A stretch of DNA of 63,486 nt, the filler included, from Phoronis australis (Eukaryota; Animalia; Phoronida), in NCBI GenBank assembly GCA_002633005.1. It is 7 parts of 7 records of this genome, joined end to end, with 100 filler letters (N's around TTAATTAATTAA, not from the genome) between each part and the next. Parts side by side here need not be neighbours in the genome. Positions count along the whole stretch, not along the records: positions 8,545 to 40,024 come from NMRA01001279.1; 6 more parts are not named here. One strand, 5' to 3'. Below, piece by piece: positions 1 through 63,486 of the stretch. Position 1 is the first letter of the stretch. Each line of letters begins with the position of its first letter. Position numbers and translations under genes: made by a program. The notes beneath the pieces are model-generated. The model was given only the letters and a program-made list of their open reading frames with translations. It was not told the origin of the DNA and made no database searches.

Positions 1-1010
1 CCAGGTAAACAGCTCTAGTAACCGCACAGGTCAACAAACAAACGTAGCATTTGTTTTGTCGCGATTGCGCGTTTTTCGTAGTATAGTACCCCTGTGAAGT
101 CCACTCCAATAACAGTAAATGGTGGCGCTTCTTCTAGTCGGAATTTAGGCAAAGGTGGCTCCACAGGTACACTGTAATATGTCCCAATAACTTTCAAGCA
201 GGTAACACACTTTCGAATAACAGCTTTGACAATTTGGCGGATGCGTGGAATCCAATATGTTTGTTGGATGTACGCTGTAGTTGACAGAACTCGTGCATGT
301 AACATTGCATGGTGCGCTGATCGTACAATCAGCCTCGTAAACTCGCAATCAGCTGGTAAAAGTATGGGATATCTAGCTTCAAACTTGATATTTGCATTCT
401 GCAGTCTTCCTCCACAGCGGATTAGCTGTCGGTCATCGAGGAATAGTTTCAATTAGCGTATACGGGCGCTACCTTCCTTGGATCCTTGCAGCACTCTTAA
501 CTCACATTCGTAATAACGGGTTTGTAGGTGTTGGATCCATAGGCGTTCAACTTGACAAATATCGTCAGCAGAAATCTGTGTCGTTCCCGGTCTCTTATGC
601 AGTTTGTCGACAAACTTCAGGACGTACGCTGTTACTCCGTAACAGCTTGTTCAGGGTTGAGTACTTGGCAAGATCGATAATATTAGACAAGTTCAACTGG
701 TCAGGTCGTGCAGCATTCACTGGTAGTGCACTGAATTGTGGTTCGGTGTTGGCACTTGTGGTTAGGTGGCACCAGTCGCTCTCAAAATTACTAGAAGAGT
801 CATTCACGCAAGACATGACGAGACTTTGGGGAGAGGGTGCGATGGGCCAGTCACCGTTGGTTAACCAAGATGGTCCGCTCCACCACAACGAACATGAGCG
901 TAGACTGGCAGTTGAAATTCCTCGTGTGAGCAAGTCGGCAGGGTTGTCTTTGGTAGGGCAGTATTTAATGTCAGAGAAGTGAGCTTGTCTGATTTCGTTT
1001 ACTCGATTGC
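1..1010 (-). mobile_element. BEL/Pao LTR retrotransposon pol fragment (RNase H end, integrase H2C2 and start of core), frameshifted
   Basis: Minus-strand translation gives NRVNEIR..YCPTKDNPADLLTRG..LWWSGPSWL, then GRLQNA..YPILLP..H..H..YWIP..C..C and PPFTVIGVDFTG. These are typical Pao/BEL motifs, split over several frames. Confidence 0.9.
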
Positions 1011-1318
1011 ATGGCTACTGATCGGTTCGTCAGTGAGATGCCGGGTTGTATTCAGTAACTAAGTGTGGAACACTCAATTACACTGGTAATGCAACTGGCA
1101 GTAGCAAGATGAGGACTGTCTTTATTAGACAAGTGAACGGATTTAGTAGGTTGCATGCACTAAACTTATGATTCAATATTCTACAGGAAAGAACAGGAAG
1201 CAACTATAAGAACTATCACAACAATCATCTGAACTATTCTGTTGTGTTTGCTATATGTGGTAATGGTCAGCTGTCTTTAGGCTATGTTTCTATGAATGAC
1301 CATTACGCAATCTTGTTT

Positions 1319-1418
1319 NNNNNNNNNNNNNNNNNNNNNNNNNNNNNNNNNNNNNNNNNNNNTTAATTAATTAANNNNNNNNNNNNNNNNNNNNNNNNNN
1401 NNNNNNNNNNNNNNNNNN
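1319..1418. other. Artificial 100-nt assembly spacer (N-run, TTAATTAATTAA, N-run); also at 6823-6922, 8445-8544, 40025-40124, 55877-55976, 59993-60092
   Basis: The same six-frame-stop linker sits inside N runs at six places. Confidence 0.95.
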
Positions 1419-1699
1419 CTCAAAATCCTGGATCCGCCCCTGTATCTATATCTTTTTGAAAAGACATTGAGACATATCTTTTAAAGATTTCGTTATTATT
1501 TCAACTGTTCACTTTGGAATCCAGTTCTCTTCTGCCCAATGGAAACGCATTTTGCCTTTGACAGTCGGATGGCAGATAAGCTTGGCAGTAACCAGGCTGA
1601 GGATCAATGACGAGAACAACAGGAGTTGTAGCCAGCTGGGCAAATCGACCAGAAACATGCTATCAGCCACTATGAATTCAACCTAATACCAAGAGCAAT

Positions 1700-3000
1700 C
1701 TTTGCTGCCAGTGGGGCAATGCTGTCATGCACAGACAAATCGAATCGAATCCACCATCTGCAGAAACTTTCCGAAGCAGACGTCTTAGAACAGGACAGTC
1801 CTCAAGCTGCAAGAGAGGTTTTAGACCCAGAAAACATGTAAGCAACATCCAATGAGTGTGTTTACCCAAGCCACAAAACTGCACGTGCGGATAGTATGGA
1901 AGTGATTTTCTTAACTAGAGATTATGACGATATCATTCTGGCTTTGACACCCACAAAGACAAGGCAGAGAAAGGGTCAAGTATAGTACCAGATAAGAGAT
2001 GATACTTACATAAAGAACATCCCAATGAGCAGTTTCCTCTTCCATGACCAAAAAAAGCTCAACCTACTGAATATCTGTCTGCAAAGACACTTGAATATAA
2101 TAAAGACTCATCCAAGATAGCCATTACTTCAGCTTCAGGATGCACAATGAGCAACCAACGTGATCTACGCTTAGAACAAACCGATCACGAAAAAGGCAGA
2201 TGTATTGCTAATACACTGTACATCATGCAGTTCTGGCATCACATCAAAAGGTCCCTGATTCTCAGCTGATGTTTTCTTTTCACATGACATAGACTTACTA
2301 GTGCTCGTCATTTCCTATTATGACAGGCTTCTCAGAAATACTTCAGTCCCCATGGCATCTGGGATTGTGGACGTGAATCAAATATGGACAATATTAGGTG
2401 CTGTCCGGGTAAAGGTTCTTCCTGCTTTCCATGCTTTTACATGGACAGACAACACTGGTCCATTCTGTAGGTTGAATATATATATTTTGAAGGCAAACGC
2501 CGATGATATCAATGCACAGCAATTTTTTTCTAGTCCTTACGAAGTAACTGGTGAACCTTTTTTCACATTAGCCCCTTTTACATGTGCATACTCACCACAT
2601 GGTATAGACACAAATAGCATCCCAGAGCTGAGATGGTACCTCTTCTGTAAACATATAGCTGACAGCGACAAACGTCCACCAACCATTGGTGCTTTGAAAC
2701 AGCATGTGCTGAGGGTGTGCCAGAGTGTGGGACCAGGCAGTCATTGCTATACAGGAATTCCTTGATCCATTGCAGAATGAATTTACAAAGACAAAGATGA
2801 CCAGCTGAAACACTCACAACTGAGGAGCTTCTGGCGCCAGAGGCTATCATTGATATGGTTAGATGCCAGTGTAAAAACAATTCTTCTTCCCAGAGATGTT
2901 CTTGCCGATCAAAGGTACCTATCTTACACAGATCTATGTCAGTATAGTGCAGAATGTCAGAATGGTGATGATGATGTGATTCCTGGTGACACTGATAGCT
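1700..3000 (+). mobile_element. Degenerate Academ-like (XPG-nuclease + C-terminal Cys cluster) DNA transposon fragment
   Basis: Frameshifted DHE..AD, then SHDIDLLVL (DTD-like), LPAFHAFTWTDNTG (FHAFTGxD-like), LRWYLFCK..PPTIGALKQH and MVRCQCK....RCSCR. The order matches the FEN1/XPG-like plus Cys-finger C-terminus of Academ proteins. Confidence 0.65.
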
Positions 3001-3290
3001 ATAGTTTTTTATGTATTTATTAATTCCTTTACAAACAATTACAAAAACAAACAAACAAATAAGTACACCATTCATTCATGCATGCACACCTCAGGAAGAC
3101 CATTCTCATATCTCGTTTAAAGTAAATATCTTCTACATGAACTTAACATGAACAATAAATTTTTCCCATTTTGCAGAGAAGCTGTCATGTACAAAGTTTT
3201 TATGTGCATTTAATTTTTCAGCATTATGAGAAAATTAGGTATATTTTTGTGACATCTCTCTTTGTAAATGTACTGCTTAGCTAGTAGAAG

Positions 3291-5482
3291 TAAAATGTTA
3301 AATAGAAAATCTTGCGTCTTGTAAAGTCCAAGAATAACAATATCGTAAGACANAAGTAAAATGTTAAATAGAAAATCTTGCGTCTTGTAAAGTCCAAGAA
3401 CAACAATATCGTAAGACAGACAGTTGGGAAGCTGAATGCCACACTTTTGAAGTAGCTTTTCGAATTCCTTCCAGAAATCTTGTACAAAGATGTAGCTGTC
3501 CGGGTTGCCGTCCTTGTCGACAATCGTGCCAGGGGACCACGTCTTCTTCTCCTTGTTTAGAATACAGACGTTCTGGCCTGGGAGCAGCGGTGGAAGCCTA
3601 CGTGAGCTGTTGTGTGCACATGTCGTTGGCTCTTGCTTTTAGCTGCTGACGATGCTCATCCCGTCCAGGAACAGAGTGACTAGGGAGATTGGTAACGACT
3701 GGGCGACCAAAGAGAAGTTCTGCTGGAGACGTAAGTTTCGTGTCAATGGGTGTGGCTCTTAGCTGGAGCAGTGCAAGCGCGATGTCAGACGTTTGAAGAA
3801 GACACTTCTTGACCACAGATTTGATATGACGGACATATCTTTCTATGAAGCCATTGCTGCATGGAAAGTGGGGTGAGCTTGTGACATGCTTTATGTCCCA
3901 TGACGATATGAATTCTCTGAATGATGGTCCAGTGTACTGGGGTCCATTGTCCGTCATAATCTCGTCGGGTCTTCCGAACAGAGCACAATAATCTCTTATC
4001 TTCTTTGTTACAGCTTGGCTTGTGGCTGAAGTACCCATCTCGTCAAGCAGAGGGAACTTGGAGTATCTGTCAACGGTCAGCAAGTACTGTCTGCCGTCGA
4101 TTTCAAACAGGTCAGAGGCAATAAGTTGCCATGGTCGTGAGGGAACGTCGTGTGGTGTGATGCATCCACGAGGGTTGGCATCCTGGAATTCTTGACAGAG
4201 TGGACAGGACTTGCACAGCCTTTCGATATCGGCGCTTATTCCGACCCAGTATACGCTCTCGCGGGCCAATCTTCTTGTCTTCTGCACACCTTGGTGGCTG
4301 TCATGAAGTTGTCGCAAGACGTCTTCCTTCATCGTGTTTGGGATAATGATTTATCGTCCCTTGAACAGAACACCAGCTTTAACGGCTAATTCGTCTCTAA
4401 ACGACCAGTAGGGTCTTGCTCGTTTGGGCAGGTCTTTGATGTTTTCTGGCCATCCTTGGTAAACGACCTCTTTGATAAAGTTGAGTACTGGATCACGTAC
4501 GGTTTCTTCTCGCATGCGGGTTTGTTTGGATTCTGAGAAGTTGACGATGCCAGTTATTATGTCAATGTCATTGATTCTCTCGTCGAGTTCTTATATCTGA
4601 GTCGTTCTCAGGGTTTGGTAGTCGACTGAGGGTGTCGGGGAGTGTCATCTGGCCGCCAGGTCTGTAGGTGATCTCAAAATTGTACCCCTGTATCTTCACT
4701 AGCATTTGTTGGAGTCTTGGAGGTGCAGAGTGGAGTGGCTTGGAGCATATGGTGACTAGTGGCTTGTGGTCCGTAACGATGACAAATGCTTTGCCGTATA
4801 GGTATGTGTGGTATCTCTGTACTCCGTACACTATATCCAACATCTCCCTCTCGATGTTTGAGTAGCGGGATTGACAGGAGGTGAATGTCTTTGAGCCGAA
4901 GGCCACAGGTTGTCCATCTTGGATAAGAGCGACTCCGAGTCCTTTTTGAGAGGCGTCGACCTCTAGGGTGAGGGTCTTTGTCGCATCGTAGTACAACAGT
5001 GTGCAGTCAGGAGTATAACCAAGGTTTTCAATTCCTGGTAGCACTTCTCATATGACTGATCCCATGTCCATGCAGTGTCAGCTTTTAGGAGACAGCGTAA
5101 CGGGTGGGCCTTCTCAGCCAAGTTAAGTATGTACTGGGACAAGTAGGTGAGCATGCCCATAAACCGTTGTAGATCTTCCTTGGACTGGGGGGAGGGCATG
5201 TGATGGATGTCGTAGATTTTAGAGGGGTCAGGCTTGACGCCCTTGTCGGTGTAAAGATTGCCAAAGAAGGATATGCTGGTCTGTTTAATAACGCACTTAG
5301 AAAGAAAGATGTCCGCAGGTTGGTGACATTCTGGACGTTAGTTCAGGTTGCAGGTCGATGTACGGATGTTGAGAGACATGCAGGTTTACCGCTGCCACCA
5401 TGTAGTAATAGCTGGTCGTTATAAGCGTATATAAAACGACGACTGAAGTCTGACATAAAACACATGTATTCTACTTAGCTGA
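3291..5482 (-). mobile_element. Ty3/Gypsy LTR retrotransposon, internally deleted: partial 5' LTR, PBS, RT C-terminus, RNase H, integrase
   Basis: SKC..SISFFG..KPDP, LQRFMGM, DASQKGLG..YSNIEREML..TDHKPL, LHDSHQG..YW..C..C, DLF..VDRYSK..TDNGPQY..SNGFIER. Frameshifts are present. Confidence 0.92.
5388..5400 (-). promoter_or_regulatory. Primer-binding site complementary to tRNA-Leu 3' end
   Basis: Minus strand reads ...TACTACA|TGGTGGCAGCGGT: an LTR-terminal CA directly followed by the complement of ACCGCTGCCACCA. Confidence 0.75.
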
Positions 5483-5483
5483 N

Positions 5484-5925
5484 AAAAAATGCAAAATCGG
5501 CACTTTTCACCCGAAAAACACCACTTCCCTGCCGATGCACGACTAAAACCAAACTTAGAGTCTGAAAGCAAATTTCCTACCGATTCAGAAAATGTGGTCC
5601 AAAAGTACTGTCAACCAACTAGTTTTTTGGCAATTCTTGCTTGTTTGAGGGCTACCTAAAATCACAGCCAATTTCTCAGTCGCTACCCAACAATGCACAA
5701 TTGCAGCCGGGGGCCGCCATCTTAAAGAAGAGTGCAGCTACAGCCAAGAAAGTGGCCTTTTTTATTCACAGCATGTTCACAAATACAAACAAACCACATT
5801 CACTGAGCCTACGTGCAATTGCACCCACCTACAAAATGCCCCCAAACTTGGCCTACCCCAAAATTTCAATATTTTGGAAGTGCAAATTGGACGCGGCTGC
5901 AGCCTAACTATTCAGTGCCACTTGA
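5484..5925. repeat. Dispersed repeat family A, copy 1 (other copies ~10105-10710 and ~33520-34210)
   Basis: Shared blocks CCTGCCGATGC.CGACTAAA, TTTCTCAGTC..TACCC, AAATACAAACAAAC and GCCTACCCC/GTTACCCC. Confidence 0.8.
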
Positions 5926-6922
5926 AAGTCGTCGGCAACGCCGCGATAAGAAAGAAATTTGCCACGGAAATTTTATATCAAATCCGATCCGATTTTTTTG
6001 ATGCGGAAATATAATAAAATACGCGGACAGAACATTTGGAAAAAAGCGGAAATCCGCGTGTCCGCGGAAAATTCCAAGCCTTGATGTTTTGGTGGCACCA
6101 GGGTCATTGCTCCCATGAGATAGCCAACGTTCCTTTTATGTAAAGTCTCTTGACATCCAAAATACATTTTACTAGTATCTGTTTTTGATAACGTTACAGA
6201 AAATACCATGGTATAAACAATCTCAATTAAGCAGCATAATCTCAATGGCTACTACTTTACCACGAGGAAATTCACCATTGTTTGATGATGCCAAACTTAG
6301 TAGACTTTCCAGGAGAATTCCTAGTGGTCCACATGATAACCAATTATGTGATAAACAATGTGCCTATATGCCCAATGGATCACGACCCAGTGAGGTTTAT
6401 GACCACAATTGAAATTGTCATTTCAGTGTACAGATTTAGTAAATTTCACCAACATCAAACCATTTTCCGAAATGCAATCTCAAGTTCAAATTGTCAGACT
6501 AACAAATTAACTGACAAATTATATGTTCCATACCATGTGAGCAGAAAACAGTAAAAACCCCAGGCAAAAGCATGGGATGCCTCCCAAGTTTTTTCTCACA
6601 AAGTTTTCCTTGTGATGACTTGTCTGCCTTGAATACCTCCCTGTCTCTAACTTCCCTAAAGATGGAAACACTGCCAAGTCAGTCCTTCGAACAAAATATT
6701 CACATCATTCAGATACTAAGAAAAGTTACAACATCCTCTAAGGGTAATTCCTAATAAATCAATTGCATTTACTATGGAAAGGGAAACAAATTGAAACTAT
6801 AAATATGAATGAAAGAAGCTTANNNNNNNNNNNNNNNNNNNNNNNNNNNNNNNNNNNNNNNNNNNNTTAATTAATTAANNNNNNNNNNNNNNNNNNNNNN
6901 NNNNNNNNNNNNNNNNNNNNNN

Positions 6923-8444
6923 GTGGAGGCCAGTGGAGACCAGTGGAGGTCAGAGGAGGCCAGTGCAGGCCAGTGGAGGCCAGTGGAGATCCGTGGAAGC
7001 CAGTGGAGGCCAGTGGAGGCCAGTGGGGGCCATTGGAGGCCAGTGGAGGCCAGAGGAGGCCAGTGGACGCCAGTGGAGGCCAGTGGAGGCCAGTAGAGTT
7101 CAGAGAAGGCCAGTGGAGCGGAGTGGAGGCCAGTGGAGGCCAGTGGAGGCCAGTGGAAGCCAGTGGAGGCCAGTGGATGCCAGTGGAGGCCACTGTAGGC
7201 CACTGGACGCCAGTGGACGCCAGTGGAGGCCAGTGGAGGCCAATGGAGGCCACATAGGCCAGTGGAGACTAGTGAAGGCCTTTGGACGCCAGAGGAGGCC
7301 ACTGGAGGCCAGTGGAGGCCAGTGGAGGACATTGGAGGCCAGTGGAGGCCAGTTGAGGCCAGTGGAGGCCTGTGGAGGCCAGTGGAGGCCAGTAAAGACC
7401 AGTGGAGGCCTGCGGAGGCTAGTGGAGGCCAGTGGAGGGCAGTGGAGGTCAGTGGAGTCCAGTGGAGGACAGTGGAGGCCAGTTGAGGCCAGTGGATGTC
7501 AGTGGAGGCCCGTGGAGGCCAGTGGAGGCCAGTGGAGGTGAGTAGAAGACAGTGGAGGCCATTTGAGGACAATGGACGCAAGTGGAGGCCATTGGAGGCC
7601 AGTGGAGGCCTGTGGAGGGTAGTGGAGGCCAGTGCAGGCCAGTGGAGACCCTTGGAGGCCAGTGGAGACCAGTGGAGGTCAGAGGAGGCCAGTGGAGGCC
7701 AGTGGAGGCCAGTGGAGGCCAGTGGAGGCCAGTGGAGGCCAGTGGAGGCCAGTGGAGGCCAGTGGAGGCCAGTAGAGTTCAGAGGAGGCCAGTGGAGCGG
7801 AGTGGAAGCCAGTGGAGGCCAGTGGAGGCCAGTGGAAGCCAGTGGAGGCCAATGGATGCCAGTGGAGGCAAGTGGACCCCAGGGGAGTCCAGTGGAGGCC
7901 ACTGGAGGCCACTGGACGCCAGTGGACGCCAGTGGAGGCCAGTGGAGGCCAGTGGAATCCAGTGGAGGACAGTGGAGTACAGTGGAGGCCAGTGGAGGGC
8001 AGTGGAGTCCATTGGAGGCCAGTGGAGGCCAGTACAGTCCAGTGGAGGCCAGTGGAGACCAGTCGTGTCCAGTGGAAGCCAGTGGAGGCCAGTGGAGGCC
8101 AGTGGAGGCCAGCGGAGGCCAGTGGAGGCTAGAGGAGACCAGTGGGGGCCAGTCGTGTCCAGTGGAAGCCAGTTTAAGCCAATGGAAGCCAGTGGAGGCC
8201 AGTNGAGTCCATTAGAGGCCAGTGGATGCCAGTGGAGGCCAATGGAGGCCAGTGGAGGCCAGTGGAGTCATGTGGGGCGCTGTGGAGTTCAGTGGAGGCC
8301 GGTGAGGGCCAGTGGAGGCCTGTGGAGGCCAGTGGAGGCCAGTGGAGTTCAGTGGTAGCCAGTAGAGGCGAAAGGACGCCAGTGGAGGCCAGTGGAGGTC
8401 AGTCGATGCCAGTGGATCCCGGTGGGAGCCAGTGGAGGCCAGTG
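6923..8444. repeat. 10-bp satellite/minisatellite (CAGTGGAGGC)n
   Basis: About 150 degenerate tandem units fill the whole segment between two spacers. They produce the spurious WRPVEASGGQ / LASTGLHWPP ORFs. Confidence 0.97.
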
Positions 8445-9057
8445 NNNNNNNNNNNNNNNNNNNNNNNNNNNNNNNNNNNNNNNNNNNNTTAATTAATTAA
8501 NNNNNNNNNNNNNNNNNNNNNNNNNNNNNNNNNNNNNNNNNNNNAGCTTAAATCCAATTTCAAGTCGGAACACGGCGCATTCGTAACGGAACTATGGCTA
8601 AGTATAGGCTCTCCCGCAATATCCCAGGCGACCGGCAATGGCGCTGCGCACTACGACTCCGTTTCCGTCGTCTGCTCCACTGTGCAGTGAAGAAAGATTA
8701 CTTCATTTTTTAAAGACATTAGAACCTGAGTGACGATGAAAAAACAGAAGCTGCTGGTAAGATGTGAATTTTAACCGAAGCCTTAGTGAGTCACTCAGAA
8801 ACTCGCAATACTCCAATACTCTTCTTGTCAAACTTTATCTTAAGACGATTTCCAAAGCAACCCGTCATTATTGCCAACACGAAAAATGGATTTGGTCTTT
8901 TGGGCATTTGAAGACTATTTTAAATACGACAAATTTGTTAAGAATTGATGGCACAAAATATCAAAGTGCAATAAGCATTACAAAAAGAAGAAGATTTCGC
9001 GCGCAAACGCTGTGGACCATAAACAAGTGGGTCTCTTAGAACGAGATTAGTAGTTAA

Positions 9058-9120
9058 GTCGTCGTGGTGCAGTGGTAACTCACGCGCGCTCTATCCGCGA
9101 CGTCGTGAGTTCGAGTCTTT
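9058..9120 (+). repeat. tRNA-derived SINE-like head
   Basis: A-box-like TGGTGCAGTGG and B-box-like GTTCGAGTC at tRNA spacing, but no good cloverleaf. Confidence 0.45.
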
Positions 9121-9521
9121 GGTAAATGTAGTTTTTCCTGTTTGACACGTTTTCCGTGTTTTTTTGTTTGTTTGATAATACTTCAGGAATCAAGGAAAAT
9201 GCTTGATTTTTAGAGGTAAAAACTGAAAAATTTCCTGGGCGGAACCCGACCTCCCCCCATTCGGTGCGATCCGCATCTACAATCGTGGTTCAGTTTGCGC
9301 AAATGCTTACAGCCGGCCAAAATGTTGGCCCCCCCTTGTGATATCCTAGATCCGCCACTGTAACCAGCCGTAATTTCATGCAAGTGTCTGAAACTACCCT
9401 TGAATGTATGCAGCATTTATGATTTGACCATTTTACTTCGACAAAACAGCTTGCAACCGCATGCGTTTACCGTTCGCCAGTGTCTGGTCTCGATCGGCAC
9501 CGGGTCCGATAGGCTGAGGTC

Positions 9522-9885
9522 CCGAGTCTGGCAAAATAATTTCTGTCAAAATTTATTCGCCATATTTCTTCAGCAAATTCGATAAAATTGTCCGCATTTT
9601 GATTTTATTAAAATTAATGCGCGCTTTCGATTATTTTATCCCCGTTTGCTGGCTGGTAACAGTACAGGCACTGCTCCAGTCGCACTGACGGCGTTTTCTC
9701 GGACCGAGTCTGGCAAAATAATTTCTGTCAAAATTTATTCGCCATATTTCTTCAGCAAATTCGATAAAATTGTCCGTAGTTTGATTATATTAAAATTAAG
9801 GCGCGCTGTCGATTATTTTATCACCGTTTGATGGCTGGTAACAGTACAGGCACTGCTCCAGTCGCACTGACGGCGTTTTCTCGGC
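9522..9885. repeat. Tandem duplication of a 182-bp unit
   Basis: CCGAGTCTGGCAAAATAATTTCTGTC... starts at 9522 and again at 9704, with a few substitutions. Confidence 0.9.
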
Positions 9886-10104
9886 CTGGGTTCCTGAATG
9901 AATTGTACTTGCGGGTTCGCGGCAAGTTCAAAATGGCGGTGGTTCTTCGGGTGCCAATCGTGAGTGGCGCGTTCATTTAAACTTTTTTCGAGTACGAATC
10001 GTGTATTAGTTATGGGGTAAGTACTTCTTGGATCCTTATAACATCATCTAACCCTGTAATAAGGGTTAACAACGTGTGAGAGCAGGACTTTAAAGCTTTA
10101 CTGC

Positions 10105-10710
10105 TTTCAAGCGGGAGGGTGCGCAGAACAGTTCTCACACGGGTTTGATTATCAAAACACACCCCAATGGACTCGTCGCCCTTTCTTCACTCTGTCAAAA
10201 AATGTATGCAAAGAACGAAAAATTTTGAGTCATTTCACATCACAAGCCCTACAGATGAGCACAGAAACTTTATTCTCTCTTGAATGTTTTACCCTTTCAC
10301 TCCCACTCAAAGCAAGGTACACTAAGAAAAAAGGGACAAAAACGCAAAATCAGCACATTTTACCCTAAAACACCATTTCCCTGCCGATGCTCGACTAAAT
10401 CCGACATTAGATTGAGGGCTACCTGAAATTGCAGTCTATTTCTCAGTCGTTACCCAGCAATGCACAGTTGCAACAGGGGGCAGTCATCTTGAAGAAGGGT
10501 GCAGCTACAACAAAAAATAGTCTTTTTCATTCTCAACATGTTTACAAATACAAACAAACAACCTTCACTTAGCCTACATGCAATACCTAACTGAAAATGC
10601 CCCCAAGCCTGGCCTACCCCTAGATTTTTTAAAATCTAGGGGTAGGCCAGGAAGTGCAACTGTTCAGTGCCTCCGGAAGTTAAGCTTAGCAGGTAATTCA
10701 AGTACCCTTC
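10105..10710. repeat. Dispersed repeat family A, copy 2
   Basis: Aligns by eye with 33520-34210 and 5484-5925. Confidence 0.8.
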
Positions 10711-11046
10711 ATGGTCTTTCGATTTCAAAATCTGCCTGATCCACACCCAGTTTTTTACCTGATTTCTGGACTCTGAAGAGTTTTGGCTGTCTGAATCCAC
10801 TGCCTCTCAGTTCTTAGTAATCGCATGCAAATGGTGGCTTTGGGATGAAAACTGCTGATTTAGCATATTTTGACTCGTTTTTCAAGTACCAACNAAGTCA
10901 GTTTAATAGCTTTGACAAATGACGCAATATGAACCATATTCCCACCTCCAACTTCAGATTTCTGCACCATGTAATCGCATGCAAATGGTGGCTTTGGGAT
11001 GAAAACTGCTGATTTAGCATATTTTGACTCGTTTTTCAAGTACCAA

Positions 11047-11115
11047 CATGGGCGGCGCGCAATAGGAGGCTGGGGGCCATAGCCTCCCACTTATTTCAGT
11101 GCTGCACCGCCCATG
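11047..11115. mobile_element. 69-bp MITE (CATGGGCGG...CCGCCCATG)
   Basis: Perfect 9-bp TIR, flanked by a CCAA duplication. Confidence 0.7.
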
Positions 11116-11345
11116 CCAACTCAGCAAAAGCTGTTGAGGGTAGGTTGAGCTCATCCTTTGGGGATAGCTTTGACCTTTGTAGGAGAATGCCACCCGATTT
11201 AATTAGTCTTTTTTGCCGTCTTAATCGGTCTATATCCACATCGCCTCGCACACGGTCGACCTTACCTTGCCAAGAGGTGTCGCGTTAACCTGTGAAGAAG
11301 GTGAGAAACGACGCTAGCGACGTCAGTGGTTCATAAGCAGAGTGA

Positions 11346-11720
11346 ATGCCGCTACTTTGCAGTGCATCGTTCCCGCTTGTCCCAACTAAGCAGCTGCGAG
11401 GAAAGCGGGTATATCGTTTTTTGTTACTTCCTCGAAAGTCCGAAATGCTTAGGAAGTGGCTCATGGTAGTGAAAAATGAAATGTACGCTGTAAATAGCAA
11501 GTATGATGCCGTGAAACATCTCCGTGTCTGTGGCCTGCACACGTCGACAGTGCCTGACGAAAGTGCTGGCTTACCAAATAACTCCATACCTTCCGATGTC
11601 TGAGCTTGTTCACGGCGCCTCTCTAGTATTTCTTCATCACTGTATTCCTGTTCGAATTGATTGCCTGTAAAACTTAACGATCCACCTGCGAAGTCGGGAC
11701 TAATGAGCTCTAGCTCGTCC
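11346..11720. mobile_element. Degenerate THAP-domain ORF start (+) facing an acidic QFEQEYSDEE ORF start (-); possible deleted Kolobok-type transposon
   Basis: The + strand gives MPLLCS...P......RKW...LRVCGLH (THAP-like). The - strand gives FTGNQFEQEYSDEEILERRR. Confidence 0.5.
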
Positions 11721-11979
11721 TAAGTCGGGATTGCGAGTTGCCGTGTTGGCGTTTATTACTGAGCGTTCTGTTTCAAAATGAATTATTCTCATCCTAACCA
11801 ATACTTATATAAAACTGAAACAAAGTCTGTCTCATTAGATGCAGTTTGTAATGCCTTTGGAGTGTTCGTGAGTGCAAATAATTTGAGAAGCCAGCAATGA
11901 ATAAATCACTGCGTTACCGGCTTTAGGTGCAATAAAACTAATTGACGGGACACCTAGGCCGTGTGAGCTCATGGAAATT

Positions 11980-12860
11980 TAGTGTTTGCTGGCAGAAACT
12001 GTTGTGAAACAGCTCGATTTCCATCCCACGGCCAGGTGTTAGGGGAATCTTTATTTACATTACTCAAATAATGGTTGTCAATGTACAACTTCTGCCCTGA
12101 CGGTGCTGTGGCCAAAGCGAAACCTGAATTCGGGGCCCCCGACGAGTAAGTAGATTTGCAGTTTCGTGGCTAATTCACCAACATAATCACGTGCACTTTA
12201 CTTTGGCTCACTAGTATAGTATTTTATTGACTGGAAGTTTAGTTTCCACTGAACTTTGGCTGGTTTATGTTCGTGATGTCTTACCATTTTCCGAGCCACT
12301 GGCCGGTATAGCGGTGGAGTCAACTCCGGCCGGCCGCGACGGGCCTGATCGGGCTCCGACCCATTGGCCAGGATAACAAGCGTTTTGTGGTTAGAACTCA
12401 AAACAAGTCTAAACAACAAAGATCTAGGTTCTCCTGTCTGTATCTCACGGAAAATACTTCGAAATTATCTCCGAACAGACCCCAAACTCCTGCTACGGAC
12501 CTCATTGGCCTGCCGAACTTTGTAGGCTACGGTGTGTCCAAATACCAATAAATCCGTAAGAGCGAAATAAAACAACACGTTTTTATAAGAACTCGGTGTA
12601 TTTTCAAGGGTTTTACATCGAAGTTTGATGATTTATTGGTGTTAAACGATGACTTCAAGCGATAAGCTGACATCAGTAACCCGTGTTGTGAACTGCTGAA
12701 CAGACTGCGTGTGAAACCGATGACGTCATTGGATAATTTCGACACCTCCGTCTGCCGTCAGGTGTCAGGTAATTACGCAACCGTACGTGTCGTTGTGGAG
12801 TAGAACTACTCGATCTAAATTGATGCAAATGATGTTGTTTTTTGGGTAGCATGCTCCTGT
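11980..12860. repeat. Dispersed repeat family B, copy 1 (inverted copy at ~54335-55249)
   Basis: Long reverse-complement match, e.g. CTACGGTGTGTCCAAATACCAATAAATC versus GATTTATTGGTATTTGGACACACCGTAG. Confidence 0.9.
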
Positions 12861-13164
12861 ATTGAGTTTTGGTTGAGTTGATATTGTTACTTAACTGTAC
12901 ATGTATCTCTGTTGTTGGGTTTTGGTGAACTCCTTGAGAATGATGAATTGATTTTCGTCGAAACGTTGGACTCATTTATTACAGAATGCGCTGAGGTTTC
13001 TACTGACTATTCAGTTGTAGTTCAATTACATAATGTACTATTTTTATTCTTTACGGAAATGAATGCTTCTGGCGGTTGCACCAGGCCAACACCAACGTTA
13101 CATAAAGATCACAATATAGAGACGCCACAGCCGAAACTGACGTCGACATTTATTTATAACGTGA

Positions 13165-14185
13165 TAATCATGACTTGATAAAGTTGGCAGGATATACCAG
13201 CTATGGTATCACAGATATTAAGCAATTGTGTTTCTGTTCAAGAATTCGAAAGTGGTTCAAAAAAACAACGTGTGTATAGGCCTACTTTCTTTTGTGTAAC
13301 CGCGCTTCCCGACTCAGGCTCGCACCGGCTACGTAATCCAGCCGCTCACGAGGTTGTGAAGTCACTGATCTGATCAACTAGTGACCGGACTGCAAAACAC
13401 GGCGTATCTCATGGGTGGCGAAGCACTGAAAAAAGTGGTGGGGCTAAAGCCCCCTCAGCCCCCCTGTGGCACGCCGCCTATGTGCGGCGTAGCACTGACA
13501 AAAGTGGCCCCCTATGGTGCGCTGCCCATGTATCTAGCAGCTCGGCGAACAACCAACTCAGACCCTTGAAACATGTTGTCAAACTGACCGAGCATGACTC
13601 CATGACTGCGGCGCTCCTCCGGGCAGGATAAGTCGGAAACACTGTGTTTTGTGTGCTGTTTGGGAATGACTCGTACCACATGACTGGCGAAAACGCTCTC
13701 AGATCGATTCACTAGTCGAAACCATCGTTTTTAGCCAGGTGGACGAGCTGTCCCGCGGCTAAGGGGTAATTTTCGCCAACAGTTATTTCGTTTCCTTACC
13801 GCTCGAGTAGCCGGCTCTAGGCGAAAATTCAGATGTGAAAATACGTTCATTCACTGTTGTAAATGTACTAATTTGACAATAGCCTCTAAGAGCGGCCCGG
13901 TTACAAAAGTGCTTAGTAAATTAATTGCGATCAAAGATGACCCTTCTAATGGCGATTTTTGTTAGTTTAGCGAAAACGCTAGCGTTTGAACCACCATGTG
14001 AATCGTGTGTCAGTGGCTATACTTACCGGAAAAAGCCTGGGTTTATAACATTGTTCACCGGGGTAGCATGGAACCATCCGACCTGGGACCGCGAGGTCTA
14101 ATCTCGATAGTCCTACGGCTCCAAAGTCGGCTCATCAAAAAATGACCAATTTCAATTCAAGTTCCCTCTAGAAACATGCGGCGAT
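13165..14185. repeat. Dispersed repeat family C, copy 1 (second copy ~37735-39320)
   Basis: Shared ATCATGACTTGATAAAGTTG, CAAGAATTCGAAAGTGGTTC, GGACTGCAAAACACGGCGTATCT and CCGCGAGGTCTAATCTCGATAG. Confidence 0.85.
13410..13530. mobile_element. 121-bp MITE with 5-bp TSD (TATCT)
   Basis: TIR CATGGGTGGCG / CGCTGCCCATG. The empty site GGCGTATCTGGCAGC is present in the paralogous repeat at ~37993-38007. Confidence 0.88.
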
Positions 14186-14269
14186 ATCTCTTGGCACACG
14201 CAGTGTTAAAAATGGCCCGTTGCCGATTTGGGCAACTGAACGAATTACTGCTCAAATAAAGTTTTGATT

Positions 14270-14420
14270 ACTGGAGTATTTGTTCGAGTTGAAATTCAGA
14301 TATCGACGGCCTCCCAAGGTGTCCCTCTATGCGCAAGAGACACTTATAACAACATGACTTCGGTGTTTTAATCAGTGTGATGCAGAATTCGCCGAAGAGC
14401 TTCCGGCGTATGAAGCCCCT
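14270..14420. repeat. Dispersed repeat D (second copy ~57070-57225)
   Basis: Shared GGAGTATTTGTTCGAGTTG, CCTCTATGCGCAA and AATTCGCCGAA.AGCTTCCGGCGTA. Confidence 0.75.
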
Positions 14421-16114
14421 GCAGAACTTCACTGTCTACAGCCAGTCGAGACGGTGGGAGTGTCTAAAATAAAAATTGAGACCGTCGCTCGGAGTAAGCC
14501 AAGCATGCCACTCCACGCCGTGAATAGGCAGCACAGGTGCGTGTCAGTGACATATTGTTTTGAAATGGTAGCCCATGCCGTCCTCAAGTTCAGTGGAGAT
14601 TACAAATCTTTCGATTTACTACGAATGTGTACTCGATCGGTCATCTTTGAATGGAAGACTTGGATCAAGAAACTGAAATGGGTTCAACTGGATATGCTAC
14701 AGGAACAGGAATTGTTAGACCCTAAAAGCGAGTTTTACGTGAGATGTTACTGTGTGTTTACTCTTACCGAGTATTTAGTGAATAAATGCCCAAATTTTCT
14801 ATGTTGTAGATGAGAACACTTTGGATAACACTTGTAAGCAAACAGATTCGCCCTAACTTCCTGAATGAAGATCTCACATAAAACTGAGGATAGCTAACTT
14901 TAAAAACTAGACACTTAATATTTGTTTTACAAAATATATAGCAAGTGGTTTGCGACCTGTGGCCAGATGTAATGTTGTTTATTAAGTCTAACGTTCGCAT
15001 GAATGAATGTCTTCGTCCTCAATCTCGTGAACAGCGTTACGTTAGACAATGGTATGCTCTCTCTTCCGACGGCTGCCCATGCATTTGCAGGGCGGGTCCA
15101 TTCAAGGTCATTTTTACGCCAACGTGGCCGGAAAATAACTAGGAAAGAAATAGTAGGCAATGCCACTGTTCGGTTAAAGATTTTTGAGCCTCTATTGATC
15201 AGTCACGAAGAGCTGTGCTGAATGAGCAGCTCTGTGGTGTTTACCTCGCGCTGGCTCTGTTCTGTTATGCTTGCGGGCTTCCTACCGTGTGTTGCATACA
15301 CACCCTCTGCTTGTATGCCCGTCTACCTACTGTCACTGTTTATTTCACAATTTAGTTCGGTTCCACCTTGTTCATTTTGCTTTTAATTGCCGGAGGATGA
15401 GACATGCGGTCTCGAATATAGCAACTACTTCATGCCCGTACCCGGGGAGTGGTGGTGGGGGGAGGTGCAACGGGTGCGAATGCACGGTCATAGGGATTCA
15501 GGGTCCGCCTTAGCAAGTCCAATTTAATTCAAATTACCTGAACTTTTTCAATTACCTCTATAATCCCCTTTCATTTTACTATTATTACTTTTCGCCGAAA
15601 ATGAAAGATTGTCAGTTATCCGTAAACAAAACGTGAATAATTTGTAACAGATATAAATTGTTAAATTGTTACGAGTCATTTACAGATTCTTACGGGCAAC
15701 GTTCTATTGGTTGAGTGTTGGTGCGAGCGGTTTGCGTTCCTTTGCGAATTAATTACGAATAAATTAATCCGTGGACGATCGCTAGAAAATTTTTGACATG
15801 CCAAAAAATTACCTCTCCTCTCACGGATATTTGCGAAGGTCTGCAAGTGGTTACATTTTGTGACTAACTATTTACGGATGCTTGTGATTGGTTACGATTT
15901 GACGGTACATACGGACTCCGCATAAAAAATCCGTGCATATGAAGGCAGCATCAAAATGACAGACAAAAAGCACCTGCTCAGGAAACTACCTTGAACTCTG
16001 CCACTAGCCACATCCACAAAAGCTAGATATTTTTCTCTTTTTTTGTTCATTTTCAGTGAGTTATCCTTTTGGCCAATGTATAATAAAAACACGTTATGAC
16101 CTCGCATGAAAGTA

Positions 16115-16700
16115 TAGAGAGAGAGAAAGGGAAACTTTATTTTTTAGTTCACATAAAAACATATTATTGTTATATGACTGGGTGGCCAGCAAAGGCACGG
16201 GCCGCTAATAGCTGACCACCGAGTAAAAATAATTTAAATAGATATTAACAAGTAAGAGTAACAATATAGATAACAACAGAAAAAAGTATATCTACAATGA
16301 AATAAAATACAGTGCAATTTCATTTAAAAACGTAAATTAAATGTATTTTACAAAGAATTAAACGCAGAGACTATCGATAAAACGGAAACCGCACGGTTAG
16401 AAAAGCATATGACTAAAGTGCAACACAGGTCATCACGGTTACTTCAATTAGAACATGCATAACATTGTAGAACGTTACACTGAGATCTGTAAGTGCAATA
16501 AAATTAGTCATCAACGGTTTTAAACTTAAAGATATAGTCAGGGTAATCGTGACGATAATTTTCGAAACGTTCATTGCATAACAATATTTGAGAAGCCAAA
16601 TTCATTCCAATGTTAATGAAATTGCTGTTGAACTGATCAGCAATTTTCTGTTAATCAGTAACGCGTCCAGATGCAGTAGAGGTGATAAAATGAAGGAAAA
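16115..16700 (-). mobile_element. 5'-truncated LINE 3' end (second copy at ~24150-24540 in opposite orientation)
   Basis: An identical core GGTGGTCAGCTATTAGCGGCCCGTGCCTTTGCTGGCCACCCAGTCATATAAC (stem-loop) is followed by AATAAA and a (TC)n tail. Confidence 0.6.
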
Positions 16701-17880
16701 CAGTTCTGAAGGATGAATGTTTACTTTATACAGGAAACAAGAATGATCTTTCCTGCGTGTATGAATGAGTGCACTTGTTTGTTTTTTTGCACTTGCTTAT
16801 CAATAATAATAAATACATAGAAAAAATCACTTACAATGAGGAGAGAGAGGAGGCGAGTTACAAAATTCGTGATGGACGGAGGGCAGTCAAAAATCGGTGA
16901 CGACTTGGGATCGCACCGTTTTCTTCCTGCCAGGGTTGCTATAATCCTGGCTGTGCCACTGGTTGTTGTATGCTTAAGTGTTTACGTATATTTGTGGACA
17001 GCTCTTGCCTTGTGGTGGACTAGAATCTACTAGATTATAATCTACTACAGGTACCAGACTGGGCATCAGGGAATATTTTGTAATTAAGGCAGATCAATGT
17101 TTCAAAATGACGATATACGACAACGAGTATGAATTACAGTATAATCCATTGATCCGATTTCCAATAAAGAAAACAAGCAACTGAAAATCAGATTTTAAAT
17201 AAAAGTCGGATCTTCGGTTTTCCATTTTACAAATTTGAACGAACATTGGATTTTCAGTTTTCGCTTGGCTTATAGGAAATGGGATGTTGAAGAAAATATG
17301 GATTTCCACTATCGTTTAACATATTGAAAATTGAATTAACGGAATGATCCGTGGTTATTCATCACGTGCTTCTTGTTTGATTACACTATATCTCGAAATT
17401 TCGAGATTTCAACTTAACTATATCGGGATCTTGATATCTATTAAGTTTGACTATCAGCTTATCTCAAAACGCAATGATAGAGAGAGGAACAGAGAGGGGA
17501 GGATTACGGAATGGCGGGTAGGGAGGCAGTCTCCTTTAGATTGAGGAATAACACAACACGAAACAAAACCTCGAATATTAATACCTTCTTTAAGTTTTGT
17601 CGTTGATGTAAGTCCCCGTTCGTCTGTTCTACGCAAGGGATATGAGGTTCTAACGCGTGAGCGTTGTGTGTGCGCCTTGTTTTCATGGAACACAAAGTGC
17701 CGGCGCTGTCGCAATAAATGCTTACCATCTATTTCCCTTGGTTGTGTATGCTGGCACAGCTAAAAACATGAGGGACTTAAGTGTACGTAATACGTACACA
17801 GTAATTAATTCGTGCACAACGACTTAATAATGGAAATCTTGTTCAGTGAATTCTCAGTAATCATTTGAGGTTGGTACAGA

Positions 17881-18127
17881 ATGAGGCCTTTGCTGATCGT
17901 TGTCATCTCGTGCATTTCGGTTGTCCACTGCGAGGACATGGGAAAGGAGCTCAAGTGTTTCGAGTCCAAATGTCCAGACGAGTTTTTGGCGTGCAAACAC
18001 GACAACAATTGCCTCAATGGCATGTCCTGCTGTCGTCAGGCTAAAGGTAACATGAAGCACATATTTGGCTGTTATGCTACATTCCATAGCACAGCCTTGA
18101 GCGACATGATCAAGTGCGGCCTTTCAC
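17881..18127 (+). CDS. VDE-like lipocalin gene, exon 1: signal peptide + Cys-rich domain
   Basis: MRPLLIVVISCISVVHC is a hydrophobic leader, followed by C-x4-C-x6-C-x5-C-x5-C...C-x14-C. The exon ends at a GTGAGT donor (phase 1). Confidence 0.88.
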
Positions 18128-20715
18128 GTGAGTAGTATTTTCTGACTCCTTAGAAATATTAGTATACCACAACAACGGCGGCAGGAAAAACAGAAACGCT
18201 ATGCTTTGTGCATGATGTTACAGATTATACTAAAATGATGTTATCGAATTCAGTCTTTCTTTTGTTCTAGGCTACGACATAGCTAGTTTGTTTTTCACTG
18301 CATTTTTGAAAAGGAGGCGAACAATGTGTCAGTTCAAACCCTATGCAGGTTTTCCGGCGGATACGCGCATCTTGTCATTAACTTTTAAAGATGCTATTTT
18401 TGCTTCATTTTGTTAAAAACTTCATGAAACGGATCTTTAAGCAAACACATTTATTAGAAACCTAAGCCCAAATAATACTCTTTCGACACGACATCGATTT
18501 TTTAAAAGTAAACTGAATTAAGTACAGACTTTTAGCTTAATTTTTATGTTTGGTGTGTTGCACCAAGACAGGATGGATGCCGGGCGAAGTGTCAATCGAG
18601 ATTCGAGTGTCTTGCGGAGATCGAATATGAACTTGGAAATTTCGCTTAATCTTAAGATCATTTATAGGTATACGTGAACTTGGAATACCCGGGAAAACGT
18701 GGCGTCTTAATTCACTCAAATAATCACGTTCACGTTACTATAATTCCTTAACGAGTAAAACGGATGATTCTGGGACCAAAAATTGCAAAAACTCACTACA
18801 TTAGACAAAAAATTCAACTGATTTCTGTAATGCTCACTCATACGCGATCTTCAAATTATGCAAAATTCAAGTCCACGCACTCTGGGGAAGTAATGGAGGG
18901 CGTTCGGCAGAAGATATTTCGTCCTCCGCTTAAAAGGTCTACTAAGCGTCCTCGAGTTGACTGTTACTGCCGTGAAGTTTTAATTGATTATCATTTTAAG
19001 AGTTGCAATTATCTGTAATCCCAGATGGCTGTTACACAGTCTTAGTTAGCAAAGATTTTGCCCGACAGGTAAGTCATTAACAGACTTCGGCTGTTCGAGG
19101 CGTCACTAGTGGCAGCCTCAGTTTTCGGATTGTTATGGTAGATCTATTTTACTGCCTATCGGGATTTTCAGTAGATAAGCCCATGGGCGAGTATTAGGAA
19201 ATGAAAATATTAGGCGTTTCAATAACATCAATAAACCCGCGAGCGTTTATTTGGAAAAGAGGGGCGTGTAAATGGAAATTCCTAGCTTCGGCTGATATGG
19301 AAATATATCGGCGATGTTTGCATGAAATTTTGCTTTTTAATTCTAAGTTAATAAAACACATAGTTCGCCAACACATCGTTCGTTTTTGCAAATGTTAAAT
19401 GCTCCACAAAACTGAAGTTTTTGGCTAAAAGTTGACGTGGGCTTTTAAGAGGAAATTTTCCGAATAACTGCATTGCGATCTGGACACTTGACACATGTCC
19501 AGAAGTTGTAACACCAAATAAACGGCATAATTTTCCGTATAATTGCGCATGGGCGTTTCATCAGGTGGGCTTATTATACAAGTTTTAAATTATTTTACTT
19601 GAGTTCCTTAGTTATTGATGTCGCCAATCAGTCCAGCATCAGTTGACTTATCAGCAAAGCCCAGATTCCACAGAAAAAAGGTTCATGAATAATTTGAAAA
19701 AATCTGCGTTCAAGCAACCTCACAACATTCACATACGGATAGTGTAACCCAGTAAGTGCTGTTATAAAGCACTGTTTTCGCCACGGTTCACTTGTTACTT
19801 CAATAGAAACTTGCACTTTCTTGTTGAGTCTCCGTAGAGTGTTATGTACATCGGCTTGTTTACTGTAAGTTGTTCTTTAGCTGGGTAGTGTGCTCGTGGA
19901 CATATCCAACTTGAAAGCGTGAACTTGTGTACTTAAAGTACACTTTCAGTAACTCAATTGCAATATAATCTCTAACATGATTGCCCGAAGTAAAATGAGC
20001 AGTAACTCAACAGACACTGCTAGTAAATTTGTGCTAGATCAGAGATCTCGTGTATTGAGGACACAAGTTGGTCAGGCCCGTAGTCAACATTGCACAGGGG
20101 GTGGTTCAAATTTCTGGAACGGTGGACCTTTGATATTTTGCAAAGGTCGATACTAGTTTTCAGTAAGGCCCTTGGCGCAGCTTAATTAGGGGGGAGGGGG
20201 AGTCTATATACACAACGATGACTCTCAGCTCTATATTCCTGAGATGAGACGGAAATGAGGAAGCCGTGACGGTTGTTGTAAAAGAATAGGGCTCAAATTC
20301 GGACATGTAATGTGGTCCAGAAAGAGAACGTTCTCGCGTTACATTCCGCCAAACTTTAAAATGAGGCGTGCTTAAGTGATTGAGTACACCACATTCCAAA
20401 CTCGGACGGAATTTTTTTAGTCCGATAATGACTTCACGAAATTTTTTAACTGGTTGTATTTTTGCCTGTTACTTACATCGCTGGAAATGAGAACGGTCCA
20501 CTATTCTAAAGGTTCACTACCCCCCGAATGTTCGTTACTCCGAAAATATCTAAAATTTCGAAATAAGGTTTAATTTTTACTTTATACTAAACGATAATTC
20601 GGTTATTAGATGCGCTAGGTGGTGTACCTAAAACAACGTGCATAGCATATTGATTTTAAGCGCATACGAAATTACCTGCATGCCTTATGAATATCGAAAA
20701 TGAGTACGTTCTTAA

Positions 20716-21339
20716 AGGGATATCAAACCTATTGAAAGATACTAAAAATAACTTTCCTGTCCAGTTGTTTGAGGCAAAATAATACTCTGTTAGTAACCCT
20801 TGAAACCATCAGAAGTTTGCTGAAAATTTTGAAAACTCCTACCAAAGTTTGCTAAACGGCCAAGCGTGACCTACGCTTTTTTGCGAATTACACGGCAACT
20901 GTGGGAAACGACCACCCACCAAGGACCATAATGTGCAAACCGTGACGTGTATGAATTTTTAATTGATTCCTTCTTTAAAAAGGATTCAAAATCCTGTTTT
21001 GATGATTTCAACCAATCTTCGTTCTCTCACCTGCAGATGCATCATTGGCGTTAAGCTTGAAAGATAAAAGCAGGAATCGACTAAGAATCCATAATCACTA
21101 TCTCAAAAATTGGACATTATGGTCCTTGGAGGGTGGTCTTTTCCTACAGATGCCGCGTAAGTCGCTAAAGTGTAGGTCACACTTACTCCTTTAGCAGACT
21201 TTGTAAGGAGTTTTCTAATATTCATCAAGACTTGTGAGGGTTGTCGAGACGTTACAGAGAATTATTTTGTTTCGAAGAACTGCATAGGAAAGTCGTTCCA
21301 AGTATCTGTTAAAAGTTCAAAACCGGGTTTGGTATACTT
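20716..21339. mobile_element. Foldback MITE with ~220-bp imperfect TIRs, at a TTAA (Kolobok/piggyBac-like)
   Basis: Left end TTAA|AGGGATATCAAACC, right end GGTTTGGTATACTT. The inner arms CCACCCACCAAGGACCATAATGT and ACATTATGGTCCTTGGAGGGTGG pair. Confidence 0.75.
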
Positions 21340-21389
21340 GAAAGATTGACGCTAGTGATGCATTAACAGGTGGCAGGACAAAGATTGGT

Positions 21390-23120
21390 CTGTAACAAAA
21401 AGAAGCCAAACGCATGTGCTACGAAAAACAGTTCAAGCAGCACAAAAATGATATACGTCAAACTTTGCAAGCCATCAAAAACGAAATTTCTAATTCATCC
21501 TTCAGCACTGTTCTCCCTCAGTTTATTACCTCTACTACATCTGGACACGTTACTGATAAACACAAAATAGCTGATCAGTTCAACAACTATTTTACTAACA
21601 TTGGCTTCCCAAATACCAATATGCAATGAACGTTTCGAAAATTATCTTGACAGTTCCCCTGACTTTATTTTTAAGTTTAAAACCGTTGATGATGACAAAG
21701 TATTAAAGGTAATGAAAAATCTAAAATCAAAATCCTCTACAGACAGTGATGGCCTATCGTGTTCATTTATCAAAAAATACTCGAACTTTCTATGAAAAAC
21801 AGTTTCTATGATCATAAACCAATCCCTACGCACAGGTATTTTCCGCGATGGTTTGAAGGTAGCTAAGGTATTCCCTATTTATAAAGGTAATGACACCGAC
21901 AACAACTCTCTTGTTAACTTTACGCCAAAATCTATTCTACCTACAATTTTCCAAAGTTTTTGAAAAAATTGTCTGTTCTTATTTTTCAGATAACAATCTT
22001 CTATATACATGTAGGTCCCAGTATGGTTTCAAGCCCAACCATTCCACTGAACTTGCGGTTACCGAACTCGTCCACTCTCTTTACAAAACATTAGTCAAAG
22101 CTTTAACTCAATTTTCATATTTATGGATCTTTCTGAAGCCTTTCACATCATTGATCACGGTATTCTCCTATAAAAATAAAAACATCAAGGGCTTTCTAAT
22201 AACGAGTTTTATTGGTTTCAAAGCTACCTTGAAAATAGGAAGCAGTTTGTCTGTCTCGATACTGTCACTTCGTCCCAACTTCATATTTTTACAGGTGTAC
22301 CACAGGGATCTATTCTAGAACCTCTCATATTTTTAATCTATGTAAATGACACCACTTTCTCCAGCAAGGCCCAGTTCATTATGTACGCCGACGACGCATG
22401 CCTGTTAATTCTTTTCCATGTTAACAAAAATAACAGCCTCAGCGCTCATACCATCAGAATAAATAATACTATGCACAATGTTTTTGATTGGCTAAATACT
22501 AATAAATTATCTCCCAACACAAGTAAAACTAAATTTATGCTATTTCGATTTCCAGCGAAGATGACATCCATCTAATCAAAATCAACGATAAAGTCATTAA
22601 AAGAGTTGAAAATTTCAAATTTTTGTAGACAGTCATCGTTCCTGGAAAAAGCTGTTCAGGAAATTTCTAACAAAATTGTAGAAACTGCGGGCTTCCTCTC
22701 CATACTGAAATACTATTTTCCCAAACACACACTCTTGATGATTTACAATGCGCTTATACTATCACATCTATATTTTGGTATAATACTATGGGGAATCAAT
22801 AACTGTACGAGATTTAAACTTCTTCAGAAAAAAGCTTTGAGAAATGTTACCAATTCTTCCTTTTTTCACACACAGAACCAATTTTCAGGGAAATAGGAAC
22901 AAGACATATTTAAAAAAGCTTGCCTAAAATTATTTTACTAATTCAAACACAATGAATTGCCTATTTACTTTTATGCTATTTTTTTCTAATTCCATCAGTC
23001 ACCAAGAGATCGTGCTAGAATGTGCAGTCAACAATCCATCCTAAAAATGCCCACCTACTACATAAAAAGTTGTGAAAATTCATTAATGTTCAAAATACCA
23101 AATCTAATTAAAAAAAACTT
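21390..23120 (+). mobile_element. Degenerate LINE ORF2 reverse transcriptase (CR1/L2-group-like)
   Basis: FNNYFTNIG, KVAKVFPIYKG, QYGFKPNHSTELA, GVPQGSILEPLIFLIYVND, MYADD and LYFGIILWG, with many frameshifts. Confidence 0.92.
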
Positions 23121-23199
23121 TATACCACAATATTAGCCTCAAATGGCAGATACAACCGTGTAATAACCCATAAAGTTTACTCACTAGTGAGAAAACATT

Positions 23200-23285
23200 T
23201 TGGCGGGAAACCGAGGCCGGATTCGAAGCCGGGCCTCAACAGTTGCGAGTCGCCGACTTCACCCTTGCACCACTCAGCGGCTGAT
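23200..23285 (-). repeat. tRNA-like (pseudo-tRNA / SINE head)
   Basis: Minus strand GCTGAGTGGTGCAAGGG...CTCGCAA...CCGGCTTCGAATCCGGCCTCGGT has a good T-arm and a partial acceptor stem, but poor D and anticodon stems. Confidence 0.45.
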
Positions 23286-23825
23286 GTCATCGACCGTGAA
23301 AATAGAATACTTAAATGAGCACGCGCAACAATCGCATGTTCAGCAAAGGGCATTGCACCGACAATTATACGCTATGAAAAATAAGACGCAAAATTTCCAT
23401 GAAAACGATATTTTAATTCAGTGAAATTTTTCTCTCGTGTTCTCTCACTTGTAAATCACTGATCTGCAATTTGAATGCAGGTATTGTGTCGTTGGGATCC
23501 TTTGACATGAGCATTATAGTCACTTACTAGTGGTAACCTACTTTAGCAGACGATATTTTCCCGGTCGAAGCTTAGCGTGATAAAATTTGTAGTAAGCTAT
23601 AATAGTTGCTAAACCTTAATTTATAGATTAATTTTATTTCTACTTTGTTTTATTTTTCAATTAGTTTTGAGTAAAAGCATTATTTGACAAAAATAGCTCG
23701 GCTTTTCTTAAAAGGTCACGACCTCCGACCCCGGCCTCTGACATAGAAAGTAGTTACAAAGCCGTGGCGAGTCGAGTAAGGTAGATCGATTCATTCCAAT
23801 GTTTCTCGTTCAGTATGTGGTATAA

Positions 23826-23975
23826 ATAGATTATTACATGTTCTCAGTCGTTATTCCCCTTATCTAGAGCCCTCGTAGATTTTGGAGAATCATCACAATA
23901 ATTCTCCAAAATGCCAAAATCCACTCGGGCTCTAGATAACGGGGGAGAGAACGACTTCGCCATGTAATAATCTAT
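23826..23975. mobile_element. 150-bp palindromic MITE
   Basis: Terminal ATAGATTATTACATG / CATGTAATAATCTAT, with inner arms TTATCTAGAGCCC / GGGCTCTAGATAA and ATTTTGGAGAAT / ATTCTCCAAAAT. Confidence 0.8.
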
Positions 23976-23978
23976 ATA

Positions 23979-23981
<3 letters not shown>

Positions 23982-24065
<84 letters not shown>
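23982..24065. repeat. (TA)n microsatellite
   Basis: About 40 perfect TA units. Confidence 0.98.
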
Positions 24066-24067
<2 letters not shown>

Positions 24068-24149
24068 AGAGATATGGAGGGCACAAAATCGATACGCATA
24101 GCTTTCATGGGTTCTCCATGTATTTAAAAATTATACATATTAAGTACAC

Positions 24150-24540
24150 ACAGCTCTCAGTGTAACGTTCTACATTGTTATGCATGTTCTAACAGAAGTA
24201 ACCGTGATCACCTGTCTTTCATATGCCATATGCTTTTCTAACCGTGCGGTTTCCCTTGTATCAATAGTCTCTTTGTTTAATTCTTTGTAAAATACAATTA
24301 ATTTAATTAATTTACATTTTAAATAAACTTGCATTGTATTTTATTTCATTGTAGATTTACTTTTTTCTATTGTTAGCCATATTGTTCTTCTTGCTGGTTA
24401 ATATCTATTTAATTTATTATTACTCGGTGGTCAGCTATTAGCGGCCCGTGCCTTTGCTGGCCACCCAGTCATATAACTATGCGTGTTTTTATATGACTTA
24501 CAAGGTAAAAGTTTTCCTCTATCTAAAGTTTCTCTCTCTG
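24150..24540 (+). mobile_element. LINE 3' end, second copy
   Basis: Reverse complement of ~16115-16490. Confidence 0.6.
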
Positions 24541-25139
24541 AAGTAATAAACTTTCGAAGGTAGCAAACCTTCGATGTAGTCGACTTACGGAGTAGTGAAC
24601 ATTCCGAATAGTGTCGTGTAACTTTGTAATTTTTTTGCATCAAATTTGTTGCTCGTATGAAATCTGCGAGGCTGTGTACCATTGACACTGATTGACAAGA
24701 GAATATTTCCTTCATTGACCAAAGTTTTTAGTGGGTCGAGACCTACTTTTCCCTAATACTGTGAACATGCTCGTTTTCTCAGTGCAAGAACACACGGTAT
24801 ATGAATGTCTGTTTTTTGTTTGAGCAACGATGCAAGACAGTCTATAGCAAACTTACCATCGGCGTGTACTTAATTTAAAAGAATGGAAACGCACACACGT
24901 GTACACTGGATCAACAACAATCATTTGACGATCACCTTCAATTTGAAATTGTGAAAATGCCTTCACCTTACCATACTATGCTAGCAAGTACACCAAAATG
25001 TCAGATAACATATTTTCTGCTGTTTTATTTCTTGGTCGATTTTAAGGCACCACAAATTCCCTTTTTGAGCTCCTTCCCTACTTTATATCTGAGCTTGATA
25101 TAGACATTTGCTTCTAGACTGCTTTGTTGCTCTATGGTG

Positions 25140-25591
25140 TATCGTTGGCCAAATGGGTGAACATTAGGCCGTTAAAATACGGACGTAAGATAATTCTTGT
25201 TGGAAACGTAAAGTAATTATTTGCGGCGTAAAGCAATTAATTGCGGCGTGAAGAAATTATTTGTGGCGTAAAGTTACTATTTGCGACGCAAGAACATTAT
25301 TTGTGGCATAAAGTAATTATTTGCAGCGTCAAGGAACTTTTTACAGCTTAAAGTAACTTTGTAGGCTGTAAAGTAATTATTTGCTACATAAAGTAACTTT
25401 AAGCTTCGCAAATAATCACTTTACGCCGTAAATAATTACTACGCCACAAATGATTACTTTACGATGATAGCAATTACTTTACACCATAAATAACTTCTTT
25501 GCACCGCAAAATAATTACTTTACACCTCTAACCAGAATTGACTTACGCACGTAATTTAACGACATAACATCCACCCTATTGGCAAACGATA
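25140..25591. mobile_element. Foldback element with inverted arrays of a ~21-bp subrepeat
   Basis: TIR TATCGTTGGCCAAATGGGTG / CACCCTATTGGCAAACGATA. The internal (CGTAAAGTAATTATTTGCGG)n array flips orientation near 25400. Confidence 0.85.
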
Positions 25592-26334
25592 ATATCAACG
25601 ATAATAGAGTAGCAACCATGCATGTTCAGTGTCAATCAATGACGTAAAGCTTCTTCTAATCGTCTGCACGACCCAGTCATCTACCCAAACACCTCTCGGG
25701 CAAAGTTGGGCACTGTGCCCGGGGAGGGACCGATGATTACGTGAAGCACTTTGAATCAGAAACAAATTCAAAATTACTACTAACTTAGTCATCATTGTAG
25801 TTAGTAGTACCAGTAGCGGCTGTTGTTGTTGTTGTTGTCCAGCTATATACTGTTTTTAAAGGATAGGCTGGAGTTAGACCTTTTCTGCGGGGGTGGTTCG
25901 CTTGAACCCCCAGGACCCAACCCGGCCATGGGCCTGTTGATGGTCTGTTTACTACAAATCTAGGATCCTATTCAGGTCAACTAGTTTCGATTCTGTCGCT
26001 GTTGTAGTGTACTTTATGGTAATTATTTTATAATAAACGGTAGTTGCTTTGAAGTATAATTTAATACGTTTCTTTTGTGAACTTTAAACGCACGCTTATA
26101 TACAATTCCAATGGTTTAAGTTGTGTTGAGTCATTTCACAAAACAACAGTCTTTGCCTACGCCTTTGAAACTGACCCTGAACAAGGCCACCTACATAACA
26201 TTTCATAAAAATCAATTAAACTTTGGCTTTTCAGAAATTCTTATTTTGAGGTGGTATCTTGCGATCTAAGGCCTAACAGCAATCCTTGATTAATAGAAAT
26301 TTATTGCACACTTTTGCGAATTCATGTCATCCTT

Positions 26335-29220
26335 TGCTGGGTAACAGTCTTGCAGTGTGTATTCGGACCGACAGTCTACACAGCCCGGTAGAGCTAGTCC
26401 TGATACCCGAGCAACCCTATACGACACACTAGTCTTGCGGTTGAATATCTGTAGATTTTCGGTCTATGTACATCCTGTTAGTCCTAGTTTCGACTACTCA
26501 CTACAAGGCTACCTGTGTAGTCTTGTGGTTGTATACATGCTGACAGTGTTTGTCTGGGTATACTTATCCAAATTGGTGATTTGTATTAATGTTAGCAGAC
26601 GACTCGACAGGGGTCGCACAAACGTATGTGCCACAACAATAACAAACTTACTAATAACTGGCGCAATATTCTCTTCCTTTTCTCCTTACTCAATGACTGG
26701 AAGGATAGAAAGAAATTCACTTGCATAGGAATAATCGTGTGTAAAACTTAAGATACAATTATTAAACAAGAGTCTGGATTTACTAAGAATTTAGAGTCCG
26801 CCAAGTAAAAGTTACTCTTAGAGTACACTAAGGAAGATCAACATCATAGTCATTTAAGTATGAAGGTGGCCGTCGAACACGTTTTGGTCTGGTGCTGACG
26901 CAGGTCGGTTCTGCCAGTGGAGTGGAATGGGAATCATCGACTGCAGACTGGGCAATCTCCAGGTTTGTGGGTTGAGGGTGAATTGGTTCTGCATGTAACT
27001 CATGGTGTTTGTCGTCATCTAATCTGTCGTTATCAAATGGGCGTACTAACTCCATAGGAGACTCAGGGGAGTCTGGTGGCTCCAGGTCATCCATGTAGTC
27101 AACGTAAGTCTTACCTGGAGGAGGAACAACAGATGTCTGCGACGGCACGCGGAAACAGTCGGAAAGTTTAACCTTGTAGGCTGTCGCTCTTAGTTGGGAA
27201 CCAATAAATTTACGAATAAAGCACCACTTTCCAACAATGCTGGTAACCAGGTAAGGATCTCGAATCCGAGACTTGGTACCATCGACATACAAGTAAACAA
27301 GCTCACCGAGATGGATAGGCGAAGTATGGGCATTGACAGAATCTTTTTTCTGACACCTTGTACTATAGCCATGGTTAACCTCTCGCTCACGATGTTTCTC
27401 CAAGATATAATCCCTATCAACTTCAGGAATTTGGTCGTGGGCGAACTGACAGCGTTGGGTCCACAATTCACGAGATGAGAGACCCTGACTACGGATGCTA
27501 TAGTTAAGACGAGCAGTAGCGATGCTGAGACCAAGATCACTGGCAAGACCTCCTTCAGGTTCGAGCCGCAACAGTTCTTGTTCTAACTCAGCGACAGCCT
27601 TCTTGGCAACGGGGTTCTTGTTTGGGTTCTTCACTCTTCCAACTTCAATGGAAAGACCGAGGAGGTTGAGACGCTGGTCCCCTTGTAAAGACACAAAAGC
27701 AGGAGCGGAATCATCACATATGACCGCGTTAGGTCCGCCGATAGGGTGTAGATTAAGAGCTAATCTAGCCAGGCCATCGCGAAGACTGTTTCGCTTCTCG
27801 TCGGGCAAGTGGCTGTGTAGGAAGTTATACACTCCCTTAGAACTAAGATGTTTTGACGTGAACGTTTTATAATATCTGCAGCAAATGACAGACGGGAGGG
27901 AAGCCCTTGTAGTGCTGTGCAAGAATGACAAGACTTGGTCACGGAACGTATGGCTTCTGACAAATCAGGTGCATAAAATTGACGTTTCATCATCATACAC
28001 AACTGGTGCGCGGAAGGATGATCAAGTTTGATGTGAAGAGCAGTGATCAAACCGTCAAGTGCAGAAGGTGCACTACAATCAGCTCAGAGCTGGGAAGGAG
28101 TGGTTGGTTATTCTTAACCACCAAAAGACCATCGCGCGATATGGTGACAACATTCAAGTAACACTTGACGTCTCTCAAATTCGTAAGTTTTTTGGAAGGT
28201 CTTGTACCTTGCTTCAAGTGGGAGTGAACACGACGCAGGTCAGGGAATTCAGATTGAGTACTCAACCAAGCCGATTACTCAGATTACTCAGAATATCTTG
28301 GACAGAAACCTGACGAACAACTGAGTCTTCTGTGAGGGCGATGAAGCTGCAAATCTGAAACCGAGGTTCGTAGCATGGTGGGGCGTTTCTACTGGCAAAG
28401 TCGGACGGAAGGTTAGCAGTGCCGGCGAGGTGTCTAACGGAAACCTGGAATCTGCTTACTGTGGACAAAAATGAAGTTACTCTTGGACTTGCAGAGAACT
28501 CGCCTCGGGAAAGCTTGTCGTTAGCTTGAACACAGGGCTTACTATCAGTCAAGACGCAGGCTTTGTGGAATGACTGTACAATGTAAGGACTGACACGTTT
28601 GATGGCGGCTGCGATGCTGAGAGGTAACTATGTAACTTGGTGTTGTCGTAACTTGGCACTGAAGAAACCGGCGAGCAGAATCTTGTTACCACGTGACAAA
28701 TAAAAGGTAGCGCCAATACCCTGCTTAGAGACTGAACCATCTGTCACTATCCATAGATGGTCATCGGGTCGAGGTAAGGTGATTGACATGCTATGGGAGA
28801 CAGCTGTTTTGGCAGCACTGAAGTGTTGATGTAGTTCATCGGACCAATTCACCTTATCACAGGAGTCTAAACCAGCGATTACTCTATCTAGGGGAGCTAA
28901 AAGCTGGGAGTAATGAGGAAGGACGCGGCCTAGCATTTTATAGGCACCAATGAAGGATTTCATCTGCTTCACAGTGACAGGGGCTCCTGCATGGCTAGGG
29001 TAACCATTCGGTGTGGGCTAGCTGAGAGTCGTCCCTGTGTCCATATCCAACCAAGTATGGTCGTCGACTTAGGGCAAATAATGGTTTTTGAGGCAGACAA
29101 CTTGTGGTTACACGCGTGCGAGGCATGGAGAACTCGTTTCCAGTTAGATGCATGTTCCTCTGGGGACTCGCCGCCACAACAGATGTCATCGCCAAGTTTG
29201 ACTAATATGCCCTCCTGAAG
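26335..29220 (-). mobile_element. Ty3/Gypsy remnant: RT C-half, RNase H, integrase, PPT and probable 3' LTR (~26335-26668)
   Basis: [54 protein letters not shown] and KNPNKNPVAKKAVAELE. The purine tract GGAGAAAAGGAAGAGAA precedes an LTR-like stretch ending ..CCCAGCA. Confidence 0.9.
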
Positions 29221-29224
29221 GAAA

Positions 29225-29876
29225 TATAGGGGCTACAATACTTCCATTCGCTTTCTGTACGCATTTCGTTGAATGTATTTTAAACGAACGGTAACTCAAA
29301 TCCGGTCACCGATTTTTAGTTTTCACCTCGTCAAAAATACATCCCACACTTAAAACTATATCACTTAAAAAAACACTTACTTTCCTCATTGGTCCGTTTT
29401 ACTTCCATGCATACTTTCGATGAAGTTTAGTTGTGAGAATTAAGGTGACTTTGGCGAGAAATTCCAACTCCACGTTTTCACCACGCGTGCGATAACCCCA
29501 GTAGGTCAACTGAGTCACGTGAGTTAGGCAAAGGCCAGCGCGAGACTGAGCGCCAAAGCGCGTGACACTAACGCGTGACACTTGCAAAATAGCATGAGAA
29601 GGTATCAGTTGAAATTTGTAAGATATGTGTCCCTTGGACTTTTTATTCGTCAACATGCGTGATTTCACTTTCTCAAAATGGAACCCGGTAAGAGAAACTC
29701 GAGCAAACCGCCACAGATTTTCATCGATTTGTTCAAGTTTTGCTGACTAAATTGTATCCAGAGTCATGGTATGTGTTAATTAAAACTCCATGTTCCTATA
29801 TGTATGGTTCATTTGACTTTATTTGCTGTATTTTGAAATGAGTAACTTTTTGTGGGGATGTACTATCGCCCCTGTA
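29225..29876. mobile_element. Tc1/mariner-type non-autonomous element
   Basis: TA-flanked imperfect TIR: TATAGGGGCTACAATACTTCC versus reverse complement TACAGGGGCGATAGTACATCC. Confidence 0.5.
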
Positions 29877-30633
29877 TGCCTTCGGCATCCAAGGCGATGT
29901 AATTGTCTAGTTCTCGACATGTTTTTCTTCCATCAGTTGGTTCGTGTGCATTATGGGTAATCACTCCACTGGAAGGGCTGCATAAATAATGAGGCATCGC
30001 TGAAAGTCCGCCCATTTTTTATGAATTTTAAAATAATTATAGTAAAACAACGGAAGTAAATACGTGGTTGTAATTTAGGAAAAGTATTAATTTCAGCAAT
30101 ATCTTCCGGCTGAAAAAACTCATTCTGTGTTCTAAATAGGTGAAAGAAAATAGTATATTTCAGAGCTAAGTTAGCACTTTTCACAGCTACAGCCTGTACG
30201 TTTGAATTTTTAAAACTTTAACTAATTTTTCTATAGACCTTACATCTCTGACATAGCACTCTCTAAAGATTGTGAGAACTCTTGAACAGCGCACGAGACA
30301 AAACGAGTTCCTCGTGAGATGCTAATTTAAATTTCTTTGCCCGATATTTCTGTTTGTACTTTAGTTACCTGATTTTTTCCCAAAATTCCCCATCTTCACT
30401 GTGCTCACACTATGGTCAGCAACATACTTACCAGGCAGTCACAATGGGTCCTCTCTCCCCTGGTCCTCAACCTTCTCCACATAGTCATCAGTTTCGGATC
30501 CCCCGCGCCCTCAAAACGACATACATCATCAACATCCAAATCGTCTCAACGCCGAAATATGACGAGATTAAATGTTTTCGTTTTCGTTCGTATCTGTATA
30601 ATTGCTCTTCGTAATCTCTAATTCTGTCGCCAG

Positions 30634-30890
30634 GTGGCCACTGCTACCAACCGCCCAATAGTGGACCGACGAAGTGCACGAAGCCACCTATTGATTCGCT
30701 TCAACCGAACTTCGATTTGAAATACTTGACTGGGAATTTCTATAATATCTTCGGTCTAAACAGACTGTACGAGTGCGAAAACCACACGCACCAAACTTTC
30801 GTGCGAAAATATGATAACACCCTGGTGGCGGTTGAATGGTACGATCTCACCATGCTTAACGGAAGCGTGCACAACTTTGCCGACGAAATG
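30634..30890 (+). CDS. VDE-like lipocalin gene, exon 2
   Basis: CTAAT branch-like site and CCAG acceptor. Phase 1 joins exon 1 and reads RGHCYQPP...PNFDLKYLTGNFYNIFGLNRLYECENHTHQTF...DNTLVAVEW...DEM. GTTAGT donor, phase 0. Confidence 0.9.
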
Positions 30891-31285
30891 GTTAGTGACA
30901 CGGTCGTGCTGTGATTGATCACCTGTTGCTGTTAATCATGACGTCAACGACGACTATGACGCCGAAGATAACGAGTACGACGTGGACTTAGGAATGTTTT
31001 GTAAACAACTCTTATTGTCCACTACACATCTACAATTATGTTTTAATACGATATCATCTATTTACTTAAATTACCAACGTTCTATTCCAACACTCAATTC
31101 ACAATTTATTGAAGTTTTGCTTTCGTTTAACTGAACATTGCTATTTTAAGTTGATCACGATTTTATTTTTGAAAGTACCATAACACGGTAAATTATAATG
31201 AATAGATTAATAAGTAAGTAATGTTTCACAGTTGGCCATCTCGTTGTCCGTGTATTTGTTGTTTTTGTTGATTGTGGACGTTGTG

Positions 31286-31707
31286 GTGTTGAAATGTCCT
31301 TAACCAACGCGTAGTTTTACTTAATCAACGCGCTGAATTACTTATTTGTTGTGTCCAATTACAAGTTTACACTCAGTACATAACGGCGCCATCATTTACG
31401 TGGTCACTTGATAGGAATCTGCAACATACCCGATACTTCAAAAGTTGCCTTGCACCAGAAGGTATTACCAATGTAGAATGTCTTCCGTCATTTTGAGATT
31501 TGAGAGCACGGGCGTGATTGGGCTATATGAACTGATTAAAGGTACGCTGTGAATAAGCAATAGAGCGCGTTGATTAAGTAAAACTACGCGTTGATTAAGC
31601 ACTGAAAGTGCACGTTGAATAAGAGCAAAACTAATTCAACGCGCTGATTAAGCAAAACAACGTGTTCGTTAAGCAAAATCACGCGTTGAATAAGCACATT
31701 TCAACGC
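31286..31707. mobile_element. Foldback MITE with ACGCGTTGATTAAG subrepeats (intron 2 of the VDE-like gene)
   Basis: Termini GTTGAAATGTCCTTAACCAACGCG / CGCGTTGAATAAGCACATTTCAAC, plus an internal inverted match. Confidence 0.75.
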
Positions 31708-31889
31708 GCAGAAAGGTGCTCGTTTAAAAAGTTACACTTGGCGCTTTATAATCACTCGTCTCGTTGCTGTCGTTCAATAGTGTATGCCTACTTGATGTCA
31801 TGCAACAATCACACTTGTCCACAGCCCCCTTGTGAATCATTGCAAACTTGTAAAAGTTAATTGGAAACAATCGGAAATTTCCCATTCAG

Positions 31890-32038
31890 GAATATTCTAA
31901 TGCTGGCACCGAATCTCCATCCGTACTCAACTTACACACCGTCGGATCCGGATGGATTAGACACGATGAGTTCAGAGTAATGTCCTTTGGGGACAACTAC
32001 GTCTTCTTGTACTACTGTGGAGCAGCAGTTGGCATCAC
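31890..32038 (+). CDS. VDE-like lipocalin gene, exon 3 (not in ORF track)
   Basis: TTTCCCATTCAG acceptor, phase 0. Reads EYSNAGTESPSVLNLHTVGSGWIRHDEFRVMSFGDNYVFLYYCGAAVGI. GTGAGC donor, phase 2. Confidence 0.9.
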
Positions 32039-32325
32039 GTGAGCACTTCCACTTCCGTTTTGCATTGTGATTTACTTTAAGCATTTTCTTGGTTTAATCT
32101 GTCATGGGATCAACACTTGATATAGAATTTCGAATACAGTACGATGTTGCCGTGCATTAATAGGAAATCAGAATTCAGTTTTTCCTACCCAGTCTGTGAA
32201 TTGCTAACCCATATTGGGTGCACCGTGTAGGCTTACTTGTGAACCTGCGAGGTCCCCGGCCACTTTTTTCTTAATGTGGCCCACTCCTGTCTTGTAAGCC
32301 ATCTTAACATGTGTTTGCCTTACAG

Positions 32326-32464
32326 GTATGAAGGTGCTATTGTGCTCTCGCGCACACCTACAATCTCGGAGGCCGATAAACAGGCCGCCATAAAGGAAGC
32401 AGCAAAGCGAGGTTGGGATCTCGAGAAGGACTTCTGTCAGCCCAAGCAAGATATTGATGAATAA
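32326..32464 (+). CDS. VDE-like lipocalin gene, exon 4 (terminal)
   Basis: TTGCCTTACAG acceptor, phase 2. Reads YEGAIVLSRTPTISEADKQAAIKEAAKRGWDLEKDFCQPKQDIDE-stop; VLSR is lipocalin SCR3-like. Confidence 0.9.
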
Positions 32465-32619
32465 GAAATCATGAATAGTTATGACAATGTGTTAAAGATT
32501 GAAAACACTCGTGAGATGAATGCCTTCCACGGAAGAGGGTCAGTTTTACAAAATCCATAATCGTCGACATGTAGCTGTTCAAAAGTCACGCCAATGCTGC
32601 GGCTATGAAGCTTAGCATA

Positions 32620-32625
32620 AATAAA
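32620..32625 (+). promoter_or_regulatory. Polyadenylation signal of the VDE-like gene
   Basis: AATAAA lies ~155 nt after the stop and is followed by T/GT-rich sequence. Confidence 0.6.
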
Positions 32626-33519
32626 AAGCATTTTTGTGTGACACTCTGATGGTTGTACTTGTTAGTAATAGCAAATTGCTCTCGACTCTTCAACAGTGGC
32701 ACGATATAGGGTATAGTGAAAACGCGCATTTTAAAATGTGTCGATTATTGAGGGTGAAATCGACACATTTCGTTTCGCGACCAAAAAGGCGCTAGTAGGT
32801 CCTGGCGTTACTGAACGCGCGCCTGGATGTCCGTTGGTCACAAAATTTATGATTTTGTTAATTCGTTTCATTTTACGGAGACCACCGTAACCTACTTTTT
32901 TAAATTGAACACTAAACATAAAGTAAGTGTCAGACAATGACAATCTAGCCGAAAAGATGGTAATTATGGGGTGCAAGTAAAACAAAGTTCTATTCATTCA
33001 CCTAAAAATATTTTTTACCGGTCAATTTACTTTATTTACATTTCGATCAATTTTAGTTTTAAAGTTAATGGAAGGATAGAAAACAGCGTACTAAGAGTGT
33101 GAGGCTAATAAACAGAAATTCTGAAATAAATTCACTGGAACGTCATTTGTTGTGACGAAAAGGAACAACGGCCGGTGTAGACCCATGGGCTTGTGCTCGG
33201 ATACTCAAACCTCCAGTATCCCTTACTATTGTTCACATGGCGTTTTTGGTGCTCTGTTGCAAAAGTGCTAGCAAAAACGCTAGCGTTTTAATTAGCATGT
33301 GAACCGGGTAATAGAAACGGAATTGTAATTCCTATAGTTTACGGAACTGTCCATTTGCGCCTGCTGGATTGGTTGGCATTTCAAGTTCTGTGCTACATGT
33401 GAAGGCTACGAATAGCATTTGCTTGATTTTTAATCTGTTCTGAGTGAAAGATTGTCAGCTGTAGACCCCTTGACCCAATTTTTGCTCAGCCGTAGCTTTT
33501 CTTGTAAACCTGACTGTTT

Positions 33520-34210
33520 GCAAGCAGGGAGTGTGACACAGAACATTTCTCGTAGGGTTTGGTTATCAAAACACACGTCAATGGACTCGTCATCCTTTTT
33601 TCACTCTGTTAAAAACTGTATGCAAAGAACGAAAAGTTTCGAGTCATTTCATATTACAAGCCATGCAGATGAGCACAGAAACTTTATTCTTTCTTGCATT
33701 TTTTACATTTTTACTCCTACTCAAAGCAAGGTAGAATACAAAAGGGACAAAGACGCAAGATTGGCACTTTTCATCCCAGATTCACCACTTTCCTGCCGAT
33801 GCTCGACTAAAGCCAACAATAGATTCTGAAAGCAAATTTGCTACCGATTCCAAATTTAAATGTGGTCCAAAAGTACTGTCAACCAACTATAGTTTTTTTT
33901 TTGCAAATCTGGTTTGTTTGAAGGCTACCTGAAATCGCAGCCAATTTCTCAGTCACTACCCCGGCAGCAATGCAAAATGTTATTGCAAAAGAGGGCCGCC
34001 ATCTTGCAGAAGAGTGCAGCTGCAGCCGACCAGTAGATCTATTTCATTCTCAACCTGTTCACAAATACAAACAAACCACACTCACTTAGCCTACGTATGC
34101 CCCAAGCCTGGGTTACCCCTAGATTTAAATATTTTTGGCCTGCAAATTGACCGCGGATACTGTTCAGTGCCACCTGAAGTTGAAATTTAGCAGAAAATTC
34201 AAGTACCCTT
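33520..34210. repeat. Dispersed repeat family A, copy 3
   Basis: Longest copy; ends in AATTCAAGTACCCTT, as does copy 2. Confidence 0.8.
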
Positions 34211-35289
34211 TGGGCCATTTTTTCACGGTGTTGTCAAGCTAACCAATGACTACCGAGGATACATCAACGAATGCTAAAGTGCGTGCCACTGTGTGATACC
34301 TGCGTGTTGGCTGGGCTAAGCACGCAGGGAACCAGCGAGCTATACTCGCAAGCCAGACAGCGCGTGACACACGGTCCGCCATATTGATGATGAGCGATGT
34401 GTAAGCACGGTGGCCTTATGGAAGACGGGGAATTTTCAGAATAAAATTTGAAATTTTAAATACTACACTTTTGACCCACGCATTACTTAAACGGTCATAT
34501 AAGCCATTGCAAAATCATTTTGGCTGAAATTCTCACGGAGTGCTGCTAGGACCTGGGAGGTTTTGCCGGCTCAGTTAAAAAGACAATCACTGAAATGTAT
34601 ATAGTTTAGAAAATGGTATTTTACGGTGATTAACCTTTTTCGTCGTTACAATCGTATAGTACCTATTTTTCAGTTGTTTATAAGCCGATCAGCTGCCGCT
34701 CTGTAACGCGCCATTACATCACTGCATTCCCAAAGTTTATAGTATGAGTATAAAAATTTCTAGACCCAACGCCCCTTGATTTATTCTAACAAAAAGATTT
34801 GAGGCATGCGTTCGAGTGAAACTCTTGAACACTAAGTAGAAAAAAATTAATAGAAACCCATGAAAATCGATGAGCATACAAACAGCTGTATGCAAGCATG
34901 TAAAGTCGTGTCATTGTATGCAACAATGATTGACCAATGGAATTGTACATGTTTGTGTGCATGTGCATATTCGGAATTTAGGGCATAGGCCAGTTTGAAT
35001 AAAACCTGGAAGAAACTTTGCAAAACGATAAAATTATAGAAACTGATATGTTAACATTAAGTTTTTAAATGAAAAAAGAAGATTGCACGCCACCAAAAAC
35101 ACCCTGTACTGGTTGGTAAGACACACACATGTACATCGGTTAGCCGCGTGTGCCTGTGAACACCACTGCTTGGGCGACCGAAGCCGGAGGTCGAAGTATG
35201 CATTTGCCCAGACCCAATTTCCCGAAATGTGATTGAAATTGTCTACTTCAGGTTATACCAAGGAATGATAATTACATCAATACGCAGAC

Positions 35290-35453
35290 CAGGGGGTTGA
35301 TCCAGGATTTTTAGTTAGGGGGGGGCAGGACGGAATAGTAGCCAAGATTTTGCCAGTCAGACATTCGCACCCGAGAACTGCCAAATGGAATCTGGGAGAT
35401 TTTTGGGGGGTGCATGGACCCCTTGGCCCCCCTCCCCTCTAAATCAGCCACTG
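35290..35453. mobile_element. MITE with 5-bp TSD (CAGAC)
   Basis: CAGAC|CAGGGGGTTGAT...ATCAGCCACTG|CAGAC. Confidence 0.75.
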
Positions 35454-36213
35454 CAGACGTTTCTTTCAAAAAATAAAACGCATGTAAGGGCCCTGAGGTG
35501 TCTCAAGGAAATTACTTCAGGGATACGCTACTTCTCTTTATCTATCTAGTATTACTTGTCCTAGTACCTAATTCATCTTAACGTCTACAGTTTGAAACGA
35601 CATGGTCTCACATTTCAAACAGTTGTGTCATAGACTGTGTTGTAAAACAAACGCCGCGCAAATAGAGTTTTAAAAAGGCGTTAATTAATTTTTACCAATA
35701 TTAATTTTTACACCAATCAATGTACCCCTTTTATCCGACCATGATGTGTGAAATCGCAGATTTTTTTTCTGTCAATAACAAGCACACTTCCATCTGATTG
35801 CCATCCAGAACGAGAAGGACAACAAAAAGATCGCACAGAAACAACACATTGAGATACTGTAACCATTTCAAACAATAAAGTGATTTATTTCAAAACATCT
35901 TTATTTCAAAATATCCCCATCACGCAGTAAAATCACACTGTGAGAGTTAAAGGGAAATGTCTAGCTGTTACAAACTTACTGTACCATACTGGTACATGCA
36001 CTCCACTTCAGCAAAAGTAAGATTTCAACCAACTCTAATTTAAACCCTCAACTCAATTGGATCCGAAATTTACTGGCACACAGTTATGTTACTGGTACAT
36101 TTTTATTGACAACACCCCGCCCCAAAATAAATATGACTAAAACCTAATGGTCATAAACTCTATCTGCATTGTCCTACACATATGGTCATAAACTCTAACT
36201 GCCCTGTCCTACA

Positions 36214-36322
36214 CATGCGCCATCCAGGGGGGTTCGGGGGCTCCTTCCGCTTTTTTGTTAGTAAAAGTTCCACATCGTCAGAAATTCGAGCCCTCATATT
36301 AAACGCTGGGTGCGCGCGCATG
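36214..36322. mobile_element. MITE with 5-bp TSD (CTACA)
   Basis: CTACA|CATGCGC...GCGCATG|CTACA. Confidence 0.75.
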
Positions 36323-37734
36323 CTACATACCCAGACATTAAAACACTGTAAGTATCAGAAGACCCGTTAACAGGACAGAATATAAAAGTGATGGTTTTCC
36401 TAAAGTAAGACAGTTGCAGATTTTAATAACTTGCCAGGCTACATAACATTTACATTTGCCCCATCTCTTGAAATATACAGAAACAACCGATCTACCGTCC
36501 CAATACAACATTGTGGGGTGTAGTATTCTTGGGGTATCCCTTCCTTCGATCCTGCCCTATCCCTAATAACCTTAGTGGCTATATTAATAAATCTTCGAAT
36601 TGGTGTCCACTCTGTAAAAATGTTCAACTAATCTTGTAGTCACATTTTGTGTTTCTTCCGTTGCTAGAAAACAACAGATATCTTGGTCACTAAACCCTTA
36701 AAGACATATCGAACTAAGAAGGAAAGACCATGAAACATCGACTTAAGTTGGTGTTCTAGGAACCAAATGAACTTGAACAATATTGTTTCTGCGATCGGAT
36801 TCTTACCCACAAAATCATTTTATTTCAGTTTCAATTTTTAAACCTCAAAAGACAAAAATTATATCATTGATTCTGGGTCTAATCTATATACTCGAAATCA
36901 AACTTTATTTTTGATGTTTTCTGCCATAACTAAAGACTAGTGCTAAGACTCTTTTTAAAATTCTGTGCTCAAGTATGCAATGATTTTCTTGGATGCTTTT
37001 CTAAAAATCCTAGTTTGCACTTGATGATCCTAACATTAAAGCTATGAGTTTTTACTTAGAAATCCCTCCTAGATTCTACACAGTACACACGCATCTCTAA
37101 CATGGTTCATCAGCAAGAAAGCGGACCGCTGGCGCTCAACGGAAAACTAAGTGACGTCAACTCAATATTTATCCCATTTCCAGTGAGGTATTCAGGTGTG
37201 GTTCAATTAATAATGTGATATTTTCCATCCTTTACGGAGATGAGTTAGTGCATTAAAACCTATTTTACACAGTAAGTCACTGAACTGTAGGGCCTATTGT
37301 TATTTGTTACTCATGGTCAAATATGCATTGAATGCTGGCTTTGCTGCATATGGAAACGCCGTCGGCAACTATAATCGCGATCAAGGCAATATTTCTCGCT
37401 GTTGTAAAGTACTGAAAAACTTCGTGCGGCGTTAGACTAGTCCTGTGCTCATTTTCATTATTGCTTATAATAAATCATAAAGATTTTCGCTTTAAGCACG
37501 GGCAGGCAGAGTACGGTTCGCCCTTTGTAATTGCTTTAAATTACTCCCGCGCCAATGTCATGTGACTAGCTGTTATTGACACGAATCATGTGACTGCTAT
37601 AACCTATTTATTCGATAACCTAGTTATTCGACTTGGCCTTCGCAGCTAACTACATACATGTATACAATAATAACCGAATGCAGCGTCATACGGTGCACCG
37701 CCGCTTGTTATGAAACTCTCTTATGAAACGAGAT

Positions 37735-39320
37735 TATCATGACTTGATAAAGTTGTCAAGATACCAGCTAAGGTATCACATATTTTAAGCAATCGTGTTA
37801 AACTTTGTATTCAAGAATTCGAAAGTGGTTCGAAATTGTCTTCAGTCAAAAACGTGAGTATAGGCCTATTTTCTTTGGTACGTGTAACCGCGCTTCATTC
37901 CCATGCCGGCTACGCACTCCGGGATCACTCACAAGGTTGTGAACTCTCTGAGTTATTATATCTGACCAACTCGTGACCGGACTGCAAAACACGGCGTATC
38001 TGGCAGCTCGGCGAACAACCAACTCGGACCGTCCCTTGAAACACGTAGCCAAACTCAACGGAGAATGCTCTGACTGCGGCGCGTCCCTCGGCGGGCAGGA
38101 TGAGCATTGCTATGCAGTTGTAGTGAAATACTGTGTTTCACATATGCTGTTTGTGATTGACTCGTACTAGACTCACACGACTGGGCTCTGAGTTTCACTG
38201 GCTTGAAAACGCCTGTGTTTTAGTATGGTAGATGAGCTGTCCCGAATGACTCGTAATTTTCGCCCGAGCAGTTGGTTTGTTTCCTCACCACCTGAGTCGT
38301 CGCGGCTTCACAATTAAGGCGAAAACTGATGTCAAAATACGTTCACCCTTGCTATTATATAATTTACTGATGTGACGATAAAGGCCTCTTTGAACCAAGG
38401 CCTCTTCAGTTGAGTTGTAACGGGAATCGGCAGAGCGCGTGTCTAGCACCGATCTACTTAGTATCTAAAATGTCGATAAAAATATTTGCAGCGTTGTGCT
38501 TTTTCACTCGTTCGAATCGCACACGAGAGAACCATGGTGTCAACTTAAAATAGAGCGAGAAACAAGAGATAAGTAGATAAATGCACTGAGTTTATTATTC
38601 GCTAAATACAAAATACAAAGCTAAACTTACAAGACATCATAAGCTTCCGGTTCCGTTGTCATCGTACCCTCACTTTGTTTGAATCGGCTCCCAAATCGCC
38701 TAAGTTAGTACCCAAAGTCGAGTAATGAAAAATTTGTAAGCTAAAGTAAAAGCTAAAAAGTTGAGAAGTCGAGACTCTAACCGTATAGTAACGAGACCCG
38801 ATAGAGTTAAAAAGTTGAGATTCCTACCAGATAGAAACGAGGCCCGGTAGAATCCGAAGTTTGAGCGTGTGGGGCCCATTTTTATAGGTGAATCCGCACC
38901 GCGAATATTCCAAATGACGATAAAATACTGAGGGGTCTCAAGTTAAATGAAAAAACCAATCAAAATACAACTAAAAATTTCGTCATCGGAAGTACCAAAT
39001 AAGGAATTGACCATCTCACCTCTTTAAAATATAATAACCCGCCACTCTAGCTTCAGGAACTAAACTTGGTCTCAACTGACGACTCGACTTAACTCACTGG
39101 CGTTTTTTTGCTGCTCTAGCGACTACGTTAGCGTGTTAGCCACCATGTGAACCTTGCATCGTTTGCTATACATACTAATCAGCAAAAATCTGGGTTGATA
39201 ATATTGTTCATCGAGGTAGCGTTATGGGGTCCGCGAGGTCTAATCTCGATAGACCAACTCGAAACTCGACTCATCAAAAATTGACCAATTGCAAGGCACA
39301 CTTCCTTGTAGAAACATGCG
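37735..39320. repeat. Dispersed repeat family C, copy 2, interrupted by an insertion
   Basis: Matches 13165-13890 and 13950-14185, with ~700 bp extra in the middle. Confidence 0.8.
38416..39020 (-). mobile_element. Possible truncated solo LTR
   Basis: On the minus strand, a CCAAT-box-like site, TATAAAAA, AATAAA and terminal GTTACA occur in U3-R-U5 order. The other terminus was not found. Confidence 0.4.
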
Positions 39321-39504
39321 GTGATATTAGAATAGTAGACCGGCAGCCCAGAGCACTTAGCATAAATGAACAAGTACCAACATCTGATCATAAGGCCCTA
39401 GGAGCACTTCGAGTCCTTCTCAGTACTTATGTAAGGATGGACGTCTGCCGTTATCTGCACTCGGATGTGACCCCTGGGGACCTTACAAGGGGTCCAAAAA
39501 TTTC

Positions 39505-39995
39505 GCTAGATTAGACATCCGAGGTATCGCTCAAAACTGATTTAAAACGGACAATAGAACCGCACTGAACACCGAATGACCCATGACAGACGAATTGCAC
39601 TGTGGAATGGGTCCGGTAGAAACCAAAAGGACGGCCCAAAATTGAGCTAGCTCATACATTCAAGGTACCACAAAAAATTAATTCCATATGATTCAATACA
39701 TGTCACTGATCACTAAATGCCCCATTACAGACAAAATACACCCTGGGTTGTGCCTGCCAGATTCCCCCCAAATGTCAACAACGGTATGCCATTCATAATT
39801 TGAGCTAGATTAGATATTCGAGGAACCAGCTAAAACTGATTTAAATTAAACTAATAACAGTACTGCAGTGAACATCGAATGACCCATGACAGACAAATTG
39901 CACTCTGGAAAGGGTCCACCAGAAACCCAAAACGGACCCCCAAAATAAGCTAGCTCATATAGGCTACATTCGAGGTACCACAAAAACAATTCCAC
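39505..39995. repeat. Degenerate ~300-bp tandem repeat with ~150-bp substructure
   Basis: CTAGATTAGA..CGAGG, GAATGACCCATGACAGAC and GCTAGCTCATA each recur ~300 bp apart. Confidence 0.7.
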
Positions 39996-40124
39996 GTGGA
40001 GAAACACGTGACCCTCATGGCGGGNNNNNNNNNNNNNNNNNNNNNNNNNNNNNNNNNNNNNNNNNNNNTTAATTAATTAANNNNNNNNNNNNNNNNNNNN
40101 NNNNNNNNNNNNNNNNNNNNNNNN

Positions 40125-41436
40125 CTGTTGGGTATATTTCCATTCGGTTTCGAGTGGGAAATTCTGTATTTTGGATAAAGGTTGGATGCGCAATTCAGTC
40201 GTACAGGTTTGATGTTTTGGTTACTATGCACTTTACTTTTTGCGCAAGTTTCGTCATAAAAGAGAGAGCTCGTAAGCAAGCAGTGCAAATCTAAAAAATT
40301 CCAATATCAACTTCGACATAAGTACAGATTTTGCAGGGATTTGTTTGTTTTGAAACAACAGAAAACATCTGATTTTGGAATACATATTAAGACATGGGTT
40401 CTGAAAGCAGTATATGTTTCAATAGAGAATACACTATTCCCTTAGGTGTACTGATTTCGATGCCCCGGCTGGCGAATAAGTTCGCGGATGTTATTTTTCA
40501 GTACAAGAAAAATTCATATGATTGTCATTAATACTAAATATTTACTTAAGTATAATTAGCAAACAGCATCATCATTGGATAACAGCATATGCTGGTCAAT
40601 AATTATCTTTTTAATTGATCTTATATGGTCTCAATCACCAAGACTGATGTGGAAACAACGCATATAGTCGGTCAGCTTAAACTATGGTGGCGCAACATAA
40701 AAACCTAGTTGTAGCACCACTAAACTCTGTGGCTGAACAAAAAACCCAGGACTCAATGTATGGTAGGAACAAAAAAACTTAGCTCTTTGGCTGCAGACAT
40801 AACACTGCAAGCCCCCGCATTTCCTGACTGATGCCGTAGGGCTCCCAGTGTTTTCTGCCATTTTTGTCCTGTGTAGCACTCTCCAATATGGCGTCATATT
40901 GACAACGCGAGTGCCGCGCGCCCGGTCTATGTGATATCTATGATGAAGACACTATTTCACCATAGCAACCGTATCGTTTTGATTTGCAAATGTTTTAGGT
41001 TAGCTTGTGTTCCTATGTTTAACTACCTACTCTTTAAATAGTTATTTAAAGCCAGCTTACTAATAGTGCAAACTGTGAGGGAGGAAGATTGTACTATCGG
41101 GTGACAAAACCAGTTTTGACGAAATCGTCAGAACAGGGCTTAGTATCTTTGCATTGCAAATAAGTATACCTGTTTTTGCCTGGTACTCGTGCGACTTGAC
41201 GTTCACAGAGTTCCCGACCTTCGTCAGCACCGTAACGTTGAATTGCGTGCCTGGCACTAGCCCTGTGCATACTCCGTACATGTCTGCCTTACTGTAGCGA
41301 GCGACAACATCCGCTTGGTTGTGCGTTGTGCAGTGGATTTCATACTCGCCAGCTAGAGGCGGCACGTTCCCCCACGTCACCTTAATGGTGGTGGTACTTG
41401 TTCCGTTTACCAAAGACAAATTTCCCATTGTTACCG
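40125..41436. repeat. Near-identical duplicate of 43654-45105 (probable second allele), includes FN3 exon copy 41170-41436
   Basis: Only scattered SNPs and small indels differ. The block is bounded by a spacer and a single n. Confidence 0.85.
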
Positions 41437-41524
41437 NCCCCCCCGCTTCGTACGGCCCTGGATATTGCAGCTACAATCGGTTTTCGTCAGCGACTGAGGT
41501 TCCCGCGTGGCGCTTGTATTCTCA

Positions 41525-41995
41525 AGTACGCGGGAAATTAGTAGACATCAAGGTCAAGGTTCAACGGGAGTGATGAGTACGGATACTGATAGACTCCTTG
41601 ATCTTACGGAAATGCCAGTTGGACTCTGTCAGTAATGTTGAAGTTCTCCATAGAGACGGAATGGCTGCTCACGATCACGTGTTCACTGACAGCTTCTAGT
41701 TCTTTGAATCTGGTGTCTATATTACGTTTTTTCTCTCCTATGTATGTGTGCGAGGAGTCTTGATCACACGAGATTTTTTGTTTGCCTGCAGGCGTAGGGT
41801 CGTTGGGTCTGACCAGTTGATTACATAACGTGTTCCCTGAATGCATAAATGGCGATGTCAACTTTATTAGCAAAGAGTCTAATTGGCACTCAAGTAAGAT
41901 CAAGGAATGTATCGAGATCCGTACGCAGCATTTCCCGTTGAACCGTGACCTGGGTGTTAACTTACCTCCCGTGTACATTCCACTATTACGGAAGA
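41525..41995. mobile_element. Penelope-like element GIY-YIG/C-terminal fragments in inverted arrangement
   Basis: Minus strand: LVRPNDP..HTYIGE.KR..TRFKE..AVSEH. Plus strand: KESNW..KIKECIEI....LNRDLG. The two arms share GTAAGATCAAGGA and CCCGTTGAACC.TGACCT. Confidence 0.75.
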
Positions 41996-42419
41996 TTGCA
42001 AGCGCGTGCAGTGTATTGGTAATTGTTGTGTACAATAAATGGAGCATAGTGTGCCCTACTTAGATAATAATTTGGAAACCGAATTAATCGTCGATGCGCC
42101 CCCTCTCGACTTTGGCGCTATTGTGACTCCGATTTTTAAATATTAAAAAAATAATTGCAGGCAGTCTGGTACACGTTGTACCAGACGTGCGCTGGCCGCT
42201 CATGTGGGCCCATTGCACTGGTCACCTGGAAATATGTTTGTGCTTTATTAATATTATATATATTTAAAACCGAGCTGAGGAGCTAGAAACCTGACGCAAG
42301 GGTCTAGCAGTGTAGCCCAGTAGGACTGGAACCCACGACCTCGAGTAAAGAAGGGGGGCACCATCCGATTTACGTAAATGACAAAAATGAGAAAACTCCC
42401 CGTGTTTTTGTGGCTTGTG

Positions 42420-43530
42420 TTTCCCACACCATAGGTGACATTGAATGTCCGTATTCACAAATTGAACGTGAGTGTCCTGCACTGAGATGGGCCGTTGAAC
42501 ATTTCCATCTGTACGTATGTGGAATACCATTTACCGTGATGACCAATCACAAACTACTGGAGTCTATTTTTCGCATCGTATGCGAAACCCTCTCTTCTTG
42601 GGTAGTATTAGTGTTCGCCCTACCAGCATTATAGTTTTACGGTAACCTCAAGTCCTGCGGAATATCTGTCCAGGCATCTGGTTGTCCACTCTGTTGCCTG
42701 TAACGGTCTAACTTCCTCTGAGAACTACAAAAGCCACCACTTCGTTTGAGATTCGTGACACAACCCGGAACGCCCGGTGTTGCAACATGTTGTCAGACGC
42801 CTTGTTGGAAAATCCGTGGTATCAGCGCAAAGAGTTTGACGACTTGAATATTTTCGCTACCCTAGCTTCTGAACTTAGTGTGTCTGATGACGTCATTCTC
42901 CGTGGTGACCGAACTGTTGAGCCCGCTTTTTTTCGTGACAAGACAATCCTTTACTTTGTGCTAAAGCGTAATTCCTTCGTGTCGACGAAATAGTCGAAAC
43001 GATGGTCAAGCATTGCTATCCGCGCATCGTTGTGTATAAGGACAATGCTTTCCCTGCGTGTCAAATGAACCCTTTGTCGAAAGACAAGTGGCAATAGTTA
43101 TGTATGGGGTTTGCATGACCTTTTCCATCCGGTAACCACTGTCTAGTGGTGATCGATGAGTTCAGTCGTTTCCCTGTTGGAGAAATTCTGCATTCCACAT
43201 CCGTCGCACAGACTTGCAGAAAATGTTTAGTACTCATGGTGCACACAAGGTGCTGAAAACGGACCGTTTACGGACCAGCCACGAATTCCGTCGTTTCACG
43301 ACTTACTGTGGCAATAAGCATCCCAGTATCACCCCGCTATGTCCCACAGGTATTGCGATCACCGTAAACTTCATGAAAAGTCTGAACAAAACTATTTGGG
43401 CAGCAACTGTCGAGGGAAAGTCGTGAGTGGAACCAGAAAATGTTTAAAATGTTGAGAAACTTCCGACCCCTCACTCTACAACTGGTGTTTGGATCGAACA
43501 TTAAAGTGTTGTTACCTGAAGTGCCCCGGC
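42420..43530 (+). mobile_element. Highly degenerate Ty3/Gypsy RNase H-integrase remnant
   Basis: YSQIEREC.ALRWAVEHFHLY..G.PFTVMTNHK.L, VILRGDR and LVVIDEFSRFP. Confidence 0.8.
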
Positions 43531-44567
43531 TGGTTTTCACGGACGTGAGGTCACTTTTTCATGGGCTAAAATTTCTTCACATTAAATTTAGACCCTGTGA
43601 AAAAACTAAACGGGGTCATTTTTCACGGGGTCATAATTAATGCTACATCATCTCTGTTGGGTATATTTCCATTCGGTTTCGAGTGGGAAATTCTGTATTT
43701 TGGATAAAGGTTGGATGCGCAATTCAGTCATACAGGTTTGATGTTTTGGTTACTATGCACTTTACTTTTTTTGCGCAGGTTTCGTCATAAAAGAGAGAGC
43801 TCGTAAGCAAGCAGTGCAAATCTAAAAAATTCCAATATCAACTTCGACATAAGTACAGATTTTGCAGGGGATTTGTTTGTTTTGATACAACAGAAAACAT
43901 CTGATTTTGGAATACATATTAAGACATGGGTTCTGAAAGCAGTATATGTTTCAATAGAGAATACACTATTCCCTTAGGGGTACTGATTTCGATGCCCCGG
44001 CTGGCGAATAAGTTCGCGGATGTTATTTTTCAGTACAAGAAAAATTCATATGATTGTCATTAATACTAAATATTTACTTAAGTGTAATTAGCAAACAGCA
44101 TCATCATTGGATAACAGCATATGCTGGTCAATAATTATCTTTTTAATTGATCTTATGGTCTCAATCACCAAGACTGATGTGGAAACAACGCATATAGTCG
44201 GTCAGCTTAAACTATGGTGGCGCAACATAAAAACCTAGTTGTAGCACCACTAAACTCTGTGGCTGAACCAAAAAACCCAGGACTCAATGCATGGTAGGAA
44301 CAAAAAACTCAGCTCTTTGGCTGCAGACATAACACTGCAAGCCCCCGCATTTCCTGACTGATGCCGTAGGGCTCCCAGTGTTTTCTGCCATTTTTGTCCT
44401 GTGTAGTACTCTCCAATATGGCGTCATATTGACAACGCGAGTACCGCGCGCCCGGTCTATGTGATATCTATGATGAAGACACTATTTCACCATAGCAACG
44501 GTATCGTTTTGATTTGCAAATGTTTTAGGCTAGCTTGTGTTCCTATGTTTAACTACCTACTCTTTAA

Positions 44568-44798
44568 AGGCGAAGGCAACCTTTTTCCATGTCATTTTGA
44601 GCTAAAATAAGGTTGGTTGGTTATCCTAGACATATTTTTCACTTAATTACAGCTTTTCGTAATTTTATTAATTATTCGTCCGCTTTTCCGGAAGTGACGT
44701 TTTAGGAGGCAAGCGCTTCCCGCCAATTTCTTTTCACATAGTCTGACTGTGAGAGCTGCCGAGTCAGTCATTGTTCTACCTCGGTTGTGTTAAGTTCC
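44568..44798. mobile_element. Terminus of a TTAA-inserted (Kolobok-like) element
   Basis: TTAA|AGGCGAAGG... is present here but absent at the equivalent TTAA (41034-41037) of the duplicate block. It is cut off by the n at 44799. Confidence 0.6.
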
Positions 44799-44837
44799 NA
44801 ACAGGGCTTAGTATCTTTGCATTGCAAATAAGTATAC

Positions 44838-45107
44838 CTGTTTTTGCCTGGTACTCGTGCGACTTGACGTTCACAGAGTTCCCGACCTTTGTCAGCACCG
44901 TAACGTTGAATTGCGTGCCTGGCACTAGCCCTGTGCATACTCCGTACATGTCTGCCTTACTGTAGCGAGCGACAACATCCGCTTGGTTGTGCGTTGTGCA
45001 GTGGATTTCATACTCGCCAGCTAGAGGCGGCACGTTCCCCCACGTCACCTTAATGGTGGTGGTACTTGTTCCGTTTACCAAAGACAAATTTCCCATTGTT
45101 ACCGGTC
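44838..45107 (-). CDS. Multi-FN3 protein exon (one FN3 domain)
   Basis: AG/GT bounded, 270 nt, phase 1-1; TTIKVTW..YEIHC..GLVPGTQFNVTV..KT. Confidence 0.88.
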
Positions 45108-46371
45108 CTGAAATTCCGGAAATTTATGTTCTTGGTTCGACTTTGCGCCATATTTCAAAAGGTAATGTAGGTCTACGGCAGGAATATCACGCGTACACAT
45201 ATGTTACATTTGCAATACATTACTCTCAAGTAGTAAAGCACTTAACGACTTTGAGTTTAGTACCGCCTAAACGCCATTTTTGTAGTATCTTGGCTTTCCT
45301 CCAGAATCTTTTACGAAAAAAATTACTCCGACAGTTTCTGTTGTGGTGCAATTTGAGTAATTCGTTACAAGCCGCATATCGCTTTGTTTACCTGGCTAAA
45401 ACGAAAACCAAATTAGGGTATTCTCATAACATCGGTATCATAAATATCCTTTGCTAAGACAAAATTTTATTTCCGTTACTCAAGTCACAGTTTATCACAA
45501 GACCAAAAACCACTCCTCATCTGAGTAAGGAACAAGTCGAGACCAATTTTATAGTGGTAATAGTTAAAGTTAAGTTTTATTTTCTTCGACAGAACGCGGG
45601 TTTATTACAGCTTTAATATTTTCATGTTACATTTTCCAATTCAGTCAATTGTGACATGAAACAAATCCAGCATGAACTTGACTTCAAGTTTGCAAATCGT
45701 CTGTAAACCGACCCCGAATTTCTTTCCGACACTCTGAAAGGTTTGGTATCTTAATTTTTCAGCGGCACCCCATCAAAAGCTTTTGTCCAGTGCCCGCGGG
45801 GTTAAAAACATATCCCTAATTCACTTTACGTTTATAGGGCCTACATTTACTCAGTTTTGGTCTCGAAAGAGTATCGACATCGAATTGGCAGTATCGATAT
45901 CGAATTGGTATCTTACAAATTTTTAATAATGGTACTCAACCCTTGTTACACGGAATTTCTACGACGGCTCTTTTGACCAACGTCACACTGAAACGTTTAC
46001 CACAAAGAGGCACATCACCAAGCTGTTGAACGCAAGGGTATATCCACGATTCCAAGTTTTTCATTCCCTTCTCAGCTTACGCCGTCCCATTAACAAGCCA
46101 GTCTTCATTCAAAGTGGTAGTCTGATCAATTGAAAGACACTGCATGTTCGCCGACAAGATGAGGCACTCCGGCTAACTATTCCATAGCCAACTGATAGTG
46201 GTAAAACAACTTGCATCCATTTTGACAGAATTCGATTTATTTGTTTTCCTGGCAAGGAAGTCTGGCGTCACGCGCCGTGATTGACGTTTCTCTGCCATCT
46301 GCGAGATAGGCCTACCGGTACATATCTCCCACCAGAAATGGCCCTCAGTAGTGTGATTGGCCCAAACTTAC

Positions 46372-46632
46372 CTGTTACAACCCCCACTTCGTTGGTCTTA
46401 ACACTTTCGAATCCCTCAAGGACGGTCTCAACGGCCACGCGATAGTGCCTTCCTGATACGCAGCCATAACATCTTCCACCGTTATCAATAACTTCCGACT
46501 TCATACGATTTCCTTTCTCGTCTAGACAGACCAAATTGTACTTCTCCAAATTGCCTTGTGCGTGGTTCCAATTCACCCAAATGTCGCTGGAGGTCGTGTT
46601 CACCACTTTCACACCAGTTACTTTTGCAAGAG
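46372..46632 (-). CDS. Multi-FN3 protein exon
   Basis: 261 nt, phase 1-1; TSSDIWVNW..YNLVC..SGRHYRVAV; GTAAGT donor. Confidence 0.88.
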
Positions 46633-47034
46633 CTGATAAGCAAGCAAAACACACCTGTGGTTAAACCAATGGCTGCTAGTTTTCCCAACTACTGAATAAA
46701 GGAAAGTGGAAAACAATCGCCATCTTGCGGCATAAACTCGAATAATGTCTGTAACCCTACATGTGGAAAACAAGCTTGCGGTCTTGTATACCTAAGGTGG
46801 ATTCCGACTCTGCAGTAAAATGGCGTCAAGGGAAGTGGAACAAAAATCCACCTTGCTTCGCATCTTGCAAAAGGTCATTGACCAGGCAGTAACACGAATA
46901 ACCTACTGAAAACGCAACTATTTTGCTATTCGGCAAATTTGTTATATCCTGTGCCAATTGCCTTGCTATAGAGAGTAACAAACTGATGAAAGCATTGTGT
47001 GGCACATGCTAAAAAACGTCGATCTATTCAGTAC

Positions 47035-47301
47035 CTGTTTTAGTTCGAAACACACTCGATTTCGCGTCCGTGAAATTGCTGCGTTTCGTCACAACAGTAA
47101 CATTGTAATGAGCACCCGGTATTAGCCCGGTGCATTTGCCGGACAAAGAATAGGCGTTGTGTGTGGCGACTTTTGTCTGATGATTGGTCGTAGAGCATCG
47201 AACTTCGTATTCGTCTTTAATTCCTGTAGTGTTCGTCCACTGCACTTCAACCGTGGATTCGTTTCTGTTGATCACTTTTACGCTTCCAATTGCTTTGAGC
47301 T
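47035..47301 (-). CDS. Multi-FN3 protein exon
   Basis: 267 nt, phase 1-1; STVEVQW..YEVRC..GLIPGAHYNVTV..RTKT. Confidence 0.9.
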
Positions 47302-47372
47302 CTATGAAAATAGTCTTCAGTTTAATGGAAAAGGGCTCTTGATGAATAATTGGTATGTCAGATGCTACAAAA

Positions 47373-47570
47373 CATAGGCGGATTAAGGGGCAGGCCCCCC
47401 CTTGGAGTTCCCGTTTTTTTTTTAGTTCACCGGTAGATTTTCTGAATACATGGTTCACATACCCGGCTCCCGCAACTTCGGGCCTGTGCTGCACATACAA
47501 TCGCACTTTGCCCGATTCCTCGAGACAACATGTTGGGCCCACCCCTTATGGTATCCTAGATCCGCCAGTG
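47373..47570. mobile_element. MITE with 5-bp TSD (CAAAA)
   Basis: CAAAA|CATAGGCGGAT...ATCCGCCAGTG|CAAAA. Confidence 0.7.
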
Positions 47571-48922
47571 CAAAATAACATTTGCCTGCGCCCTCAACCG
47601 TCAAATTTCACTCGAGATCGGATTCGAAAATTGACCAAACACATCGTTTGAAATTGTTAGAAGTGTAACGCGCGATTGTTCAAATTTTCGTATAAGGTTT
47701 GGTGGTCACGAGCCCTGATCCCGGGTATGAAAGGGAGGTCCCTGTGATCTTATTTATGGGTTTTCAAAATCAGCAGGTACTTTCATGGAACATGTCAATC
47801 AACTCATTCAAGCATCAACGAACTTGAAAACTGAACGAGTAAAGGATCTCCGAAACGAACGCTGTGGTCAGTGGGGCAATTAAACAGAACTTCAAAAATA
47901 TCTGAAAGGAACCAATTAAAATCCACACGTTTTAATGCCCCGTCCCAAGGAAATTGGCTAAGCTAAGACAAATCTTAAATTTCAGTCATTTTTAAGATGG
48001 AACGTAAATTTGTCTCAAATCCATTTCAAGAAAGAGATCTTATGTTTGACTTAAGTTTTGTTTTAATTTTGACTAATTTGCCGGATGCGGAAGGTTCAAG
48101 GTTTGGAAGTTGAGACAAATCCTAGATTTAAGTAAAAAACGATCTTAATTCAGTTTCTTGGAACGTGTCTCAGATTTCACCTATCCACAGGAACTGTAAT
48201 TCCAATGTTACTACTTTGCATGGTTTTCCCGGAAGTTTTGCCTGTTTACAAATTTGTAGGAATGTTAAAGTTTTGACACGCTTCACAGTATGGAATTTGT
48301 TTTCGTTGGTACAATCGGTATACGTGCTGCTTCATCGGCATTCATCCTCAAACTGATGTTGCGCTGTGCTGGTGACCCTGTAGCCGCGGCAATTTGTACT
48401 CCCTTGAGAACAAAAGTGTAGGATAGTTCACCTTTCTTACACTTGGTGGCGTTCTAAAGGTATGTAGTGCAATTAAGTTTCGTGAATCTGTTTTACTTAT
48501 GTTCATGAACATGTAAATCAGAAAAATTCACTAGCTTGACTGTATAGACTTTATATACGTCAAATAAAGGCCACCTCCACCAGTGTTGCATTGCAGTGCA
48601 GGGATAGAAAATCTGCTGCGCTTTCAGGTGGTCCTCAAACTACCCAGAATTGCAGAAAATCTGATTGAATGGCAAGTGTTTTGTACCCTGTTAGTGGAAT
48701 CTGTAGAGACTGCATTCAAAAAGTTGCCCCGTGTCTAGCATTGGCAGGGAAGTGGTGGTTTTTGACTGAATGGTGTCGATTTGGCGTTTTAGTCCCGTTT
48801 TTCTGAGCCATACATCTTGTACAGTGGCTGTTAAACTTAGAAAAGTACTGGAGGTACTGCTGTATGGTGCTGTGTTTACCCATTCATCAGCTCAAAAACT
48901 CCGGAAGTGATAAAAAATGTAC

Positions 48923-49210
48923 CCGTTTTGAATTCAACTGATTTCGCAGTGCTTGTCTTCCGCTCGTCCAGCCACTTTGTGACAGCCGTCACCGTCAAGG
49001 TAAACTTGGTACCAGGCATCAGTTCCTTGTAACTGACGGAGCGTTTCTTGCTCTTTTCTACAGTAGCCATGGATACGTTGCCAATATCCGAAGACGTTAA
49101 AACCACATCGTAGTTCGTGAGGTTTCCAGTTGTAGGTGGGTCCCATGTGGCCGTGAATGTTGACGTGGCTCTGTTAAATATAACTGCAACATTCTCTGGA
49201 GGCAGGGGGA
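48923..49210 (-). CDS. Multi-FN3 protein exon
   Basis: 288 nt, phase 1-1; PLPPENV..FTATWDPP..YDV..LMPGTKFTLTVTAV..FKT. Confidence 0.9.
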
Positions 49211-49494
49211 CTGAAGATAGACAAAAATGGTTAGACAGTGTGTTTCTGCATCATTATAAATACGTTATCTTTAATTCATGTATTGCTGTCGTCAATTTAT
49301 GAATCGTGTGTAATCCGTTTATAAAGCTCCGTATCACTACTCTTCATTGATTTCAAATGCCGTCAGTAGGTACCAGAAAATACAGCACCTCAATACAACA
49401 TTTCGGAGATAAATGGTGTGTTTATTAAAAACTGCAATTCTTTGTGCCGTAGACTCCCAAACGTAAGACTTGAGCTAAACCAATGGTTGATATA

Positions 49495-49700
49495 GTCGTG
49501 TGGTTGTGTCCTTGAGCAAGGCGCTTTACCTGAGTTGCATCAGTCGAATCGGCTGAACGACTGACTGTTGACTGAGACTGAGAAGTAACATTCGTTTGAC
49601 TAGTATACCGTCCAGACGAAGCTGAAGGACTAAATGGCGCCGTTGTGGAACTCGGAGTTCCAGCCGGTCCAATGAGTCGTAATGGCTCGCGAAGGATTTA
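49495..49700 (+). repeat. CORE-SINE-like fragment
   Basis: TGTGTCCTTGAGCAAGGCGCTTTACC resembles the CORE domain motif. Confidence 0.5.
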
Positions 49701-49794
49701 ATATCGTGATACTGGTGTGCTCTTTTGTCATATAATTAAGGAATATGTCAGTTAGTTTTGTTAACTGTGTTAGGTTATCAATAAACAGCTTTAC

Positions 49795-50061
49795 CAGTAA
49801 TAGCAGTCAGCGAGACACTTTTGACGTCGGTAAAGCCCCGCCGTCTCGTCAGCACGGACACTGTATACAATTTTCCTGGCGTGGCCTCCTTACAGATTCC
49901 ACTGTTAATGCCTACCAGAACGATGCTTCTCAACACTTTTTTCGAAGAGCTAACGCACTGGAGTAAGTATGAGTCCAACTGACCACGTGCCTCGTGCCAA
50001 TCAACAAAAATTGTTTCCGTGTCGGTGCGTATCAATCTCAAGTTATCGACGGAGTCCAGAG
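49795..50061 (-). CDS. Multi-FN3 protein exon
   Basis: 267 nt, phase 1-1; TIFVDW..DSYLLQC..TPGKLYTVSV..IT. Confidence 0.88.
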
Positions 50062-50140
50062 CTGCAAGTGAAAGTCAACCTCTTGTGTCAATCAACAGGG
50101 ATCACTTTCGTGACTCTTTCATCTGCGTCCAGTAAAACAG

Positions 50141-50375
50141 AAATAGGGAGAGGGAGCGAAGGAGGGGGAGAGAGAGGGGAGAGGGGAGGGGGCAGGGACG
50201 GAAGGGAGAGACGAGATGTGCGAGATGGTGAGGGACGAATTTGCGACGGAGAAAGCGAACATAGGTAGGAAGGGAGCACTGAGGGACGGAGAGAGGGGGA
50301 AGGACAAACAGTGGGGGGAAGACAGCAGGAAGAAAGAGAAACAGAGAGGAAGCTACGAACGGAAGGAGGGTGGAA
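50141..50375. repeat. Purine-rich (GA/GGA) low-complexity tract
   Basis: Strong G+A strand bias with several G-runs; intronic. Confidence 0.8.
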
Positions 50376-51133
50376 AGTAGTCATCAGTTTGCAGAAAGAT
50401 TTTTAAAATAGGAAACCAACTTCCACACTCATTTTCAAACGTGTGAACCCAATCAAATGTTTTGTTGTTACTTCCGAAAGTTGTTATGGGACAGCTTCGA
50501 TGACCAAAGGCGCGTATCCTCAATTGTGACCAGAGAAGAGCCTAGCAGTCGGCAGACATAATGGGACACTAAACATTTTGTGACAGCACCACTAAAGTGG
50601 CTTTGTATGGGATCTGTACGTCCATCGATACGTCTTTGAATCACCATACCGGAAAAGTTCACTTTGATGTCCTCTTGCTAATCATGAATGACTGAAAGTC
50701 AAAATATTTAGACGGTGTTTATCTTACATGACCTTTAATGTTTCTCTCGGCAAACCACTATATCTACTATTATATTGTTGGTATGACTTCAAGTGGGTAG
50801 TCTTTAAAGACAAATTTTGTTGTTCCAGACATATTTGACGATTACTGGAAAAATTCCTCCGCGAGCTAATTTTTGCGTGAAACAATCATAAACTGTTCTG
50901 CTAATCTGGGATAAGACTCCCAGTCCTTTCCAGTGCCTGCTGTCACTTGTTTCTGGGAAATTGTCCAGAGTGAAAGATAACCCTACCCATGCAGTAATGC
51001 CAGCAATCATTGATCTGGAGCAACCTCGCCATTAAATCCCAATCGACCGTCATTTTCGAGGTACTAAACTTGCGCCTGATAAGCGTGTTGCAGGATAAAC
51101 ACAGATTTCAGGTGAATTAGTTAAACATCTTAC

Positions 51134-51430
51134 CCGTTCTGTTCTTAACGACCACTGTGGCGCTTCTCCTTGAGCTATTTAAGGCGTCACTCCTGAATTC
51201 ATTATAAATTACTATTTTGAACTTGGTTCCTGAGACCCCTTCAAAATGAGCATCGGCCCCTTGGCTTTTCTGAAGAGTCATAGATTCTGGTGCGGTTATT
51301 CCAAGAATCTCTTCCTGCACAAACGTCAAGTGAGTGTGTGTGTAACCGCCCTGGGACGGCGGCTTCCATTCAACACCTACGTAGGTACTATTCACGTAAT
51401 TGATGGCGACACTTTTCGGTGGCAAAGGTA
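51134..51430 (-). CDS. Multi-FN3 protein exon (copy A)
   Basis: 297 nt, phase 1-1; PLPPKSV..VGVEWKPP..SGTKFKIVI..NRT; GTAAGA donor. Confidence 0.85.
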
Positions 51431-51956
51431 CTGCAATGATACCAGTATTTTTTCGCAAATTATACCTGCTACACTAAACCCCAACACAACACATTAATTT
51501 CTGACGGAGAAATGATTCATAACTGAGAGTATGCACCAGTTGAGAGTATGCACCAGTTCATAAAGTCGCAAAAAAGTTTGGTCTGACGTCAAAAACAATT
51601 TTCTCTTCAGGCGCACGAGAACTTCCAAAGCAACTTCATCGCATTTGTCTCCTTTGTTTGAATAAATATTCTTTGCAACGCCTGGAATTTTCTTGGTGGC
51701 CTTACTGCTTTAGCGTCGAGACTACGCCAATGAGACCGAGTAAATTTATGAGTCTTCCTATAAGCAATGGCGTATTGCTAGTTAGTTTGTTTAAAAAGAA
51801 GGATGAGCAGGACACCGGANTGCCAGCAATCATTGATCTGGAGCAACCTCGCCATTCAATCCCAATCGACCGTCATTTTCGAGGTACTAAACTTGCGCCT
51901 GATAAGCGTGTTGCAGGATAAACACAGATTTCAGGTGAATTAGTTAAACATCTTAC

Positions 51957-52253
51957 CCGTTCTGTTCTTAACGACCACTGTGGCGCTTCTCCTTGAGCTA
52001 TTTAAGGCGTCACTCCTGAATTCATTATAAATTACTATTTTGAACTTGGTTCCTGAGACCCCTTCAAAATGAGCATCGGCCCCTTGGCTTTTCTGAAGAG
52101 TCATAGATTCTGGTGCGGTTATTCCAAGAATCTCTTCCTGCACAAACGTCAAGTGAGTGTGTGTGTAACCGCCCTGGGACGGCGGCTTCCATTCAACACC
52201 TACGTAGGTACTATTCACGTAATTGATGGCGACATTTTTCGGTGGCAAAGGTA
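51957..52253 (-). CDS. Multi-FN3 protein exon (copy B, probable allelic duplicate of 51134-51430)
   Basis: Same peptide except S>N. It lies in an ~820-bp duplication joined at the n at 51820. Confidence 0.6.
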
Positions 52254-52599
52254 CTGCAATGATACCAGTATTTTTTCGCAAATTATACGTGCTACACTAA
52301 ACCCCAGCACAACACATTAATTTCTGACGGAGAAATGATTCATAACTGAGAGTATGCACCAGTTCATAAAGTTGCAAAAAAGTTTGGTCTGACGTCAAAA
52401 ACAATTTTCTCTTCAGGCGCACGAGAGCTTCCAAAGCAACTTCATCGCATTTTTCTCCTTCGTTTGAATAAAAATTCTTTGCAACGCCTGGAATTTTCTT
52501 AGTGGTCTTACTGCTTTGGCGTCAAAACTACGCCAATGAGACCGTGTTAATTTATGAGTCTTCCTATAAGCAATGGTGAATTGCTTGTTAGTTATTTAA

Positions 52600-53075
52600 A
52601 AAGAAGGATGAGCAGGACACCAGAGGTCTAGCAGTGATACCGTATATTAAGGATGTCTTGAGGCTCTGAGTAGAGTGTACAGGAAGTATGGGATCAAAGC
52701 GGCTATGAAGCCACACACGACCTTGCGAAGTGTGTTGGTACACCCTAAGGATAAACGGGGCATTGAAGACTCCAGTGGTACTATACACAGAATACCTTGC
52801 GTCTCCTGTGTTCAAACATATATTGGCAAAACCTCTAGAAATTTTAAATACAGTATCAAGAAACGTCAGAGAGAGGTTGTGGCGGTGAGTGTTAGCAAGT
52901 CTTTCACCAGAGCCACAAAAAGCGTCTTTTAAGTGAGTTTTATAAATCTGCAGTCACAGGCCATGCAGCTAAAGCAAACCACATCATTGATTGGTCGGAT
53001 GTAGCTGTCATCGACAATGAGGCCAATGATCTTAAAAGAAAGACATGAGAGTCGATCCACATCAGAAAAGAGAGG
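52600..53075 (+). mobile_element. Penelope-like element, GIY-YIG endonuclease remnant
   Basis: VIPYIK, TLRSVLVHPKD, HRIPCVSC.QTYIGKTSR, KSAVTGH...HIIDW and ESIHI. Confidence 0.88.
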
Positions 53076-53124
53076 TCGCTCACACAACGTCTTGTGGATT
53101 GAAAAATGAATATTCCTGTGTTAC

Positions 53125-54240
53125 TTGCTTTTAAATATTTGTCGTTTTAAAGTTGGTGAACTACTTGACTCGGATCACTTTCCATTACAATTTGAAGCCG
53201 ATTTAAGCTCATTGTCCAACTCCAATGATAATGAAAACGATATTAATAAGATGAGGAAGATAATGAGTAAAGTGCCTTGGAATGAAAATATTAAAACGTC
53301 ATACCAAAATAATTTGAACTCAGCAGAAGGACTTGAAGCAATTGGCTAAATTAGAGGTACGTCATGCATACAAATTTTGCACGATTGTGTTGCACTTAAG
53401 TGCAACTTGCACGCTAATCTCTGATTGCTTGGTCAAATTAGTTAGAAACATAGCTTATAGTGATGACGTGAATGTGAAGTAGGTTGAAAATTGGCAAGTG
53501 TCTTTAAGAACGAGTTTTGTGCCGCCGTAAATCACTCAACCGTGCCCAGTAAGTATCGTGACGTAGTATTGGAGAATAACACTGAAGTGAGAGGCCCCAA
53601 GGTACGTCATTAGTGCAAAGGTCACCTAATTACAGATTATTTTTTTGTTTTCACATTGACAAGTTTTCAATAAATATAACTGCACTTTGTTTAGCGTAGA
53701 TGATGTTCGAATAGCATTCCTGATATACGTTAGCATAGTTAGGAGCATGCAAATACATCTTTAAGGAAGAGCGGCACCCAACGCTTAACCAGGGGTGAAT
53801 TCGGAAGAGCGACTACGAGGGTACATAGATTAAAAAAATGATGAAATATTGGTTTGAGCTTTTGAAATGTTCGGAAAATAGATATGTTAAATTGACGCTT
53901 TTCTCATCAATGTTTGACGGGTTAATTAGGTAATGACTGTCGTGCGTTTAAAGTAGGCCTAATAAATATTCTATTTACGTATGGTTTTGGAATTGTTTGA
54001 TGCTCCCAAGGAGTTGGAGATGAGACTGTATTTTCAAAGGTTTTTTAACACATGAGTATCATTGTTAAACAAGTTAGATTTATACAGATTATTCAAGCTG
54101 ACACTCATGTTAGAGTATTATGTTTCAAACATAAAATGTGTAATTCACAGAAAAATGCTGACTCTATTTCAATGTGCAAAACTGTTGTTGATGGTTGAAA
54201 TGGGACGATACCTTAAAATTTTAAGAGAAAAGACACCCTT
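53125..54240 (+). mobile_element. Two LINE ORF2 scraps (APE C-terminus ~53125-53350; C-terminal region ~54050-54240)
   Basis: SDHFPL motif; KL..YRLFK....EYY and LMVEMGRY motifs. Confidence 0.55.
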
Positions 54241-54334
54241 TGTCTGTGGACTTTCGACGAATTTTTTTCATTCTAATTGTGTAATAGATATACCACTTGT
54301 TTTGGGTGGCTTGATGAGTTCACAAGGTATTATA

Positions 54335-55249
54335 GGAGCATGCCACCCAAAAACAACCGAATTTGTATCAATTTTGATGGAGTAGTTCTACTCGATAACG
54401 ACACGTTAGGTTGCGTTACCTGACACCTGACGGCAGACGGGGGTGTTGAAATTATCCAATGACGTTATTGGTTTCATACGTACGCAGTCTGTTCAACAGT
54501 TCACAACACGAGTTACTGGTGTCAGCCTATCGCTTAAATTCACCGTTTAACACCAATAAATCATCAAACTTCGATGTAAAACCCTTAAAAATACACTGAG
54601 CTCTTATAAAACGTGTTGTTTTATTTCCCTGTTACAGATTTATTGGTATTTGGACACACCGTAGCCTACAAAGTTCGGCATGCCAATTTTCCAAGGTCCG
54701 TAGCAGGAGTTTGAGGTCTGCTCGGAGATAAATTTGAAGTATTCTTCCGTGAAATACAGACAGGAGAATCTAGATCTGTGTTGTTTAGACTTGTGATTTT
54801 TGAGTTCTATACACACAAAGCGCTTGTTATCCTGGCCAGTGGCTCGGAACCTGATCAGGCCCGTCGCGACTGGACTGACTCGTTACCCCGGCCCGGCAAG
54901 TGGCTCGGAACCCGATCAGGCCCGTCGCAGCCGGACTGAAGACATCATGAACATAAACCAGCCAAAATTGGAAACTAAACTTCCAGTCAAGAAAATACTA
55001 TACTAGTGAGCCAAAGAAGTGATGTGCGTGCGATTATGTTGGTGAATTAGGCACGAAACTGCAAATGTACTTACTCGTCGGGGGCAGCAAATTCAGGTTC
55101 CCTTTTGGCCACAGAACCGTCAGGGCAGAAGTTGTATTTTGACAATAATTATTTCAATAATGTATATGTAAAAAAAGATTCCCTTAACACCTGGCCGTGG
55201 GATAGAAAATCGAGTTATTGTTTCACAGCAGTTTCTGTCAACAAACACT
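54335..55249. repeat. Dispersed repeat family B, copy 2
   Basis: Reverse complement of 11980-12860. Homology stops where the LTR begins. Confidence 0.9.
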
Positions 55250-55250
55250 G

Positions 55251-55876
55251 TGTTGTTTACGCGTACCTAAGTCTAGTATTACGGACCACATGTAATGTAG
55301 TTATTATCATTGCACACAAATAGAGAGTCAACCACGACGTTCTTTGTCTTAACTTAAAACACAAAGTGTTTCATGGTGTCAGGTAAACGAACCCCGACAT
55401 GAGTGACTTAACAGGTGTACCCATTCCCACAATCGATTGGAAGGCGCAAAACCTGCCAGATCGTTTTAGAAAGTTCAAAAAAACGTGTGAACTTATTTTC
55501 AACGGACCCCTCGCGGAAAAAAACTGACAGTGTGAAGGTTAACTACCTACTTTTATGGGTCGGCGAGGAAGGCCGTGATATCTGCAATGGCTGGGAACTA
55601 ACTGGCGACGACTTGGAAAGCCTGACAGTGCATTATGACAACTTTGAAAAATACTGTAAGCCCAAAACCAACTTCCGAGTGGCCCGATTCAAGCTACGTG
55701 CTCTCAAACAAACGGAGGGTGAGACTATTGACGCGTTTTTAACGCGTGCAAAAATCGTTGCATCCGAGTGCAACTATGCAGATACAAACGAACAGCTTCT
55801 AGATACCATTATAGCAGGTGTAAGGCACGAAAACGTTCAAAAAAAACTTATTGCCAAAGAAGACCTCACGTTAGAT
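55251..55876 (+). mobile_element. Ty3/Gypsy 5' end: short LTR (~55251-55373), tRNA-Leu PBS (55374-55383), gag from ATG 55399 with one frameshift
   Basis: TG...CA|TGGTGTCAGG. MSDLTGVPIPTIDW..FRKFKKTCELIFNGPL shifts frame in an A7 run to YLLLWVGEEG..ARFKL..KQ.EGETID.F..C.Y. It runs into a spacer. Confidence 0.85.
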
Positions 55877-58800
55877 NNNNNNNNNNNNNNNNNNNNNNNN
55901 NNNNNNNNNNNNNNNNNNNNTTAATTAATTAANNNNNNNNNNNNNNNNNNNNNNNNNNNNNNNNNNNNNNNNNNNNATGTCTGAGGAATGCAACGATACC
56001 AAAATCATTCATTTAGACCTAAATTTAGTGGATTTATTTGGAATAAGTTAGGATCCATTATATCCGACTAGTGCCCCACATAGGCCTAATAGCGCCCCAC
56101 AACTTCAGCTGCAGAATAACAGTAGAACGCCAAGTTTTCTAACACCGGTAAATAATTTACTCAAAGAAGAGAGTAGTTTTGTTGACATAAATTTTGTGAC
56201 AGACTTTGGACAGTTTTTACCCATCGGCATCGACATCGCGGCGCAATGCATGAATAGTCAGTAGCAAATCGACCGGGTAGGTAAATCTTGTCTATGAACT
56301 GAGTTTACAGAAATAAAATGAGTTTTAAATTCTATAAGTCGCAGCTGTGTTGTTCGGATAACCCGATATCTTACATGTTTCTCGTCGATTTCCATTACTA
56401 ACAAACGGATGAATCTTCTGCCTATTCCGTTTCGAGAGCTATTTCACGTGTGCTTCTGCAAAACAGCGACACCTAGTGATTGAATGCAAATCAAATTTTT
56501 TAAAAATTTTCTTGTAATATAAGAAAATGGTTATTTATTAAAGCTTATGATATCAATTTATCTATTTCAGTAATAAAATACTTATTTAGTGGTTGGTATT
56601 ATAATCTTTGAACTTATAAAATAATGCTAACTTGTACGTCTTGCTCTCCAAAAAATGGCGCGGGTTGAAATAAACAAAATCGATGATAAAATGAAGGTAA
56701 ACGATGTTTTTGTTCTTTTTCTTCGCTTTCTGTTCCAAAGAATGTCTATAATGTAAATAGTGTATCAAGGAGGTGCTAAGAAGTGTAATGCTATTGTTAT
56801 TAAAGTGAATTGTGACGTTGAATTTTTACTTGTCGAGTCAAATCACATTCCGTGTTGTCTCAGTTGCCTGTTCTGTCTGTTGACGTATGTTGTGGAATTC
56901 CGATTGCGGGTTCGATAACCCCCCCTCTCGGCATGGGGATTTTTCCACGCTGGCGCCCAGCAACGGTTGATCCTACGGTTACTCACAAACCCAAAAGGTT
57001 CAAAGAGTTGCTTACCTGTCACCCCTACCCCCCCAGGCAATGACTGCTCGAAGAAAAAGTTTCATAACGGGAGTATTTGTTCGAGTTGGAAGGAATTAAA
57101 CACATCAACAACCTCCTAAGGTGTTCCTCTATGCGCAAAAGGTATTTATAACAACGTGACTGTGATGGTTTAGTCGGTGCGAGGCACAATTCGCCGAAAA
57201 GCTTCCGGCGTACAGAGCGCCTATAGCCTCTGCATCGCCTCTGGTTCAGGCCAACAGAGACGATNNNNNNNNNNNNNNNNNNNNNNNNNNNNNNNNNNNN
57301 NNNNNNNNNNNNNNNNNNNNNNNNNNNNNNNNNNNNNNNNNNNNNNNNNNNNNNNNNNNNNNNNNNNNNNNNNNNNNNNNNNNNNNNNNNNNNNNNNNNN
57401 NNNNNNNNNNNNNNNNNNNNNNNNNNNNNNNNNNNNNNNNNNNNNNNNNNNNNNNNNNNNNNNNNNNNNNNNNNNNNNNNNNNNNNNNNNNNNNNNNNNN
57501 NNNNNNNNNNNNNNNNNNNNNNNNNNNNNNNNNNNNNNNNNNNNNNNNNNNNNNNNNNNNNNNNNNNNNNNNNNNNNNNNNNNNNNNNNNNNNNNNNNNN
57601 NNNNNNNNNNNNNNNNNNNNNNNNNNNNNNNNNNNNNNNNNNNNNNNNNNNNNNNNNNNNNNNNNNNNNNNNNNNNNNNNNNNNNNNNNNNNNNNNNNNN
57701 NNNNNNNNNNNNNNNNNNNNNNNNNNNNNNNNNNNNNNNNNNNNNNNNNNNNNNNNNNNNNNNNNNNNNNNNNNNNNNNNNNNNNNNNNNNNNNNNNNNN
57801 NNNNNNNNNNNNNNNNNNNNNNNNNNNNNNNNNNNNNNNNNNNNNNNNNNNNNNNNNNNNNNNNNNNNNNNNNNNNNNNNNNNNNNNNNNNNNCCCCCCC
57901 CCAAACTCCCCTCCCCCAACCAAGGCAATGCGTCATGAAATATATGCATGTAGGGTTTCAAGCAACTGCAATCAAAGCATATCACTCATAAAGTGGTCAC
58001 CAGACTGAAACTGGCTAATGATTTGATAACTTTACCGTAGTTGACATTGTTGTCAATTCCTGTGTGTCTCCTGTTCACATAGAAGCGCCTCAAATCCTCC
58101 ACCAGATCTTTCAACAAATTCCATCACACATCTGATAGAAGTTACAGTTGTTTGTACAAAAAACAGTGCACTAGTAAAATTTTCTGGCAATAAGTAGAAC
58201 TACCACTTTTTAATATTTTTTTGCAAAATCAACTCCAAATACTAGTAATACTCTTGAGTCTCTGTTGGATACCTGGTTTTGGTGACCAGTGTCCAAGGTG
58301 ATTGTGAGACAGTTGCCTACTGTTGCTTGTCTTTGTATTATGCATGTATTCTAGTTGAATAAATGAGCCTTCATAATTAAAGACAACTTACAGTAAAATT
58401 ACACTAATTACTGGCAAAAATATTGGACAAATTGACCCATAATGTGTTTTGGTCGTGATAGACCGACCTGAAAAATCACACCTCATTTTCGGGTCGGTGG
58501 AAATTCCTGAGAAAACCACAAACATTTGTTTGGCAGGGTAACATGGGATTTCACGCCTATATACACTGCCTGATGGCATTAAGTTCCATTGCCAGACCAG
58601 GCATAATTACCATGTTTATTCCCCCTACAGCCTGAATGGGTAATAAAATATTGAAATTGCTGATAGAAGCGTGTCAAGTTTATAATCCCTGTAACCCCTG
58701 AGATTCTATCACAAACATTTCACGTTATGCTTTTTTAATTTTCAAAACATTACCTGGTGGTAGCTTTGATACAAATTTTATTCAAAGGCATTTGGATTTT

Positions 58801-61800
58801 TTATGCTACATATCTTTTTTTCAAAAACAATAACAGTAGAAAATCACTTGTCCATATTGTGTAGATTGATGAGATTTTTCTTCACCAGTTTCAAATCACT
58901 TCAAGATTTCTTTACTAGCAGTGCTGGAAGAATTTTGTAGGAGTAAATGAAGTTATCTTTCAGATTTCAGGATAAGAGTATATACTGTTTCAGTTGTGAA
59001 TTACTCATCTGGTAGTTTTGATACTCTGCAAGACTTTACAACATTGTTTTCCAGCTGTGCAATTATGACAATTGAATTTTAAAAAAATCACAGCACATCG
59101 GATGGTGATTTTATTTCAGCATACCACTATAGACATCATGGAGGAGTTAAGTCATTACTTCAACCAAGCATCTGCTGTCAGAGAGAAGCCACCCTATACA
59201 GACTATGTGTCAGGATTCACATCGCTGATCAAATTTAATGGCATTCCCATATTACCACCTCTTGTAAGTAATCATCATATTATTGGGTATCTTGGTGGTG
59301 AAGGTCAGTTTTAAAATACGTGCAATAAAGTGCTGTAATAGCGCTTGTATTCTTTAATTAATTATGACATACGGTAGTTGTTGCAACAAATATTAAATAT
59401 CTCGTACGTGAGCTTGCACAAGCTAGTTGAAAGTTGATACGCTCATAGGAGAGTTATTTTTGTACAAATGAAAAGGCATACAAGATCAGAGAATAGTTCC
59501 CCTTTGACATAGTGACATTCTGTGCTTTGTCAGCAATTCTGTGGCATTTTATCAATTACATGCAAGGGCTGTTCCAGTAAAATCCGTGTGGGAGGGGGGG
59601 ACGGCAGTAGAAATAAAAATTCATGGGTGGTGGTCTTCAGAAAAAAACACAAATTATGGGTGGTCGTTCGTGTAAGAAGTGATGCATTAAAAATGGGTGG
59701 TATTTTTTGTCCTGTTAATGTTGACAGGTTGGTTACTTCAGCCCTCAAAACGCAAAACAAGCCAATACAAAAAAGCCCATATTGCCAGTGAACAGAGTGC
59801 AATATGGATACGAGACGCTGGCTAGATGGCAACAGCGTTACTGACATCGTAGAGGTGGAGCTGGCTTGATGGCAACAGCTTAGAGCTGGTTCACATGAAG
59901 CCGGCTTGCTGGCAACAGCTGTCATGCTACTGATTGCTTGTCTTTATACTGCCCCGTCGGGACAGTTTTTTTTTTTTTTTTTTTTTTTTTCCNNNNNNNN
60001 NNNNNNNNNNNNNNNNNNNNNNNNNNNNNNNNNNNNTTAATTAATTAANNNNNNNNNNNNNNNNNNNNNNNNNNNNNNNNNNNNNNNNNNNNATAATCAC
60101 AAACCTTACCTTTGTATAAGGTCGTGCTTACTTTCTCTCATAGAAGCACCCTTTTCACGCAATCTCAGTTTGCACACCTACAAGCCATCTCACCATGTAT
60201 TCAAAGGGCTTGCGAAATCGAGGCTGTTAATCTATCACCACTAGTACACGCACGCCCTCTAGTTATTGTAGATTTTCCGAATAGCCCCATTACACTTTGG
60301 TAATTCTTTACACCACCTACATGTACCCGTGGCGTAGCCGTGGCTGGATACCAGGAATAATTTAGCCTCTGATATCTTTTCAGCTCCAGTCTTAGAAATC
60401 TTTGAGTCTATAGGAGCAAAAGTAACACTTAGTGTGCGTGTATACAGTTTTAGTGTTTCGTATTGTTTCTTTAACAATTCATTCGCGCATTGTTCAATAG
60501 TTGCCCTGTTCCATTTCTTAGCAGTATTGTTTTTTATAGTATTTATCAATACTCATGATAGAAAATAAAATATGAAAAGTTTACCTTGTAAAAGAATTCA
60601 ATCCAATACTTTGTGTTACCGAGAGCGTACTTGCCAACTGTTCCGCTCTTGACGGACTGTTCCCACTTTTTGAATTTGTCCTGCTATCCTATAATACTCT
60701 CAAAATGTACCACTTTTTGATACACGGTGACATATTATCGTATACCATGTGATTTTGCACGCGACATAGCCCTGTTTTCCCGTTCGACTAAAAAGAAAAA
60801 CGCGACGTTCTTAGATTTTTGCGGCACCTACAATTTCACATCCGACAAAAAATAAATAAAAACGCCGTAGCGCACTTTTGAGCGTTGGCACTCGTAATCT
60901 CCCGTTCGACAAAAACGCTACCGGAATGTTTTTATGTGTTGCAGCGAACATTTCACTTCTGCGTTTTGGCGTATGTCCTGCTTTTCAATCCAGTTGTCTC
61001 GATTTTTTATTCTCAAATGTTGACAACTATGTAGATGCTATTCTGAGAAACATCATCTTTTTGTTAGTGATATTGTTATTTTCCAGAGTCCGCCTCCTTT
61101 AATAACATAACAATCGCAAAAATGTGTTCCAATGTCTCTTGTTTACGCCGGCACACAAAACATGTATCAGTATCACCAATTTTTATCTCTAAATTTCTAT
61201 ATAAAGTCTTGTACACCAACCAATGCCCAGTTTTTACCTAACGGAAAACCCTTATCTGCAAATTTCTCATAGTTAGAGTAACTAGTTTATCACACTTTGC
61301 GTAAATGTCACCGCATCCTGAATTTTTACCGAAAAATGCAGTTGTATCAAACGCCACCAAAGGTCCAAATACTTTTGGATGAATGCCTGAATAAATTCTT
61401 TACAGCAGCTGAGAGGGATCCATGTTCTAAAATCTTTGTCTATATACGGTTTAAATCATTAGAAATAGTTTCCTGTTGATTTTTAAAATTAGTAATTTAT
61501 GTAATGTTTACTTTTCTGGTTCATTTCTTTTTTATGCTACTACTGTACCCCAAATTAACCGGGATTACAAGTTAATTAGTTGACTTATTATTTAATTAAT
61601 CAGCTAATTAAGTACATGAAGGGTTTCATTATTACTCGTTCGTATTCTTGGAAACACTCTTGATTTTTAGGAAATATTTTCAACCCGTTAGATATGTAAA
61701 ATAATGATTATTTATGAATTAAATTATTTATCTTTTTCATCTGATGCAAACTACACCATCAAGAGCTCATGCAGGGGTTTCTAATAATATTGTTATCATG

Positions 61801-63089
61801 CAATTCGGTTAAATATCGACAGAGTTGCGAAAAATTTTAGTCTCAGTAAACACTGTTGCGCTGGTTCCAATTGGCCAAGAGTTAAAAATATAGGTACATG
61901 ATTTTGGTATTGTATTAAAGCTCAGATGGTATTGATCCTGTCGATAATTTTAAAGGAAATTGTCAACTTTTGAAATTACTGTTATACGTCTGGATGACTT
62001 TACGTTTCGCCGTTAGGCAACAGTAGAACCCGCGGGCGGCTTCCAGGCTCTCCAAACCGCAAGCCCACAATCGTCTGTTAGAAGGAAAAATATTCCAAAA
62101 AATATGAATGAAATTTGTTCAGAAGAAATTTTTCAGTGATAGCAGTTCCAAAGGTACTTCGTTAGCTAAACAAAAATTCCACCCTAAGCCCTGGATTCCA
62201 TAGAAACACACCGGAACAAACTGATGCAAACAACTCCCTCACCCGTGCATGATCGACGTTGGCATTCCAGTCCAAGAGTTCTATGACTGAAGTCATAGCA
62301 TAGTAGGTGGCGCTGGTTCGCAAGAGGAGCCTCGAGTAAAGCACGACTGCCAATAGATGTCAGTATTGGAAAGTTGTGGATCATGTGGGATCCGGTCCAT
62401 GGGAAACTAAATTAATTTCGCTGCCTTGAGCACTTGGTGACTTGTGATCTTTCTAAACAAGAACGACCACATGTGAAGTTATACCTTTAACGATTAGAAG
62501 TTCAAAATCAATTCGTGGCATGTCTTGACAATAAGAATTTGATAAAATATTGTAGATTTTTGTTGAGAGATGATCTGTATAATCTAATGTCATTTCGAGA
62601 GATTAATATTCGGCATTAGCACCTTTCAAATAATGCTGTAACGACTTTAATGAAAAGAATTATCGCCCACAGTGTTGTGTAGGTCGATTCATACCCTGGT
62701 AACACAAGGAATGTTTTGAAGCGTTTTTGGGTATCTAGACAGAGAAAAATTTAATTAAACCCCTGGCTCCCAGTTTCATTCAACCACAGTTCAGTCGGGT
62801 CGATAAAATTGACTAAAGGCTCTTTGACGTCAATAATTTCGAATGGCTTCGTAACCAATGTTGTTAAAGGTCAGCACTGACATAATTCTTTATGACAAAA
62901 CGATGCCATGAAAACAGCATTCTTCTTCTCGCCGCCAAGTACATGTACGTGCTGACATTCATTGTTTATTTACATTTCGATTGCTTCCCTTTCAAAGACA
63001 TACACGTGCACTGTACAATAAGAAACAACTAATGCCACATTGGAACAATGACTGGAATGGATGAATATGAAACTACAACCTTCAAAAAC

Positions 63090-63250
63090 GATCGGCATTT
63101 TTTCTTAAGAATACCCATTATCTGTGGTAACATTAAGTTATTTCTTATAAGAGCTTTTTTAAAAGTAGAAGTGGGCTCAGTAAGTGAGTTCCACAGTGAT
63201 GCAAGTGGCGTTCTCTGGTGAGAGCCCAGAATTCTGCATTTACTAAGCAA
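63090..63250 (-). mobile_element. Possible LINE ORF2 C-terminal scrap
   Basis: LWNSL.....TFKKAL motif only. Confidence 0.35.
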
Positions 63251-63486
63251 GCCAATACTGGCGTGCACTATCTTACTTATTTCGCACAAAACCGCCTATG
63301 GGAAAAGTAGTTCCATTCCCTCAGTTCATTCCTTAGATCGTGCAGCCAATGACTCGCGAAGGTATCACGCGCGTTGTCGTGGTGATCTTCCGTTTCAGCG
63401 AGAGTGGTATCTTGATAATGAGAAAAGAGCATCGCTGGGGAAACACGCGACCTATGCTGACCAAGCGTCCACTTCTCTAATCATTG

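Follow-up and report, generated by a model that had tools for sequence, protein, structure and literature searches.

A spliced and transcribed gene of Phoronis australis for a divergent, predicted secreted member of the violaxanthin de-epoxidase family

The gene under study lies on the plus strand of Phoronis australis DNA at positions 17881-32625 of the window, the whole stretch of 63,486 nucleotides (filler included) that was analysed. The gene is intact, spliced and transcribed. By its sequence the product belongs to the violaxanthin de-epoxidase (VDE) family as a divergent member, having a Cys-rich cap followed by a VDE-type lipocalin domain, and secretion is predicted for it. It may plausibly have a role with epoxy-carotenoids of the diet. 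The narrower reading, that the secreted protein may isomerise or hydrolyse these epoxy-carotenoids without a cofactor, is put forward tentatively, as a possibility that falls short of probable.

The features of the gene are summarized in Table 1. The four exons add up to 792 nt, coding for 263 aa and a stop, with intron phases of 1, 0 and 2, GT..AG borders on every intron and zero N letters from 17881 to 32625. The re-check of the sequence was in accordance with the sequence-only reading, which had described this open frame, a gap-free locus with a 12.5-kb first intron, the AATAAA past the stop and a cysteine spacing in which the last cap Cys (C86) appears only after splicing. The three splice junctions were borne out by RNA reads, each being spanned in the three runs X1/X2/X3: 18127>30634, joining exon 1 to exon 2, by 5/8/14 reads (27 in total), 30890>31890 by 4/3/6 (given in the read mapping as 30889>31889, 'cut +1') and 32038>32326 by 8/7/10. 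For a plus-strand RNA the first mate should map to the minus strand, and it did so in all junction-spanning reads. None of the three junctions was seen in the contig run X4. The exons were covered at a low depth of about 3-16 in 11-13 million records, while introns 2 and 3 showed a mean depth of zero except for one repeat, the reads on the intron 2 repeat falling on both strands. Coverage dropped below 1 by 32576-32647, fading by about 32647, and was 0 thereafter. A second transcript version, either an allele or a paralogue at 6-8% divergence, has 23 changed codons, of which 15 are synonymous; the expected share is 21% (p about 7e-6). Within the window, tblastn returned no second gene copy.

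Table 1. Features of the Phoronis australis gene and its first intron, in window positions
Feature	Position	Strand	Details
Exon 1	17881..18127	+	247 nt; start codon, predicted signal peptide (aa 1-17), most of the Cys-rich cap
Exon 1 cap cysteines	17881..18127	+	C26, C31, C38, C44, C50, C51, C64, C79
Intron 1	18128..30633	+	12,506 nt, GT..AG; host repeats and decayed retroelements inside
Reverse-transcriptase fragment in intron 1	22180..22572	+	RVT_1, 42.5 bits, over cut-off; probably LINE
Decayed LTR-retrotransposon pol fragments in intron 1	26831..29017	-	two Pfam domain matches
Exon 2	30634..30890	+	257 nt; C86 (last cap Cys), linker C97, C130, first barrel strands
Lipocalin motif I in exon 2	within 30634..30890	+	Trp replaced by F118
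Intron 2	30891..31889	+	999 nt, GT..AG; repeat at ~31280-31730
Exon 3	31890..32038	+	149 nt; D194, F196, Y210, C211
Intron 3	32039..32325	+	287 nt, GT..AG
Exon 4, coding part	32326..32464	+	139 nt; lipocalin motif III, C-terminal helix, C255, stop; no Glu-rich tail
3' UTR	32465..32625	+	AATAAA signal at its end, 32620-32625

The pol fragments of the first intron comprise an Integrase_H2C2 match of 34 bits (27763-28083) and an RT_RNaseH_2 match of 24.6 bits, under the cut-off (28631-29017). Two stretches of the same intron are 82-85% alike to repeats at 16122-16718, outside the gene, and the intron repeats are abundant in RNA of the same species. Fibronectin-like FN3 exons were also observed near the gene.

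The family assignment was analysed at the level of exons and of the spliced protein. Exon 1 matched positions 3-63 of the Pfam VDE family (PF07137) with 22.8 bits, exon 2 positions 77-132 with 22.0 bits, and exon 4 Lipocalin_2 with 20.5 bits and then VDE positions 203-239 with 13.6 bits; exon 3 alone gave no Pfam match. In this Pfam comparison of VDE with generic lipocalins, the VDE matches are collinear and sum to 58 bits, but each single exon stays under the cut-off of 25.7 and exon 4 favours Lipocalin_2. On a profile built from 57 proteins of the VDE family, the spliced protein scored 115.3 bits, the best of 200 shuffles 5.5 bits and the reversed protein -4.0, upholding the view that an animal carries a protein of this Cys-rich plus lipocalin type. 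Plant VDE gave 32.1 bits and a ciliate homologue 62.9, against 3.0 for a Blc-like lipocalin and 2-7 for shuffles. A profile of five ciliate proteins and the exons found Arabidopsis VDE at an E value of 6e-12, the next lipocalin standing at 0.42 and crustacyanin and Blc at 0.4-0.7. Eight of the ten VDE cap cysteines are in register and the cap is fused in frame to the lipocalin. An ApoD- or Blc-type lipocalin was considered and rejected, the cap being present, the Blc-like score being at shuffle level and exon 4 alone preferring Lipocalin_2; ApoD, crustacyanin (which carries a carotenoid) and Blc are alike in barrel fold and secretion, but have no Cys-rich cap. The modelled exon 1 cap has five helices (pLDDT 84.7) and matched none of 48,161 PDB chains at Z 5 or more, the best value being 4.2; solved structures searched with single exons returned no VDE match. 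The eight-stranded lipocalin barrel was seen in the model of a ciliate protein (P0006, pLDDT 92.5), a proxy rather than the Phoronis protein itself, with 3CQR and 3CQN as its top structure matches. The signal peptide prediction rests on a hydropathy of 3.1 and judgement by eye only.

Residues were mapped using PDB 3CQN numbering (Arabidopsis VDE) and the family alignment, in which the Phoronis protein was the only animal sequence. As in plant and algal VDE (Arabidopsis, 3CQN/3CQR; PF07137), a cap is joined to a barrel and the catalytic D177 and Y198, together with F123, are kept, as D194, Y210 and F138. The D177 column holds an acid in 48 of 57 homologues. In a review, D177 and Y198 are named as essential, and conserved polar residues of the pocket are taken as a sign of catalysis. 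The identity to plant and algal VDE is 19-21%, and a plastid transit peptide would not fit beside the predicted signal peptide. The C37, C46 and C118 columns are occupied by A54, H60 and H133, and the C37/C46 pair is absent in the Phoronis protein alone among the family rows compared; the loss of even one Cys has drastic effects in plant VDE. In the columns of the pH switch and dimer, H121 is replaced by Q136, Y214 by L225, D114 by E129 and D117 by N132. Several of the changes fall on near-invariant positions: D114 (Asp in 55/57 family rows), Q119, now Thr (family residue in 55/57), C118, now His (Cys in 56/57), W179, now F196 (Trp in 53/57), and the Trp of motif I, now Phe (Trp in 55/57). The protein has no pH switch, dimer contacts, acidic tail or typical ascorbate contacts and is without two of the disulfides; its C-terminus lies 8 residues past C255. 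Relative to plant VDE, C51, C97, C130, C211 and C255 are extra. The Cys of the YYCG motif is found in 25/25 ciliate, bacterial and L018/L038 rows and in 0/31 VDE/VDL/VDR rows. At the catalytic column the ciliate proteins have Gln in 8 of 9, and Glu occupies all 17 rows labelled VDL, a label assigned here from motifs.

The best scores came from spirotrich-type ciliate proteins (L004, L024, L032, L058, L069 and P0005-P0008), up to 68 bits pairwise and 92.8 by profile. They have an N-terminal hydrophobic leader or signal peptide and a compact barrel of equal length, and share four extra cysteines with the Phoronis protein (linker, A115 column, YYCG and C-terminal). They are 20-24% identical to it and, unlike it, have C118, the full set of ten cap cysteines and Gln at the catalytic column. 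The VDL profiles gave 52-68 bits. The algal VDL1 and VDL2 are alike in the short cap loop, with 13 residues between the C33 and C50 equivalents, in having neither the pH His nor an acidic tail, and in the loss of one cap disulfide, though a different one in the VDLa group; the Phoronis protein differs in its catalytic column, where Asp stands in place of Glu, in not keeping Y214 and in having no long barrel insertions. VDL1 is a violaxanthin-neoxanthin tautomerase that needs no ascorbate and is functional with fewer cysteines, and VDL2 converts diadinoxanthin to allenoxanthin.

A quick tree of 24 rows, to be treated with care as the Phoronis protein sits on a long branch, rejected its grouping with the VDE rows (p-AU 0.004) and its nesting in either VDL group (p-AU 0.02), while a sister position to VDL was allowed (0.28). 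A grouping with VDR had 43/0 support and carried a long-branch warning; the eukaryotic profile score was weakest for VDR (24.1 bits). From the nesting results and from identities of 14-24% throughout, orthology with VDE or VDL was rejected, and orthology with VDR appears unlikely. Positions as sister to ciliates (p-AU 0.41), VDL, VDE plus L018/L038, or bacteria were all allowed (p-AU 0.27-0.41), and hence neither a donor nor a direction of transfer is put forward.

The sequence-only reading had described the family as known from photosynthetic eukaryotes; it is not confined there. Members were found in ciliates and in bacteria, the latter at 4 of 9 pattern loci, with matches over the cut-off in 7/131, 2/301 and 1/39 bacterial genomes. 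The bacterial members adjoin unrelated housekeeping genes, and no carotenoid family occurred among 10 neighbours scanned. Among published cases are a VDE-like protein (1451) of the non-photosynthetic eukaryote MAST-4, for which a plain lipocalin role was proposed (Roy et al. 2014), an oyster EST doubted as algal contamination (Coesel et al. 2008) and two PF07137 genes of the Manila clam, counted in one sentence (2017, PMC5499747). As far as described there, none of the three comes with a function test or, unlike the present gene, with an intron-bearing gene and splice evidence. The suspicion that invertebrate homologues might be annotated automatically proved right, the Atlas having automatically named mollusc- and sponge-led clusters; for exon 2, the matches that the Atlas listed belonged to generic lipocalin clusters or to clusters without a name. 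A search of 1.84 billion representatives with exon 1 gave four matches, two Cys-repeat proteins and two spurious repeats, with no animal orthologue, and exon 2 against longer proteins gave seven candidates, none significant. The alignment searches returned 16/473 and 5/309 candidates, all from metagenome-type sources. The protein searches, which were word- or fragment-limited and are not proof of absence, returned no animal homologue. Motif scans of viral contigs gave 0 matches, P0018 had no close locus among genome contigs, and the lipocalin domain of the XACT acetyltransferase was examined and found not relevant. In the literature found, with few subscription papers covered, no VDE-family protein of an animal had been studied for its function, and no animal enzyme was reported for binding and rearranging carotenoids from algal food.

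In the literature found, every characterised family member has epoxy-xanthophylls as its substrates. A review of 2011 described the enzymatic opening of carotenoid epoxides in marine invertebrates, with no enzyme yet identified for it. In the proposed mechanism, removal of the signal peptide would leave a disulfide-locked five-helix cap atop a lipocalin barrel, held by two extra disulfides, putatively C97-C255 and C130-C211. A xanthophyll, for instance fucoxanthinol, diadinoxanthin, violaxanthin or peridinin, would enter the barrel with one of its end rings, and its 5,6-epoxide would be protonated by D194 as it is by D177 in VDE. Since the ascorbate contacts and the pH-dimer switch are gone, the outcome would be rearrangement or hydrolysis rather than reduction, comparable to algal VDL1, which rearranges without a cofactor. 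The site may be the gut, the lysosome or another extracellular space. Against an enzyme reading stand the Gln of the nearest (ciliate) matches, the departures from near-invariant family residues and the housekeeping surroundings of the bacterial members.

The loss of the ascorbate and pH-switch residues and the Gln of the nearest matches are also what a non-catalytic carrier would show, that is, a secreted lipocalin that serves uptake, transport, the provisioning of eggs or coloration by binding carotenoids or some comparable pigment. Passive carriage is what most lipocalins do, and a plain lipocalin role is the one proposed for the MAST-4 member. This reading is rather unlikely, as the charged Asp and its paired Tyr are kept in the pocket and the transcript depth, from RNA of unspecified tissues, is unlike that of a bulk carrier. 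An action on, or binding of, a non-carotenoid lipid such as a fatty-acid, oxylipin or sterol epoxide is unlikely. The lipid role would then be the older one, in bacteria, ciliates and animals, and the use of carotenoids would have come later as a specialisation of plastids; the occurrence in ciliates and among bacterial housekeeping genes, the distribution of the YYCG Cys and the replacement of the polyene-stacking Trp point this way, but no such activity was found in the literature, and ciliates and marine invertebrates eat algae, so that carotenoid substrates are presumably at hand.

A true ascorbate-dependent de-epoxidase, making zeaxanthin or diatoxanthin in the animal, is very unlikely. 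The catalytic column holds the Asp of VDE proper and not Glu, the Y198 equivalent is kept and de-epoxy carotenoids are reported from clams and starfish, all of which agrees with it, but D114, D117, Q119, H121, Y214 and the C118 disulfide are not kept, the acidic tail is missing and grouping with VDE alone was rejected. Algal contamination, a chimeric assembly or a dead gene is scarcely credible and already largely refuted. The oyster precedent and the N runs elsewhere in the window would fit it, but the gene itself holds no N, the first intron is full of host repeats, all junctions are used, a silent-site bias is seen, the identity to any algal or plant member is at most 22% and FN3 exons lie nearby. 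A spliced, repeat-filled and transcribed animal gene removes the contamination doubt for this species.

In a 2026 review, VDE, VDL and VDR are assigned to photosynthetic eukaryotes and the origin of the enzyme is called an open question, and the single animal sequence seen in 2008 had been attributed to contamination. The animal gene, with the ciliate and bacterial members, suggests that the family has a secreted, non-plastid branch. Animal members were already labelled automatically in databases, and the function given here is a guess. It is a doubtful but wider thought that animals, from sponges to molluscs and beyond, may keep an ancient secreted branch of a type common to ciliates and some bacteria, predating the plastid use, and that this branch would be the missing enzyme class which opens and rearranges algal carotenoid epoxides into the typical pigments of marine invertebrates. 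The isomerase or hydrolase reading makes the protein a concrete candidate for the epoxide cleavage and rearrangement of dietary carotenoids, a chemistry described in these animals without its enzymes as of 2011, and this candidate bears on shellfish pigmentation and carotenoid biocatalysis.

The window gene was compared with profiles of the violaxanthin de-epoxidase (VDE, PF07137) family. The Pfam check proposed by the sequence-only reading was carried out exon by exon and succeeded in part: exons 1, 2 and 4 matched successive parts of the VDE profile with scores that all stayed below the cut-off, exon 3 gave no match, and exon 4 scored better on Lipocalin_2. The spliced protein reached 115.3 bits against a profile of all 57 homologues, to which its identity is 14-24% throughout. 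The class profiles gave 92.8 bits for ciliates, 67.8 and 51.5 for VDL, 61.3 and 19.4 for bacteria, 49.2 for VDE, 42.6 for the metagenome loci L018/L038 and 24.1 for VDR, with shuffled sequences at 9.2 bits at most. An ordinary lipocalin was rejected, a Blc-like lipocalin scoring no higher than shuffles. These scores uphold the proposed family identity. The gene is genuine and transcribed, a divergent VDE-family member carried by an animal, and its protein is neither VDE nor VDL proper and probably not VDR. The model of P0006, a ciliate protein used as structural proxy, had a pLDDT of 92.5 and the VDE crystal structures as first structural matches; exon 1 was modelled as five helices. The cap model gave two weak GFR-alpha chain matches (Z 3.5 and 3.2), below any trust level, so the likeness to these domains, also disulfide-rich and helical, is a lead only.

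The four exons, GT..AG borders, phases 1/0/2, 263-residue frame, gap-free span and AATAAA were all found again in the DNA, and an in-frame stop lies upstream of the ATG. About 18-19% of each of three raw RNA runs with the same species label was sampled. All three junctions were crossed (X1/X2/X3, in order of the introns: 5/8/14, 4/3/6, 8/7/10), every read oriented as for plus-strand RNA, and an artefactual gene is extremely improbable. The contig run X4 had no reads over these junctions. Intron 1 (12.5 kb) contains reverse-transcriptase and integrase fragments; the intron repeats also occur outside the gene and are abundant in the RNA runs. With the multi-exon FN3 gene on the minus strand, these features suggest that the host is an animal, probably an invertebrate. 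A transcript version about 6-8% divergent was observed in part of the X1 and X2 reads and hardly at all in X3; it carries Tyr for F196, at the W179 column. Among 40 listed of 67 variant rows, 26 are coding, 3 of them present in nearly all reads and representing the window's own allele. The 26 affect 23 codons, of which 15 change silently and 8 do not (p ~7e-6 at a silent expectation of 21%, 0.002 at 33%, for the variants listed). The opposite-orientation reads are possibly antisense or unspliced RNA of the second copy.

Features of the window and of two related metagenome loci
Feature	Position	Strand	Remark
VDE-family gene	17881-32625	+	
AATAAA	32620		
Zero RNA depth	17300-17833		
Cap model	17932-18126		
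Second transcript version	30634-32464		allele or paralogue
Opposite-orientation reads	30560-30847		X1/X2; variant letters; over exon 2 start, slightly into intron
FN3-repeat gene	41063-52296	-	multi-exon; one exon tested, best match fibronectin
Duplicated segments by FN3 gene	50998-51819/51821-52624		95%; copies adjoin N positions, hence assembly overlap or recent exon duplication
Duplicated segments by FN3 gene	40125-41436/43654-45104		98-99.7%; as preceding
Long tandem array	6923-8444		~30-nt unit; several frames without stops, both strands; probably minisatellite
L018	125-1006 of locus		eukaryotic; short hydrophobic leader, YYCG cysteine set, all VDE catalytic and pH residues
L038	104-985 of locus		as L018

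A short family motif was scanned over metagenome contigs to obtain full-length relatives, giving at least 119 loci that include VDE-, VDL- and VDR-like proteins (labels presumed from motifs; representatives 103-371 bits on Pfam VDE). Five are short contigs with C4A4-type ends and a frame open under TAA/TAG = Gln, features that mark spirotrich ciliate nanochromosomes (L004, L024, L032, L058, L069; leader-bearing proteins P0005-P0017). Their proteins keep the full set of ten cap cysteines, and their catalytic column mostly holds Gln. Excerpts of the VDE-family literature held no mention of ciliate members. L018/L038 branch close to VDE and may be of MAST-4 type, a lineage with a VDE-family member (PMC3998028). 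P0002 and P0004 are proteins that consist of tandem VDE-type Cys-rich caps and have no barrel, so caps occur independently of the barrel too. A motif scan of genome contigs gave 9 loci, 4 with members amid ordinary bacterial genes; the Pfam VDE cut-off was passed in 7/131, 2/301 and 1/39 genomes of the carriers' phyla and in 0/14 control genomes. These lipoproteins or secreted proteins (L120, L124, L126, L128, L129-L144, P0018) form at least two subgroups, one retaining the pocket Asp/Tyr. The portion of PMC2483416 used reports no prokaryotic homologue, includes Acanthamoeba among the aligned caps and mentions one oyster EST suspected of contamination.

In a quick tree of 38 of 58 rows (the 20 omitted mostly near-duplicates) the window protein stood apart from all supported clades on a long branch (3.0). 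With 24 rows, again a quick tree with this long branch, a placement within VDE alone (p-AU 0.004) or within either VDL group (0.02) was rejected; a sister position to ciliates, VDL, VDE + L018/L038 or bacteria was each allowed (0.27-0.41). It is unlikely that the gene was acquired recently from an alga in the diet; the origin may be ancient inheritance or ancient transfer, neither preferred. Protein-sequence searches returned no animal homologue among their matches. In Atlas, a protein-cluster database, the top matches to P0006 were two PF07137 clusters, of 282 aa (174 members, Mollusca commonest, phylum known for 61) and 291 aa (95 members, Porifera commonest, phylum known for 9), their lengths compatible with the window protein; exon 2 alone listed generic lipocalin and unnamed clusters among its matches. 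Putative invertebrate homologues are automatically annotated, as the sequence-only reading suspected. The 2026 review, as excerpted, gives the family for photosynthetic eukaryotes only (PMC13181403), and PMC5499747 counts two PF07137 genes in Manila clam and none in three other molluscs including Pacific oyster. Printed hints of an animal gene already exist, accompanied by doubts, and databases label such genes automatically; the literature searched, which also included excerpts of PMC7056318, PMC3093257, PMC6949322, PMC4396506 and PMC13080032, yielded no study of the function or evolution of animal members.

Residues were mapped in 3CQN numbering, with roles after the review. Of the five disulfide pairs of the cap, the window protein retains four, along with D177 (D194), Y198 (Y210) and F123 (F138). 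Both C37 and C46, Cys in 56/57 and 57/57 homologues, are gone (A54, H60), and C51 would be unpaired. C118, the motif-I Trp and the acidic tail are absent, W179 is F196, the ascorbate contacts D114 and Q119 are E129 and T134, and the pH switch H121/Y214 is Q136 and L225. The extra cysteines C97, C130, C211 and C255 recur as a set in the ciliate and L018/L038 rows and in many bacterial ones; the Cys of YYCG occurs in 25/25 of these rows against 0/31 VDE/VDL/VDR rows. From their imperfect co-occurrence, disulfides C97-C255 and C130-C211 are predicted; VDLb rows, a VDL-labelled group, have C130 and C255 with no partners at those columns.

VDE dimerises in acid, D177 protonates the epoxide and ascorbate reduces (PMC13181403, in part), and VDL1 is described as tautomerising violaxanthin on the VDE scaffold with no cofactor. 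Compared with VDE, the window protein has the acid without the reducing and switching apparatus, and true VDE activity is improbable. From the acid, these losses and a predicted signal peptide immediately N-terminal to the cap we infer, tentatively, a constitutive secreted enzyme that would open or rearrange epoxides of dietary xanthophylls. Bivalves, tunicates and echinoderms are described as carrying out such conversions, by enzymes not known as of 2011. A passive carrier is somewhat doubtful and a non-carotenoid lipid role rather more so; both are nearly as likely as the epoxide enzyme, mainly because of the ciliate Gln and the bacterial members. The function of the window protein is directly assayable.
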